Under the pieces are notes generated by a model. The model did no database searches, was not told the origin of the DNA, and saw only the letters and a program-made list of their open reading frames with translations. A stretch of 64,000 bases of DNA from Nemertoderma westbladi. Lineage: Eukaryota > Animalia > Xenacoelomorpha. Of the stretch, positions 1 to 64,000 are shown piece by piece; positions within the stretch are counted from its first letter, which is position 1, and the number at the start of each line of letters is the position of its first letter. The translations under genes and the position numbers were made by a program. Location: NCBI GenBank assembly GCA_032718475.1, contig JAUCBJ010002196.1, positions 18,299 through 82,298 of the forward strand. The letters are read 5' to 3'.

Positions 1-3000
1 CTGTGTCACACAATACTATCAGCTTGTGTCATACAATACTCTCTGCCTGTGTCACACAATACTATCAGCTTGTGTCATACAATACTCTCTGCCTGTGTCA
101 CACAATACTCTCTGATTGTGTCACACAATACTCTCTGTCTGTGTCACACAATACTCTCTGCTTGTGTCACACAATACTCTCTGCCTGTGTCACACAATAC
201 TATCAGCTTGTGTCACACAATACTCTCTGTCTGTGTCACACAATACTCTCTGCCTGTGTCACACAATACTCTCTGCCTGTGTCACACAATACTCCTGCTT
301 GTGTCACACAAGACGCTCTGATTGTGTCACACAATATTCTCTGTCTGTGTCACACAATACTATCAGCTTGTGTCACACAATACTCTCTGCCTGTGTCACA
401 CAATACTCTATGTCTGTGTCACACAATACTATCAGCTTGTGTCACACAATACTCTCTACCTGTGTCACACAATACTCTCTGAGTGTGTGAATTAATACTC
501 ACTGCCTGTGTCACACAATACTATCAGCTTGTGTCACACAATACTCTCTGAGTGTGTGACTCAATACTCTCTGCCTGTGTCACACAATACTCTCTGCTTG
601 TGTCACACAAGACGCTCTGCTTGTGTCACACAATACTCTCTGTCTGTGTCACACAATACGTTCTGCTTGTGTCACACAATACGTACTGCTTGTGTCACAC
701 AATACTCTCTACCTGTGTCACAGAATACTCTCTACCTGTGTCACACAATACTCTCTGTCTGTGTCACACAATACTCTCTGCCTGTGTCACACAATACTCT
801 CTGCCTGTGTCACACAATACTATCAGCTTGTGTCACACAATACTATCTGCCTGTGTAACACAATACTCACTGATTGTGTCGCACAATACTCTCTGCCTGT
901 GTCACACAATACTCTCTGCTGGTGTCACACAATGCTCTCTGCCTGCGTCACACAATACTCCTGCTTGTGTCACACAATACGCTCTGCTTGTGTCACACAA
1001 TACTCTCAGTCTGTATCACACAAGACGCTCTGAGTGTGTGACTCAATACTCTCTGCCTGTGTCACACAATACTATCAGCTTCTGTCACACAATACTCTCT
1101 GCCTGTGTCACACAATACTCTCTGAGCGTGTGATTCAATACTCTCTGCCTGTGTCACACAATACTCTCTGAGTGTGTGACTCAATACTCTCTGCCTGTGT
1201 CACACAATACTATCAGCTTGTGTCACACAATACTCTCTGCCTGTGTGACACAATACTCTCTGAGTGTGTGAATTAATACTCAATGCCTGTGTCACACAAT
1301 ACTATCAGCTTGTGTCACACAATACTCTCTGAGTGTGTGACTCAATACTCTCTGCCTGTGTCACACAATACTCTCTACTTGTGTCACACAAGACGCTCTG
1401 CTTGTGTCACACAATACTCTCTGTCTGTGTCACACAATACGTTCTGCTTGTGTCACACAATACGTTCTGCTTGTGTCACACAATACTCTCTACCTGTGTC
1501 ACAGAATACTCTCTACCTGTGTCACACAATACTCTCTGTCTGTGTCACTCAATACTCTCTGCCTGTGTCACACAATACTCTCTGCCTGTGTCACACAATA
1601 CTATCAGCTTGTGTCACACAATACTATCTGCCTGTGTCACACAATACTCACTGATTGTGTCGCACAATACTCTCTGCCTGTGTCACACAATACTCTCTGC
1701 TGGTGTCACACAATACTATCTGCCTGCGTCACACAATACTCCTGCTTGTGTCACACAATACGCTCTGCTTGTGTCACACAATACTCTCAGTCTGTGTCAC
1801 ACAAGACGCTCTGAGTGTGTGACTCAATACTCTCTGCCTGTGTCACACAATACTATCAGCTTCTGTCACACAATACACTCTGCCTGTGTCACACAATACT
1901 CTCTGAGTGTGTGACTCAATACTCTCTGCCTGTGTCACACAATACTCTCTGAGTGTGTGACTCAATACTCTCTGCCTGTGTCACACAATACTATCAGCTT
2001 GTGTCACACAATACTCTCTGCCTGTGTCACACAATACTCTCTGATTGTGTCACACAATACTCTCTGTCTGTGTCAAACAATACTCTCTGCTTGTGTCACA
2101 CAATACTCTCTGCCCGTGTCACGCAATACTCTCTGAGTGTGTGAATTAATACTCACTGCCTGTGTCACACAATACTATCAGCTTGTGTCATACAATACTC
2201 TCTGCCTGTGTCACACAATACTATCAGCTTGTGTCATACAATACTCTCTGCCTGTGTCACACAATACTCTCTGATTGTGTCACACAATACTCTCTGTCTG
2301 TGTCACACAATAATCTCTGCTTGTGTCACACAATACTCTCTGCCTGTGTCACACAATACTATCAGCTTGTGTACACAATACTCTCTGTCTGTGTCACACA
2401 ATACTCTCTGAGTGTGTGACTCAATACTCTCTGCCTGTGTCACACAATACTATCAGCTTGTGTCATACAATACTCTCTGCCTGTGTCACACAATACTATC
2501 AGCTTGTGTCATACAATACTCTCTGCCTGTGTCACACAATACTCTCTGATTGTGTCACACAATACTCTCTGTCTGTGTCACACAATACTCTCTGCTTGTG
2601 TCACACAATACTCTCTGCCTGTGTCACACAATACTATCAGCTTGTGTCACACAATACTCTCTGTCTGTGTCACACAATACTCTCTGCCTGTGTCACACAA
2701 TACTCCTGCTTGTGTCACACAAGACGCTCTGCTTGTGTCACACAATATTCTCTGTCTGTGTCACACAATACTATCAGCTTGTGTCACACAATACTCTCTG
2801 CCTGTGTCACACAATACTCTATGTCTGTGTCACACAATACTATCAGCTTGTGTCACACAATACTCTCTACCTGTGTCACACAATACTCTCTGAGTGTGTG
2901 AATTAATACTCACTGCCTGTGTCACACAATACTATCAGCTTGTGTCACACAATACTCTCTGAGTGTGTGACTCAATACTCTCTGCCTGTGTCACACAATA

Positions 3001-6000
3001 CTCTCTGCTTGTGTCACACAAGACGCTCTGCTTGTGTCACACAATACTCTCTGTCTGTGTCACACAATACGTTCTGCTTGTGTCACACAATACGTACTGC
3101 TTGTGTCACACAATACTCTCTACCTGTGTCACAGAATACTCTCTACCTGTGTCACACAATACTCTCTGTCTGTGTCACACAATACTCTCTGCCTGTGTCA
3201 CACAATACTCTCTGCCTGTGTCACACAATACTATCAGCTTGTGTCACACAATACTATCTGCCTGTGTAACACAATACTCACTGATTGTGTCGCACAATAC
3301 TCTCTGCCTGTGTCACACAATACTCTCTGCTGGTGTCACACAATGCTCTCTGCCTGCGTCACACAATACTCCTGCTTGTGTCACACAATACGCTCTGCTT
3401 GTGTCACACAATACTCTCTGCTGGTGTCACACAATGCTCTCTGCCTGCGTCACACAATACTATCAGCTTGTGTCACACAATACTCTCTGAGTGTGTGAAT
3501 TAATACTCACTGCCTGTGTCACACAATACTATCAGCTTGTGTCATACAATACTCTCTGCCTGTGTCACACAATACTATCAGCTTGTGTCATACAATACTC
3601 TCTGCCTGTGTCACACAATACTATCAGCTTGTGTCATACAATACTCTCTGCTTGTGTCACACAATACTTTCTGCCCTTGTCACGCAATACTCTCTGAGTG
3701 TGTGAATTAATACTCACTGCCTGTGTCACACAATACTATCAGCTTGTGTCATACAATACTCTCTGCCTGTGTCACACAATACTATCAGCTTGTGTCATAC
3801 AATACTCTCTGCCTGTGTCACACAATACTATCAGCTTGTGTCATACAATACTCTCTGCTTGTGTCACACAATACTCTCTGCCCTTGTCACGCAATACTCT
3901 CTGAGTGTGTGAATTAATACTCACTGCCTGTGTCACACAATACTATCAGCTTGTGTCATACAATACTCTCTGCCTGTGTCACACAATACTATCAGCTTGT
4001 GTCATACAATACTCTCTGCCTGTGTCACACAATACTATCAGCTTGTGTCATACAATACTCTCTGCCTGTGTCACACAATACTCTCTGATTGTGTCACACA
4101 ATACTCTCTGTCTGTGTCACACAATAATCTCTGCTTGTGTCACACAATACTCTCTGCCTGTGTCACACAATACTATCAGCTTGTGTCACACAATACTCTC
4201 TGCCTGTGCCACACAATACTATCAGCTTGTGTCATACAATACTCTCTGCTTGTGTCACACAATACTCTCTGCCTGTGTCACACAATGCTCTCTGATTGTG
4301 TCACACAATACTCTCTGCCTGTGTCACACAATACTCTCTGAGTGTGTGACTCAATACTCTCTGCCTGTGTCACACAATACTATCAGCTTGTGTCACACAA
4401 TACTCTCTGCCTGTGCCACACAATACTATCAGCTTGTGTCATACAATACTCTCTGCCTGTGTCACACAATACTATCAGCTTGTGTCACACAATACTCTCT
4501 GCCTGTGCCACACAATACTATCAGCTTGTGTCATACAATACTCTCTGCCTGTGCCACACAATACTATCAGCTTGTGTCATACAATACTCTCTGCCTGTGC
4601 CACACAATACTCTCTGTCTGTGTCACACAATACTCTCTGCCTGTGTCACACAATACTCTCTGCCTGTGTCACACAATACTATCAGCTTGTCTCACACAAT
4701 ACTATCAGCTTGTGTCACACAATACTCTCTGCCTGTGCCACACAATACTATCAGCTTGTGTCATACAATACTCTCTGCCTGTGTCACACAATACTATCAG
4801 CTTGTGTCACACAATACTCTCTGCCTGTGCCACACAATACTATCAGCTTGTGTCATACAATACTCTCTGCCTGTGCCACACAATACTCTCTGTCTGTGTC
4901 ACACAATACTCTCTGCCTGTGTCACACAATACTCTCTGCCTGTGTCACACAATACTATCAGCTTGTCTCACACAATACTATCAGCTTGTGTCACACAATA
5001 CTCTCTGCCTGTGCCACACAATACTATCAGCTTGTGTCATACAATACTCTCTGCCTGTGTCACACAATACTATCAGCTTGTGTCACACAATACTCTCTGC
5101 CTGTGCCACACAATACTATCAGCTTGTGTCATACAATACTCTCTGCCTGTGCCACACAATACTCTCTGTCTGTGTCACACAATACTCTCTGCCTGTGTCA
5201 CACAATACTCTCTGCCTGTGTCACACAATACTATCAGCTTGTCTCACACAATACTATCAGCTTGTGTCACACAATACTCTCTGCCTGTGCCACACAATAC
5301 TATCAGCTTGTGTCATACAATACTCTCTGCCTGTGTCACACAATACTATCAGCTTGTGTCACACAATACTCTCTGCCTGTGTCACACAATACTCTCTGCC
5401 TGTGTCACACAATACTCTCTGCCTGTGTCACACAATACTCTCTGCCTGTGTCACACAATACTCTCTACCTGTGTCACACAATAATCTCTGCTTGTGTCAC
5501 ACAATACTATCAGCTTGTGTCACACAATACTCTCTGAGTGTGTGACTCAATACTCTCTGCCTGTGTCACACAATACTATCAGCTTGTGTCACACAATACT
5601 CTCTGCCTGTGCCACACAATACTATCAGCTTGTGTCATACAATACTCTCTGCCTGTGTCACACAATACTATCAGCTTGTGTCACACAATACTCTCTGCCT
5701 GTGTCACACAATACTCTCTGCCTGTGTCACACAATACTCTCTACCTGTGTCACACAATAATCTCTGCTTGTGTCACACAATACTCACTGCCTGTGTCACA
5801 CAATACTATCAGCTTGTGTCATACAATACTCTCTGCCTGTGTCACACAATACTATCAGCTTGTGTCATACAATACTCTCTGCCTGTGTCACACAATACTC
5901 TCTGATTGTGTCACACAATACTCTCTGTCTGTGTCACACAATAATCTCTGCTTGTGTCACACAATACTCTCTGCCTGTGTCACACAATACTCTCTGCCTG

Positions 6001-9000
6001 TGTCACACAATACTATCAGCTTGTGTCATACAATAATCTCTGCCTGTGTCACACAATACTCTCTGCCTGTGTCACACAATACTATCAGCTTGTCTCACAC
6101 AATACTATCAGCTTGTGTCACACAATACTCTCTGCCTGTGCCACACAATACTATCAGCTTGTGTCATACAATACTCTCTGCCTGTGTCACACAATACTAT
6201 CAGCTTGTGTCACACAATACTCTCTGCCTGTGTCACACAATACTCTCTGCCTGTGTCACACAATACTCTCTGCCTGTGTCACACAATACTCTCTGCCTGT
6301 GTCACACAATACTCTCTACCTGTGTCATACAATAATCTCTGCTTGTGTCACACAATACTATCAGCTTGTGTCACACAATACTCTCTGAGTGTGTGACTCA
6401 ATACTCTCTGCCTGTGTCACACAATACTATCAGCTTGTGTCACACAATACTCTCTGCCTGTGCCACACAATACTATCAGCTTGTGTCATACAATACTCTC
6501 TGCCTGTGTCACACAATACTATCAGCTTGTGTCACACAATACTCTCTGCCTGTGTCACACAATACTCTCTGCCTGTGTCACACAATACTCTCTACCTGTG
6601 TCACACAATAATCTCTGCTTGTGTCACACAATACTCACTGCCTGTGTCACACAATACTATCAGCTTGTGTCATACAATACTCTCTGCCTGTGTCACACAA
6701 TACTATCAGCTTGTGTCATACAATACTCTCTGCCTGTGTCACACAATACTCTCTGATTGTGTCACACAATACTCTCTGTCTGTGTCACACAATAATCTCT
6801 GCTTGTGTCACACAATACTCTCTGCCTGTGTCACACAATACTCTCTGCCTGTGTCACACAATACTATCAGCTTGTGTCATACAATACTCTCTGCCTGTGT
6901 CACACAATACTCTCTGCCTGTGACACACAATACTCTCTGCCTGTGACACACAATACTCTCTGCCTGTGACACACAATACTCTCTGCCTGTGTCACACAAT
7001 ACTCTCTGATTGTGTCACACAATACTCTCTGCCTGTGCCACACAATACTATCAGCCTGTGTCACACAATAATCTCTGCTTGTGTCACACAATACTCTCTG
7101 CCTGTGTCACACAATACTCTCTGCCCTTGTCACACAATACTCTCTGTCTGTGTCACACAATAATCTCTGCTTGTGTCACACAATACTCTCTGCTTGTGTC
7201 ACACAATACTATCAGCTTCTGTCACACAATACTCTCTGCCTGTGTCACACAATACTCTCTGAGCGTGTGATTCAATACTCTCTGCCTGTGTCACACAATA
7301 CTCTCTGAGTGTGTGACTCAATACTCTCTGCCTGTGTCACACAATACTATCAGCTTGTGTCACACAATACTCTCTGCCTGTGTGACACAATACTCTCTGA
7401 GTGTGTGAATTAATACTCAATGCCTGTGTCACACAATACTATCAGCTTGTGTCACACAATACTCTCTGAGTGTGTGACTCAATACTCTCTGCCTGTGTCA
7501 CACAATACTCTCTACTTGTGTCACACAAGACGCTCTGCTTGTGTCACACAATACTCTCTGTCTGTGTCACACAATACGTTCTGCTTGTGTCACACAATAC
7601 GTTCTGCTTGTGTCACACAATACTCTCTACCTGTGTCACAGAATACTCTCTACCTGTGTCACACAATACTCTCTGTCTGTGTCACTCAATACTCTCTGCC
7701 TGTGTCACACAATAGTCTCTGCCTGTGTCACACAATACTATCAGCTTGTGTCACACAATACTATCTGCCTGTGTCACACAATACTCACTGATTGTGTCGC
7801 ACAATACTCTCTGCCTGTGTCACACAATACTCTCTGCTGGTGTCACACAATACTATCTGCCTGCGTCACACAATACTCCTGCTTGTGTCACACAATACGC
7901 TCTGCTTGTGTCACACAATACTCTCAGTCTGTGTCACACAAGACGCTCTGAGTGTGTGACTCAATACTCTCTGCCTGTGTCACACAATACTATCAGCTTC
8001 TGTCACACAATACACTCTGCCTGTGTCACACAATACTCTCTGAGTGTGTGACTCAATACTCTCTGCCTGTGTCACACAATACTCTCTGAGTGTGTGACTC
8101 AATACTCTCTGCCTGTGTCACACAATACTATCAGCTTGTGTCACACAATACTCTCTGCCTGTGTCACACAATACTCTCTGATTGTGTCACACAATACTCT
8201 CTGTCTGTGTCAAACAATACTCTCTGCTTGTGTCACACAATACTCTCTGCCCGTGTCACGCAATACTCTCTGAGTGTGTGAATTAATACTCACTGCCTGT
8301 GTCACACAATACTATCAGCTTGTGTCATACAATACTCTCTGCCTGTGTCACACAATACTATCAGCTTGTGTCATACAATACTCTCTGCCTGTGTCACACA
8401 ATACTCTCTGATTGTGTCACACAATACTCTCTGTCTGTGTCACACAATAATCTCTGCTTGTGTCACACAATACTCTCTGCCTGTGTCACACAATACTATC
8501 AGCTTGTGTACACAATACTCTCTGTCTGTGTCACACAATACTCTCTGAGTGTGTGACTCAATACTCTCTGCCTGTGTCACACAATACTATCAGCTTGTGT
8601 CATACAATACTCTCTGCCTGTGTCACACAATACTATCAGCTTGTGTCATACAATACTCTCTGCCTGTGTCACACAATACTCTCTGATTGTGTCACACAAT
8701 ACTCTCTGTCTGTGTCACACAATACTCTCTGCTTGTGTCACACAATACTCTCTGCCTGTGTCACACAATACTATCAGCTTGTGTCACACAATACTCTCTG
8801 TCTGTGTCACACAATACTCTCTGCCTGTGTCACACAATACTCCTGCTTGTGTCACACAAGACGCTCTGCTTGTGTCACACAATATTCTCTGTCTGTGTCA
8901 CACAATACTATCAGCTTGTGTCACACAATACTCTCTGCCTGTGTCACACAATACTCTATGTCTGTGTCACACAATACTATCAGCTTGTGTCACACAATAC

Positions 9001-12000
9001 TCTCTACCTGTGTCACACAATACTCTCTGAGTGTGTGAATTAATACTCACTGCCTGTGTCACACAATACTATCAGCTTGTGTCACACAATACTCTCTGAG
9101 TGTGTGACTCAATACTCTCTGCCTGTGTCACACAATACTCTCTGCTTGTGTCACACAAGACGCTCTGCTTGTGTCACACAATACTCTCTGTCTGTGTCAC
9201 ACAATACGTTCTGCTTGTGTCACACAATACGTACTGCTTGTGTCACACAATACTCTCTACCTGTGTCACAGAATACTCTCTACCTGTGTCACACAATACT
9301 CTCTGTCTGTGTCACACAATACTCTCTGCCTGTGTCACACAATACTCTCTGCCTGTGTCACACAATACTATCAGCTTGTGTCACACAATACTATCTGCCT
9401 GTGTAACACAATACTCACTGATTGTGTCGCACAATACTCTCTGCCTGTGTCACACAATACTCTCTGCTGGTGTCACACAATGCTCTCTGCCTGCGTCACA
9501 CAATACTCCTGCTTGTGTCACACAATACGCTCTGCTTGTGTCACACAATACTCTCTGCTGGTGTCACACAATGCTCTCTGCCTGCGTCACACAATACTAT
9601 CAGCTTGTGTCACACAATACTCTCTGAGTGTGTGAATTAATACTCACTGCCTGTGTCACACAATACTATCAGCTTGTGTCATACAATACTCTCTGCCTGT
9701 GTCACACAATACTATCAGCTTGTGTCATACAATACTCTCTGCCTGTGTCACACAATACTATCAGCTTGTGTCATACAATACTCTCTGCTTGTGTCACACA
9801 ATACTTTCTGCCCTTGTCACGCAATACTCTCTGAGTGTGTGAATTAATACTCACTGCCTGTGTCACACAATACTATCAGCTTGTGTCATACAATACTCTC
9901 TGCCTGTGTCACACAATACTATCAGCTTGTGTCATACAATACTCTCTGCCTGTGTCACACAATACTATCAGCTTGTGTCATACAATACTCTCTGCTTGTG
10001 TCACACAATACTCTCTGCCCTTGTCACGCAATACTCTCTGAGTGTGTGAATTAATACTCACTGCCTGTGTCACACAATACTATCAGCTTGTGTCATACAA
10101 TACTCTCTGCCTGTGTCACACAATACTATCAGCTTGTGTCATACAATACTCTCTGCCTGTGTCACACAATACTATCAGCTTGTGTCATACAATACTCTCT
10201 GCCTGTGTCACACAATACTCTCTGATTGTGTCACACAATACTCTCTGTCTGTGTCACACAATAATCTCTGCTTGTGTCACACAATACTCTCTGCCTGTGT
10301 CACACAATACTATCAGCTTGTGTCACACAATACTCTCTGCCTGTGCCACACAATACTATCAGCTTGTGTCATACAATACTCTCTGCTTGTGTCACACAAT
10401 ACTCTCTGCCTGTGTCACACAATACTCTCTGATTGTGTCACACAATACTCTCTGCCTGTGTCACACAATACTCTCTGAGTGTGTGACTCAATACTCTCTG
10501 CCTGTGTCACACAATACTATCAGCTTGTGTCACACAATACTCTCTGCCTGTGCCACACAATACTATCAGCTTGTGTCATACAATACTCTCTGCCTGTGTC
10601 ACACAATACTATCAGCTTGTGTCACACAATACTCTCTGCCTGTGCCACACAATACTATCAGCTTGTGTCATACAATACTCTCTGCCTGTGCCACACAATA
10701 CTATCAGCTTGTGTCATACAATACTCTCTGCCTGTGCCACACAATACTCTCTGTCTGTGTCACACAATACTCTCTGCCTGTGTCACACAATACTCTCTGC
10801 CTGTGTCACACAATACTATCAGCTTGTCTCACACAATACTATCAGCTTGTGTCACACAATACTCTCTGCCTGTGCCACACAATACTATCAGCTTGTGTCA
10901 TACAATACTCTCTGCCTGTGTCACACAATACTATCAGCTTGTGTCACACAATACTCTCTGCCTGTGCCACACAATACTATCAGCTTGTGTCATACAATAC
11001 TCTCTGCCTGTGCCACACAATACTCTCTGTCTGTGTCACACAATACTCTCTGCCTGTGTCACACAATACTCTCTGCCTGTGTCACACAATACTATCAGCT
11101 TGTCTCACACAATACTATCAGCTTGTGTCACACAATACTCTCTGCCTGTGCCACACAATACTATCAGCTTGTGTCATACAATACTCTCTGCCTGTGTCAC
11201 ACAATACTATCAGCTTGTGTCACACAATACTCTCTGCCTGTGCCACACAATACTATCAGCTTGTGTCATACAATACTCTCTGCCTGTGCCACACAATACT
11301 CTCTGTCTGTGTCACACAATACTCTCTGCCTGTGTCACACAATACTCTCTGCCTGTGTCACACAATACTATCAGCTTGTCTCACACAATACTATCAGCTT
11401 GTGTCACACAATACTCTCTGCCTGTGCCACACAATACTATCAGCTTGTGTCATACAATACTCTCTGCCTGTGTCACACAATACTATCAGCTTGTGTCACA
11501 CAATACTCTCTGCCTGTGTCACACAATACTCTCTGCCTGTGTCACACAATACTCTCTGCCTGTGTCACACAATACTCTCTGCCTGTGTCACACAATAATC
11601 TCTGCTTGTGTCACACAATACTATCAGCTTGTGTCACACAATACTCTCTGAGTGTGTGACTCAATACTCTCTGCCTGTGTCACACAATACTATCAGCTTG
11701 TGTCACACAATACTCTCTGCCTGTGCCACACAATACTATCAGCTTGTGTCATACAATACTCTCTGCCTGTGTCACACAATACTATCAGCTTGTGTCACAC
11801 AATACTCTCTGCCTGTGTCACACAATACTCTCTGCCTGTGTCACACAATACTCTCTACCTGTGTCACACAATAATCTCTGCTTGTGTCACACAATACTCA
11901 CTGCCTGTGTCACACAATACTATCAGCTTGTGTCATACAATACTCTCTGCCTGTGTCACACAATACTATCAGCTTGTGTCATACAATACTCTCTGCCTGT

Positions 12001-15000
12001 GTCACACAATACTCTCTGATTGTGTCACACAATACTCTCTGTCTGTGTCACACAATAATCTCTGCTTGTGTCACACAATACTCTCTGCCTGTGTCACACA
12101 ATACTCTCTGCCTGTGTCACACAATACTATCAGCTTGTGTCATACAATAATCTCTGCCTGTGTCACACAATACTCTCTGCCTGTGTCACACAATACTATC
12201 AGCTTGTCTCACACAATACTATCAGCTTGTGTCACACAATACTCTCTGCCTGTGCCACACAATACTATCAGCTTGTGTCATACAATACTCTCTGCCTGTG
12301 TCACACAATACTATCAGCTTGTGTCACACAATACTCTCTGCCTGTGTCACACAATACTCTCTGCCTGTGTCACACAATACTCTCTGCCTGTGTCACACAA
12401 TACTCTCTGCCTGTGTCACACAATACTCTCTACCTGTGTCACACAATAATCTCTGCTTGTGTCACACAATACTATCAGCTTGTGTCACACAATACTCTCT
12501 GAGTGTGTGACTCAATACTCTCTGCCTGTGTCACACAATACTATCAGCTTGTGTCACACAATACTCTCTGCCTGTGCCACACAATACTATCAGCTTGTGT
12601 CATACAATACTCTCTGCCTGTGTCACACAATACTATCAGCTTGTGTCACACAATACTCTCTGCCTGTGTCACACAATACTCTCTGCCTGTGTCACACAAT
12701 ACTCTCTACCTGTGTCACACAATAATCTCTGCTTGTGTCACACAATACTCACTGCCTGTGTCACACAATACTATCAGCTTGTGTCATACAATACTCTCTG
12801 CCTGTGTCACACAATACTATCAGCTTGTGTCATACAATACTCTCTGCCTGTGTCACACAATACTCTCTGATTGTGTCACACAATACTCTCTGTCTGTGTC
12901 ACACAATAATCTCTGCTTGTGTCACACAATACTCTCTGCCTGTGTCACACAATACTCTCTGCCTGTGTCACACAATACTATCAGCTTGTGTCATACAATA
13001 CTCTCTGCCTGTGTCACACAATACTCTCTGCCTGTGACACACAATACTCTCTGCCTGTGACACACAATACTCTCTGCCTGTGACACACAATACTCTCTGC
13101 CTGTGTCACACAATACTCTCTGATTGTGTCACACAATACTCTCTGCCTGTGCCACACAATACTATCAGCCTGTGTCACACAATAATCTCTGCTTGTGTCA
13201 CACAATACTCTCTGCCTGTGTCACACAATACTCTCTGCCCTTGTCACACAATACTCTCTGTCTGTGTCACACAATAATCTCTGCTTGTGTCACACAATAC
13301 TCTCTGCTTGTGTCACACAATACTCTCTGCCCTTGTCACACAATACTCTCTGATTGTGTCACACAATACTCTCTGCCTGTGTCACACAATACTATCAGCT
13401 TGTGTCATACAATGCTCTCTGCCTGTGTCACACAATACTCTCTGCCTGTGTCACACAATACTCTCTGATTGTGTCACACAATACTCTCTGTCTGTGTCAC
13501 ACAATAATCTCTGCTTGTGTCACACAATACTCTCTGCCTGTGTCACACAATACTCTCTGATTGTGTCACACAATACTCTCTGTCTGTGTCACACAATAAT
13601 CTCTGCTTGTGTCACACAATACTCTCTGCCTGTGTCACACAATACTATCAGCTTGTGTCATACAATACTCTCTGCCTGTGTCACACAATACTCTCTGCCT
13701 GTGTCACACAATACTCTCTGTCTGTGTCACACAATAATCTCTGCTTGTGTCACACAATACTCTCTGCCTGTGTCACACAATACTATCAGCTTGTGTACAC
13801 AATACTCTCTGTCTGTGTCACACAATACTCTCTGAGTGTGTGACTCAATACTCTCTGCCTGTGTCACACAATACTATCAGCTTGTGTCATACAATACTCT
13901 CTGCCTGTGTCACACAATACTATCAGCTTGTGTCATACAATACTCTCTGCCTGTGTCACACAATACTCTCTGATTGTGTCACACAATACTCTCTGTCTGT
14001 GTCACACAATACTCTCTGCTTGTGTCACACAATACTCTCTGCCTGTGTCACACAATACTCTCTGATTGTGTCACACAATACTCTCTGCCTGTGTCACACA
14101 ATACTATCAGCTTGTGTCATACAATACTCTCTGCCTGTGTCACACAATACTCTCTGCCTGTGTCACACAATACTCTCTGATTGTGTCACACAATACTCTC
14201 TGTCTGTGTCACACAATAATCTCTGCTTGTGTCACACAATACTCTCTGCCTGTGTCACACAATACTCTCTGATTGTGTCACACAATACTCTCTGTCTGTG
14301 TCACACAATAATCTCTGCTTGTGTCACACAATACTCTCTGCCTGTGTCACACAATACTATCAGCTTGTGTCATACAATACTCTCTGCCTGTGTCACACAA
14401 TACTCTCTGCCTGTGTCACACAATACTCTCTGTCTGTGTCACACAATAATCTCTGCTTGTGTCACACAATACTCTCTGCCTGTGTCACACAATACTATCA
14501 GCTTGTGTACACAATACTCTCTGTCTGTGTCACACAATACTCTCTGAGTGTGTGACTCAATACTCTCTGCCTGTGTCACACAATACTATCAGCTTGTGTC
14601 ATACAATACTCTCTGCCTGTGTCACACAATACTATCAGCTTGTGTCATACAATACTCTCTGCCTGTGTCACACAATACTCTCTGATTGTGTCACACAATA
14701 CTCTCTGTCTGTGTCACACAATACTCTCTGCTTGTGTCACACAATACTCTCTGCCTGTGTCACACAATACTATCAGCTTGTGTCACACAATACTCTCTGT
14801 CTGTGTCACACAATACTCTCTGCCTGTGTCACACAATACTCCTGCTTGTGTCACACAAGACGCTCTGATTGTGTCACACAATATTCTCTGTCTGTGTCAC
14901 ACAATACTATCAGCTTGTGTCACACAATACTCTCTGCCTGTGTCACACAATACTCTATGTCTGTGTCACACAATACTATCAGCTTGTGTCACACAATACT

Positions 15001-18000
15001 CTCTACCTGTGTCACACAATACTCTCTGAGTGTGTGAATTAATACTCACTGCCTGTGTCACACAATACTATCAGCTTGTGTCACACAATACTCTCTGAGT
15101 GTGTGACTCAATACTCTCTGCCTGTGTCACACAATACTCTCTGCTTGTGTCACACAAGACGCTCTGCTTGTGTCACACAATACTCTCTGTCTGTGTCACA
15201 CAATACGTTCTGCTTGTGTCACACAATACGTACTGCTTGTGTCACACAATACTCTCTACCTGTGTCACAGAATACTCTCTACCTGTGTCACACAATACTC
15301 TCTGTCTGTGTCACACAATACTCTCTGCCTGTGTCACACAATACTCTCTGCCTGTGTCACACAATACTATCAGCTTGTGTCACACAATACTATCTGCCTG
15401 TGTAACACAATACTCACTGATTGTGTCGCACAATACTCTCTGCCTGTGTCACACAATACTCTCTGCTGGTGTCACACAATGCTCTCTGCCTGCGTCACAC
15501 AATACTCCTGCTTGTGTCACACAATACGCTCTGCTTGTGTCACACAATACTCTCAGTCTGTATCACACAAGACGCTCTGAGTGTGTGACTCAATACTCTC
15601 TGCCTGTGTCACACAATACTATCAGCTTCTGTCACACAATACTCTCTGCCTGTGTCACACAATACTCTCTGAGCGTGTGATTCAATACTCTCTGCCTGTG
15701 TCACACAATACTCTCTGAGTGTGTGACTCAATACTCTCTGCCTGTGTCACACAATACTATCAGCTTGTGTCACACAATACTCTCTGCCTGTGTGACACAA
15801 TACTCTCTGAGTGTGTGAATTAATACTCAATGCCTGTGTCACACAATACTATCAGCTTGTGTCACACAATACTCTCTGAGTGTGTGACTCAATACTCTCT
15901 GCCTGTGTCACACAATACTCTCTACTTGTGTCACACAAGACGCTCTGCTTGTGTCACACAATACTCTCTGTCTGTGTCACACAATACGTTCTGCTTGTGT
16001 CACACAATACGTTCTGCTTGTGTCACACAATACTCTCTACCTGTGTCACAGAATACTCTCTACCTGTGTCACACAATACTCTCTGTCTGTGTCACTCAAT
16101 ACTCTCTGCCTGTGTCACACAATAGTCTCTGCCTGTGTCACACAATACTATCAGCTTGTGTCACACAATACTATCTGCCTGTGTCACACAATACTCACTG
16201 ATTGTGTCGCACAATACTCTCTGCCTGTGTCACACAATACTCTCTGCTGGTGTCACACAATACTATCTGCCTGCGTCACACAATACTCCTGCTTGTGTCA
16301 CACAATACGCTCTGCTTGTGTCACACAATACTCTCAGTCTGTGTCACACAAGACGCTCTGAGTGTGTGACTCAATACTCTCTGCCTGTGTCACACAATAC
16401 TATCAGCTTCTGTCACACAATACACTCTGCCTGTGTCACACAATACTCTCTGAGTGTGTGACTCAATACTCTCTGCCTGTGTCACACAATACTCTCTGAG
16501 TGTGTGACTCAATACTCTCTGCCTGTGTCACACAATACTATCAGCTTGTGTCACACAATACTCTCTGCCTGTGTCACACAATACTCTCTGATTGTGTCAC
16601 ACAATACTCTCTGTCTGTGTCAAACAATACTCTCTGCTTGTGTCACACAATACTCTCTGCCCGTGTCACGCAATACTCTCTGAGTGTGTGAATTAATACT
16701 CACTGCCTGTGTCACACAATACTATCAGCTTGTGTCATACAATACTCTCTGCCTGTGTCACACAATACTATCAGCTTGTGTCATACAATACTCTCTGCCT
16801 GTGTCACACAATACTCTCTGATTGTGTCACACAATACTCTCTGTCTGTGTCACACAATAATCTCTGCTTGTGTCACACAATACTCTCTGCCTGTGTCACA
16901 CAATACTATCAGCTTGTGTACACAATACTCTCTGTCTGTGTCACACAATACTCTCTGAGTGTGTGACTCAATACTCTCTGCCTGTGTCACACAATACTAT
17001 CAGCTTGTGTCATACAATACTCTCTGCCTGTGTCACACAATACTATCAGCTTGTGTCATACAATACTCTCTGCCTGTGTCACACAATACTCTCTGATTGT
17101 GTCACACAATACTCTCTGTCTGTGTCACACAATACTCTCTGCTTGTGTCACACAATACTCTCTGCCTGTGTCACACAATACTATCAGCTTGTGTCACACA
17201 ATACTCTCTGTCTGTGTCACACAATACTCTCTGCCTGTGTCACACAATACTCCTGCTTGTGTCACACAAGACGCTCTGCTTGTGTCACACAATATTCTCT
17301 GTCTGTGTCACACAATACTATCAGCTTGTGTCACACAATACTCTCTGCCTGTGTCACACAATACTCTATGTCTGTGTCACACAATACTATCAGCTTGTGT
17401 CACACAATACTCTCTACCTGTGTCACACAATACTCTCTGAGTGTGTGAATTAATACTCACTGCCTGTGTCACACAATACTATCAGCTTGTGTCACACAAT
17501 ACTCTCTGAGTGTGTGACTCAATACTCTCTGCCTGTGTCACACAATACTCTCTGCTTGTGTCACACAAGACGCTCTGCTTGTGTCACACAATACTCTCTG
17601 TCTGTGTCACACAATACGTTCTGCTTGTGTCACACAATACGTACTGCTTGTGTCACACAATACTCTCTACCTGTGTCACAGAATACTCTCTACCTGTGTC
17701 ACACAATACTCTCTGTCTGTGTCACACAATACTCTCTGCCTGTGTCACACAATACTCTCTGCCTGTGTCACACAATACTATCAGCTTGTGTCACACAATA
17801 CTATCTGCCTGTGTAACACAATACTCACTGATTGTGTCGCACAATACTCTCTGCCTGTGTCACACAATACTCTCTGCTGGTGTCACACAATGCTCTCTGC
17901 CTGCGTCACACAATACTCCTGCTTGTGTCACACAATACGCTCTGCTTGTGTCACACAATACTCTCAGTCTGTATCACACAAGACGCTCTGAGTGTGTGAC

Positions 18001-20678
18001 TCAATACTCTCTGCCTGTGTCACACAATACTATCAGCTTCTGTCACACAATACTCTCTGCCTGTGTCACACAATACTCTCTGAGTGTGTGACTCAATACT
18101 CTCTGCCTGTGTCACACAATACTATCAGCTTGTGTCACACAATACTCTCTGCCTGTGTCACACAATACTCTCTGATTGTGTCACACAATACTCTCTGTCT
18201 GTGTCACACAATACTCTCTGCTTGTGTCACACAATACTCTCTGCCCGTGTCACGCAATACTCTCTGAGTGTGTGAATTAATACTCACTGCCTGTGTCACA
18301 CAATACTATCAGCTTGTGTCATACAATACTCTCTGCCTGTGTCACACAATACTATCAGCTTGTGTCATACAATACTCTCTGCCTGTGTCACACAATACTC
18401 TCTGATTGTGTCACACAATACTCTCTGTCTGTGTCACACAATAAGCTCTGCTTGTGTCACACAATGCTCTCTGCCTGTGTCACACAATACTATCAGCTTG
18501 TGTCACACAATACTCTCTGTCTGTGTCACACAATACTCTCTGAGTGTGTGACTCAATACTCTCTGCCTGTGTCACACAATACTATCAGCTTGTGTCATAC
18601 AATACTCTCTGCCTGTGTCACACAATACTATCAGCTTGTGTCATACAATACTCTCTGCCTGTGTCACACAATACTCTCTGATTGTGTCACACAATACTCT
18701 CTGTCTGTGTCACACAATACTCTCTGCTTGTGTCACACAATACTCTCTGCCTGTGTCACACAATACTATCAGCTTGTGTCACACAATACTCTCTGTCTGT
18801 GTCACACAATACTCTCTGCCTGTGTCACACAATACTCCTGCTTGTGTCACACAAGACGCTCTGCTTGTGTCACACAATACTCTCTGTCTGTGTCTCACAA
18901 TACTATCAGCTTGTGTCACACAATACTCTCTGCCTGTGTCACACAATACTCTATGTCTGTGTCACACAATACTATCAGCTTGTGTCACACAATACTCTCT
19001 ACCTGTGTCACACAATACTCTCTGAGTGTGTGAATTAATACTCACTGCCTGTGTCACACAATACTATCAGCTTGTGTCACACAATACTCTCTGAGTGTGT
19101 GACTCAATACTCTCTGCCTGTGTCACACAATACTATCAGCTTGTGTCACACAATTCTCTCTGAGTGTGTGACTCAATACTCTCTGCCTGTGTCACACAAT
19201 ACTCTCTGCTTGTGTCACACAAGACGCTCTGCTTGTGTCACACAATACTCTCTGTCTGTGTCACACAATACGTTTTGCTTGTGTCACACAATACGTTATG
19301 CTTGTGTCACACAATACTCTCCTCCTGTGTCACAGAATACTCTATACCTGTGTCACACAATACTCTCTGCCTGTGTCACACAATATTCTCTGCCTGTGTC
19401 ACACAATACTCTCTGCTTGTGTCACACAATACTCTCTGCCTGTGTCACACAATATTCTCTGCATGTGTCACACAATACTATCAGCTTGTGTCATACAATA
19501 CTCTCTGCCTGTGTCACACAATACTCTCTGCCTGTGTCAAACAATACTATCAGCTTGTGTCATACAATACACTCTGCCTGTGTCACACAATACTCACTGA
19601 TTGTGTCGCACAATACTCTCTGCCTGTGTCACACAATAATCTCTGCTTGTGACACACAATACTATCTGCCTGTGTCACACAATACTCCTGCTTGTGTCAC
19701 ACAATACTCTCTGTCTGTGTCATACAAGACGCTCTGCTTGGGTCACACAATAACCCCTGTATGTTTCACACAATACTATCAGCTTGTGTCACACAATACT
19801 CTCTGCCTGTGTCACACAATACTCTCTGAGTGTGTGACTCAATACTCTCTGCATGTGTCACACAATAGTATCAGCTTGTGTCACACAATACTATCTGCCT
19901 GTGTCACACAATACTATCAGCTTGTGTCACACAATACTCTCTGAGTGTGTGACTCAATACTCTCTGTCTGTGTCACACAATACTCTCTGCTCGTGTCACA
20001 CAATACACTCTGCTTGTGTCACACAATACTCTCTGTCTGTGTCACACAATACGTTTTGCTTGCGTCACACAATACGTTCTGCTTGTGTAACACAATACTC
20101 TCTTCCTGTGTCACAGAATACTCTCTACCTGTATCACACAATACTCTCTGCCTGTGTCACACAATATTATCTGCCTGTGTCACCCAATACTATCAGCTTG
20201 TGTCATACTATACTCTCTGCCTGTGTCACACAATACTCTCTGAATGTGTGACTCAATACTCTATGCATGTGTCACACAATAGTATCAGCTTGTGTCACAC
20301 AATACTATCTGCCTGTGTCACACAATACTATCAGCTTGTGTCACACAATACTCTCTGAGTGTGTGACTCAATACTCTCTGTCTGTGTCACACAATACTCT
20401 CTGCTCGTGTCACACAATACACTCTGCTTGTGTCACACAATACTCTCTGTCTGTGTCACACAATACGTTTTGCTTGTGTCACACAATATTATCTGCCTGT
20501 GTCACCCAATACTATCAGCTTGTGTCATACTATACTCTCTGCCTGTGTCATACAATACTCTCTGCCTGTGTCACACAATACTCACTGATTGTGTCGCACA
20601 ATACTCTCTGCCTGTGTCACACAATACTGTCTGCTTGTGTCACACAATACTATCTGTCTGTGTCACACAAGACGGTCT
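1..20678. repeat. 23-bp satellite array (consensus CTGTGTCACACAATACTCTCTGC) with nested higher-order repeats; runs off the window start
   Basis: Head-to-tail 23-bp monomers with recurring variants (…TATCAGCTTG…, …GAGTGTGTGACTC…, …AAGACG…). Identical ORF translations recur at offsets of 207, 851, 2411, 6137 and 8410 bp. Confidence 0.99.
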
Positions 20679-21212
20679 ATATTGTATTTATTCCAAGCCA
20701 CGGGGGCCCATAGTAAAATAGTAGATACATAAACAAAAAGGACATAAACAAAAAGGACATAAACAAACAAATACTTTACAAACAAATACTTTACAAAATA
20801 CACATAGCACACTAGTAATTAATAATAAACACCGAAACTCTAATAGCAATTACGTAGTTAAACGAAAAAGGCTAGTGCTGGTGCAAACTAAATATAACAG
20901 AGTAAGGTCTACATAAATTGTATACACCACCTAAGATAGTGTTGTAAGAATGAGTATTCTATTTAATAGGCTTTGTGAGGATCTATAAGTTATGTGAAAA
21001 AACATTGGCAAACGTAGTTCGCCAAAAGAAAGTGACATACTTGTAGGTTCTTCACCGGTGAGCCTAGGGATATTAAACAGTAGCCTAGCACAATTATTGT
21101 AAGCTACCCTAATCTTATCGTACGCACGATGTGAGTAGTTCTTACTAGCCCATAGGCTGTTGCAGTATATTGGGGTACAGTAAGCACGAAAAAGTGCAGT
21201 TTTAACATACAT
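20679..21212 (-). mobile_element. 3' terminal fragment of a non-LTR retrotransposon (RTE-X-like ORF2 C-terminus plus 3' UTR)
   Basis: ORF 20931-21212 reads VKTALFRAYCTPIYCNSLW…KIRVAYNNCARLLF, which resembles the post-RT C-terminus of RTE-X-type LINEs. The 3' UTR ends …ATGGGCCCCCGTGGCTTGGAATAAATACAATATA at the satellite junction. Confidence 0.75.
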
Positions 21213-21397
21213 TTATTATAGGAAGGGATCTAGGGGTCTTAACCTCGAATGATAAGTTTATTTTACCGAAAATAACTTATCTTTTATTGGCGCAATTGTA
21301 GGACTAATCCCATCACATGCGTACTTTTTAACCGGGTAGTGTACAAATTTAAGAATCGCGTAATTTTTCTTGAAATTAATATCTCATATCTCTCCAA

Positions 21398-21440
21398 ACC
21401 ACGTACGCGTTTCGACCTTACTGGGTCTCATCAGCGTGGT
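21398..21440 (-). ncRNA. Type I hammerhead ribozyme (minimal stem III), copy 1
   Basis: The minus strand reads ACCACG CUGAUGA GACC-CAGUAA-GGUC GAAA CGCG UA/CGUGGU. This gives stem I ACCACG/CGUGGU, an intact CUGANGA and GAAA core, stem II GACC/GGUC, a palindromic ACGCGU stem III and a GUA cleavage triplet. Confidence 0.92.
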
Positions 21441-21503
21441 GTCGGATTCGAACCTGGGACCTCGAGGTGGAAGCCGAGACTACAACCACTAGGCCACAGG
21501 TTC
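21441..21503 (-). promoter_or_regulatory. tRNA-derived internal Pol III promoter (SINE-type head); repeated at +412, +824 and +1236
   Basis: A box TGGCCTAGTGG (21486-21496) and B box GGTTCGAATCC (21444-21454) at tRNA spacing. An anticodon-like arm CTCGG-CTTCCAC-CTCGAG is present. The acceptor stem does not pair. Confidence 0.85.
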
Positions 21504-21809
21504 TTGAGATATGGAGTATTAATTTCAAAGCCAGCTGCCATTTTATTAGCCCCTGAGTTTTTGATTATTGATAGTAACAATGTGTTGGCAAGCTGTATTT
21601 TTCGAGGTGTTTGTTATTCTACATTTATTATAGGAAGGGATCTAGGGGTCTTAACCTCGAATGATAAGTTTATTTTACCGAAAATAACTTATCTTTTATT
21701 GGCGCAATTGTAGGACTAATCCCATCACATGCGTACTTTTTAACCGGGTAGTGTACAAATTTAAGAATCGCGTAATTTTTCTTGAAATTAATATCTCATA
21801 TCTCTCCAA

Positions 21810-21852
21810 ACCACGTACGCGTTTCGACCTTACTGGGTCTCATCAGCGTGGT
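21810..21852 (-). ncRNA. Type I hammerhead ribozyme, copy 2
   Basis: Same sequence as 21398-21440, offset +412. Confidence 0.92.
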
Positions 21853-22221
21853 GTCGGATTCGAACCTGGGACCTCGAGGTGGAAGCCGAGACTACAACCA
21901 CTAGGCCACAGGTTCTTGAGATATGGAGTATTAATTTCAAAGCCAGCTGCCATTTTATTAGCCCCTGAGTTTTTGATTATTGATAGTAACAATGTGTTGG
22001 CAAGCTGTATTTTTCGAGGTGTTTGTTATTCTACATTTATTATAGGAAGGGATCTAGGGGTCTTAACCTCGAATGATAAGTTTATTTTACCGAAAATAAC
22101 TTATCTTTTATTGGCGCAATTGTAGGACTAATCCCATCACATGCGTACTTTTTAACCGGGTAGTGTACAAATTTAAGAATCGCGTAATTTTTCTTGAAAT
22201 TAATATCTCATATCTCTCCAA

Positions 22222-22264
22222 ACCACGTACGCGTTTCGACCTTACTGGGTCTCATCAGCGTGGT
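22222..22264 (-). ncRNA. Type I hammerhead ribozyme, copy 3
   Basis: Same sequence as 21398-21440, offset +824. Confidence 0.92.
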
Positions 22265-22633
22265 GTCGGATTCGAACCTGGGACCTCGAGGTGGAAGCCG
22301 AGACTACAACCACTAGGCCACAGGTTCTTGAGATATGGAGTATTAATTTCAAAGCCAGCTGCCATTTTATTAGCCCCTGAGTTTTTGATTATTGATAGTA
22401 ACAATGTGTTGGCAAGCTGTATTTTTCGAGGTGTTTGTTATTCTACATTTATTATAGGAAGGGATCTAGGGGTCTTAACCTCGAATGATAAGTTTATTTT
22501 ACCGAAAATAACTTATCTTTTATTGGCGCAATTGTAGGACTAATCCCATCACATGCGTACTTTTTAACCGGGTAGTGTACAAATTTAAGAATCGCGTAAT
22601 TTTTCTTGAAATTAATATCTCATATCTCTCCAA

Positions 22634-22676
22634 ACCACGTACGCGTTTCGACCTTACTGGGTCTCATCAGCGTGGT
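22634..22676 (-). ncRNA. Type I hammerhead ribozyme, copy 4
   Basis: Same sequence as 21398-21440, offset +1236. Confidence 0.92.
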
Positions 22677-22781
22677 GTCGGATTCGAACCTGGGACCTCG
22701 AGGTGGAAGCCGAGACTACAACCACTAGGCCACAGGTTCTTGAGATATGGAGTATTAATTTCAAAGCCAGCTGCCATTTTA

Positions 22782-24184
22782 TGTCACACAAGACGCTCTG
22801 CTTGTGTCACACAATACTCTATGTCTGTGTCACACAATACGTTCTGCTTGTGTTACACAATACTGTCTACCTGTGTGACACAATACTCTCTGAGTGTGTG
22901 AATTAATACTCACTGCCTGTGTCACACAATACTCTCGGAGTGTGTGACTCAACACTCTCTGCCTGTGTCACACAATACTATCAGCTTGTGTCACACAATA
23001 CTCTCTGTCTGTGTCACACAATACTATTACCTTGTGTCACACAATACTCTCTGCCTGTGTGACACAATACTCTCTGAGTGTGTGAATTAATACTCACTGC
23101 CTGTGTCACACAATACTATCAGCTTGTGTCACACAATACTCTCTGAGTGTGTGACTCAATACTCTCTGCCTGTGTCACACAATACTCTCTGCTTGTGTCA
23201 CACAAGACGCTCTGCTTGTGTCACACAATACTCTATGTCTGTGTCACACAATACGTTCTGCTTGTGTCACACAATACTTTCTACCTGTGTCACAGAATAC
23301 TCTCTGCCTGTGTCACACAATACTCTCTGTCTGTGTCACACAATACTCTCTGCCTGTGTCACACAATACTCTCTGCCTGTGTCACACAATACTATCAGCT
23401 TGTGTCTGCGGGTGTCACACAATACTCTCTGCCTGCGTCACACAATACTCCTGCTTCTGTCACACAATACGCTCTGCTTGTGTCACACAATACTCTCAGT
23501 CTGTGTCACACAAGACGCTCTGCTTGGGTCACACAATCCTCCCTGTATGTGTCATACAATACTATCAGCTTCTGTCACGCAATACTCTCTGCCTGTGTCA
23601 CACAATACTCTCTGAGTGTGTGACTCAATACTCTCTGCCTGTGTCACAATACTATCAGCTTGTGTCATACAATACTCTCTGCCTGTGTCACACAATACTC
23701 TCTGCTTGTGTCACACAATACTCTCTGCCTGTGTCACACAATACTCCTGCTTGTGTCACACAAGACGCTCTGCTTGTGTCACACAATACTCTCTGTCTAT
23801 GTCACACAATACTATCAGCTTGTGTCACACAATACTCTCTGTCTGTGTCACACAATACTCTCGGAGTGTGTGACTCAACACTCTCTGCCTGTGTCACACA
23901 ATACTATCAGCTTGTGTCACACAATACTCTCTGTCTGTGTCACACAATACTCTCTACCTGTGTCACAGAATACTCTCTACCTGTGTCACGCAATACTCTC
24001 TGCCTGTGTCACACAATACTCTCTGCCTCTGCCACACAATACTCTCTGCTTGTGTCACACAATACTATCTGCCTGTGACACACAATACTCTCTGCTTGTG
24101 CCACACAATACTCTCTACCTGTGTCACGCAATATTCTCTGCCTGTGTCACACAATACACTCTGCCTGTGTCACACAATACTCTG
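22782..24184. repeat. 23-bp satellite, distal and more diverged block
   Basis: The same monomer resumes after the insertion, with more private substitutions. Confidence 0.98.
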
Positions 24185-24285
24185 ACATCCCCATTGGTGA
24201 TATAACATTCCAAGAGGTCTTGTCTGCTTCAAAGCTCATTAAAACCAATAGGGCATTCGGGGTTGATGATGATTTAAGAGAATGA
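24181..24285 (+). pseudogene. Degenerate fragment of an RTE-type LINE ORF
   Basis: Translates SDIPIGDITFQEVLSASKLIKTNRAFGVD, which aligns to PDITIGDISFAEVKAAAKSIKTNRAASGVD in the LINE ORF at 49303-51030. Confidence 0.8.
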
Positions 24286-24713
24286 ATTTTTTCACTTGTT
24301 TTGGGCTTTATCAACAAGATACTTATTTTCTACAAACTCCCGAGTATACCAAGGGTGTGGAAAAGAATTTGTGTGATCAGATACATCAACTGGAATTTGA
24401 TTGGACTCATAACTATTTGTAGCACATTAGGGCACAGAATCTGACGGATTCTTTGCGAATTTCGCACGTTTCCGAAAAATGCGCAATATTTTGAATAATT
24501 ATATAATTTAATTTTTTCTCCTATTTTATTCCCTTCGGGACGCTGTTTTTAACCCTTTGCGTACCAAAGAGAAATTACATAAATTTTTACTTCCAAGGAC
24601 CAAAAAAATTATATTTGATACGACCAAGGTTTATTTTCTTGCCGTACCAGAGATTTTTATATAAAGAGGATAAGGGCAATTCCATAGGTTTGGAGTCGTT
24701 TCATAATCGGTTG

Positions 24714-24843
24714 GAATTTATGTCTCCTATAACCCAAATTTACTGAATTTTTGTCTCCTATAACCCAAATTTACTGAATTTATGTCTCCTATAACCCAAA
24801 TTTACTGAATTTATGTCTCCTATAACCCAAATTTACTGAATTT
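24714..24843. repeat. 31-bp minisatellite, ~4 copies
   Basis: Unit TGTCTCCTATAACCCAAATTTACTGAATTTA. Confidence 0.95.
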
Positions 24844-25169
24844 TTCAAAACTGGCAAAAAATTCAAGTTTGGGGTAAAATAACATCACTAAAATATGTAA
24901 GACTTACTCGAGTTATAAAAATGAGAAGACAAAAGTGAATTATTTAAAATATACCCTTCTTTGTAAATTGTTCCCTATTGCCACAAAACTAGATAGCCAG
25001 TAAGCTGGCTTTAAACGAACCTGCCCCTCAAACCAGTACCCTGAGTGAGCAAAAATGGAACACGATAATTGCCATCAACTCAACGATAGAAACACCAGCT
25101 GCTGGTACTCATGAGGGCCTAGTAAGCTACTACTATTGATTGAATGGATAGGCCCAAACTGCATAGAAG

Positions 25170-25457
25170 TAATAATAATAATAATAATAATAATTCAAAT
25201 TTATATAGCATCTTTCTGGGCATTTTTCAAGGTGCTTAAAAACGGACATAATATGTACAGTAAAAACAATATACAATGAAATAAAATTATTGATAGAGTT
25301 AGATACATATTAATAATTATATTCTTTAGTAAAAAAGTGCGTTTTCAGTTTTGATTAAAAGATGTTAATGATGGGGCTAACCGCACCTCCCGAGGTAACG
25401 CGTTCCACAATCGAGGGGCCGCCACTGAAAAATCACGTCTGCCGTAATTTTCCAAGG
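25170..25457 (-). mobile_element. L2-clade LINE 3' end remnant with (ATT)n tail
   Basis: The minus strand encodes LENYGRRDFSVAAPRLWNALPREVRLAPSLTSF, matching the L2 ORF2 C-terminal motif. It is followed by …GCTATATAAAT…(ATT)n at 25170-25194. Confidence 0.8.
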
Positions 25458-25716
25458 AATTATAAATATATATATATGACGAGTAAGGGTCTTGAGCCAC
25501 GGCTAATATAATATAATGTTAGTTTACCATATAGCTATTTCACGCTTCCCGAGCGTCTTCACTGGTATATTATTTTAAACACAATATTAATAAAATTTAA
25601 CTAAAAAAACCAGTTCAAAGCCTAAAAAGATATATACAAAACCGATACCGTTATGATACTGTACAGTAGTTATGACTATTTTAATAAATTTGGATTTAAT
25701 TTGGAATTTATTTCAA

Positions 25717-26071
25717 TTTGGATACTAATACCTAACGATGGGAGGTTAAGCGGGACCGTTTGGACACTAATACCTAACGATGGGAGGTTACGCGGGACCG
25801 TTTGGACACTAATACCTAACGATGGGAGGTTAAGCGGGACCGTTTGGACACTAATACCTAACGATGGGAGGTTACGCGGGACCGTTTGGACACTAATACC
25901 TAAAGGATGGGAGGTTACGCGGGACCGTTTGGACACTAATACCTAACGATGGGAGGTTACGCGGGACCGTTTGGACACTAATACCTAACGATGGGAGGTT
26001 ACGCGGGACCGTTTGGACACTAATACCTAACGATGGGAGGTTACGCGGGACCGTTTGGACACTAATACCTA
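25717..26071. repeat. 42-bp minisatellite, ~8.5 copies
   Basis: Unit TTGGACACTAATACCTAACGATGGGAGGTTACGCGGGACCGT. Confidence 0.97.
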
Positions 26072-26631
26072 GCGAACGCAAGTCAGCATTATATTTGCGG
26101 ATAACGGGTGCTAGGACAGGCAGGAACTGAGGGGTCGTAGGGAGATATATAGAGGTGTATTTTGGCCCACTCGATGTAGTCTTTTTTAAATTTTGGGGCG
26201 CTGATGGACCATCCATCCATCCGATTTACTCAATTCTAGAATAATCTGGAAGCGCCACGGCCAAACTAACCGTCATATCGTCGCACCTACAACCGCCCAC
26301 GGTATCCACTTTAAAATATGTGAAAACTTTCCACTGCCTCACCGACTGCAGCTGTAAATATAAAACATAAATTTGTATAGATTGACATCTTTATTAGGTT
26401 GTGCTACTAAAAAATGCACGTCGTTTGGAGTGATCCAGAAGTAGCTATATAGTAGGGCATAAATCAACGTATGTGGGTTACTTGCATTATTGATCCTCAC
26501 TACCTAGAGTAGAGAAAGTTGTGAAAGCTGGAAGAAATTATTTCATAAACTCCCTTCAGAGGGCCACTAAAGTTGTTTTCCAATTGCAGAGCATTTTGGT
26601 AACTAACTAACTATAAACAAATCGCTGACCG

Positions 26632-27712
26632 AGGGGCAAACCAATTGCTTGGCAGAAAATGGATTCATTAGCCAAGTGTCGTCCATCAGTTCAGATAATC
26701 AAAATGTTTTCTATGTTATGTTAGAATGCTAAGAAAATTATTAGGAAACAATTTCATATCATCCTCGAATGTAAGCCTTACCGTGCAACTGTGATCCTTA
26801 CTTTTACGTCAACCGATTAGCCAATGATAGAGCAGAAATCAGTTGGCTAAGGGGTCTTGATAAAGTGCCATGTAGGGGCAAACCAAGTGCTTGGAAGGGA
26901 ATGGATTCAGTCGCCAAATAACATCCGATCGGTTCATATCTAAACATTTTTATCGTGTATAACTATAAAAAAGAATTATCTTCCCATTGCAGAATGAAAT
27001 CGATATCTTGGATGTTACTTCGTTTTACATCAACCGATTAGCCAATGACAGAGCAGAAATCAGTTGGCTAAGGGGTCTTGATAAAGTGCCATGTAGGGGC
27101 AAACCAAGTGCTTGGAAGGGAATGGATTCAGTCGCCAAATAACATCCGATCGGTTCATATCTAAACATTTTTATCGTGTATAACTATAAAAAAGAATTAT
27201 ATTCCCATTGCAGAATGAAATCGAGATCTTGGATGTTACTTAGTTTTACATCAACCGATTAGCCAATGACAGAGCAGAAATCAGTTGGCTAAGGGGTCTT
27301 GATAAAGTGCCATGTAGGGGCAAACCAAGTGCTTGGAAGGGAATGGATTCAGTCGCCAAATAACATCCGATCGGTTCATATCTAAACATTTTTATCAGTG
27401 TATAACTATAAAAAAGAATTATCTTCCCATTGCAGAATGAAATCGATATCTTGGATGTTACTTCGTTTTACATCGACCGATTAGCCAATGACAGAGCAGA
27501 AATCAGTTGGCTAAGGGGTCTTGATAAAGTGCCATGTAGGGGCAAACCAAGTGCTTGGAAGGGAATGGATTCAGTCGCCAAATAACATCCGATCGGTTCA
27601 TATCTAAACATTTTTATCCTGTATAACTATAAAAAAGAATTATCTTCCCATTGCAGAATGAAATCGAGATCTTGGATGTTACTTCGTTTTACATCAACCG
27701 ATTAGCCAATCA
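26632..27712. repeat. ~221-bp tandem repeat: 4 near-identical copies plus a diverged first copy
   Basis: CAACCGATTAGCCAAT at ~26810, 27031, 27252, 27474 and 27695. A diverged AGGGGCAAACCAA…ATGGATTCA lies at 26632. Confidence 0.95.
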
Positions 27713-27897
27713 GAGATCAGGTTGTTTAATGATGGTCCTAGAGTACATTTCGTAGCCAACACCCTCCCTACAACGGTCATCCATCTTCACTGCGTGTTTG
27801 CAACGACAAATTATTTGAAATGTGCAGAAATTTTGTGGGATTTGATAGAATAGAATGAATCCCGGATGTGTTGTATGAGAAGGACTTCACGGATAGT

Positions 27898-29976
27898 CAG
27901 TCAGTCACAGGAGGGGCGATGGAGCGCGGTTGGAATAGCTGGTGTATCCCGGACTCAATGGACAGTCACAGGAGGGGCGATGGACTGCGGTTGGAATAGT
28001 TGGTGTATCCCGGACTCCACGGACAGTCACAGGAGGGGCGATGGTCCGCGGTTGGATTATTTGGTGTATCCCTGACTCAATGGACAGTCACGGGAGGGGC
28101 GATGGACCGCGGTTGGAATAGTTGGTGTATCCCGGACTCCACGGACAGTAACGGGAGGGGCGATGGACCACGGTTGTAATAGTTGGTGTATCCCGGACTC
28201 CACAGACAGTAACGGGAGGGGCGATGGACCGCGGTTGGAATAGTTGGTGTATCCCGGACTCCACGGACAGTAACGGGAGGGGCGATGGACCGCGGTTGGA
28301 ATAGTTGGTGTATCCCGGACTCCACGGACAGTCACAGGAGGGGCGATGGACCGCGGTTGGAATAGTTGGTGTATCCCGGACTAAATGGACAGTCACAGGA
28401 GGGGCAATGGACCGCGGTTGGAATAGTTGGTGCATCCCGGACTCCATGGACAGTCACAGGAGGGGCGATGGACCGCGGTTGGAATAGTTGGTGTATCCCG
28501 GACTCCATGGACAGTCACAGGAGGGGCGATGGACCACGGTTGGAATAGTTAGTGTATCCCTGACTCAATGGAGAGTCACAGGAGGGGCGATGGACCGCGG
28601 TTGGAATAGTTGGTGTATTCCGGACTCAATGGAGAGTCACGGAAGGGGCGATGGACCGCGGTTGGAATAGTTGGTGTATCCCGGACTCCACGGACAGTCA
28701 CAGGAGGGGCGATGGACCGCGGTTGGAATAGTTGGTGTATCCCGGATTCAATGGAGAGTCACGGGAGGGGCGATTGACCGCGGTTGGAATAGTTGGTGTA
28801 TCCCGGACTCAATGGAAAGTCACGGGAGGGGCGATGGACTGCGGTTGGAATAGTTGGTGTATCCCAGACTCCACGGACAGTCACAGGAGGGGCGATGGAC
28901 CGCGGTTGGAATAGTTGGTGTATCCCGGACTCAATGGAGAGTCACGGGAGGGGCGATGGACCGCGGTTGGAATAGTTGGTGTATCCCGGACTCAATGGAG
29001 AGTCATGGGGGGGGGGGGGGGGGCGATGGACCAAGGTTGGAATATTTGGTGTATCCCGGACTCAATGGAGAGTCACGGGAGGGGCGATGGACCGCGGTTG
29101 GAATAGTTGGTGTATCCCGGACTCAATGGAGAGTCACGGGGGGGGGGGGGGGCGATGGACCGCGGTTGGAATATTTGGTGTATCCCGGACTCAATTGAGA
29201 GTCACGGGAGGGCGATGGACCGCGGTTGGAATAGTTGGTGTATTCCGGACTCCATGGACAGTCACTGGAGGGGCGATGGTCCGCGGTTGGAATAGTTGGT
29301 GTATCCCGGACTCCACGGACAGTCACATGTGGGCCGATGGACCGCGGTTGGGATGGTTGGTGTATCCCAGACTCCACAGACAGTCACATGTGGGCCGATG
29401 GACCGCGGTTGGGATGGTTGGTGTATCCCGGACTCAATGGACAGTCACAGGAGGGGCAATTTACCGCGGTTCGAATAGTTGGTGTATCCCGGACTCCACG
29501 GACAGTCACATGTGGGCCGATGGACCGCGGTTGGGATGGTTGGTGTATCCCAGACTCCACGGACAGTCACATGTGGGCCGATGGACCGCGGTTGGGATGG
29601 TTGGTGTATCCCGGACTCAATGGACAGTCACAGGAGGGGCAATGGACCGCGGTTGGAATAGTTGGTGTATCCCGGACTCAATGGAGAGTCACGGGGGGGC
29701 GATGGACCGCGGTTGGAATAGTTGGTGTATTCCGGACTCCACGGACAGTCACAGGAGGGGCGATGGTCCGCGGTTGGAATAGTTGGTGTATCCCAGACTC
29801 CACGGACAGTCACATGTGGGCCGATGGACCGCGGTTGGGATGGTTGGTGTATCCCAGACTCCACGGACAGTCACATGTGGGCAGATGGACCGCGGTTGGG
29901 ATGGTTGGTGTATCCCGGACTCAATGGACAGTCACAGGAGGGGCGATGGACCGCGGTTGGAATAGTTGGTGTATCT
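27898..29976. repeat. 61-bp GC-rich satellite, ~34 copies
   Basis: Unit CAGTCACAGGAGGGGCGATGGACCGCGGTTGGAATAGTTGGTGTATCCCGGACTCCACGGA. Two copies have expanded G runs. Confidence 0.98.
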
Positions 29977-30403
29977 CAGTAAAGCGGTTAAGAGGAAAGT
30001 CATACATGACATGACCGGGATAATTTAACTAAACCTGTAACGGCTCATTCCATGAAAAGGTCAACCTCCCCACTAATTTCGAAAAATGAGATGTAGCTTT
30101 TAATTTATACTTATTTTAGGTCGAAATTTATCGTACTTCATGAATTCAGTGCTAAAAATTGTATCAACACAGGTGGTTTCTCAAAAATAGTCGAATTAAA
30201 AATTATGCACGTGCTCTGCACAAAATGTGAATAAAAGTGTGCAAAAGTTTCCTTTCCTGTAGGCACTTCCCATGAGCAATAAATTAACATTTCTGAGCAT
30301 GTACCAAATCAAAAACAAACCCATTTTCGAATTTTTTTGGTTTCATTTAATTTCACCAGTGTTTCATTCCTCTGTAATGAAATCGATAAAGTTAATCATG
30401 TGA

Positions 30404-31936
30404 TGTCCCATACTTTACCTAAAATAGTGAAATTTTTAGTTTATTCACAGAGATGTAACTCAGCCTAATCACCCAGTGGAATGCAAAGCACGTTTGTGTT
30501 GCGTCATCGTATAAAACAATTAGTTTCATCTTCACTTCCTCAGAAATATCATGGGGGCCAATTGAAAATTGTCCCATACTTTACCATTAAAATGGCGATT
30601 ATATTAGTGCACTGTATTAATCTAATATGTGAAGCCAGGAGTGTTATAATACTCTAAGGTCATAGTCGGTCGTAAGAATATGAGTCTATATTTTAACTGA
30701 GAATCATTCCTCGGTCAAGAAATCTTTGGGTTTGTGCATGTAAAGTCCCGTACATTGTTAATGGTACCCATATGCTGACTTCTTTGCTCAGATTGTGGTT
30801 AAGCACTGTCCCATACTTTACCAACAATAGTTAAATTTTTAATTTATACACAGAGAAGAAGTCTAACTCAGCCCAATCACCCAGTGGAATGCAAACCTCA
30901 TTTGTGATGCGTCATCTTAAGAAACAATTACCTGTAGTTTCATAATCTACTCCCTAGAAACGTCATGACGGCCAATTGAAAATTGTCCCATACTTTACCA
31001 TTATAATGGCGATTACATTTTTGTGCACTCTATTAATGTAATATATGAAACCTGGAGGGCAGGAGTGTAATAATGCTTTAGGGTGATAGTAGGGGGAAGC
31101 ATAGAAGTATGTATTTGAACTAAGAATCATTCCTCAGTTAACTAATCTTTGAGTTTATGCATGTAAAGTCCCGTACTTTACAACAAATTTCAAAAAATGT
31201 AGTTTTTTAGCAGATAAGAAGATCGGTACGTACAGTAATTGATACATTTTCAGAAAAATGGAAACAATTTCTAAACTTTTCACAGAATACATGTGTGCCA
31301 AGTTTGGTTATATTTCATCAATGATTGGCGGACTTATTTCGGTTTTTACCAAAATTTTGAAACTATCGGTACCAACAGACAGACTGTCTGATATGTGACC
31401 TTTGATTCATTAAACCTCAGATTCTTTCCAAACTTTTGACAGACTTCATACAGTACGTACCAAGTTTGGTTTAATTTCATATATAAATGACCGAGTTATA
31501 CAGTATTAGCGATCAAAAATTAGACAGATGACAGACAACTCCTCAACGGCACCCATATGCTAAGACTTCGGGTCAATTTGAGGGTCGCCCCACATTTTAC
31601 ATCCATATCTTGGTTGGAAATACTTAGTTGCACTTTATTATCACTAATTATCCAGAAATTACTGTTATGTTAAGTGTAAGAGACCATTTTGACAATAAAA
31701 TTCGTACAGGTCCCGTACTTTACCTAGCAATGTCCCATACTTTACCACACACACCACACTGTAAAAAATTAGCCATGTAGCAATTCGTCTGATATTTATA
31801 TTTTTATTGAAGCTTAATAATACAGTTTTATCCTAAACATTAACTCAACACCGTACCTGCGCACAATTCGCTAAACTTTAGAATTGAAATCATAAAATAA
31901 AAAAAACCATTTCGTACGAATCCGTACTTTACCTTA
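30404..31936. repeat. Diverged ~410-bp duplication and dispersed GTCCC(A/G)TACTTTACC motifs; probable DNA-transposon remnant
   Basis: Motif at ~30404, 30570, 30807, 30984, 31168, 31710, 31731 and 31921. The segment 30404-30755 is similar to 30807-31180. Confidence 0.65.
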
Positions 31937-32355
31937 ATTAGACAAGTTGGTGTTTTCTCAAAAGTGTCCAAGACCCGCCATAAGCTTCGCGAGATTTCAT
32001 TTTGGCGTGAATGCTTTAAAGAGACTAGTTACTGTAGCTAAATAGCTAAATGAGTTATTTTTATTCGCAAAGTTTATATCATCTTAGTCTATTCTATACA
32101 ATATTTATCCTAAAACACTAAAACAATTTATTTAAATTTGACAATTTATTTTATTAAGTCAGCAGTAAATGCATTATGCAATTTACATTTTAGTTTCATA
32201 GAAATTATTATTCTATCCAGATCCATTTGTTAATTGGTAATTGATCTATATGGAAATAAATACTGTAGAATGAAGATGCCATACAACTACTCTACAGTAA
32301 TTAATTGTACCTTATTAGGTCCACTCTATGTAATATTAATAGTAATAAAGTACAG

Positions 32356-35300
32356 TAGGTGGTTAGCGTAATTGGTCTTCCCGGCCAGCCACCGCCTGTA
32401 CACCATTGTACTAACTAGGTGGTTGGCGTAATTGGTCTTCCCGGCCAGCCACCGCCTGTACACCATTGTACTAACAAACTAGGTGGTTAGCGTAATTGTT
32501 CTTCACGGCCAGCCACCGTCTGTACACCATTGTACTAACTAGGTGGTTAGCGTAATTGGTCTTCCCGGCCAGCCACCGCCTGTACACCATTGTACTAACA
32601 AACTAGGTGGTTAGCGTAATTGGTCTTCACGGCCAGCCACCGTCTGTACACCATTGTACTAACTAGGTGGTTAGCGTAATTGGTCTTCCCGGCCAGCCAC
32701 CGCCTGTACACCATTGTACTAACAAACTAGGTGGTTAGCGTAATTGGTCTTCACGGCCAGCCACCGTCTGTACACCATTGTACTAACTAGGTGGTTAGCG
32801 TAATTGGTCTTCCCGGCCAGCCACCGCCTGTACACCATTGTACTAACAAACTAGGTGGTTAGCGTAATTGGTCTTCACGGCCAGCCACCGTCTGTACACC
32901 ATTGTACTAACTAGGTGGTTAGCGTAATTGGTCTTCCCGGCCAGCCACCGCCTGTACACCATTGTACTAACAAACTAGGTGGTTAGCGTAATTGGTCTTC
33001 ACGGCCAGCCACCGTCTGTACACCATTGTACTAACTAGGTGGTTGGCGTAATTGGTCTTCACGGCCAGCCACCGTCTGTACACCATTGTACTAACTAGGT
33101 GGTTGGCGTAATTGGTCTTCCCGGCCAGCCACCGCCTGTACACCATTGTACTAACTAGGTGGTTAGCGTAATTGGTCTTCCCGGCCAGCCACCGCCTGTA
33201 CACCATTGTACTAACAAACTAGGTGGTTAGCGTAATTGGTCTTCACGGCCAGCCACCGTCTGTACACCATTGTACTAACTAGGTGGTTGGCGTAATTGGT
33301 CTTCACGGCCAGCCACCGTCTGGACACCATTGTACTAACTAGGTGGTTGGCGTAATTGGTCTTCCCGGCCAGCCACCGCCTGTACACCATTGTACTAACT
33401 AACTAGGTAGTTGGCGTAATTGGTCTTCCCGGCCAGCCACCGTCTGTACACCATTGTACTATCTAGGTGGTTGGCGTAATTGGTCTTCACGGCCAGCCAC
33501 CGTCTGTACACCATTGTACTAACTAACTAGGTGGTTAGCGTAATTGGTCTTCACGGCCAGCTACTACCTGTACACCATTGTACTAACTAACTAGGTGGTT
33601 AGGGTAACTGGTCTTCACGGCCAGCCACCGCCTCTACACCATTGTACTAACTAACCAGGTGGTTAGCGTAATTGGTCTTCCCGGCCTGCCATCGCCTGTA
33701 CACCATTATACTAAATAGGTGGTTGGCATAATTGGAGTTCCCGGCCAGCCACCGCCTGTACACCATAGTACTAACTAACTAGGTGGTTAGCGTAATTGGT
33801 CTTCCCGGCCTGCCATCGCCTGTACACCATTATACTAACTAGGTGGTTGGCATAATTGGAGTTCCCGGCCAGCCACCGCCTGTACACCATAGTACTAACT
33901 AACTAGGTGGTTAGCGTAATTAGTCTTCCCGGCCAGCCACCGCCTGTACACCATAGTACTAACTAACTAGGTGGTTAGCGTAATTGGTCTTCCCGGCCTG
34001 CCATCGCCTGTACACCATTGTACTAACTAGGTGGTTGGCATAATTGGTCTTCCTGGCCAGCCACCGCCTGTACACCATTGTACTAACTGACTAGGTGGTT
34101 GGTGTAATTGGTCTCCCTGGACAGCCACAGTCTGTACACCATTGTACTAACTAACTAGGTGGTTAGCGTAATTGGTCTTCCCGGCCTTCCATCGCCTGTA
34201 CACCATTGTACTAACTAGGTGGTTGGTATAATTGGTCTTCCCGGCCAGCCACCGCCTGTACACCATAGTACTAACTAACTAGGTGGTTAGCGTAATTGGT
34301 CTCCCTGGCCAGCCACCGACTGTATGTACACCATTGTACTAACTGACTAGTTGGTTGGCGTAATTGGTCTCCCTGGCCAGCCACCGTCTGTACACCATTG
34401 TACTAACTAACTAGGTGGTTAGCGTAATTGGTCTTCCCGGCCAGCCACCGCCTGTACACCATTGTACTAACTAACTAGGTGGTTGGCGTAATTGGTCTTT
34501 CCGGCCAGCCACCGTCTGTACACCATTGTACATACTAACGAGGTGGTTGGCGTAATTGGTCTTCCCGGCCTGCCATCGCCTGTACACCATTGTACTAACT
34601 AGGTGGTTGGCATAATTGGTCTTCCCAGCCAGCCACCGCCTGTACACCATAGTACTAACTAACTAGGTGGTTAGCGTAATTGGTCTTCCCGGACAGCCAC
34701 CACCTGTACACCATAGTACTAACTAACTAGGTGGTTAGCGTAATTGGTCTTCCCGGCCTGCCATCGCCTGTACACCATTGTACTAACTAGGTGGTTGGCA
34801 TAATTGGTCTTCCCGGCCAGCCACCGCCTGTACACCATTGTACTAACTGACTAGGTGGTTGGCGTAATTGGTCTCCCTGGCCAGCCACCATCTGTACACC
34901 ATTGTACTAACTAACTATGAGGTTAGCGTAATTGGTCTTCCCGGCCAGCCACCGCCTGTACACCATTGTACTAACTAACTAGGTGGTTGGCGTAATTGGT
35001 CTTTCCGGCCAGCCACCGTCTGTACACCATTGTACTAACTAACTAGGTGGTTGGCATAATTGGTCTTCCCGGCCAGCCAGCGTCTGTACACCATTGTACT
35101 AACTAACTAGGTGGTTGGCGTAATTGGTCTTCCCGGCCAGCCACCACCTGTACACCATTGTACTAACTAGGTGGTTGGCGTAAATGGTCTTCCCGGCCAG
35201 CCACCGTCTGTACACCATTGTACTAACTAACTAGGTAGTTGGCGTAATTGGTCTTCCCGGCCAGCCACCGTCTGTACACCATTGTACTAACTAGGTGGTT

Positions 35301-38300
35301 GGCGTAATTGGTCTTCCTGGCCAGCCACCGTCTGTACACATTGTACTAACTAACTAGGTTGTTGGCATAATTGGTCTTCCCGGGCAGCCACCGCCTCTAC
35401 ACCATTGTACTAACTAACCAGGTGGTTAGCGTAATTGGTCTTCCCGGCCTGCCATCGCCTGTACAACATTATACTAACTAGGTGGTTGGCATAATTGGAA
35501 TTCCCGGCCAGCCACCGCCTGTACACCATAGTACTACTAACTAGGTGGTTAGCGTAATTGGTCTTCCCGGCCTGCCATCGCCTGTACACCATTGTACTAA
35601 CTAGGTGGTTGACATAATTGGTCTTCCCGGCAGGCCACCGCCTGTACACCATTGTACTAATTGACTAGGTGGTTGGCGTAATTGGTCTCCCCGGCCAACC
35701 ACCGTCTGTACACCATTGTACTAACTAGGTGGTTGGCATAATTGGTCTTCCCGGCCAGCCACCGCCTGTACACCATAGTACTAACTAACTAGGTGGTTAG
35801 CGTAATTAGTCTTCCCGGCCAGCCACAGCCTGTACACCATAGTACTAACTAACTAGGTGGTTAGCGTAATTGGTCTTCCCGGCCTGCCATCGCCTGTACA
35901 CCATTGTACTAACTAGGTGGTTGGCATAATTGGTCTTCCTGGCCAGCCACCGCCTGTACACCATTGTACTAACTGACTAGGTGGTTGGTGTAATTGGTCT
36001 CCCTGGCCAGCCACAGTCTGTACACCATTGTACTAACTAACTAGGTGGTTAGCGTAATTGGTCTTCCCGGCCTGCCATCGCCTGTACACCATTGTACTAA
36101 CTAGGTGGTTGGCATAATTGGTCTTCCCGGCCAGCCACCGCCTGTACACCATAGTACTAACTAACTAGGTGGTTAGCGTAATTGGTCTCCCTGGCCAGCC
36201 ACCGACTGTACGTACACCATTGTACTAACTGACTAGGTGGTTGGCGTAATTGGTCTCCCTGGCCAGCCACCGTCTGTACACCATTGTACTAACTAACTAG
36301 GTAGTTAGCGTAATTGGTCTTCCCGGCCAGCCACCGCCTGTACACCATTGTACTAACTAACTAGGTGGTTGGCGTAATTGGTCTTTCCGGCCAGCCACCG
36401 TCTGTACACCATTGTACATACTAACGAGGTGGTTGGCGTAATTGGTCTTCCCGGCCTGCCATCGCCTGTACACCATTGTACTAACTAGGTGGTTGGCATA
36501 ATTGGTCTTCCCGGCCAGCCACCGCCTGTACACCATAGTACTAACTAACTAGGTGGTTAGCGTAATTGGTCTTCCCGGACAGCCACCGCCTGTACACCAT
36601 AGTACTAACTAACTAGGTGGTTAGCGTAATTGGTCTTCCCGGCCTGCCATCGCCTGTACACCATTGTACTAACTAGGTGGTTGGCATAATTGGTCTTCCC
36701 GGCCAGCCACCGCCTGTACACCATTGTACTAACTGACTAGGTGGTTGGCGTAATTGGTCTCCCTGGCCAGCCACCATCTGTACACCATTGTACTAACTAA
36801 CTATGAGGTTAGCGTAATTGGCCTTCCCGGCCAGCCACCGCCTGTACACCATTGTACTAACTAACTAGGTGGTTGGCGTAATTGGTCTTTCCGGCCAGCC
36901 ACCGTCTGTACACCATTGTACTAACTAACTAGGTGGTTGGCGTAATTGGTCTTCCCGGCCAGCCAGCGTCTGTACACCATTGTACTAACTAACTAGGTGG
37001 TTGGCGTAATTGGTCTTCCCGGCCAGCCACCACCTGTACACCATTGTACTAACTAGGTGGTTGGCGTAAATGGTCTTCCCGGCCAGCCACCGTCTGTACA
37101 CCATTGTACTAACTAACTAGGTAGTTGGCGTAATTGGTCTTCCCGGCCAGCCACCGTCTGTACACCATTGTACTAACTAGGTGGTTGGCGTAATTGGTCT
37201 TCCTGGCCAGCCACCGTCTGTACACATTGTACTAACTAACTAGGTTGTTGGCATAATTGGTCTTCCCGGGCAGCCACCGCCTGTACATCATTGTACTAAC
37301 TAACTAGGTGGTTGGCGTAATTGGTCTTCCCGGCCAGCCACTGTCTGTACACCATTGTACTAACTAACTAGGTGGTTGGCGTAATTGGTCTTCCCAGCCA
37401 GCCACCGTCTGTACACCATTGTACTAACTAGGTGGTTAGCGTAATTGGTCTTCCCGGCCAGTCACCATCTGTACACCATTGTACTAACTAACTAGGTGGT
37501 TGGCGTAATTGGTCTTCCCAGCCAGCCACTGCCTGTACACCATTGTACTAACTAACTAGGTGGTTGGCGTAATTGGTCTTCCCAGCCAGCCAGCGTATGT
37601 ACACCATTGTACTAACTAACTAGGTGGTTGGCATAATTGGTCTTCCTGGCCAGCCACCGTCTGTACACCATTGTACTAACTAACTAGGTGGTTAGCGTAA
37701 TTGGTCTTCCCGGCCAGCCACCGTCTGTACACAATTGTACTAACTAACTAGGTGGTTAGCGTAATTGGTCTTCCCGGCCAGCCACCATCTGTACACCATT
37801 GTACTAACTAACTAGGTGGTTAGCGTAATTGGTCTTCATGGCCAGCCACCGCCTGTACACCATTGTACTAACTAACTAGGTGGTTAGTGTAATTGGTCTT
37901 CCCGGCCAGCCACCGTCTGTACACCATTGTACTAACTAACTAGGTGGTTAGTGTAATTGGTCTTCCCGGCCTGCCACCGCCTGTACACCATTGTACTAAC
38001 TAACTAGGTGGTTAGCGTAATTGGTCTTCCCGGCCTGCCATCGCCTGTACACCATTGTACTAACTAGGTGGTTGGCATAATTGGTCTTCCCGGCCAGCCA
38101 CCGCCTGTACACCATAGTACTAACTAACTAGGTGGTTAGCGTAATTGGTCTTCCCGGCCTGCCATCGCCTGTACACCATTGTACTAAACTAGGTGGTTGG
38201 CATAATTCGTCTTCCCGGCCAGCCACCGCCTGTACACCATTGTACTAACTGACTAGGTGGTTGGTGTAATTGGTCTCCCCGGCCAGCCACCGTCTGTACA

Positions 38301-41300
38301 CCATTGTACTAACTAACTAGGTGGTTAGCGTAATTGGTCTTCGCGGCCTGCCATCGCCTGTACACCTTTGTACTAACTAGGTAGTTGGCATAATTGGTCT
38401 CCCCGTCCAGCCACCGTCTGTACACCATTGTACTAACAATCTAGGTGGTTAGCGTAATTGGTCTTCCCAGCCAGCCACCATCTGTACACCATTGTACTAA
38501 CTAACTAGGTGGTTGGCGTAATTGGTCTCCCCAGCCAGCCACCGTCTGTACACCATTGTACTAACTAACTAGGTGGTTGGCATAATTGGTCTTCCTGGCC
38601 AGCCACCGTCTGTACACCATTGTACTAACTAACTAGGTGGTTAGCGTAATTGGTCTTCCCGGCCAGCCACCGTCTGTACACCATTGTACTAACTAACTAG
38701 GTGGTTAGCGTAATTGGTCTTCCCGGCCAGCCACCATCTGTACACCATTGTACTAACTAACTAGGTGGTTAGCGTAATTGGTCTTCATGGCCAGCCACCG
38801 CCTGTACACCATTGTACTAACTAACTAGGTGGTTAGTGTAATTGGTCATCCCGGCCAGCCACCGTCTGTACACCATTGTACTAACTAACTAGGTGGTTAG
38901 TGTAATTGGTCTTCCCGGCCTGCCACCGCCTGTACACCATTGTACTAACTAACTAGGTGGTTAGCGTAATTGGTCTTCCCGGCCTGCCATCGCCTGTACA
39001 CCATTGTACTAACAAGGTGGTTGGCATAATTGGTCTTCCCGGCCAGCCACCGCCTGTACACCATAGTACTAACTAACTAGGTGGTTAGCGTAATTGGTCT
39101 TCCCGGCCTGCCATCGCCTGTACACCATTGTACTAAACTAGGTGGTTGGCATAATTCGTCTTCCCGGCCAGCCACCGCCTGTACACCATTGTACTAACTG
39201 ACTAGGTGGTTGGTGTAATTGGTCTCCCCGGCCAGCCACCGTCTGTACACCATTGTACTAACTAACTAGGTGGTTAGCGTAATTGGTCTTCGCGGCCTGC
39301 CATCGCCTGTACACCTTTGTACTAACTAGGTAGTTGGCATAATTGGTCTCCCCGTCCAGCCACCGTCTGTACACCATTGTACTAACAAACTAGGTGGTTA
39401 GCGTAATTGGTCTTCCCAGCCAGCCACCATCTGTACACCATTGTACTAACTAACTAGGTGGTTGGCGTAATTGGTCTCCCCAGCCAGCCACCGTCTGTAC
39501 ACTATTGTACTAACTAACTAGGTGGTTAGAGTAATTGGTCTTCCTGGCCAGCCACTGCCTGTACACCATTGCACTAACTAGGTGGTTAGCGTAATTGGTC
39601 TTCCCGGCCAGCCACTGCCTGTACACCATAGTACTAACTAACTAGGTGGTTAGCATAATTGGTCTTCCCGGCCAGCCACCGCCTGTACACCATTATACTA
39701 ACTGACTAGGTGGTTGGCGTAATTGGTCTCCCAGGCCAGCCACCATCTGTACACCATTGTACTAACTAACTAGGTGGTTAGCGTAATTGGTCTTCCCGGC
39801 CAGCCACCGCCTGTACACCATTGTACTAACTATCTAGGTGGTTGGCGTAATTGGTCTTTCCGGCCAGCCACCGTCTGTACACCATTGTACTAACTAACTA
39901 GGTGGTTGGCGTAATTGATCTTCCCGGCCAGCCATCGCCTGTACACCATTGTACTAACTAGGTGGTTGGCATAATTGGTCTTCCTGGCCAGCCACCGCCT
40001 GTACACCATTGTACTAACTGACTAGGTGGTTGGTGTAATTGGTCTCCCTGGCCAGCCACAGTCTGTACACCATTGTACTAACTAACTAGGTGGTTAGCGT
40101 AATTGGTCTTCCCGGCCTGCCATCGCCTGTACACCATTGTACTAACTAGGTGGTTGGCATAATTGGTCTTCCCGGCCAGCCACCGCCTGTACACCATAGT
40201 ACTAACTAACTAGGTGGTTAGCGTAATTGGTCTCCCTGGCCAGCCACCGACTGTACGTACACCATTGTACTAACTGACTAGGTGGTTGGCGTAATTGGTC
40301 TCCCTGGCCAGCCACCGTCTGTACACCATTGTACTAACTAACTAGGTAGTTAGCGTAATTGGTCTTCCCGGCCAGCCACCGCCTGTACACCATTGTACTA
40401 ACTAACTAGGTGGTTGGCGTAATTGGTCTTTCCGGCCAGCCACCGTCTGTACACCATTGTACATACTAACGAGGTGGTTGGCGTAATTGGTCTTCCCGGC
40501 CTGCCATCGCCTGTACACCATTGTACTAACTAGGTGGTTGGCATAATTGGTCTTCCCGGCCAGCCACCGCCTGTACACCATAGTACTAACTAACTAGGTG
40601 GTTAGCGTAATTGGTCTTCCCGGACAGCCACCGCCTGTACACCATAGTACTAACTAACTAGGTGGTTAGCGTAATTGGTCTTCCCGGCCTGCCATCGCCT
40701 GTACACCATTGTACTAACTAGGTGGTTGGCATAATTGGTCTTCCCGGCCAGCCACCGCCTGTACACCATTGTACTAACTGACTAGGTGGTTGGCGTAATT
40801 GGTCTCCCTGGCCAGCCACCATCTGTACACCATTGTACTAACTAACTATGAGGTTAGCGTAATTGGCCTTCCCGGCCAGCCACCGCCTGTACACCATTGT
40901 ACTAACTAACTAGGTGGTTGGCGTAATTGGTCTTTCCGGCCAGCCACCGTCTGTACACCATTGTACTAACTAACTAGGTGGTTGGCGTAATTGGTCTTCC
41001 CGGCCAGCCAGCGTCTGTACACCATTGTACTAACTAACTAGGTGGTTGGCGTAATTGGTCTTCCCGGCCAGCCACCACCTGTACACCATTGTACTAACTA
41101 GGTGGTTGGCGTAAATGGTCTTCCCGGCCAGCCACCGTCTGTACACCATTGTACTAACTAACTAGGTAGTTGGCGTAATTGGTCTTCCCGGCCAGCCACC
41201 GTCTGTACACCATTGTACTAACTAGGTGGTTGGCGTAATTGGTCTTCCTGGCCAGCCACCGTCTGTACACATTGTACTAACTAACTAGGTTGTTGGCATA

Positions 41301-44300
41301 ATTGGTCTTCCCGGGCAGCCACCGCCTGTACATCATTGTACTAACTAACTAGGTGGTTGGCGTAATTGGTCTTCCCGGCCAGCCACTGTCTGTACACCAT
41401 TGTACTAACTAACTAGGTGGTTGGCGTAATTGGTCTTCCCAGCCAGCCACCGTCTGTACACCATTGTACTAACTAGGTGGTTAGCGTAATTGGTCTTCCC
41501 GGCCAGTCACCATCTGTACACCATTGTACTAACTAACTAGGTGGTTGGCGTAATTGGTCTTCCCAGCCAGCCACTGCCTGTACACCATTGTACTAACTAA
41601 CTAGGTGGTTGGCGTAATTGGTCTTCCCAGCCAGCCAGCGTATGTACACCATTGTACTAACTAACTAGGTGGTTGGCATAATTGGTCTTCCTGGCCAGCC
41701 ACCGTCTGTACACCATTGTACTAACTAACTAGGTGGTTAGCGTAATTGGTCTTCCCGGCCAGCCACCGTCTGTACACAATTGTACTAACTAACTAGGTGG
41801 TTAGCGTAATTGGTCTTCCCGGCCAGCCACCATCTGTACACCATTGTACTAACTAACTAGGTGGTTAGCGTAATTGGTCTTCATGGCCAGCCACCGCCTG
41901 TACACCATTGTACTAACTAACTAGGTGGTTAGTGTAATTGGTCTTCCCGGCCAGCCACCGTCTGTACACCATTGTACTAACTAACTAGGTGGTTAGTGTA
42001 ATTGGTCTTCCCGGCCTGCCACCGCCTGTACACCATTGTACTAACTAACTAGGTGGTTAGCGTAATTGGTCTTCCCGGCCTGCCATCGCCTGTACACCAT
42101 TGTACTAACTAGGTGGTTGGCATAATTGGTCTTCCCGGCCAGCCACCGCCTGTACACCATAGTACTAACTAACTAGGTGGTTAGCGTAATTGGTCTTCCC
42201 GGCCTGCCATCGCCTGTACACCATTGTACTAAACTAGGTGGTTGGCATAATTCGTCTTCCCGGCCAGCCACCGCCTGTACACCATTGTACTAACTGACTA
42301 GGTGGTTGGTGTAATTGGTCTCCCCGGCCAGCCACCGTCTGTACACCATTGTACTAACTAACTAGGTGGTTAGCGTAATTGGTCTTCGCGGCCTGCCATC
42401 GCCTGTACACCTTTGTACTAACTAGGTAGTTGGCATAATTGGTCTCCCCGTCCAGCCACCGTCTGTACACCATTGTACTAACAATCTAGGTGGTTAGCGT
42501 AATTGGTCTTCCCAGCCAGCCACCATCTGTACACCATTGTACTAACTAACTAGGTGGTTGGCGTAATTGGTCTCCCCAGCCAGCCACCGTCTGTACACCA
42601 TTGTACTAACTAACTAGGTGGTTGGCATAATTGGTCTTCCTGGCCAGCCACCGTCTGTACACCATTGTACTAACTAACTAGGTGGTTAGCGTAATTGGTC
42701 TTCCCGGCCAGCCACCGTCTGTACACCATTGTACTAACTAACTAGGTGGTTAGCGTAATTGGTCTTCCCGGCCAGCCACCATCTGTACACCATTGTACTA
42801 ACTAACTAGGTGGTTAGCGTAATTGGTCTTCATGGCCAGCCACCGCCTGTACACCATTGTACTAACTAACTAGGTGGTTAGTGTAATTGGTCATCCCGGC
42901 CAGCCACCGTCTGTACACCATTGTACTAACTAACTAGGTGGTTAGTGTAATTGGTCTTCCCGGCCTGCCACCGCCTGTACACCATTGTACTAACTAACTA
43001 GGTGGTTAGCGTAATTGGTCTTCCCGGCCTGCCATCGCCTGTACACCATTGTACTAACAAGGTGGTTGGCATAATTGGTCTTCCCGGCCAGCCACCGCCT
43101 GTACACCATAGTACTAACTAACTAGGTGGTTAGCGTAATTGGTCTTCCCGGCCTGCCATCGCCTGTACACCATTGTACTAAACTAGGTGGTTGGCATAAT
43201 TCGTCTTCCCGGCCAGCCACCGCCTGTACACCATTGTACTAACTGACTAGGTGGTTGGTGTAATTGGTCTCCCCGGCCAGCCACCGTCTGTACACCATTG
43301 TACTAACTAACTAGGTGGTTAGCGTAATTGGTCTTCGCGGCCTGCCATCGCCTGTACACCTTTGTACTAACTAGGTAGTTGGCATAATTGGTCTCCCCGT
43401 CCAGCCACCGTCTGTACACCATTGTACTAACAAACTAGGTGGTTAGCGTAATTGGTCTTCCCAGCCAGCCACCATCTGTACACCATTGTACTAACTAACT
43501 AGGTGGTTGGCGTAATTGGTCTCCCCAGCCAGCCACCGTCTGTACACTATTGTACTAACTAACTAGGTGGTTAGAGTAATTGGTCTTCCTGGCCAGCCAC
43601 TGCCTGTACACCATTGCACTAACTAGGTGGTTAGCGTAATTGGTCTTCCCGGCCTGCCACTGCCTGTACACCATAGTACTAACTAACTAGGTGGTTAGCA
43701 TAATTGGTCTTCCCGGCCAGCCACCGCCTGTACACCATTATACTAACTGACTAGGTGGTTGGCGTAATTGGTCTCCCAGGCCAGCCACCATCTGTACACC
43801 ATTGTACTAACTAACTAGGTGGTTAGCGTAATTGGTCTTCCCGGCCAGCCACCGCCTGTACACCATTGTACTAACTATCTAGGTGGTTGGCGTAATTGGT
43901 CTTTCCGGCCAGCCACCGTCTGTACACCATTGTACTAACTAACTAGGTGGTTGGCGTAATTGATCTTCCCGGCCAGCCAGCGTCTGTACACCATTGTACT
44001 AACTAACTAGGTGGTTGGCGTAATTGGTCTTCCCGGCCAGCCACCACCTGTACACCATTGTACTAACTAGGTGGTTGGCGTAAATGGTCTTCCCGGCCAG
44101 CCACCGTCTGTACACCATTGTACTAACTAACTAGGTAGTTGGCGTAATTGGTCATCCCGGCCAGCCACCGTCTGTACACCATTGTACTAACTAGTTGGTT
44201 GGCGTAATTGGTCTTCCCGGCCAGCCACCGTCTGCACACCATTGTACTAACTAACTAGGTTGTTGGCATAATTGGTCTTCCCGGCCAGCCACCGCCTGTA

Positions 44301-47300
44301 CATCATTGTACTAACTAACTAGGTGGTTGGCGTAATTGGTCTTCCCGGCCAGCCACTGTCTGTACACCATTGTACTAACTAACTAGGTGGTTGGCGTAAT
44401 TGGTCTTCCCAGCCAGCCACCGTCTGTACACCATTGTACTAACTAGGTGGTTAGCGTAATTGGTCTTCCCGGCCAGTCACCATCTGTACACCATTGTACT
44501 AACTAACTAGGTGGTTGGCGTAATTGGTCTTCCCAGCCAGCCACTGCCTGTACACCATTGTACTAACTAACTAGGTGGTTGGCGTAATTGGTCTTCCCAG
44601 CCAGCCAGCATCTGTACACCAATGTACTAACTAACTAGGTGGTTGGCATAATTGGTCTTCCTGGCCAGCCACCGTCTGTACACCATTGTACTAACTAACT
44701 AGGTGGTTAGCATAATTGGTCTTCCCGGCCAGCCACCGTCTGTACACCATTGTACTAACTAACTAGGTGGTTAGCATAATTGGTCTTCCCGGCCAGCCAC
44801 CATCTGTACACCATTGTACTAACTAACTAGGTGGTTAGCGTAATTGGTCTTCACGGCCAGCCACCGCCTGTACACCATTGTACTAACTAACTAGGTGGTT
44901 AGCGTAATTGGTCTTCCCGGCCAGCCACCGTCTGTAAACCATTGTACTAACTAACTAGGTGGTTAGTGTAATTGGTCTTCCCGGCCTGCCACCGCCTGTA
45001 CACCATTGTACTAACTAACTAGGTGGTTAGCGTAATTGGTCTTCCCGGCCTGCCATCGCCTGTACACCATTGTACTAACTAGGTGGTTGGCATAATTGGT
45101 CTTCCTGGCCAGCCACCGCCTGTACACCATAGTACTAACTAACTAGGTGGTTAGCGTAATTGGTCTTCCCGGCCTGCCATCGCCTGTACACCATTGTACT
45201 AAACTAGGTGGTTGGCATAATTCGTCTTCCCGGCCAGCCATCGCCTGTACACCATTGTACTAACTGACTAGGTGGTTGGTGTAATTGGTCTCCCCGGCCA
45301 GCCACCGTCTGTCTGTACACCATTGTACTAACTAACTAGGTGGTTAGCGTAATTGGTCTTCGCGGCCTGCCATCGCCTGTACAGCATTGTACTAACTAGG
45401 TAGTTGGCATAATTGGTCTCCCCGTCCAGCCACCGTCTGTACACCATTGTACTAACAAACTAGGTGGTTAGCGTAATTGGTCTTCCCAGCCAGCCACCAT
45501 CTGTACACCATTGTACTAACTAACTAGGTGGTTGGCGTAATTGGTCTCCCCAGCCATCCACCGTCTGTACACTATTGTACTAACTAACTAGGTGGTTAGA
45601 GTAATTGGTCTTCCCGGCCAGCCACTGCCTGTACACCATAGCACTAACTAGGTGGTTAGCGTAATTGGTCTTCCCGGCCAGCCACTGCCTGTACACCTGT
45701 ACACCATAGTACTAACTAACTAGGTGGTTAGCGTAATTGGTCTTCCTGGCTAGCCACCGACTACACCATTGTACTAACTAACTAGGTGGTTAGCGTAATT
45801 GGTCTTCGCGGCCTGCCATCGCCTGTACACCTTTGTACTAACTAGGTAGTTGGCATAATTGGTCTCCCCGTCCAGCCACCGTCTGTACACCATTGTACTA
45901 ACAATCTAGGTGGTTAGCGTAATTGGTCTTCCCAGCCAGCCACCATCTGTACACCATTGTACTAACTAACTAGGTGGTTGGCGTAATTGGTCTCCCCAGC
46001 CAGCCACCGTCTGTACACCATTGTACTAACTAACTAGGTGGTTGGCATAATTGGTCTTCCTGGCCAGCCACCGTCTGTACACCATTGTACTAACTAACTA
46101 GGTGGTTAGCGTAATTGGTCTTCCCGGCCAGCCACCGTCTGTACACCATTGTACTAACTAACTAGGTGGTTAGCGTAATTGGTCTTCCCGGCCAGCCACC
46201 ATCTGTACACCATTGTACTAACTAACTAGGTGGTTAGCGTAATTGGTCTTCATGGCCAGCCACCGCCTGTACACCATTGTACTAACTAACTAGGTGGTTA
46301 GTGTAATTGGTCATCCCGGCCAGCCACCGTCTGTACACCATTGTACTAACTAACTAGGTGGTTAGTGTAATTGGTCTTCCCGGCCTGCCACCGCCTGTAC
46401 ACCATTGTACTAACTAACTAGGTGGTTAGCGTAATTGGTCTTCCCGGCCTGCCATCGCCTGTACACCATTGTACTAACAAGGTGGTTGGCATAATTGGTC
46501 TTCCCGGCCAGCCACCGCCTGTACACCATAGTACTAACTAACTAGGTGGTTAGCGTAATTGGTCTTCCCGGCCTGCCATCGCCTGTACACCATTGTACTA
46601 AACTAGGTGGTTGGCATAATTCGTCTTCCCGGCCAGCCACCGCCTGTACACCATTGTACTAACTGACTAGGTGGTTGGTGTAATTGGTCTCCCCGGCCAG
46701 CCACCGTCTGTACACCATTGTACTAACTAACTAGGTGGTTAGCGTAATTGGTCTTCGCGGCCTGCCATCGCCTGTACACCTTTGTACTAACTAGGTAGTT
46801 GGCATAATTGGTCTCCCCGTCCAGCCACCGTCTGTACACCATTGTACTAACAAACTAGGTGGTTAGCGTAATTGGTCTTCCCAGCCAGCCACCATCTGTA
46901 CACCATTGTACTAACTAACTAGGTGGTTGGCGTAATTGGTCTCCCCAGCCAGCCACCGTCTGTACACTATTGTACTAACTAACTAGGTGGTTAGAGTAAT
47001 TGGTCTTCCTGGCCAGCCACTGCCTGTACACCATTGCACTAACTAGGTGGTTAGCGTAATTGGTCTTCCCGGCCAGCCACTGCCTGTACACCATAGTACT
47101 AACTAACTAGGTGGTTAGCATAATTGGTCTTCCCGGCCAGCCACCGCCTGTACACCATTATACTAACTGACTAGGTGGTTGGCGTAATTGGTCTCCCAGG
47201 CCAGCCACCATCTGTACACCATTGTACTAACTAACTAGGTGGTTAGCGTAATTGGTCTTCCCGGCCAGCCACCGCCTGTACACCATTGTACTAACTATCT

Positions 47301-49260
47301 AGGTGGTTGGCGTAATTGGTCTTTCCGGCCAGCCACCGTCTGTACACCATTGTACTAACTAACTAGGTGGTTGGCGTAATTGATCTTCCCGGCCAGCCAG
47401 CGTCTGTACACCATTGTACTAACTAACTAGGTGGTTGGCGTAATTGGTCTTCCCGGCCAGCCACCACCTGTACACCATTGTACTAACTAGGTGGTTGGCG
47501 TAAATGGTCTTCCCGGCCAGCCACCGTCTGTACACCATTGTACTAACTAACTAGGTAGTTGGCGTAATTGGTCATCCCGGCCAGCCACCGTCTGTACACC
47601 ATTGTACTAACTAGTTGGTTGGCGTAATTGGTCTTCCCGGCCAGCCACCGTCTGCACACCATTGTACTAACTAACTAGGTTGTTGGCATAATTGGTCTTC
47701 CCGGCCAGCCACCGCCTGTACATCATTGTACTAACTAACTAGGTGGTTGGCGTAATTGGTCTTCCCGGCCAGCCACTGTCTGTACACCATTGTACTAACT
47801 AACTAGGTGGTTGGCGTAATTGGTCTTCCCAGCCAGCCACCGTCTGTACACCATTGTACTAACTAGGTGGTTAGCGTAATTGGTCTTCCCGGCCAGTCAC
47901 CATCTGTACACCATTGTACTAACTAACTAGGTGGTTGGCGTAATTGGTCTTCCCAGCCAGCCACTGCCTGTACACCATTGTACTAACTAACTAGGTGGTT
48001 GGCGTAATTGGTCTTCCCAGCCAGCCAGCATCTGTACACCAATGTACTAACTAACTAGGTGGTTGGCATAATTGGTCTTCCTGGCCAGCCACCGTCTGTA
48101 CACCATTGTACTAACTAACTAGGTGGTTAGCATAATTGGTCTTCCCGGCCAGCCACCGTCTGTACACCATTGTACTAACTAACTAGGTGGTTAGCATAAT
48201 TGGTCTTCCCGGCCAGCCACCATCTGTACACCATTGTACTAACTAACTAGGTGGTTAGCGTAATTGGTCTTCACGGCCAGCCACCGCCTGTACACCATTG
48301 TACTAACTAACTAGGTGGTTAGCGTAATTGGTCTTCCCGGCCAGCCACCGTCTGTAAACCATTGTACTAACTAACTAGGTGGTTAGTGTAATTGGTCTTC
48401 CCGGCCTGCCACCGCCTGTACACCATTGTACTAACTAACTAGGTGGTTAGCGTAATTGGTCTTCCCGGCCTGCCATCGCCTGTACACCATTGTACTAACT
48501 AGGTGGTTGGCATAATTGGTCTTCCTGGCCAGCCACCGCCTGTACACCATAGTACTAACTAACTAGGTGGTTAGCGTAATTGGTCTTCCCGGCCTGCCAT
48601 CGCCTGTACACCATTGTACTAAACTAGGTGGTTGGCATAATTCGTCTTCCCGGCCAGCCATCGCCTGTACACCATTGTACTAACTGACTAGGTGGTTGGT
48701 GTAATTGGTCTCCCCGGCCAGCCACCGTCTGTCTGTACACCATTGTACTAACTAACTAGGTGGTTAGCGTAATTGGTCTTCGCGGCCTGCCATCGCCTGT
48801 ACAGCATTGTACTAACTAGGTAGTTGGCATAATTGGTCTCCCCGTCCAGCCACCGTCTGTACACCATTGTACTAACAAACTAGGTGGTTAGCGTAATTGG
48901 TCTTCCCAGCCAGCCACCATCTGTACACCATTGTACTAACTAACTAGGTGGTTGGCGTAATTGGTCTCCCCAGCCATCCACCGTCTGTACACTATTGTAC
49001 TAACTAACTAGGTGGTTAGAGTAATTGGTCTTCCCGGCCAGCCACTGCCTGTACACCATAGCACTAACTAGGTGGTTAGCGTAATTGGTCTTCCCGGCCA
49101 GCCACTGCCTGTACACCTGTACACCATAGTACTAACTAACTAGGTGGTTAGCGTAATTGGTCTTCCTGGCTAGCCACCGACTACACCATTGTACTAACTA
49201 ACTAGGTGGTTGGCATAATTGGTCTTCCCGGCCAGCCACCGCCTGTACACCATAGTACTA
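32356..49260. repeat. 60/64-bp satellite with higher-order repeats
   Basis: Unit GGTGGTT(A/G)GCGTAATTGGTCTTCCCGGCCAGCCACCG(C/T)CTGTACACCATTGTACTAACTA(ACTA). Rare variants recur at offsets of 1886, 4045 and 3420 bp. Confidence 0.99.
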
Positions 49261-49302
49261 CTACTACTACTAGGATCAGCATGCTGCATTGCAGCTGCAT
49301 TT

Positions 49303-51030
49303 TTAAGAATGCTGTGCCGGCTTGTCAACAAAATTGCACCGCCACAACTCCCTATCACCCATGACATTTGCTAGATCATCCGCATCTTCAAGGCCAGTGT
49401 CCTTTAAGATGCGTCTCAAGAAAGTCATGGGCTGTCCACCATGCTTATTCACTCCATGAGGCTGCCAAAGTACAAAATTATGCACTGGCTGGTCCTCACG
49501 GCGAAAGCAATGTCCTGCAAAGCGGAGGCGATTTTGTTCTAGTGTCAAGCTTGGGGGAACCAATGAGACACCTCCAATGTTAAATAGTGTCTGGTTGGAG
49601 ATGTGTGCATTGTACTTGACACAATGAACCCGGCGTAGCATTCTTGTGAATGTGCCATCCAGAGATTTGGTGTCCTCAGCAGTTAGAGCCCAGCATGGAC
49701 TCCCGTAGAGGAGTACTGGAACTACTGCTGCTCTAAATAATCGGACCTTAAGTTTCCGATTAATTCTCGGTGACTTCCAAATCCTGGAAAGCCTATTCAA
49801 GGCTGCCCATGCCTTTCCCTTACGTATTCGAAGGTCCTCACCTGACTTCCGGATCCATGATCCCAGGTAACAGAAGTCGTCCACATGCTCAAGCATACCA
49901 TCCTTTGAGCTTATGCTCATCCGATTAGAGACTTGCTGAGGACTTTCTAAGTTAACTGTCAAAATGTTGGTCTTTCTGGAGTTAATAAAAAGACCAACAC
50001 TAGAAGCAGCATGTTCTAATGAGCTGAGGAGCCGTTGGGCTCCCTCTAATGATTCTGAGAGTACTCCTAAGTCATCCGCAAAGTCTAGATCAGTTAGGTA
50101 CTTGGCAGGATTTCCTCGACTTCTGGAGCCAGTAGGTGGAGTTATCATCACCCCATCATCATTATGATGATCTAAGGACATGCGTAGAACATAGTCAACC
50201 ACAATAATGAACAAGAATGGTGCATGTGTGTCTCCTTGGAGGACGCCCCATAACACTTCAATTGGTTCTGTGTCACCGTCAACAGTAGACACAAATGTTG
50301 TCGAACCATCGTATACTGATCTGATTGCTGCAATAATTTCATCAGGAATCCCATATAATGAAAGTATGCTGAACATACGTGAGCGAGAGACTGAATCAAA
50401 GGCCTTGAAGAAGTCAACAAAGATAACAGCCAGATGCCTGTCTTTCTTTTTTGATAATTCTTCAATTATCCTTCTAAGTGCCAAAATGGGCTCCATAGTC
50501 CCACGACCTTTACGGAACCCATTCTGATTTCCACGGAGCAGTTTCTCAATAGGATCCCTGATGCGATTTAATAGAATCCTATTGTATAGCTTTGCAGCAA
50601 TCGAGATCAATGAGATTCCCCGAAAAGAACCATAGAGTGTTAGGTTGCCCTTCTTGGGTAGTGGCACCAACTTATTTGTTTTCATTTCTTGTGGGACTCT
50701 TGTTGTTCGGTACATGTCTACTATGATGGGATATATGAGCTTTAAACACTCAGGTATTTTAAAGACCTCAGGGGGAACACCATCTACTCCACTGGCGGCA
50801 CGATTGGTCTTAATGCTCTTTGCAGCAGCCTTCACTTCTGCAAAGGAGATATCGCCAATGGTAATATCTGGGAGTACAGACTCAGACACTTTTACTTCTA
50901 TAAAGTTATCAGGCAATACCCTGTCATTATTGAGGAGCTTTTCAAAGTGGGCTTTCCAACCATTGAGGCGATCGGCTGGTGATTCAGCCTTAACCTTGGT
51001 GGTTGGTTGGCTTTTCCGCCCAGTAAGCAA
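49303..51030 (-). pseudogene. Reverse transcriptase portion of the LINE ORF; open for 575 codons but cut off from the endonuclease by an in-frame stop (~51205) and a frameshift (~51355)
   Basis: RT motifs listed above. The upstream in-frame sequence …AWKSINLLTG continues to a TAG. Confidence 0.88.
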
Positions 51031-51340
51031 ATTGATCGATTTCCATGCCTGGGATGATTGCCTGCTGTCGTCAGCATCATTGATGGCATCAACCTGTTGG
51101 TTTATTAGCTCCTGTAGATTAACAGCGTACTGCCTGTTCAGGGACCTAGATGCAGCCTTAACTGCATTCTTGGCCGCTGTAGTCTGTTTGAGTCGGGACT
51201 CTTTCTACGCCTTATGAAGGTCATTTCGGCACTTCTGAATTTTGTTGTCAGTCCAGGGGGCCCTTTTCCTGTTTCGAGGGTATACAGGAACTGCTTCTGC
51301 AGCTGCTAACTTAACTGCTTCTGTAAAGGCAGTATAGCCC

Positions 51341-51990
51341 TCACAGTGATCTGCCGCCCTCATACCTGTTGCTCAGCTGTAGTGTGAAGCTGGATCTCAC
51401 ACTTGGCTGTTGCAAAAGAGAGGACCAGCCATGCCGCGGCAATGCAGATTTCGTTGTTCTGCTAGCACGCAGACTAAGTCTTACCTTGGCCACAATAAGG
51501 TGGTGATCACTGGAGAAGGGTCGAAGTGTAAATGCATTACAGTCTTGTATAGAGCTCCTGTATTTCCTACGAAACAGAATATGGTCTATCTGGGACTTGT
51601 GACCACTGGGTCCACTATGAGTCCATAGCTTTCCAGTTCGCTTCTTGAACTGGGTTCCAGCCGAAAACAATCCATTTCCAGAGATAAAATCCTGAAGATG
51701 GACAGAATTTCGGTTAACACTATTGCTATAGACCCAGGGCGATGTAGGTGATTGATGCACACTTGCATTAAAGTCTCCCAGGAATGTTAAGAATGCATGC
51801 TGATCCACTCCATCAGTAGCTGCTTGTAGATTGTGGTAGAAATTTTCCACCTCCTCTACAGGGGCAACACTAGTGGAGAGTAGCACACAATCAGAACCAC
51901 CTTAGGAAACTTCTTAGCCATTCTTCCAGAACATGAGAAGTGGCAACGGATGATGCGGTTAGAGATTTGGTCTATTTTGTCCAATGCTGC
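51341..51990 (-). pseudogene. APE-type endonuclease domain of the LINE, 5'-truncated and frameshifted
   Basis: LGDFNA, WTH, SQIDHILF and SDHHLI motifs in ORF 51341-51886. Confidence 0.85.
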
Positions 51991-52001
51991 AGTACTATAG
52001 T

Positions 52002-52307
52002 ACCATAGTACTAACTAACTAGGTGGTTAGCGCAATTGGTCTTCCTGGCCAGCCACCGACTGTACCATATGTACCATAGTACTAACTAACTAGGTGGTTA
52101 GCGTAATTGGTCTTCCTGGCCAGCCACCGACTGTACCATATGTACCATAGTACTAACTAACTAGGTGGTTAGCGTAATTGGTCTTCCTGGCCAGCCACCG
52201 ACTGTACACCATTGTACTAACTAACTAGGTGGTTGGCGTAATTGGTCTTCCCGACCAGCCACCATCTGTACACCATTGTACTAACTAACTAGGTGGTTAG
52301 CGTAATT
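52002..52307. repeat. Terminal block of the 60/64-bp satellite
   Basis: The same monomer resumes after the LINE. Two copies carry a longer TACCATATGTACCATAG variant. Confidence 0.95.
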
Positions 52308-52367
52308 TTTCGAAACTATCTAAATTATTATTAGTAATCACAGTGATATACATAATCCAGATGACTA

Positions 52368-53753
52368 TTAATATGTTTTACATAACCAATTATGCAGTGG
52401 TATGGAAGTAAACCCACTAATTGTTATGCCAGTGGAGTCTGACAAGGATGTTATCCCCATCGCGAATTCTTTAACAGAACTCTCAACCTCATTGCTAATG
52501 CGGTAGAAAGTGTTGACGTAAGCGAACCCTCCAAGGAGACCTTCGTAGAATATCACTGCAAATAAAATCCAAATGCTGGGGATAAAACGGTACATTGCGT
52601 TGAAGAGTAAGAGTACGAGGTTGACGACTTGGAGCACCGCGAAGATCCAAGTTCCCCGAATGTGGAATAAACCGATAGATGAACGAGAGACAAAGACCCC
52701 GATGCTGTAGATAACCTGATACCAACGGTACTGCGCCGAGATGGTGAGAAAGATTCCAGAGAAGTAGATGAGTTCTGTAAGTCCCTGGTTGATACTGTAC
52801 TCAGCGTAATATACAATCATTAGCGGTATAAATAACTTGAACATAGATCGAGTTACTCTGAGTTTGTCTTTTACTGATAAATCTACAGAAACGATTTTTC
52901 TCGTACGCGATGTAATGGACAGGGTTTCTTGTATGGAGCCAGGGCTGACCATATCGGCCGCGGGTGTCTTAAGCAGAACAAAATAGGAAACAGCGTGAAT
53001 AGCTGGGAAAACTATGTTAACCAGGATGGTTGTCTCTAGACTCAAGCCAATATCTCGGAGACCCGCGTACACCAAGGACCCCGCGAGACCGGCCATCCCG
53101 GTGCCGCTAGACCACGCCCCGACGACACCTTTATCGTAGAAGGAAGTCAATGACAGATAGGTTAGTTCACCCACACCAGACACAACGCTGGCCAGAGCTA
53201 CCCCTAAAACTGCTAACCATAAGCCAATTCCAGTGCTCATGGCAACCACAATGTAGCAAGCTGTAGATACAACTACAAATATACTAACAAGAACTCTGTA
53301 ACGAATTCTATAGATGAATGTTGGAGCGATATATTTCATGATGAGTCCCGGGAGAATGTCTGCCAAGAGAATAACCCCCGCAGACATCGGGTTGCATTCG
53401 AGTTTGCCGAAGGTTCTCAGGTTTCCTTCAGTCGTCGTGGCGTTGTGTTCCATGGTGCTGTTATTTATAATAACTTGGGGTACAGTGGGCGACAGAATGT
53501 CGTGAGCTGCAGACAGCATTATGTGATACGGGTAATGGTTACACAATCCAATCAACCAGAAAGCCACCAGATTACGTCTATACGCGGTTTTTGCTCTGGA
53601 AGCACTGGCTGACTGTATAGCCATAAGTAACGGGTCGTCAGACAATAAATCGTCGTCTACCGTGTCGGCATCACCATCAGATGATGTCGAACCGTCGAGC
53701 TCAGACTTCGAAGTCTTCGAATTAATTGTACCGCGACCAGAAAATGATGACAT
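52368..53753 (-). CDS. CLN3: Battenin / CLN3 family lysosomal membrane transporter, single exon, ~461 aa
   Basis: Family motifs AFWLIGLCN…MLSAAHDIL, ILLADILP, SGVGE, AWSSGTGMAG, VYYAEYSINQG, YEGLLGG-AYVNTF and EFAMG. C-terminal CKTY is CaaX-like. First ATG is at 53753; the ORF track starts at an upstream TTG. Confidence 0.95.
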   Translation of the reverse strand: MSSFSGRGTINSKTSKSELDGSTSSDGDADTVDDDLLSDDPLLMAIQSASASRAKTAYRRNLVAFWLIGLCNHYPYHIMLSAAHDILSPTVPQVIINNSTMEHNATTTEGNLRTFGKLECNPMSAGVILLADILPGLIMKYIAPTFIYRIRYRVLVSIFVVVSTACYIVVAMSTGIGLWLAVLGVALASVVSGVGELTYLSLTSFYDKGVVGAWSSGTGMAGLAGSLVYAGLRDIGLSLETTILVNIVFPAIHAVSYFVLLKTPAADMVSPGSIQETLSITSRTRKIVSVDLSVKDKLRVTRSMFKLFIPLMIVYYAEYSINQGLTELIYFSGIFLTISAQYRWYQVIYSIGVFVSRSSIGLFHIRGTWIFAVLQVVNLVLLLFNAMYRFIPSIWILFAVIFYEGLLGGFAYVNTFYRISNEVESSVKEFAMGITSLSDSTGITISGFTSIPLHNWLCKTY

Positions 53754-54079
53754 TTTTAAAGAAAACAAATTAATAAACTACGCATATTATATGGTACAAA
53801 CTAATGAGGAGTCATTTATCCAAAAGTAATATCACAAAGATATTCAGTTTCTACTAAATATATTAATTATTACTAATTATTATAAGAGAAAGGAGCAGGT
53901 TACAGTGGCACATTATTCTAACCAAAACAATAAACGAAATTAAATAAAACAGGTTACCATTACATTTTTATGATAATTATGATATTTCAATGGAGGAATA
54001 TAATATTTTAAGTGAGAAAAATTCAGTGAGAAAATCATCAAATTTAGTGGAAAGAGCAATTATTGTTTCAGTGTGGTGT

Positions 54080-54430
54080 TTAAACGGGATCCCGGTCCCG
54101 ATCTCGACTTTTTTTGGACCGCGATCCTGAAGAATATATAGTTAAGTAAATTTGTTGAATAAATAGTTCCAGCAGAACGGAAATGTTTCGATTATATCGA
54201 ATTGTTTATGTCAGTAAACCATCCAGTAATCAATTGCGAAATAATTTTAATAAAACTTTATCTTACTAATATTAATATTGCAGAAGTCTAAGATAAAGTG
54301 AGTGTTACCCAAAACCCGCCACATATACAATTAACTTAAGAGGAATTTGATCGAATATTGCAATCCCGATCCCGAGAGTGATAATCCCGGTCCCGATCGC
54401 GGAAATCCCGAGAGGTTGGATCCCGTTTAA
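54080..54430. mobile_element. Putative small MITE
   Basis: Perfect 13-bp inverted repeat TTAAACGGGATCC (54080-54092) / GGATCCCGTTTAA (54418-54430), with clustered subterminal ATCCCG motifs. Confidence 0.5.
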
Positions 54431-54703
54431 TTGAATGATCCCGTCTATTTCAGGGACAGATAAAATTAATGCGAAAACTATTAAATTGTTAACATCTACA
54501 AACAAAATATGGATGAAATTATTTTATTCTTTAACTGCTTAACAATTATAACTTTAAACTGTAAAGTTAAACTGAAACCTTACTATACTTTATCTAAGGT
54601 TTTGTGGAGATTGTTTACCATACAATTGTTGATGTATTACTACAGATTTAGTCACTATATTCCAGAACAAGCTTTTGTATATCAATATAAATAAACTGAT
54701 TAA

Positions 54704-55834
54704 GGGGAGATGGTACCCCAGGCTATCCCCATACATTTTACTATTGACACATATGTAAACATTACGCTCGTTCTACAAGATGGAATTTCATGAAAATATA
54801 CAAAAGGGCGGAGTAACTATCGAGACACACCTGGAACCTAAAAAAATTTGAAATTTTTTTTGTGTCTATGTTCGAGGGTCACTTAATTGCACCTAAAACC
54901 AAAAAGGAAACATTTTCGAAGGTTATATTAGAATTACATTTGAAAATTGTTTCAAACATGTGTTTTTAGAGGTTCCACAATTGTGTCTCACTACTAAAAA
55001 CCTGCTGCGAAAATTTTAGCCAATTCCATCAAGCCGTTCTCGAGAAAAAGGTACATTTATTTCTAAATTTCAAGAAATTTAAATTCTTTGATTCTTTGAT
55101 TGATTCTTTATTTAGAAATATTAATATAATATTTCTAAATTTCACGAAAAATAAGATGCTGAGAAAAACGCATTTTAAGTTTTCAAACATTCCCGCTAAT
55201 TTTATGTAAAACGCGGAAAATTTCAAAAATAAGCCAAAATATAATTAAACTACTCGACAGCGAACCAAAATTTACGATTTAGGGGTTTTCGTAGTCGCTG
55301 AATTCATTTCTGATATCTGTTTTATTGTTTGATGACATCTGGACTGTCTGTTTGTCTGTCTGACTGTCAATCTCACAGACAACAAAACTTTTTACTTAAT
55401 TTGTGATATGGGGGTTTTCCTAGTCGCTGAATTCATTTTCCATGTCATTTTTAATAATTTAATGAACCTAGACTGTCTGTTTAAGTCTGTCTGTATGTCT
55501 TTCTTGACAGACAGATCGACTGGCAGACAAATATGAAAAAGTCTCCAAAAAAATCTCCAAGCAGGAAAGATAACACCAGAAATGAAATCACCGACCTTTA
55601 AAACCCCCACAGTGAAAATTTTAGTTACATAGTGTGATTCGTTATGTTTATTGTTTATCGTTATTGTTTTATGTTACAGAAAAACAAACCAATAGACAGA
55701 TAAACAGAAAAACAGACAACTTAAGCTTATGATGTAATGTTAGGATTTCGATTTCTGAAATCTACGTTAAATTCTGATTTAGAATTAATAACAAATTTTT
55801 CAATTTCTGAAAAGTTCTGGGGTACCATCTCCCC
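54704..55834. mobile_element. Non-autonomous DNA transposon (MITE), Kolobok-like
   Basis: Perfect 18-bp TIRs GGGGAGATGGTACCCCAG / CTGGGGTACCATCTCCCC, flanked by TTAA on both sides (54700-54703 and 55835-55838). No transposase ORF. Confidence 0.9.
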
Positions 55835-56570
55835 TTAAGAATGTATGAAGATTGTTAATTATTAATTAATATGATTTACATAATTACATTTAATTTACAT
55901 AACAAGAACCCGGAAGAACACACCCAATTGCAATATGGATGGACAGGAGCGGATGGACGACAGGAGCTTACGAGATTATAGGAACAAAGGTTACAACCGT
56001 GAGAAGTTGGCTATAATTCACCCGCTAACAAACTACTGATAATATATTTATAATAAATGGTCTCACATTGGATCCATAATCCATATCACATTGTTTCCAA
56101 AAAAAAACGCGAATCATTTAAATCTGAAAATATGAGACCATTCAGTTAGATTCTGTGAAAAATAATAGTTATTAAAATATATTTTTTGCGATAATACCTC
56201 ATAATATATTAATGATAATTTATCTTTAATTTCAGAAGTGAAATACATCAATTTACAGTCAATAAAAGCATCATGCAGCAATAAACCTACGATTATACGA
56301 TTTAACACAATAAAAGTACCGCTAAATTCCCAATACCATACCATACCATACCATAATAAGACATACACCATACCAACAAATACAAATTAATAGCAATTCA
56401 AACAAAAACCAAAAATAACTTAATGAAATCACCGTATACAAATGTATAAAATGGCCACTACAAGATTACTTTAATAAACCATCGTTGTCTTTATATCATA
56501 AAACATTAACGACTATACGTTTAAAACATGACTTTACGACCTGTGAAAGAATCTAAGACAATAACACCCA

Positions 56571-57166
56571 AACCTAGAGTGAGGTATTCCGTAGAAAGCT
56601 AACCTAGAGTGAGGGATTCCGCAGAAAGCTAACCTAGAGTGAGGGATTCCACAGAAAGCTAACCTTGAGTGAGGTATTCCGTAGAAAGCTAACCTAGAGT
56701 GAGGTATTCCGTAGAAAGCTAACCTAGAGTGAGGGATTCCACAGAAAGCTAACCTTGAGTGAGGTATTCCGTAGAAAGCTAACCTAGAGTGAGGGATTCC
56801 GCAGAAAGCTAACCTTGAGTGAGGGATTCCGCAGAAAGCTAACCTAGAGTGAGGGATTCCGCAGAAAGCTAACCTAGAGTGAGGGATTCCGTAGAAAGCT
56901 AACTTAGAGTGAGGGATTCCGTAGAAAGCTAACCTAGAGTGAGGGATTCCGCAGAAAGCTAACCTTGAGTGAGGGATTCCGCAGAAAGCTAACCTAGAGT
57001 GAGGGATTCCGTAGAAAGCTAACCTAGAGTGAGGGATTCCGCAGAAAGCTAACCTAGAGTGAGGGATTCCGTAGAAAGCTAACCTAGAGTGAGGGATTCC
57101 GTAGAAAGCTAACCTAGAGTGAGGGATTCCGCAGAAAGCTAACCTTGAGTGAGGTATTCCGTAGAA
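56571..57166. repeat. 30-bp satellite, block 1 (~20 copies)
   Basis: Unit AACCTAGAGTGAGG(G/T)ATTCC(G/A)(C/T)AGAAAGCT. Confidence 0.98.
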
Positions 57167-57614
57167 TACCTCTTATTATTATTAATATAAATTTACACCA
57201 TAACTTAGAACTGAACAAAGACAGCATAGACAATTTAACTATAGTATTATATGGTGATGGGGTTTCCCCCATAAAAGATACATTACATACATTTCATACA
57301 TTACTTAGTTTAAAATATGAGTTAATAATTATTTAAGGTACATTAAAATACATCGAGTTAAAATTATTACTGTATGTAATTGGTCTCAAAAAGGCCGTGC
57401 TAATTATGAGATTAAACGAAGAAGTTAAAAGGGTCAGAAGACTGGATGTTATATGAAATTAGATAGAAATATTTGTATTAAAATAAGATGAAATATATAT
57501 ATACGTATTAATAAAAGGGTCGGTCTCTGATGTCGTAAAAATGAGATAAAATATATGCGTATAAATTTAAAATGAGATGCAGTAAATACGTATTAAAAGG
57601 GTCAGAGTGGAGTC

Positions 57615-60095
57615 ACCTAGAGTGAGGGATTCCACGGAAAGCTAACCTAGAGTGAGGGATTCCACGGAAAGCTAACCTAGAGTGAGGGATTCCACGGAAA
57701 GCTAACCTAGAGTGAGGGATTCCGCAGAAAGCTAACCTAGAGTGAGGTATTCCACGGAAAGCTAACCTAGAGTGAGGGATTCCACAGAAAGCTAACTTAG
57801 AGTGAGGGATTCCACAGAAAGCTAACCTAGAGTGAGGGATTCCACGGAAAGCTAACCTAGAGGTATTCCACGGAAAGCTAACCTAGAGTGAGGGATTCCT
57901 CAGAAAGCTAACCTAGAGTGAGGTATTCCACGGAAAGCTAACCTAGAGAGGGATTCCATAGAAAGCTAACCTAGAGTGAGGGATTCCACAGAAAGCTAAC
58001 CTAGAGTGAGGGATTCCGCAGAAAGCTAACCTAGAGTGAGGGATTCCGCAGAAAGCTAACCTAGAGTGAGGTATTCCACGGAAAGCTAACCTAGAGTGAG
58101 GGATTCCGCAGAAAGCTAACCTAGAGTGAGGGATTCCACGGAAAGCTAACCTAGATGTATTCCACGGAAAGCTAACCTAGAGTGAGGGATTCCTCAGAAA
58201 GCTAACCTAGAGTGAGGGATTCCACAGAAAGCTAACCTAGAGTGAGGTATTCCACGGAAAGCTAACCTCGAGTGAGGTATTCCACGGAAAGCTAACCTAG
58301 AGTGAGGGATTCCGCAGAAAGCTAACCTAGAGTGAGGGATTCCGCAGAAAGCTAACCTAGAGTGAAGGATTCCACGGAAAGCTAACCTAGAGGTATTCCA
58401 CGGAAAGCTAACCTAGAGTGAGGGATTCCTCAGAAAGCTAACCTAGAGTGGGGTATTCCACGGAAAGCTAACCTAGAGTGAGGGATTCCGCAGAAAGCTA
58501 ACCTAGAGTGAGGGATTCCGCAGAAAGCTAACCTAGAGTGAGGGATTCCACGGAAAGCTAACCTAGAGGTATTCCACGGAAAGTTAATCTAGAGTGAGGG
58601 ATTCCTCAGAAAGCTAACCTAGAGTGACGTATTCCACGGAAAGCTAACCTAGAGTGAGGGATTCCGCAGAAAGCTAACCTAGAGTGAGGGATTCCACGGA
58701 AAGCTAACCTAGAGTGATGGATTCCTCAGAAAGCTAACCTAGAGTGAGGTATTCCACGAAAAGCTAACCTAGAGAGGGATTCCATAGAAAGCTAACCTAG
58801 AATGAGGGATTCCGCAGAAAGCTAACCTAGAGTGAGGTATTCCACGGAAAGCTAACCTAGAGTGAGGTATTCCACGGAAAGCTAACCTAGAGTGAGGTAT
58901 TCCACGGAAAGCTAACCTAGAGTGAGGTATTCCACGGAAAGCTAACCTAGAGTGAGGGATTCCGCAGAAAGCTAACCTAGAGTGAGGTATTCCGCAGAAA
59001 GCTAACCTAGAGTGAGGTATTCCACGGAAAGCTAACCTAGAGTGAGGTATTCCACGGAAAGCTAACCTAGAGTGAGGTATTCCACGGAAAGCTAACCTAG
59101 AGAGGGATTCCATAGAAAGCTAACCTAGAATGAGGGATTCCGCAGAAAGCTAACCTAGAGTGAGGTATTCCACGGAAAGCTAACCTAGAGTGAGGTATTC
59201 CACGGAAAGCTAACCTAGAGAGGGATTCCATAGAAAGCTAACCTAGAATGAGGGATTCCGCAGAAAGCTAACCTAGAGTGAGGTATTCCACGGAAAGCTA
59301 ACCTAGAGTGAGGTATTCCACGGAAAGCTAACCTAGAGTGAGGTATTCCACGGAAAGCTAACCTAGAGTGAGGTATTCCACGGAAAGCTAACCTAGAGTG
59401 AGGGATTCCGCAGAAAGCTAACCTAGAGTGAGGTATTCCGCAGAAAGCTAACCTAGAGTGAGGGATTCCGTAGAAAGCTAACCTAGAGTGAGGGATTCCG
59501 TAGAAAGCTAACCTAGAGTGAGGGATTCCGTAGAAAGCTAACCTAGAGTGAGGGATTCCGTAGAAAGCTAACCTAGAGTGAGGGATTCCGCAGAAAGCTA
59601 ACCTAGAGTGAGGTATTCCGCAGAAAGCTAACCTAGAGTGAGGTATTCCGTAGAAAGCTAACCTAGAGTGAGGGATTCCGCAGAAAGCTAACCTAGAGTG
59701 AGGGATTCCGCAGAAAGCTAACCTAGAGTGAGGGATTCCGCAGAAAGCTAACCTAGAGTGAGGGATTCCGCAGAAAGCTAACCTAGAGTGAGGTATTCCG
59801 CAGAAAGCTAACCTAGAGAGGGATTCCATAGAAAGCTAACCTAGAATGAGGGATTCCGCAGAAAGCTAACCTAGAGTGAGGGATTCCGCAGAAAGCTAAC
59901 CTAGAGTGAGGGATTCCGCAGAAAGCTAACCTAGAGTGAGGTATTCCGCAGAAAGCTAACCTAGAGAGGGATTCCATAGAAAGCTAACCTAGAATGAGGG
60001 ATTCCGCAGAAAGCTAACCTAGAGTGAGGGATTCCGCAGAAAGCTAACCTAGAGTGAGGTATTCCGCAGAAAGCTAACCTAGAATGAGGTATTCC
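57615..60095. repeat. 30-bp satellite, block 2 (~83 copies)
   Basis: Same unit, with 26- and 28-bp deletion variants. Confidence 0.98.
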
Positions 60096-60286
60096 CAATA
60101 TGGAATAAAGTACACCAACAATATATAAATAGACAAATAAAAACGAATACACCCAAAAATAAGCTGAGGGATATTATTCTCCTGACAATGAATTGAAATT
60201 TTTACAATATTTACTAAACATATAGCGGCTACTGCACAATAAACAACCAGGGGATACAATATTGAATACGGTTGTGAGGAGGGGAT

Positions 60287-60312
60287 GGGGGGGGGGGGGG
60301 GGGGGGGGGGGG
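60287..60312 (+). repeat. Poly-G run
   Basis: About 26 consecutive G. Confidence 0.95.
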
Positions 60313-60443
60313 TTAAATCGTAGATTATGTACCCAATGGCCCTAAATCAACAAATAGAATAGCAAAATAAAGTTTACAGTAAGAAAACAAATAGTGTAAA
60401 GAATCTGTGGCCTTTTCCAACAAATTGGGAACCAATTACAGTA

Positions 60444-60581
60444 TTTAGGGCTCAACTTAGAACGGCTACATCTCCAATTAGTGAGACATTTAGGGCTCAA
60501 CTTAGAACGGCTACATCTCCAATTAGTGAGACATTTAGAGCTCAACTTAGAACGGCTACATCTCCAATTAGTGAGACATTT
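60444..60581. repeat. 45-bp tandem repeat, 3 copies
   Basis: Unit TTTAGGGCTCAACTTAGAACGGCTACATCTCCAATTAGTGAGACA. Confidence 0.95.
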
Positions 60582-61060
60582 TCCAAGAGTATCAGAAACC
60601 TGAAACCTTTAATGTTTTGGCATCTGACAGATCGGCCTTCCATAGCAGCTGTGCTTTTTATCTTTTAGATGATAACTGGAGATTTTCATGGGGATTATTA
60701 TGTGTATGAGAGATTCTAGTAGATTTTAACCTTTTTTTAACAAATTGTTCTTTAACAGCAAAAAGTTGATTGAAGTAGAGAAAATTACCATCATATTTTT
60801 GAGAGTAGCACATTAGCTACATAGAGAAGCACATTAGCTACATTAGCTACATAGCGTAATGACAATCGCTTTTATAAAGCACTCGCTTCGCTCATAGAAA
60901 TACTATATTGGGGGGTCAGAGACTCAGAGGGCTAAAAGTGACACTATATTTACAAAATTACGTTGATAGGCCTAGTTATATGACGAGTCTGGGCTGGGTA
61001 CATAAAAGCATACATTTATTTACCGGTAACGCAAATATACTAAACAATATCCGCTGTCAA

Positions 61061-62216
61061 TCACTCATCCAAAGTTTCTAGAATCGCGTTAAAACTAAAG
61101 GGAGTGAAGGCGGATCCGGTGCCCACGTAGAACTTGGACTGGAACTCGACCCAGTGGAGACGGAGGGTGTGGAGGAAGGCCGAGAGGCCCTCCATAACGA
61201 GGAGGATGATGACGGTGGCTATGGCCCAGCCGACGAACACGAAGAACGTGAGAACCGCGCCGAGGTAGGTTGAGGAGGCGATCCCTATGCGGAGGACCAT
61301 GTCCCACAGGACTTCGGAGAGCTCGGCGTGAGCGAGACTCAAAGCCCAGAGTCGGAGGTAGGACGCCGTGTGCGAGATGCAGGACAAGCAGTACTCGATG
61401 GTGTGGATAGTGGAGTGGATCATCGTCTCCCCGATATCGAAGGATTCCTCCGCCTCCTCGGAGCACTCCTCTCGGAACTCCTCCGGCCCGGAGGAAGCCA
61501 CTCCCAACTCGTCCTCGTCCACGATGTTGACGCGCTCCTCCGAGCTGTGGATGACAGCTCGAACGTTCCTGGCCGTGACTCCGTCCCCGAGCTTGTGGAG
61601 GTTCTTGTTGCGCATCCAGAGGATGGCCGGCTTCATCAGCAGCATCCAGGGGACACAGAGCACCGCCACAATCAGCAGCAAGGTCTCCACGCCCTGCTGA
61701 CCCGGGTACAACGGGAGAATGTGGGACTTCAGAAGGAACATGTCGATGAGGGTGATGAGGAGGCTGGGAGCTACAGACGAGGTGGTTGAGTCGAAGGCCA
61801 GCCACTTAATAAAGATCATAACGACAAGGTACCCCATGATAGCGACGAGAAAGACAAGCTGTGGGATGAACTCACCGAACACGTTGAGGGGTTTCTTGAA
61901 GTAAGAGTGGTTGAGGAAACTGAGGATCACTCCGAAGATCATCTGGGCGACGCCGAGGATGATCGACAACTTCATCTTGTAGGAGTTGAGGAAAACGATC
62001 TGGTTCTTGGAAATGTTCCAGATGGGATCGATGCCAATTGGGTAAGGAGACCCGGTTTGGAATGTGACCGCCGGGTTCAGTTGGATAGTGGATGTGGTTC
62101 GCAGTGTCTCCATGGTCACGTTCATCTTCTCGCGGGTTTCTGCGAGACTCCAGGAGGAGCCGAAGATGTTTAACGATTTGGAGAAGCAATCGTTGTAGAG
62201 GAGGCCAGTGTAGACG
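61061..62216 (-). CDS. ATP6V0A: V-type H+-ATPase V0 subunit a (116-kDa/Vph1 family), terminal coding exon; upstream exons not found in the window
   Basis: VYTGLLYNDCFSKSLNIFGS, YPIGIDPIW, FLNSYKMKLSIILG, SHTASYLRLWALSLAH (essential Arg) and MEGLSAFLHTLRLHWVEFQSKFY. Acceptor …ATACATTACAG| at 62217-62218 (phase 2), where homology and GC content drop. Confidence 0.95.
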
Positions 62217-62954
62217 CTGTAATGTATAAAGGTATCAATAAACCCATCAACACATAAAGTAAAAATACATTTTCTTCGGTCGTGGCCAGGGATTACGCAC
62301 AAAGTCTGACGACTTATTTACTGTGCCCAAATTCGAACACTCAAGTTAGTTACAATTAATTTGTGGGACGAGCTACGAAGCGAGACAGCCTTTAGCATAT
62401 GGGTACCATTAACGAGTTGTCTGTCGTGGTCGTCCGTCGTGAATTTTTGAGCGCTAATAACTCGGTTCTTACATTGATCAAATTAAACCAACCTTGGTAC
62501 TGGTACGTACGTATGTAGTCCGTCAAAGGTTTAGAAAGAATCTGAAGGTTGGTCAAATACGAACGAACGCAACGAGGTTTGCAGTGGATACGAGTATCCA
62601 TCTGCCATAAATCAGCTGTTACTCGCCCATGTTGCGAGACTTTGCATGGTTATAAAGGTCGTCAGTCTGCGTTTGGGAAATTTGAGTTTGACAACGTTTG
62701 ACAAAACAGGACGAGTGCAACGAAGTTAATGAAGGAGGAGAAGATTATTGTAAAAATAAAAATGTCATGCTTAACTTAAATAGCCATAGTTAGTAGTTTT
62801 ACAAATGACAGTTAAAGTGTAAAAGGGAGAACTGAAATGGATCTCTGTTTTTTACAACCAGTTTAACGCAAACTGAAAGCATCACTCAATATATTTTTGG
62901 AAAGACAGTTTTCAAATATCTAATAAAGACTGGTATACTTTCTTATATAGCCGG

Positions 62955-64000
62955 TTACCTAAACAACCCCATAAGGAGGACTTACTTACCTAAACAGCCC
63001 CATAAGGAGGACTTACTTACCTAAACAGCCCCATAAGGAGGACTTACTTACCTAAACAGCCCCATAAGGAGGACTTACTTACCTAAACAGCCCCATAAGG
63101 TGGATTTTCTTACCTAAACAGCCCCATAAGGTGGACTTACTTACCTAAACAGCCTCATAAGGAGGACTTACTTACCTAAACAGCCTCATAAGGAGGACTT
63201 ACTTACCTAAACAGCCCCATAAGGTGGACTTACTTACCTAAACAGCCCCATAAGGTGGACTTACTTACCTAAACAGCCCCATAAGGTGGACTTACTTACC
63301 TAAACAGCCCCATAAGGAGGACTTACTTACCTAAACAGCCCCATAAGGTGGACTTACTTACCTAAACAGCCCCATAAGGTGGACTTTCTTACCTAAACAG
63401 CCCCATAAGGTGGACTTTCTTACCTAAACAGCCCCATAAGGAGGACTTACTTACCTAAACAGCCCCATAAGGTGGACTTTCTTACCTAAACAGCCCCATA
63501 AGGTGGACTTACTTACCTAAACAGCCTCATAAGGAGGACTTACTTACCTAAACAGCCTCATAAGGAGGACTTACTTACCTAAACAGCCCCATAAGGAGGA
63601 CTTACTTACCTAAACAGCCCCATAAGGTGGACTTACTTACCTAAACAGCCCCATAAGGTGGACTTACTTACCTAAACAGCCCCATAAGGTGGACTTACTT
63701 ACCTAAACAGCCCCATAAGGTGGACTTACTTACCTAAACAGCCCCATAAGGTGGACTTACTTACCTAAACAGCCCATAAGGAGGACTTACTTACCTAAAC
63801 AGCCCCATAAGGTGGACTTACTTACCTAAACAGCCCCATAAGGTGGACTTACTTACCTAAACAGCCCCATAAGGAGGACTTACTTACCTAAACAGCCCCA
63901 TAAGGAGGACTTACTTACCTAAACAGCCCCATAAGGAGGACTTACTTACCTAAACAGCCCCATAAGGAGGACTTACTTACCTAAACAGCCCCATAAGGTG
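62955..64000. repeat. 31-bp satellite, probably intronic; runs off the window end
   Basis: Unit TTACCTAAACAGCCCCATAAGG(A/T)GGACTTAC. Confidence 0.98.

Follow-up and report, generated by a model that had tools for sequence, protein, structure and literature searches.

The described systems closest to the locus analyzed here are the metazoan non-LTR retrozymes, the SINE-like hammerhead repeats of Schistosoma (Sm-alpha) and the bipartite chimeras formed by LINEs. According to Cervera and de la Pena (2020; PMC7229834), retrozymes are built of non-coding units in tandem, each a few hundred bp long and with a G+C content <50%, and have one type I hammerhead per unit, a target-site duplication (TSD) >4 bp and a stable predicted circle. 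In the model outlined there, multimeric cDNA is made from the circle, and circles are given as a major or the main retrozyme RNA form in mussel and axolotl. A review from 2020 (PMC7761336) describes retrozymes as bearing no motif that names their helper and as seemingly promoterless. Penelope-like helpers are favoured on the basis of co-occurrence and sequence similarity (PMC7229834; 10.64898/2026.07.22.740005), and LINEs are named as possible helpers (PMC7229834). The Schistosoma repeats are tandem and have a Pol III-type promoter followed by the hammerhead, and cleavage leaves the promoter 3'-terminal in the unit; the passages on these repeats in that report mention no LINE fusion (PMC6765202). 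Among the LINE chimeras, U6/L1 and Alu/L1 (10.1101/2025.02.02.635956) combine a 5' copy of a non-coding RNA with a 3', 5'-truncated LINE in the same sense within one TSD, and the Magnaporthe elements MINE and WEIRD-MGL (PMC2104539) are also bipartite, same-sense and enclosed by one TSD. These bipartite chimeras have a TSD of 10-20 bp (10.1101/2025.02.02.635956; PMC2104539) and a 5' part that is mostly a single full-length copy ending at the RNA 3' end.

The window (the whole 64,000-nt stretch of DNA analyzed) contains a 2.1-kb insert in which a 5'-truncated LINE tail and 3.82 hammerhead units lie inside one 14-bp duplication (Table 1). The insert agrees with the retrozymes in its non-coding units of suitable length (about 150-450 bp) with G+C <50%, a full type I hammerhead core in every unit, a TSD >4 bp, a stable predicted circle and membership of a dispersed family, but its TSD also encloses a LINE 3' end joined to the array, and its unit has tRNA-like A and B boxes. 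It resembles the Schistosoma repeats in its tandem arrangement and in the order and position of promoter and hammerhead, and differs from their description in the LINE fusion. As in the LINE chimeras, both parts lie in one TSD in the same sense and the 3' part is a 5'-truncated LINE; the 5' part, in contrast, is a permuted 3.82-mer running from phase 270 to an internal phase, 196, rather than a full-length single RNA copy. The insert works like a U6/L1- or MINE-type chimera without being a typical member. Retrozymes and LINE chimeras are each already known, and their combination was not found in print in a search of titles and abstract openings, with most subscription papers and Repbase outside its range.

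Table 1. Features of the insert and its surroundings (window positions)
Feature	Position	Strand	Remarks
Host satellite, 23-bp monomer	1..20660, resuming 22796-24183	.	Contains exact duplications, the longest 2708 bp
TSD copy, element 3' side	20661..20674	.	14 bp, exact against 22782-22795
Gap between TSD and LINE 3' end	20675..20679	-	5 nt; mismatched TSD extension or untemplated/tail bases
3'-terminal 530 nt of APE-RT LINE	20680..21209	-	Independent contig match (X2 record 9) begins at 20680
LINE ORF2 C-terminal frame	20931..21209	-	One base missing near 20952 relative to main LINE contig of X1, X2
Junction microhomology TA, LINE and unit	21208..21209	-	2 nt, unit phase 195-196
Retrozyme array	21208..22782	-	1575 bp, 3.82 units of 412 bp
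Type I hammerhead, first copy	21392..21446	-	Recurs every 412 bp
tRNA-like internal promoter candidate	21444..21496	-	A box 21496-21486, B box 21454-21444
3' end hot spot of dispersed copies, A-rich tract	21557..21564	-	Phase 252, predicted open loop
TSD copy, element 5' side	22782..22795	.	Base 22782 common to TSD and array

The TSD (TGTCACACAAGACG) is exact in both copies, and 17 of 18 bases match when the comparison is extended (to 20678 in the 3'-side copy). This 14-mer variant is found at 21 of the 843 monomer starts scored elsewhere in the satellite (2.5%), which bears out the original prediction that a duplicated minority monomer brackets the LINE and the array. The prediction had also considered that two adjacent AAGACG monomers might have preceded the insertion. 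No such pair occurs elsewhere in the window, ACAAGACG has 27 sites in the window with no pair spaced <250 bp, and none of the other 25 AAGACG monomers in the window shows the exact empty-site context. Within the flanking satellite, an exact-run scan finds exact duplications of 1840-2708 bp, which show that DNA-level copying also produces identical blocks in the window. The satellites of the window gather retro-insertions as well.

The LINE tail comprises an ORF2 C-terminus, which we label as the thumb region, and a 3' UTR with an AATAAA-containing end and a predicted terminal stem-loop. It had been placed at 20679-21212; a LINE tail is indeed present, with independent contig limits at 20680-21209. 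The ORF adjoining the array is an APE-LINE C-terminus. HMMER returns 219 protein matches at E <= 0.001, and among the 15 scanned, APE and RT domains are both present in all seven matches of 919-956 aa. By homology the element is an APE-type LINE whose ORF2 would contain an APE endonuclease and an RT; its own 5' part is not in the insert. Because its relatives are APE+RT proteins of this size, its enzyme is of a kind other than Penelope. The top HMMER matches P0001 and P0003 lack an RT and look repeat-driven, and P0002 is a fragment without any Pfam family; these matches were set aside. The LINE fragment itself has no match in word-based protein searches, Pfam, PDB or viral contigs and only unnamed clusters in the protein atlas. 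Motifs in the protein alignment may correspond to those of RTEX, so the RTE-X assignment first proposed is tentative. Proto2 has been confused with RTE-X (PMC10294476). Relative to the main contig, the tail differs at 6 sites in 530 nt; four of these lack contig support, and they cluster within 53 nt (P about 0.004), a pattern that points to a source variant.

The array had been described as 3.8 apparently identical copies, and 3.82 copies with 0 mismatches are found, terminal partial copies included. Such identity is not diagnostic of origin because the flanking satellite holds exact 1.8-2.7-kb duplications. Every array copy has A at 21352, a position at which G makes up about 94-96% of the depth summed in X1 and X2; common non-majority alleles of this kind are as expected from one template, not from polishing to a family consensus. 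The unit has a G+C content of about 0.40, and its sole frame >80 aa lies on the antisense strand and runs from stop to stop. Hammerhead cleavage is predicted after 21404, 21816, 22228 and 22640, and the cores are identical in all four copies. Helix III has 2 bp inside the palindrome ACGCGT, so cleavage probably needs a dimer. Against Rfam HH9 the hammerhead scores 26.6 bits (E 2.9e-4), below the gathering score of 52, and no Rfam family matches the unit at gathering level. The promoter candidate was located using the A/B box consensus; the end of its B box is overlapped by hammerhead helix I, and ARAGORN finds no tRNA gene. Counted by phase, the landmarks of the unit are the cleavage site (412/1), the A box (320) and a single T4 run (132), and the array ends at phases 270 (5') and 195-196 (3'). 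A stable circle is predicted by folding, at -103.1 kcal/mol compared with -80.7 +/- 5.4 kcal/mol in 100 shuffles. Self-cleavage, circularisation and pol III transcription of the unit are likewise predicted, from the motif and the literature.

The minus strand carries the hammerhead as well as the LINE frame, in line with the common orientation claimed for the two parts. The main LINE contig of X1, X2 and X3 shows 0 differences to the window over 21110-21209 and continues thereafter into further LINE sequence that differs from the window. Since the LINE's own contigs diverge after 21209, the junction overlap is 2 nt rather than 5: of the TACAT at 21208-21212 proposed as shared, only TA (21208-21209) is common to both parts, and the microhomology put forward in favour of a template switch shrinks accordingly. 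An overlap of TA is expected by chance about 17% of the time. In X1, X2 and X3 (two samples), the depth over 21110-21199 is that of a single LINE contig and is flat on the LINE side of the junction, and no bridging contig is present among the contigs listed for these two samples. In these two samples the element is therefore not a fixed composite SINE, which the original prediction had named as a refuting alternative and which would have added depth on the LINE side. Of 39 joints, the 15 listed include no LINE-to-unit joint elsewhere. The insertion looks like a single, probably polymorphic one. Loose ends also cluster at 21207-21212, but this was not accepted as a hot spot of ends, since many of them carry the last bases of the previous unit and the clusters pool reference-cut positions. 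RtcB-type ligation at the ribozyme cut was ruled out as the origin of the junction, its phase being 196. Comparison of the LINE tail with the unit ends gives no clear mimicry beyond AATAA.

That a LINE made the insertion as one event is well supported, in agreement with the original prediction, by the one TSD, the same sense of both parts, the position of the LINE 3' end on the side where priming occurs, and the lack of a 5' LINE remnant. The same-sense, 5'-truncated layout with the LINE at the 3' side is that of known LINE chimeras. The reading preferred here, tentatively and at somewhat less than an even chance, is that a single target-primed reverse transcription produced the insert, the LINE enzyme having switched internally onto a retrozyme circle with a predicted length of 412 nt and gone round it. 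A nick would have been made in the satellite after an AAGACG monomer, followed by priming at the LINE 3' end. The enzyme would then probably have left its own RNA after 530 nt and moved to the circle at phase 196, held there by pairing over 2 nt; this phase coincides neither with the end cut by the ribozyme nor with a pol III stop. Strand-displacing copying would have continued round the circle for at least two turns, with second-strand joining at phase 270. Because the insert spans four intact cleavage sites, its template was circular, uncleaved or DNA, and the junction phase coincides with no linear end of the unit. Against the switch stand the single event with a 2-nt microhomology at chance level and the 6 differences of the LINE part versus 0 in the array, which may have been homogenised later. 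So do the mostly full-length 5' partners of known LINE chimeras, the exact duplications in the satellite, the lack of an independent contig across the junction and the published preference for Penelope-like helpers. Non-LTR RTs are also described (10.1101/792986) as jumping to the 3' end of the acceptor, which counts against a circle because a circle has none. The original proposal that the ribozyme RNA was copied by the RT of the LINE, nearly four times round the circle, is a reading drawn from one locus.

The insert may instead contain captured, ready-made DNA, in which case the nick, the TSD and the tail of 530 nt would be the work of the LINE, and the array would have been joined at the 5' gap as filler. 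Filler capture occurs at retro-insertions, the family is very abundant, and the 2-nt and 1-nt microhomologies at the array ends fit end joining. Same sense, however, has only even odds for filler and is expected from a template switch, and a genomic donor would need to be a homogeneous array of at least four copies despite the highly variable family. Capture is unlikely, though worth weighing; the filler would derive from retrozyme cDNA made by another RT (e.g. Penelope) or from a genomic array copy, and the circle would not have been copied by the LINE RT.

A linear template seems quite unlikely; here a genomic array would have given rise to a multimeric transcript that stayed uncleaved, and the LINE RT would have switched to it or copied RNA fused with it. 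The 2-bp helix III is in its favour, as are the multimeric RNAs seen in axolotl and the eight of nine Xenopus dimers left uncleaved in vitro. Such a transcript, however, would have four intact sites and four T4 runs to pass, dimeric constructs cleave efficiently in axolotl (PMC7229834), and RtcB-type ligation as in U6/L1 would give phase 412, not 196. Later expansion is improbable as the source of the copy number: about 1.8 units would have been inserted with the LINE tail and whole units added later by unequal crossover or slippage within the satellite domain. The exact 1.8-2.7-kb satellite duplications, a LINE part that diverges from its main family when the array does not, and the local amplification invoked for retrozyme arrays in a 2026 preprint (10.64898/2026.07.22.740005) are consistent with expansion, whereas the terminal partial copies are also without differences. 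Expansion would start with more than one unit, so the first template would still have crossed two cut sites.

An artefact of assembly or library at the junction or in the copy number is very improbable. No bridging contig is found among those listed for the two samples, and in X2 the LINE 3' end has another flank without extra depth; yet a misjoin would not duplicate a rare monomer in phase at both ends, the copies bear non-majority alleles, rare variants are lost from contigs, and there may be differences between the individuals sequenced. Two insertions (a truncated LINE with its TSD and then an array exactly at its 5' edge, or nested elements fused by a deletion) are just as improbable even with an abundant family and satellites that collect retro-insertions in the window, as the array lacks a TSD of its own and abuts that of the LINE without a LINE remnant, and both breakpoints would be needed within a base or two of the LINE edge.

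If the template-switch reading is true, helpers other than Penelope elements could serve such RNAs, and an RNA without a free end can act in vivo as the acceptor of a switching LINE RT that then goes round it. If a LINE is the helper, the locus is a direct genomic record naming the enzyme. A chimera carries a piece of its helper, and LINE-tail/retrozyme chimeras therefore become a direct test of helper identity; one locus does not establish LINEs as the usual retrozyme helper. A wider proposal, possible yet doubtful, is that an APE-type LINE (probably RTE-X) rather than Penelope works as a helper for this family of circular ribozymes. The LINE RT would load internally on the circle, usually at the A-rich loop where dispersed copies end and now and then after a switch away from the LINE's own RNA, and multimeric insertions would result from rolling-circle reverse transcription in vivo.

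The dispersed copies of the unit bear on internal loading. Thousands of matching contigs, many with unrelated flanks (X1, X2, X5), indicate a multi-copy dispersed family that is highly variable between copies; the summed contig depth over the unit exceeds that over the LINE roughly a thousandfold, depth not being copy number. Outside this family, relatives of the unit number 0 in viral contigs, and 16 pattern matches in metagenomes include none homologous beyond one 24-bp match. A 441-bp contig from X4 (organism B, its RNA nature only a guess) joins the end of the unit to its start, with 2 substitutions and 1 gap; it was not taken as evidence of circular RNA because a tandem DNA repeat assembles alike. 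The dispersed copies share a 3' end 252 nt past the cleavage site, found in 20, 22 and 4 contigs of X1, X2 and X5 (three studies). This common end is new in this analysis, and preferred ends inside a predicted open A-rich loop far from the cut site fit internal priming. Only 18 nt separate this family-wide preferred 3' end from the 5' start of the array. That the array ends are unrelated to landmarks of the unit thus holds for the promoter and the cleavage site, as originally stated, but not for this position.

The tandem array repeats at a period of 412 bp without a single mismatch over 1575 bp (3.82 units), in line with the original prediction of about 3.8 identical copies. Read on the minus strand, each unit carries tRNA-like sequences that we take, from their consensus, to be A and B boxes, followed by a complete hammerhead core of type I topology whose 2-bp helix III lies within the palindrome ACGCGT. 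ARAGORN finds no tRNA gene in the unit and no Rfam family matches it at gathering level, with family HH9 matching both scanned copies below that level (26.6 bits, E 2.9e-4). Modeled as a circle, the cut-to-cut 412-mer has a predicted energy of -103.1 kcal/mol versus -80.7 +/- 5.4 for 100 shuffles. Two copies are predicted to co-fold through the palindrome, resembling the dimeric metazoan hammerheads described in PMC7229834, and the promoter-then-ribozyme layout is shared with Schistosoma hammerhead repeats. Judged by its sequence, the unit is a non-LTR retrozyme, for which self-cleavage, circularization and transcription are predicted. In X4, a public sequencing run labeled as another organism (organism B), one contig of 441 bp joins the unit's end back to its start at ~99% identity; circular RNA, tandem DNA or carry-over would each fit this contig. 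In a metagenome contig (L013:3001-3057), a core motif resembling a hammerhead comes immediately after a tRNA-like sequence, a pairing that is probably due to chance.

Positions of the features within the window
Feature	Position	Strand	Basis
23-bp satellite	1-24183		
Putative target-site duplication, element's 3' side	20661-20674		
LINE part, 3'-terminal 530 nt	20680-21209	minus	
Retrozyme array	21208-22782	minus	
Predicted hammerhead cuts	after 21404, 21816, 22228, 22640	minus	motif
A-rich 3'-end hot spot	21557-21564	minus	contig ends in X1, X2, X5
Putative target-site duplication, element's 5' side	22782-22795		
64-bp satellite	32356-52307		
Second LINE	49303-51901	minus	
CLN3/battenin frame	52368-53777	minus	
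V-ATPase a subunit frame	61061-62317	minus	

Searched against 1.84 billion proteins, an 85-aa query from the minus-strand frame of the LINE part has 219 matches at E <= 0.001. An RT domain is present in 12 of the 15 matches scanned, and all seven of these with lengths of 919-956 aa contain both an APE endonuclease and an RT. Because the 85-aa stretch aligns to the C-terminal end of such homologs, the LINE part is, on this alignment, the 3'-terminal piece of a LINE of the APE type; its motifs suggest RTE-X as a candidate clade. It differs from the main LINE contig of the public runs at six sites in 530 nt, two of which segregate among contigs of run X1 while the other four, grouped within 53 nt, are without support. 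Had these sites changed after insertion, the array, which has no differences, should have gained ~12-18 of them, so they are either source variants or the array was homogenized later. The second LINE, presumably RTE-like, lies within the 64-bp satellite and encodes an RT and DUF6451; its endonuclease part is broken.

The 23-bp satellite is broken by region 20661-22799. The 14-mer TGTCACACAAGACG occurs exactly at both ends of this region, with 17 of 18 bases matching when lengthened to 18, as expected from the proposed bracketing by a duplicated minority monomer. Two random satellite monomers share a 14-mer with a chance of 46%. Despite this background, the pair is best read as a target-site duplication flanking a 2107-nt insert, since the variant is found at only 21 of the 843 monomer starts that were scored and the window's 27 ACAAGACG sites are all at least 250 bp apart. 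The exact empty-site context is absent from the 25 other variant monomers of the window. An exact-run scan of positions 1-20660 reveals internal satellite duplications of 2708, 2361 and 1840 bp, reflecting either recent amplification or assembly-level copying.

Seven of eight public runs contain the stretch or part of it, all as contigs and none on record as RNA; X6 is without coverage of the LINE. Runs X1, X2 and X3, from two samples, each have one LINE contig that is identical to 21110-21209. The next 30 letters agree among the three runs and differ from the array; on the minus strand they extend the LINE frame with residues resembling, by eye, the homologs' preceding motif. As these contigs leave the window sequence after 21209, LINE and array overlap by TA only, rather than by the TACAT first proposed, and at least two shared bases are expected by chance at ~17% of junctions. 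Depth over 21110-21199 is flat and equal to that of the single LINE contig (396.3, 149.1 and 370.6 in X1, X2 and X3), and a fixed composite SINE, named in the original prediction as one refuting case, is not seen in these runs. No contig bridges the junction among the 26 pieces listed (780 more exist). Either these samples lack the insertion or, being a rare variant, it was lost from the contigs. The LINE 3' end has a different flank in X2, without extra depth. In X1 and X2, summed depth is 141,000-824,000 over the unit versus 149-869 over the LINE, which is not a copy number but clearly marks the retrozyme family as large and variable. The window copies all have A at 21352 against a family majority of G (~94-96% of X1 and X2 depth), indicating that polishing did not draw them to the family consensus.

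In three studies, many contigs depart from the unit at 21564 and run on into long flanks that are unrelated to one another; among partly matching contigs, X1 has 20 of 453 such cases, X2 has 22 of 397 and X5 has 4 of 40. These counts are among the rows listed (514 further rows exist), and other peaks may exist. Even ends would give ~0.5 contigs per place in X1 and X2; pooled over 20 places, the peak has P = 0.009 (X1), 0.0004 (X2) and 0.017 (X5). In sense, the peak marks a 3' end favored by the family, 252 nt past the cut (phase 252). It lies next to an A-run within a loop that is predicted to be open (mean unpaired 0.87 versus 0.42 overall), and the bases adjoining the hot-spot junctions are A/T-rich. 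Because a linear cleavage product has no end at phase 252, priming in this family is likely internal, which a circle or multimer would need, by an enzyme that the hot spot does not name. The window array has its 3' end at phase 196, away from the hot spot, and its 5' start at phase 270, 18 nt from it (chance ~9%, 37 of 412 places).

Within one target-site duplication, the insert joins a 5'-truncated LINE, its 3' end on the priming side, to an array in the same sense, both on the minus strand as originally described. One LINE-made insertion, whether completed by template switch, DNA capture, an uncleaved multimer or later expansion, is very probable. The junction lies at an internal unit phase, which rules out ligation to a ribozyme-cut end, and the insert crosses four intact cut sites. 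Placed first, at slightly under an even chance, is that LINE reverse transcription would start on its own RNA and then switch internally to a retrozyme circle. Against this stand the single event, junction microhomology at chance level and the tendency of known chimeras to join mostly at the partner's 3' end. Capture of ready-made DNA is an unlikely alternative source of the array, and an uncleaved multimer as template is somewhat less likely again. The long exact runs in the flanking satellite also weigh against the circle switch, since identical copies need not stem from a single copying round. Later expansion from ~1.8 units is improbable. Nested insertions and an artefact are both highly improbable.

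The layout of one target-site duplication, same sense and 5'-truncated LINE matches U6/L1 and MINE chimeras, from which the insert differs in that its 5' partner is a permuted multimer. Such LINE chimeras are already published, as are retrozyme arrays and the circle-to-multimer model, for which PMC7229834, PMC7761336 and a 2026 preprint favor Penelope-like elements as helper, with LINEs named as possible in PMC7229834. Each is known alone, and their combination appears to be new; a LINE tail with a retrozyme was not found in titles or abstract openings of the searched literature, whose coverage is incomplete. That an APE-type LINE is a regular helper for this family's circular RNA is doubtful.

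Elsewhere in the window, two uninterrupted frames with no introns lie between satellite blocks, one for CLN3/battenin (469 aa stop to stop) and one for the C-terminal half of the V-ATPase a subunit (418 aa).

Follow-up and report, generated by a model that had tools for sequence, protein, structure and literature searches.

An array of tandem 412-bp units, each carrying a tRNA-like promoter head followed by a predicted type I hammerhead ribozyme, makes up the 5' portion of a composite insertion, the 3' portion of which is the truncated end of a LINE of the endonuclease-reverse transcriptase (RT) type. This arrangement is the most informative feature of the locus and goes beyond the first-pass annotation. 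Our preferred reading, to which a probability of roughly 55% is assigned, is that the LINE RT switched onto the predicted RNA circle of a retrozyme and copied it 3.8 times, giving a single LINE-joined insertion. All positions refer to the window, meaning the whole 64-kb stretch of DNA that was analysed.

The 412-bp Unit and Its Array

The array spans positions 21208..22782 on the minus strand and contains 3.82 copies of the 412-bp unit, arranged as a 143-nt lead, three full monomers running from cut to cut and a 196-nt end. Both ends of the array consequently lie off the predicted cleavage site, at distances of 143 nt and 196 nt. The units are 100% identical, with 1163 of 1163 positions matching at lag 412, and this identity ends exactly at 21208 and 22782; period and extent were as the first-pass annotation had described them. 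Elsewhere in the window, arrays of long period are less uniform, with 97% for a 221-bp array and 89% for a 61-bp array. All three full copies carry a C (positions 21619, 22031 and 22443) at a site where A makes up more than 99% of the depth in runs X1 and X2. The same rare C in all three full copies points to one template molecule.

Like the animal non-LTR retrozymes (PMC7229834), the unit is a non-coding tandem repeat within the range of 150-450 bp, with a type I hammerhead in each copy, a GC content below 50% (39.6%) and a highly self-paired monomer; LTR, PBS and PPT are absent. The one 145-codon frame, located on the opposite strand of the unit, gave no Pfam match. For the predicted 412-nt monomer or circle (21404..21815, minus strand), a fold of -108.4 kcal/mol was calculated (z -4.79), and none of 100 shuffles was equally stable. 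Two 23-bp inverted arms (21528-21506 with 21392-21370, spanning 21370..21528 on the minus strand, 87%) enclose the head and the hammerhead, with a duplex energy of -24 kcal/mol. The upstream arm is situated before the A box, and the stem would therefore be restricted to read-through or circular RNA. The anatomy supports both the cleavage period of 412 nt and the retrozyme or Sm-alpha-like reading proposed at first pass, and on this basis the unit is very probably a hammerhead retrozyme.

The 412-bp unit is a multi-copy, dispersed repeat family in the host. In four assembled runs, 564, 287, 350 and 12 contigs were identified on a 91-bp stretch, 79, 81, 82 and 9 of which continue into other sequence. 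On 48 bp of the unit there are hundreds of contigs with varied flanks, contigs not being equal to copy number, and the unit is present in independent runs from three studies. Among the contigs listed, loose ends cluster at 21207-21216 and at 22388; part of them are unit variants, and they were not taken as preferred ends of the family. Among metagenome contigs, the exact-family pattern gave no match. In run X4, which is labelled organism B and guessed to be RNA, the unit was found as a single 441-nt contig with three substitutions and one gap relative to the window, and neither the satellite nor the LINE was found in this run. A length of 441 nt equals 411 + 30, which we take to be that of a closed cycle at k=31. 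This contig was not counted as evidence for a circle, because a tandem array or trace DNA gives an equal length.

The Predicted Hammerhead Ribozyme

Four hammerhead motifs of 43 nt were located on the minus strand, at 22634..22676, 22222..22264, 21810..21852 and 21398..21440, with predicted GUA cuts at 22640/22639, 22228/22227, 21816/21815 and 21404/21403, respectively, and N17 being the A at 22640, 22228, 21816 and 21404. This confirmed the coordinates and cuts claimed at first pass. The description as a complete type I core was borne out for the core nucleotides (CUGANGA, GAAA and NUH) and for helices I and II, which are all present, the motif ending in helix I; helix III, however, is of the weak, palindromic kind that probably requires a dimer. 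It consists of a single A15.1-U16.1 pair closing a palindromic CGCG. In the monomer, helix II is predicted to pair with a probability of 0.99-1.0 and helix I with 0.76-0.97, compared to 0 for helix III. Between two copies, the palindrome can form a 6-bp duplex of -7.5 kcal/mol; the kissing geometry is beyond ViennaRNA folding. Given the single pair and the palindrome in helix III, cleavage by the predicted hammerhead probably takes place in the dimer.

When the unit was shuffled with its dinucleotides kept, 481 of 20000 shuffles showed a loose core motif lacking a stem, and no further core with a paired helix II was present anywhere in the window. An Rfam search of the window gave no match at gathering score; the best match by E-value was a hammerhead, Hammerhead_HH9 (26.6 bits against a cut-off of 52, E 5.2e-5, 151 nt). 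In this alignment the canonical helix I bulge is missing. Matches to Mir-7386, Ysr206 and Fusobacteriales-1 were rejected as chance. Since monomer folds have no helix III and the canonical bulge is absent, cleavage may be slow. For comparison, of nine predicted Xenopus retrozyme dimers, eight failed to cleave (bioRxiv 10.64898/2026.07.22.740005). Among the variants listed for runs X1 and X2, no common one falls into the boxes or the core, and an altered core was seen in one degenerate copy in run X5.

The tRNA-Like Head and a Possible Terminator

Upstream of each hammerhead, an A box TGGCCTAGTGG (at 22732, 22320, 21908 and 21496) and a B box GGTTCGAATCC (at 22690, 22278, 21866 and 21454) were identified on the minus strand. 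In the first unit the head covers 22680..22732, with the A box at 22732-22722 and the B box at 22690-22680, and both boxes recur in the heads at 22320-22268, 21908-21856 and 21496-21444. No other strict B box is present in the window, and when the unit was shuffled 20000 times with its dinucleotides kept, a loose A plus B pattern came up 39 times.

The first-pass annotation had called this promoter tRNA-derived. In favour of this, the A-to-B spacing is 42 nt, within the 42-46 nt of 31 reference tRNAs, and the mean alignment score of the head against 62 prokaryotic tRNAs is 32.9, a value reached with these prokaryotic references by none of 300 full shuffles and by one of 300 shuffles keeping both boxes. 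A recognisable tRNA was not obtained, however, since ARAGORN called none and Rfam gave no tRNA match to the head up to E 10. The best single tRNA match was equalled by 65 of 300 box-keeping shuffles, so that no parent tRNA is singled out; the anticodon position reads TCC in a hand alignment. It is reasonably likely that the boxes act as a working Pol III promoter.

The low Rfam score and the missing tRNA call would also suit an ordinary tandem repeat derived from a tRNA-SINE, with an inactive hammerhead or silent boxes, and identical units could have been over- or under-assembled, which would make the copy number an artefact. Such an explanation is considered very unlikely: neither a core nucleotide nor helix I or II is missing, the fold has the low z noted above, the head shows the box spacing and likeness of a tRNA, and the unit occurs in independent runs of three studies.

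The only T4 run of the unit (21269..21272, minus strand; starting at 21684, 22096 and 22508 in the further units) is a possible leaky Pol III stop. It lies 131 nt past the cut, so that a full unit would require one read-through, and it could end most Pol III transcripts. A depletion of T runs in the unit was not significant (P 0.51-0.55). It had been claimed that each integrated monomer carries its own promoter, which holds for the sequence; in a cleaved monomer, however, the promoter would be 3'-terminal, and a solo copy could therefore not make a full unit. The same limitation is stated for Sm-alpha in a section of PMC6765202.

The LINE Tail and the Insertion Site

The array is followed, in the same orientation, by the terminal 535 bp of a LINE of the endonuclease-RT type (20675..21209, minus strand), comprising the C-terminal 92 codons of ORF2 (21209-20934) and a 3' end with AATAAA. 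Array and LINE overlap by 2 nt (TA, 21208..21209, minus strand), and LINE contigs match as far as 21209. For the ORF of the tail, 226 homologous proteins were found at E values up to 0.001. Among 13 long homologues scanned for domains, RVT_1 was identified in 12 and GIY-YIG in none, and in nine of the 12 with RVT_1 an endonuclease of the Exo_endo_phos type lies N-terminal to it. A Penelope-like element as the adjoining ORF was rejected on these grounds. The top match of the tail, P0121, is a repeat protein without RT. A word-index search with the LINE tail gave no match, and an ESM Atlas search returned just unnamed clusters, for which a cluster look-up gave no useful names for the clade.

In runs X1 and X2, the LINE tail extends without the retrozyme repeat. 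Record 9 of run X2 (3408 nt) matches 20680-21209, and at a loose end in run X1, read by hand, the ORF goes on in frame as LARKFCHASV, resembling the homologues in the alignment. The tail is covered by one main contig per run, compared to hundreds for the unit. Among the contigs listed for runs X1, X2, X3 and X5, none bridges the junction of array and LINE, a hole which proves nothing, and the depth on the LINE side of the junction is that of the LINE contig alone in these runs.

The composite insert of array and LINE tail (2.1 kb) lies inside a 23-bp satellite, which repeat detection placed at 1..20670 and which resumes at 22782-24183. It is located between two copies of a 14-bp sequence, CGTCTTGTGTGACA, at 22782..22795 (5' copy, minus strand) and 20661..20674 (3' copy, minus strand), the final A of the 5' copy doubling as the array's first base, so that the two overlap by 1 nt. 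The 14-mer is a rare satellite variant, found in 23 of 672 units, the other 21 of which are never less than 250 bp apart. It is likely to be a target-site duplication (TSD); since the same satellite forms both flanks, a false TSD is possible at roughly 3%, the frequency of the variant. The array lacks a separate duplication and directly abuts the 14-mer, and LINE sequence is absent 5' of it. The locus thus shows the features of an RNA/LINE chimera: a part that is not LINE precedes a truncated LINE 3' end on the same strand, and the two lie within one shared likely TSD. From this structure, the array and the LINE tail are quite probably a single chimeric insertion.

Two separate events could have produced the same locus, if a truncated LINE had inserted first, and a retrozyme had later joined it at its 5' junction, either through other machinery, for instance Penelope, or at the DNA level, and had then multiplied by unequal exchange, the LINE RT being uninvolved. 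Penelope elements are favoured in published models, satellite regions recombine, and an empty site (upstream flank, 14-mer and downstream flank) was found nowhere else in the window. Such a history would nevertheless require an exact landing at the 5' junction of the LINE and an array which abuts the 14-mer without leaving a duplication of its own or LINE sequence 5' of it, whereas the same orientation and the overlaps of 1-2 nt suit one event. We consider two events unlikely.

Proposed Mechanism

In the preferred reading, a chimera formed during reverse transcription, Pol III would start just before the A box and read through one leaky T4 run. The ACGCGU palindromes of two adjacent hammerheads would come together as helix III, cleavage after GUA would set a 412-nt monomer free, and by analogy (PMC7229834) a host ligase such as RtcB may close the circle. 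The LINE, of which 535 nt stand at the site, would have nicked the 23-bp satellite and copied this part of its own RNA. At the 2-nt overlap its RT would have jumped to the retrozyme RNA, entering it 196 nt past the cut site, and have passed four cut sites without error, before the product was joined to the target with the 14-bp duplication. Pre-ligation of the retrozyme to the LINE RNA by RtcB was rejected, since the junction lies 196 nt from the cut and thus away from the cyclic-phosphate end of the ribozyme.

The same template switch could have used linear RNA, either an uncut multimer from a homogeneous donor array or successive end-to-end jumps between cleaved monomers. The DNA product would be identical, the weak helix III would permit uncut multimers, and multimeric RNAs have been observed in axolotl (PMC7229834). 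This would, however, require a donor array of at least four units that have in common the rare variants at positions 21352, 21563 and 21619, and tandem units favour cleavage as dimers; jumps from end to end should have scarred the cut sites, and all four of these are perfect. A linear template is regarded as fairly improbable, and a circle as the better candidate.

As a single insertion, the locus cannot show that the LINE is the usual helper of the family. That a self-promoting retrozyme circle, independent of Penelope, is spread by an endonuclease-RT LINE, with bulk amplification by the same enzyme, is a tentative and rather doubtful extension; in this view, the locus would be the fossil trace of a rolling-circle reverse transcription and would name the helper.

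Comparison with Known Systems

The basic layout of promoter plus hammerhead is already known from Sm-alpha, which a section of PMC6765202 describes as tandem units of promoter then hammerhead. The array shares with Sm-alpha and Sj-alpha the Pol III-type promoter followed by a type I hammerhead and the 3' position of the promoter in the cleaved monomer, but has a weak, palindromic helix III. Its host is an animal, with no schistosome among the listed matches of the host proteins; CLN3 of the host reaches at most 48% against any listed protein and has an end branch of 1.96 in a quick tree with 61 of 120 matches. The Sm-alpha head was derived from tRNA-Gln-TTG, according to part of PMC2770079, whereas the head described here reads TCC by hand alignment; the two are likened by layout, not by sequence.

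A helix III of one pair under a palindromic tetraloop is shared with the hammerheads of newt satellite 2 and axolotl HHR_Amex1, which are efficient as dimers only (PMC7229834). In excerpts of PMC6765202, newt satellite 2 is given as apparently transcribed by Pol II, in contrast to the Pol III-type boxes found here; for most invertebrate retrozymes, a longer helix III has been described.

Animal non-LTR retrozymes have been described without promoters or a clue to their helper (PMC7761336 section 7). They have been regarded as derived from or mobilised by Penelope elements, and a homology to the Penelope pseudo-LTR has been proposed (bioRxiv 10.64898/2026.07.22.740005). Unlike these, the present unit carries A and B boxes, and its fusion partner is a LINE of the endonuclease-RT type. 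Their TSDs exceed 4 bp (PMC7229834), compared to the likely 14-bp TSD around array and LINE tail within a satellite.

In template-switch chimeras, the non-LINE RNA and the LINE have the same orientation, as stated in part of bioRxiv 10.1101/2025.02.02.635956; the word 'circular' is absent from its main text. As in the U6/LINE-1 chimeras, an RNA other than that of the LINE precedes a truncated LINE 3' end at this locus, in the same orientation and within one likely TSD, but here the RNA at the 5' side is present 3.8 times over, which a circular template would lead one to expect. Copying of retrozyme circles by an RT into cDNA of more than one unit has been predicted, with the enzyme unnamed from sequence (PMC7761336 section 7; PMC7229834; bioRxiv 10.64898/2026.07.22.740005). 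The locus would physically preserve an over-length copy of this kind, joined to one particular LINE, together with a defined candidate promoter, and makes the source and template of the RT, the promoter and terminator, and cleavage as a dimer testable with named parts.

Structure of the insert

The window is animal DNA rich in satellites. Two blocks of a 23-bp satellite enclose an array with a period of 412 bp (21208-22782), whose units agree at every one of the 1163 positions compared. Read on the minus strand, each unit contains an A box, TGGCCTAGTGG, a B box, GGTTCGAATCC, 42 nt from it, and after both a hammerhead motif, with GUA cuts predicted at 22640/39, 22228/27, 21816/15 and 21404/03. 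No further such boxes or such core were found elsewhere in the window by pattern search, and a loose A and B box pattern arose by chance in 39 of 20000 shuffles. The array with its hammerheads and boxes is a real feature. The first-pass annotation had described it accurately, but had missed the LINE tail and the likely flanking duplication.

The 535 bp between array and satellite (20675-21209, minus strand) represent the end of a LINE ORF2 and the LINE 3' end, on the same strand as the array and overlapping it by 2 nt. For the tail ORF, 226 relatives were identified by HMMER at E <=0.001, the top match being an unrelated repeat protein. RVT_1 was present in 12 of the 13 long hits scanned, preceded N-terminally by an Exo_endo_phos-type endonuclease in nine of these 12, and GIY-YIG in none of the 13. 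In X1 and X2, two sequencing runs compared as assembled contigs, the tail extends upstream as LINE without the 412-bp repeat; a 3408-nt contig of X2 carries the tail with upstream LINE sequence, and manual reading of a loose end in X1 shows the tail frame going on as LARKFCHASV, resembling homologues.

The whole insert is flanked on both sides (22782-22795 and 20661-20674) by CGTCTTGTGTGACA, a variant carried by 23 of the 672 satellite units, of which the remaining 21 are never adjacent. Since satellite is present on both flanks and no counterpart of the empty site was found elsewhere in the window, this pair is only likely to be a target-site duplication.

Origin of the array

RNA/LINE chimeras, formed by template switching or RNA ligation, consist of a 5' non-LINE RNA and a 3' truncated LINE on the same strand within one duplication, according to a preprint (bioRxiv 10.1101/2025.02.02.635956), and the insert has this structure. 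Ligation at a ribozyme end is unlikely, because the array-LINE junction lies 196 nt from the cut. The LINE enzyme would instead have moved onto retrozyme RNA, traversed four cut sites scar-free and halted mid-unit. The base at 21619 and equivalent positions, present in every full unit, accounts for less than 1% of the depth in X1 and X2; the sharing of this rare base points to a single template. The simplest template is a retrozyme RNA circle, with a probability of about 0.55. The main rival, an uncut linear multimer copied by the same enzyme, would produce identical DNA and is regarded as rather unlikely. A two-step or DNA-level origin is more doubtful still, requiring insertion precisely at the LINE 5' junction without a duplication of its own, and an inactive repeat or artefact is the least probable explanation. 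As a single event, the insert shows that this LINE's enzyme is able to copy retrozyme RNA, and is not proof that it built the family.

Predicted ribozyme and tRNA-like head

In Rfam, nothing in the window matched at gathering score; the best sub-threshold match of the unit by E-value was Hammerhead_HH9 (26.6 bits, E 5.2e-5). In circular and linear folds, pairing probabilities were 0.99-1.0 for helix II and 0.76-0.97 for helix I, and helix III was absent. Helix III consists of an A-U pair closing CGCG within the palindrome ACGCGU, whose duplex with another copy of itself has a predicted energy of -7.5 kcal/mol. The same form is present in axolotl HHR_Amex1, which cleaves well in dimers only, as described in PMC7229834. 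The monomer fold has a stability z of -4.79, and a 23-bp stem with one arm upstream of the A box encloses head and ribozyme. Because this stem would require an RNA that is circular or reads through, the predicted fold suggests that the functional molecule is the whole unit rather than a transcript of the SINE type.

ARAGORN and Rfam called no tRNA in the head, which is too degenerate. Its box spacing of 42 nt matches that of tRNAs (42-46 in 31 tRNAs), and its mean alignment score against 62 prokaryotic tRNAs exceeds those of all 300 full shuffles and of all but one of 300 box-keeping shuffles. The position of the 3' acceptor strand is taken by hammerhead helix I. Judged from their sequence, the boxes would act as a Pol III promoter. 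The single T4 of the unit lies 131 nt past the cut, and Pol III would have to read past it once before reaching a second ribozyme; a shuffle comparison revealed no T-run depletion in the unit.

Family of the unit

Seven of eight listed runs, from five studies, contain the queried stretch in whole or in part, one of them as a small share only. A 91-bp test stretch including 48 bp of the unit matched 564 contigs in X1, 287 in X2, 350 in X3 and 12 in X5, contig depth not being equivalent to copy number. Since 79, 81, 82 and 9 of these, respectively, continue into other, varied sequence, the unit is multi-copy and dispersed. Boxes and core are free of the common variants listed for X1 and X2; in X5, a single contig has a degenerate core.

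tRNA-hammerhead loci in metagenomes

A search of metagenome contigs for a B box followed by a hammerhead core identified 27 loci, which look prokaryotic or phage-like; those described are L002, L003, L005-L013, L015-L020 and L022-L027, with L027 viral. In 22 of the 27, the sequence matched as B box forms the T loop of an intact tRNA (Glu-TTC in 15); most of these tRNAs have an encoded CCA at their end, and the core comes no more than a few bases later. About 19 of the 27 have a GUC or GUA downstream with which the type I hammerhead is complete; its helix III is long and branched and its helix I covaries (CCT/AGG, CCA/TGG, TGTA/TACA, CACA/TGTG, CCTA/TAGG), neither helix being required by the pattern. 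Of the 27 loci, 20 were scanned with Rfam, which at gathering score missed the pattern-matched hammerheads in these. L007 contains, on the minus strand inside a tRNA cluster, Rfam matches to GOLLD RNA (169-639) and Hammerhead_1 (1027-1073). Similarity to the window's unit is limited to T arm and core. HDV-type theta ribozymes trim tRNA 3' trailers, and by analogy the metagenome hammerheads may do the same; a literature search gave no match for their arrangement.

Other features of the window

A second LINE with RVT_1 and Exo_endo_phos (49270-51950, minus strand), presumably RTE-like, lies at the end of a 17-kb 64-bp satellite and has a (TAG)n-type tail. It shares only 21% identity with a homologue of the chimeric LINE and thus belongs to a different family. 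A short fragment resembling its ORF (24184-24280, plus strand) adjoins the 23-bp satellite end. Embedded among satellites on the minus strand are an intron-free CLN3/battenin ORF of 469 codons (52368-53777) and a C-terminal exon of V-ATPase subunit a of 418 codons (61061-62317), with identities of at most 48% and 56% among the matches listed, both far from every listed animal. A 221-bp tandem repeat (26802-27710; 4.1 copies, 97%), found by tandem-repeat search, has CCAAT-like motifs, and pattern search detected neither hammerhead core nor B box in it.

Comparison with known systems

Tandem units of Pol III promoter and hammerhead are the layout of Sm-alpha (PMC6765202, PMC2770079), so that the central observation belongs to a known class. 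The unit is not classed as Sm-alpha, since the host is a long-branch animal and the comparison is one of layout. It has the sequence characters of animal non-LTR retrozymes. However, these are described as promoterless and without clue to a helper (PMC7761336, section 7) and as Penelope derivatives (bioRxiv 10.64898/2026.07.22.740005), whereas the unit has an explicit candidate promoter and a LINE fusion. No retrozyme-LINE chimera came up in the literature search, which ran mostly on article listings and covered freely available main texts. The locus is of value for its LINE fusion and its explicit candidate promoter, through which two open points on animal retrozymes become testable.
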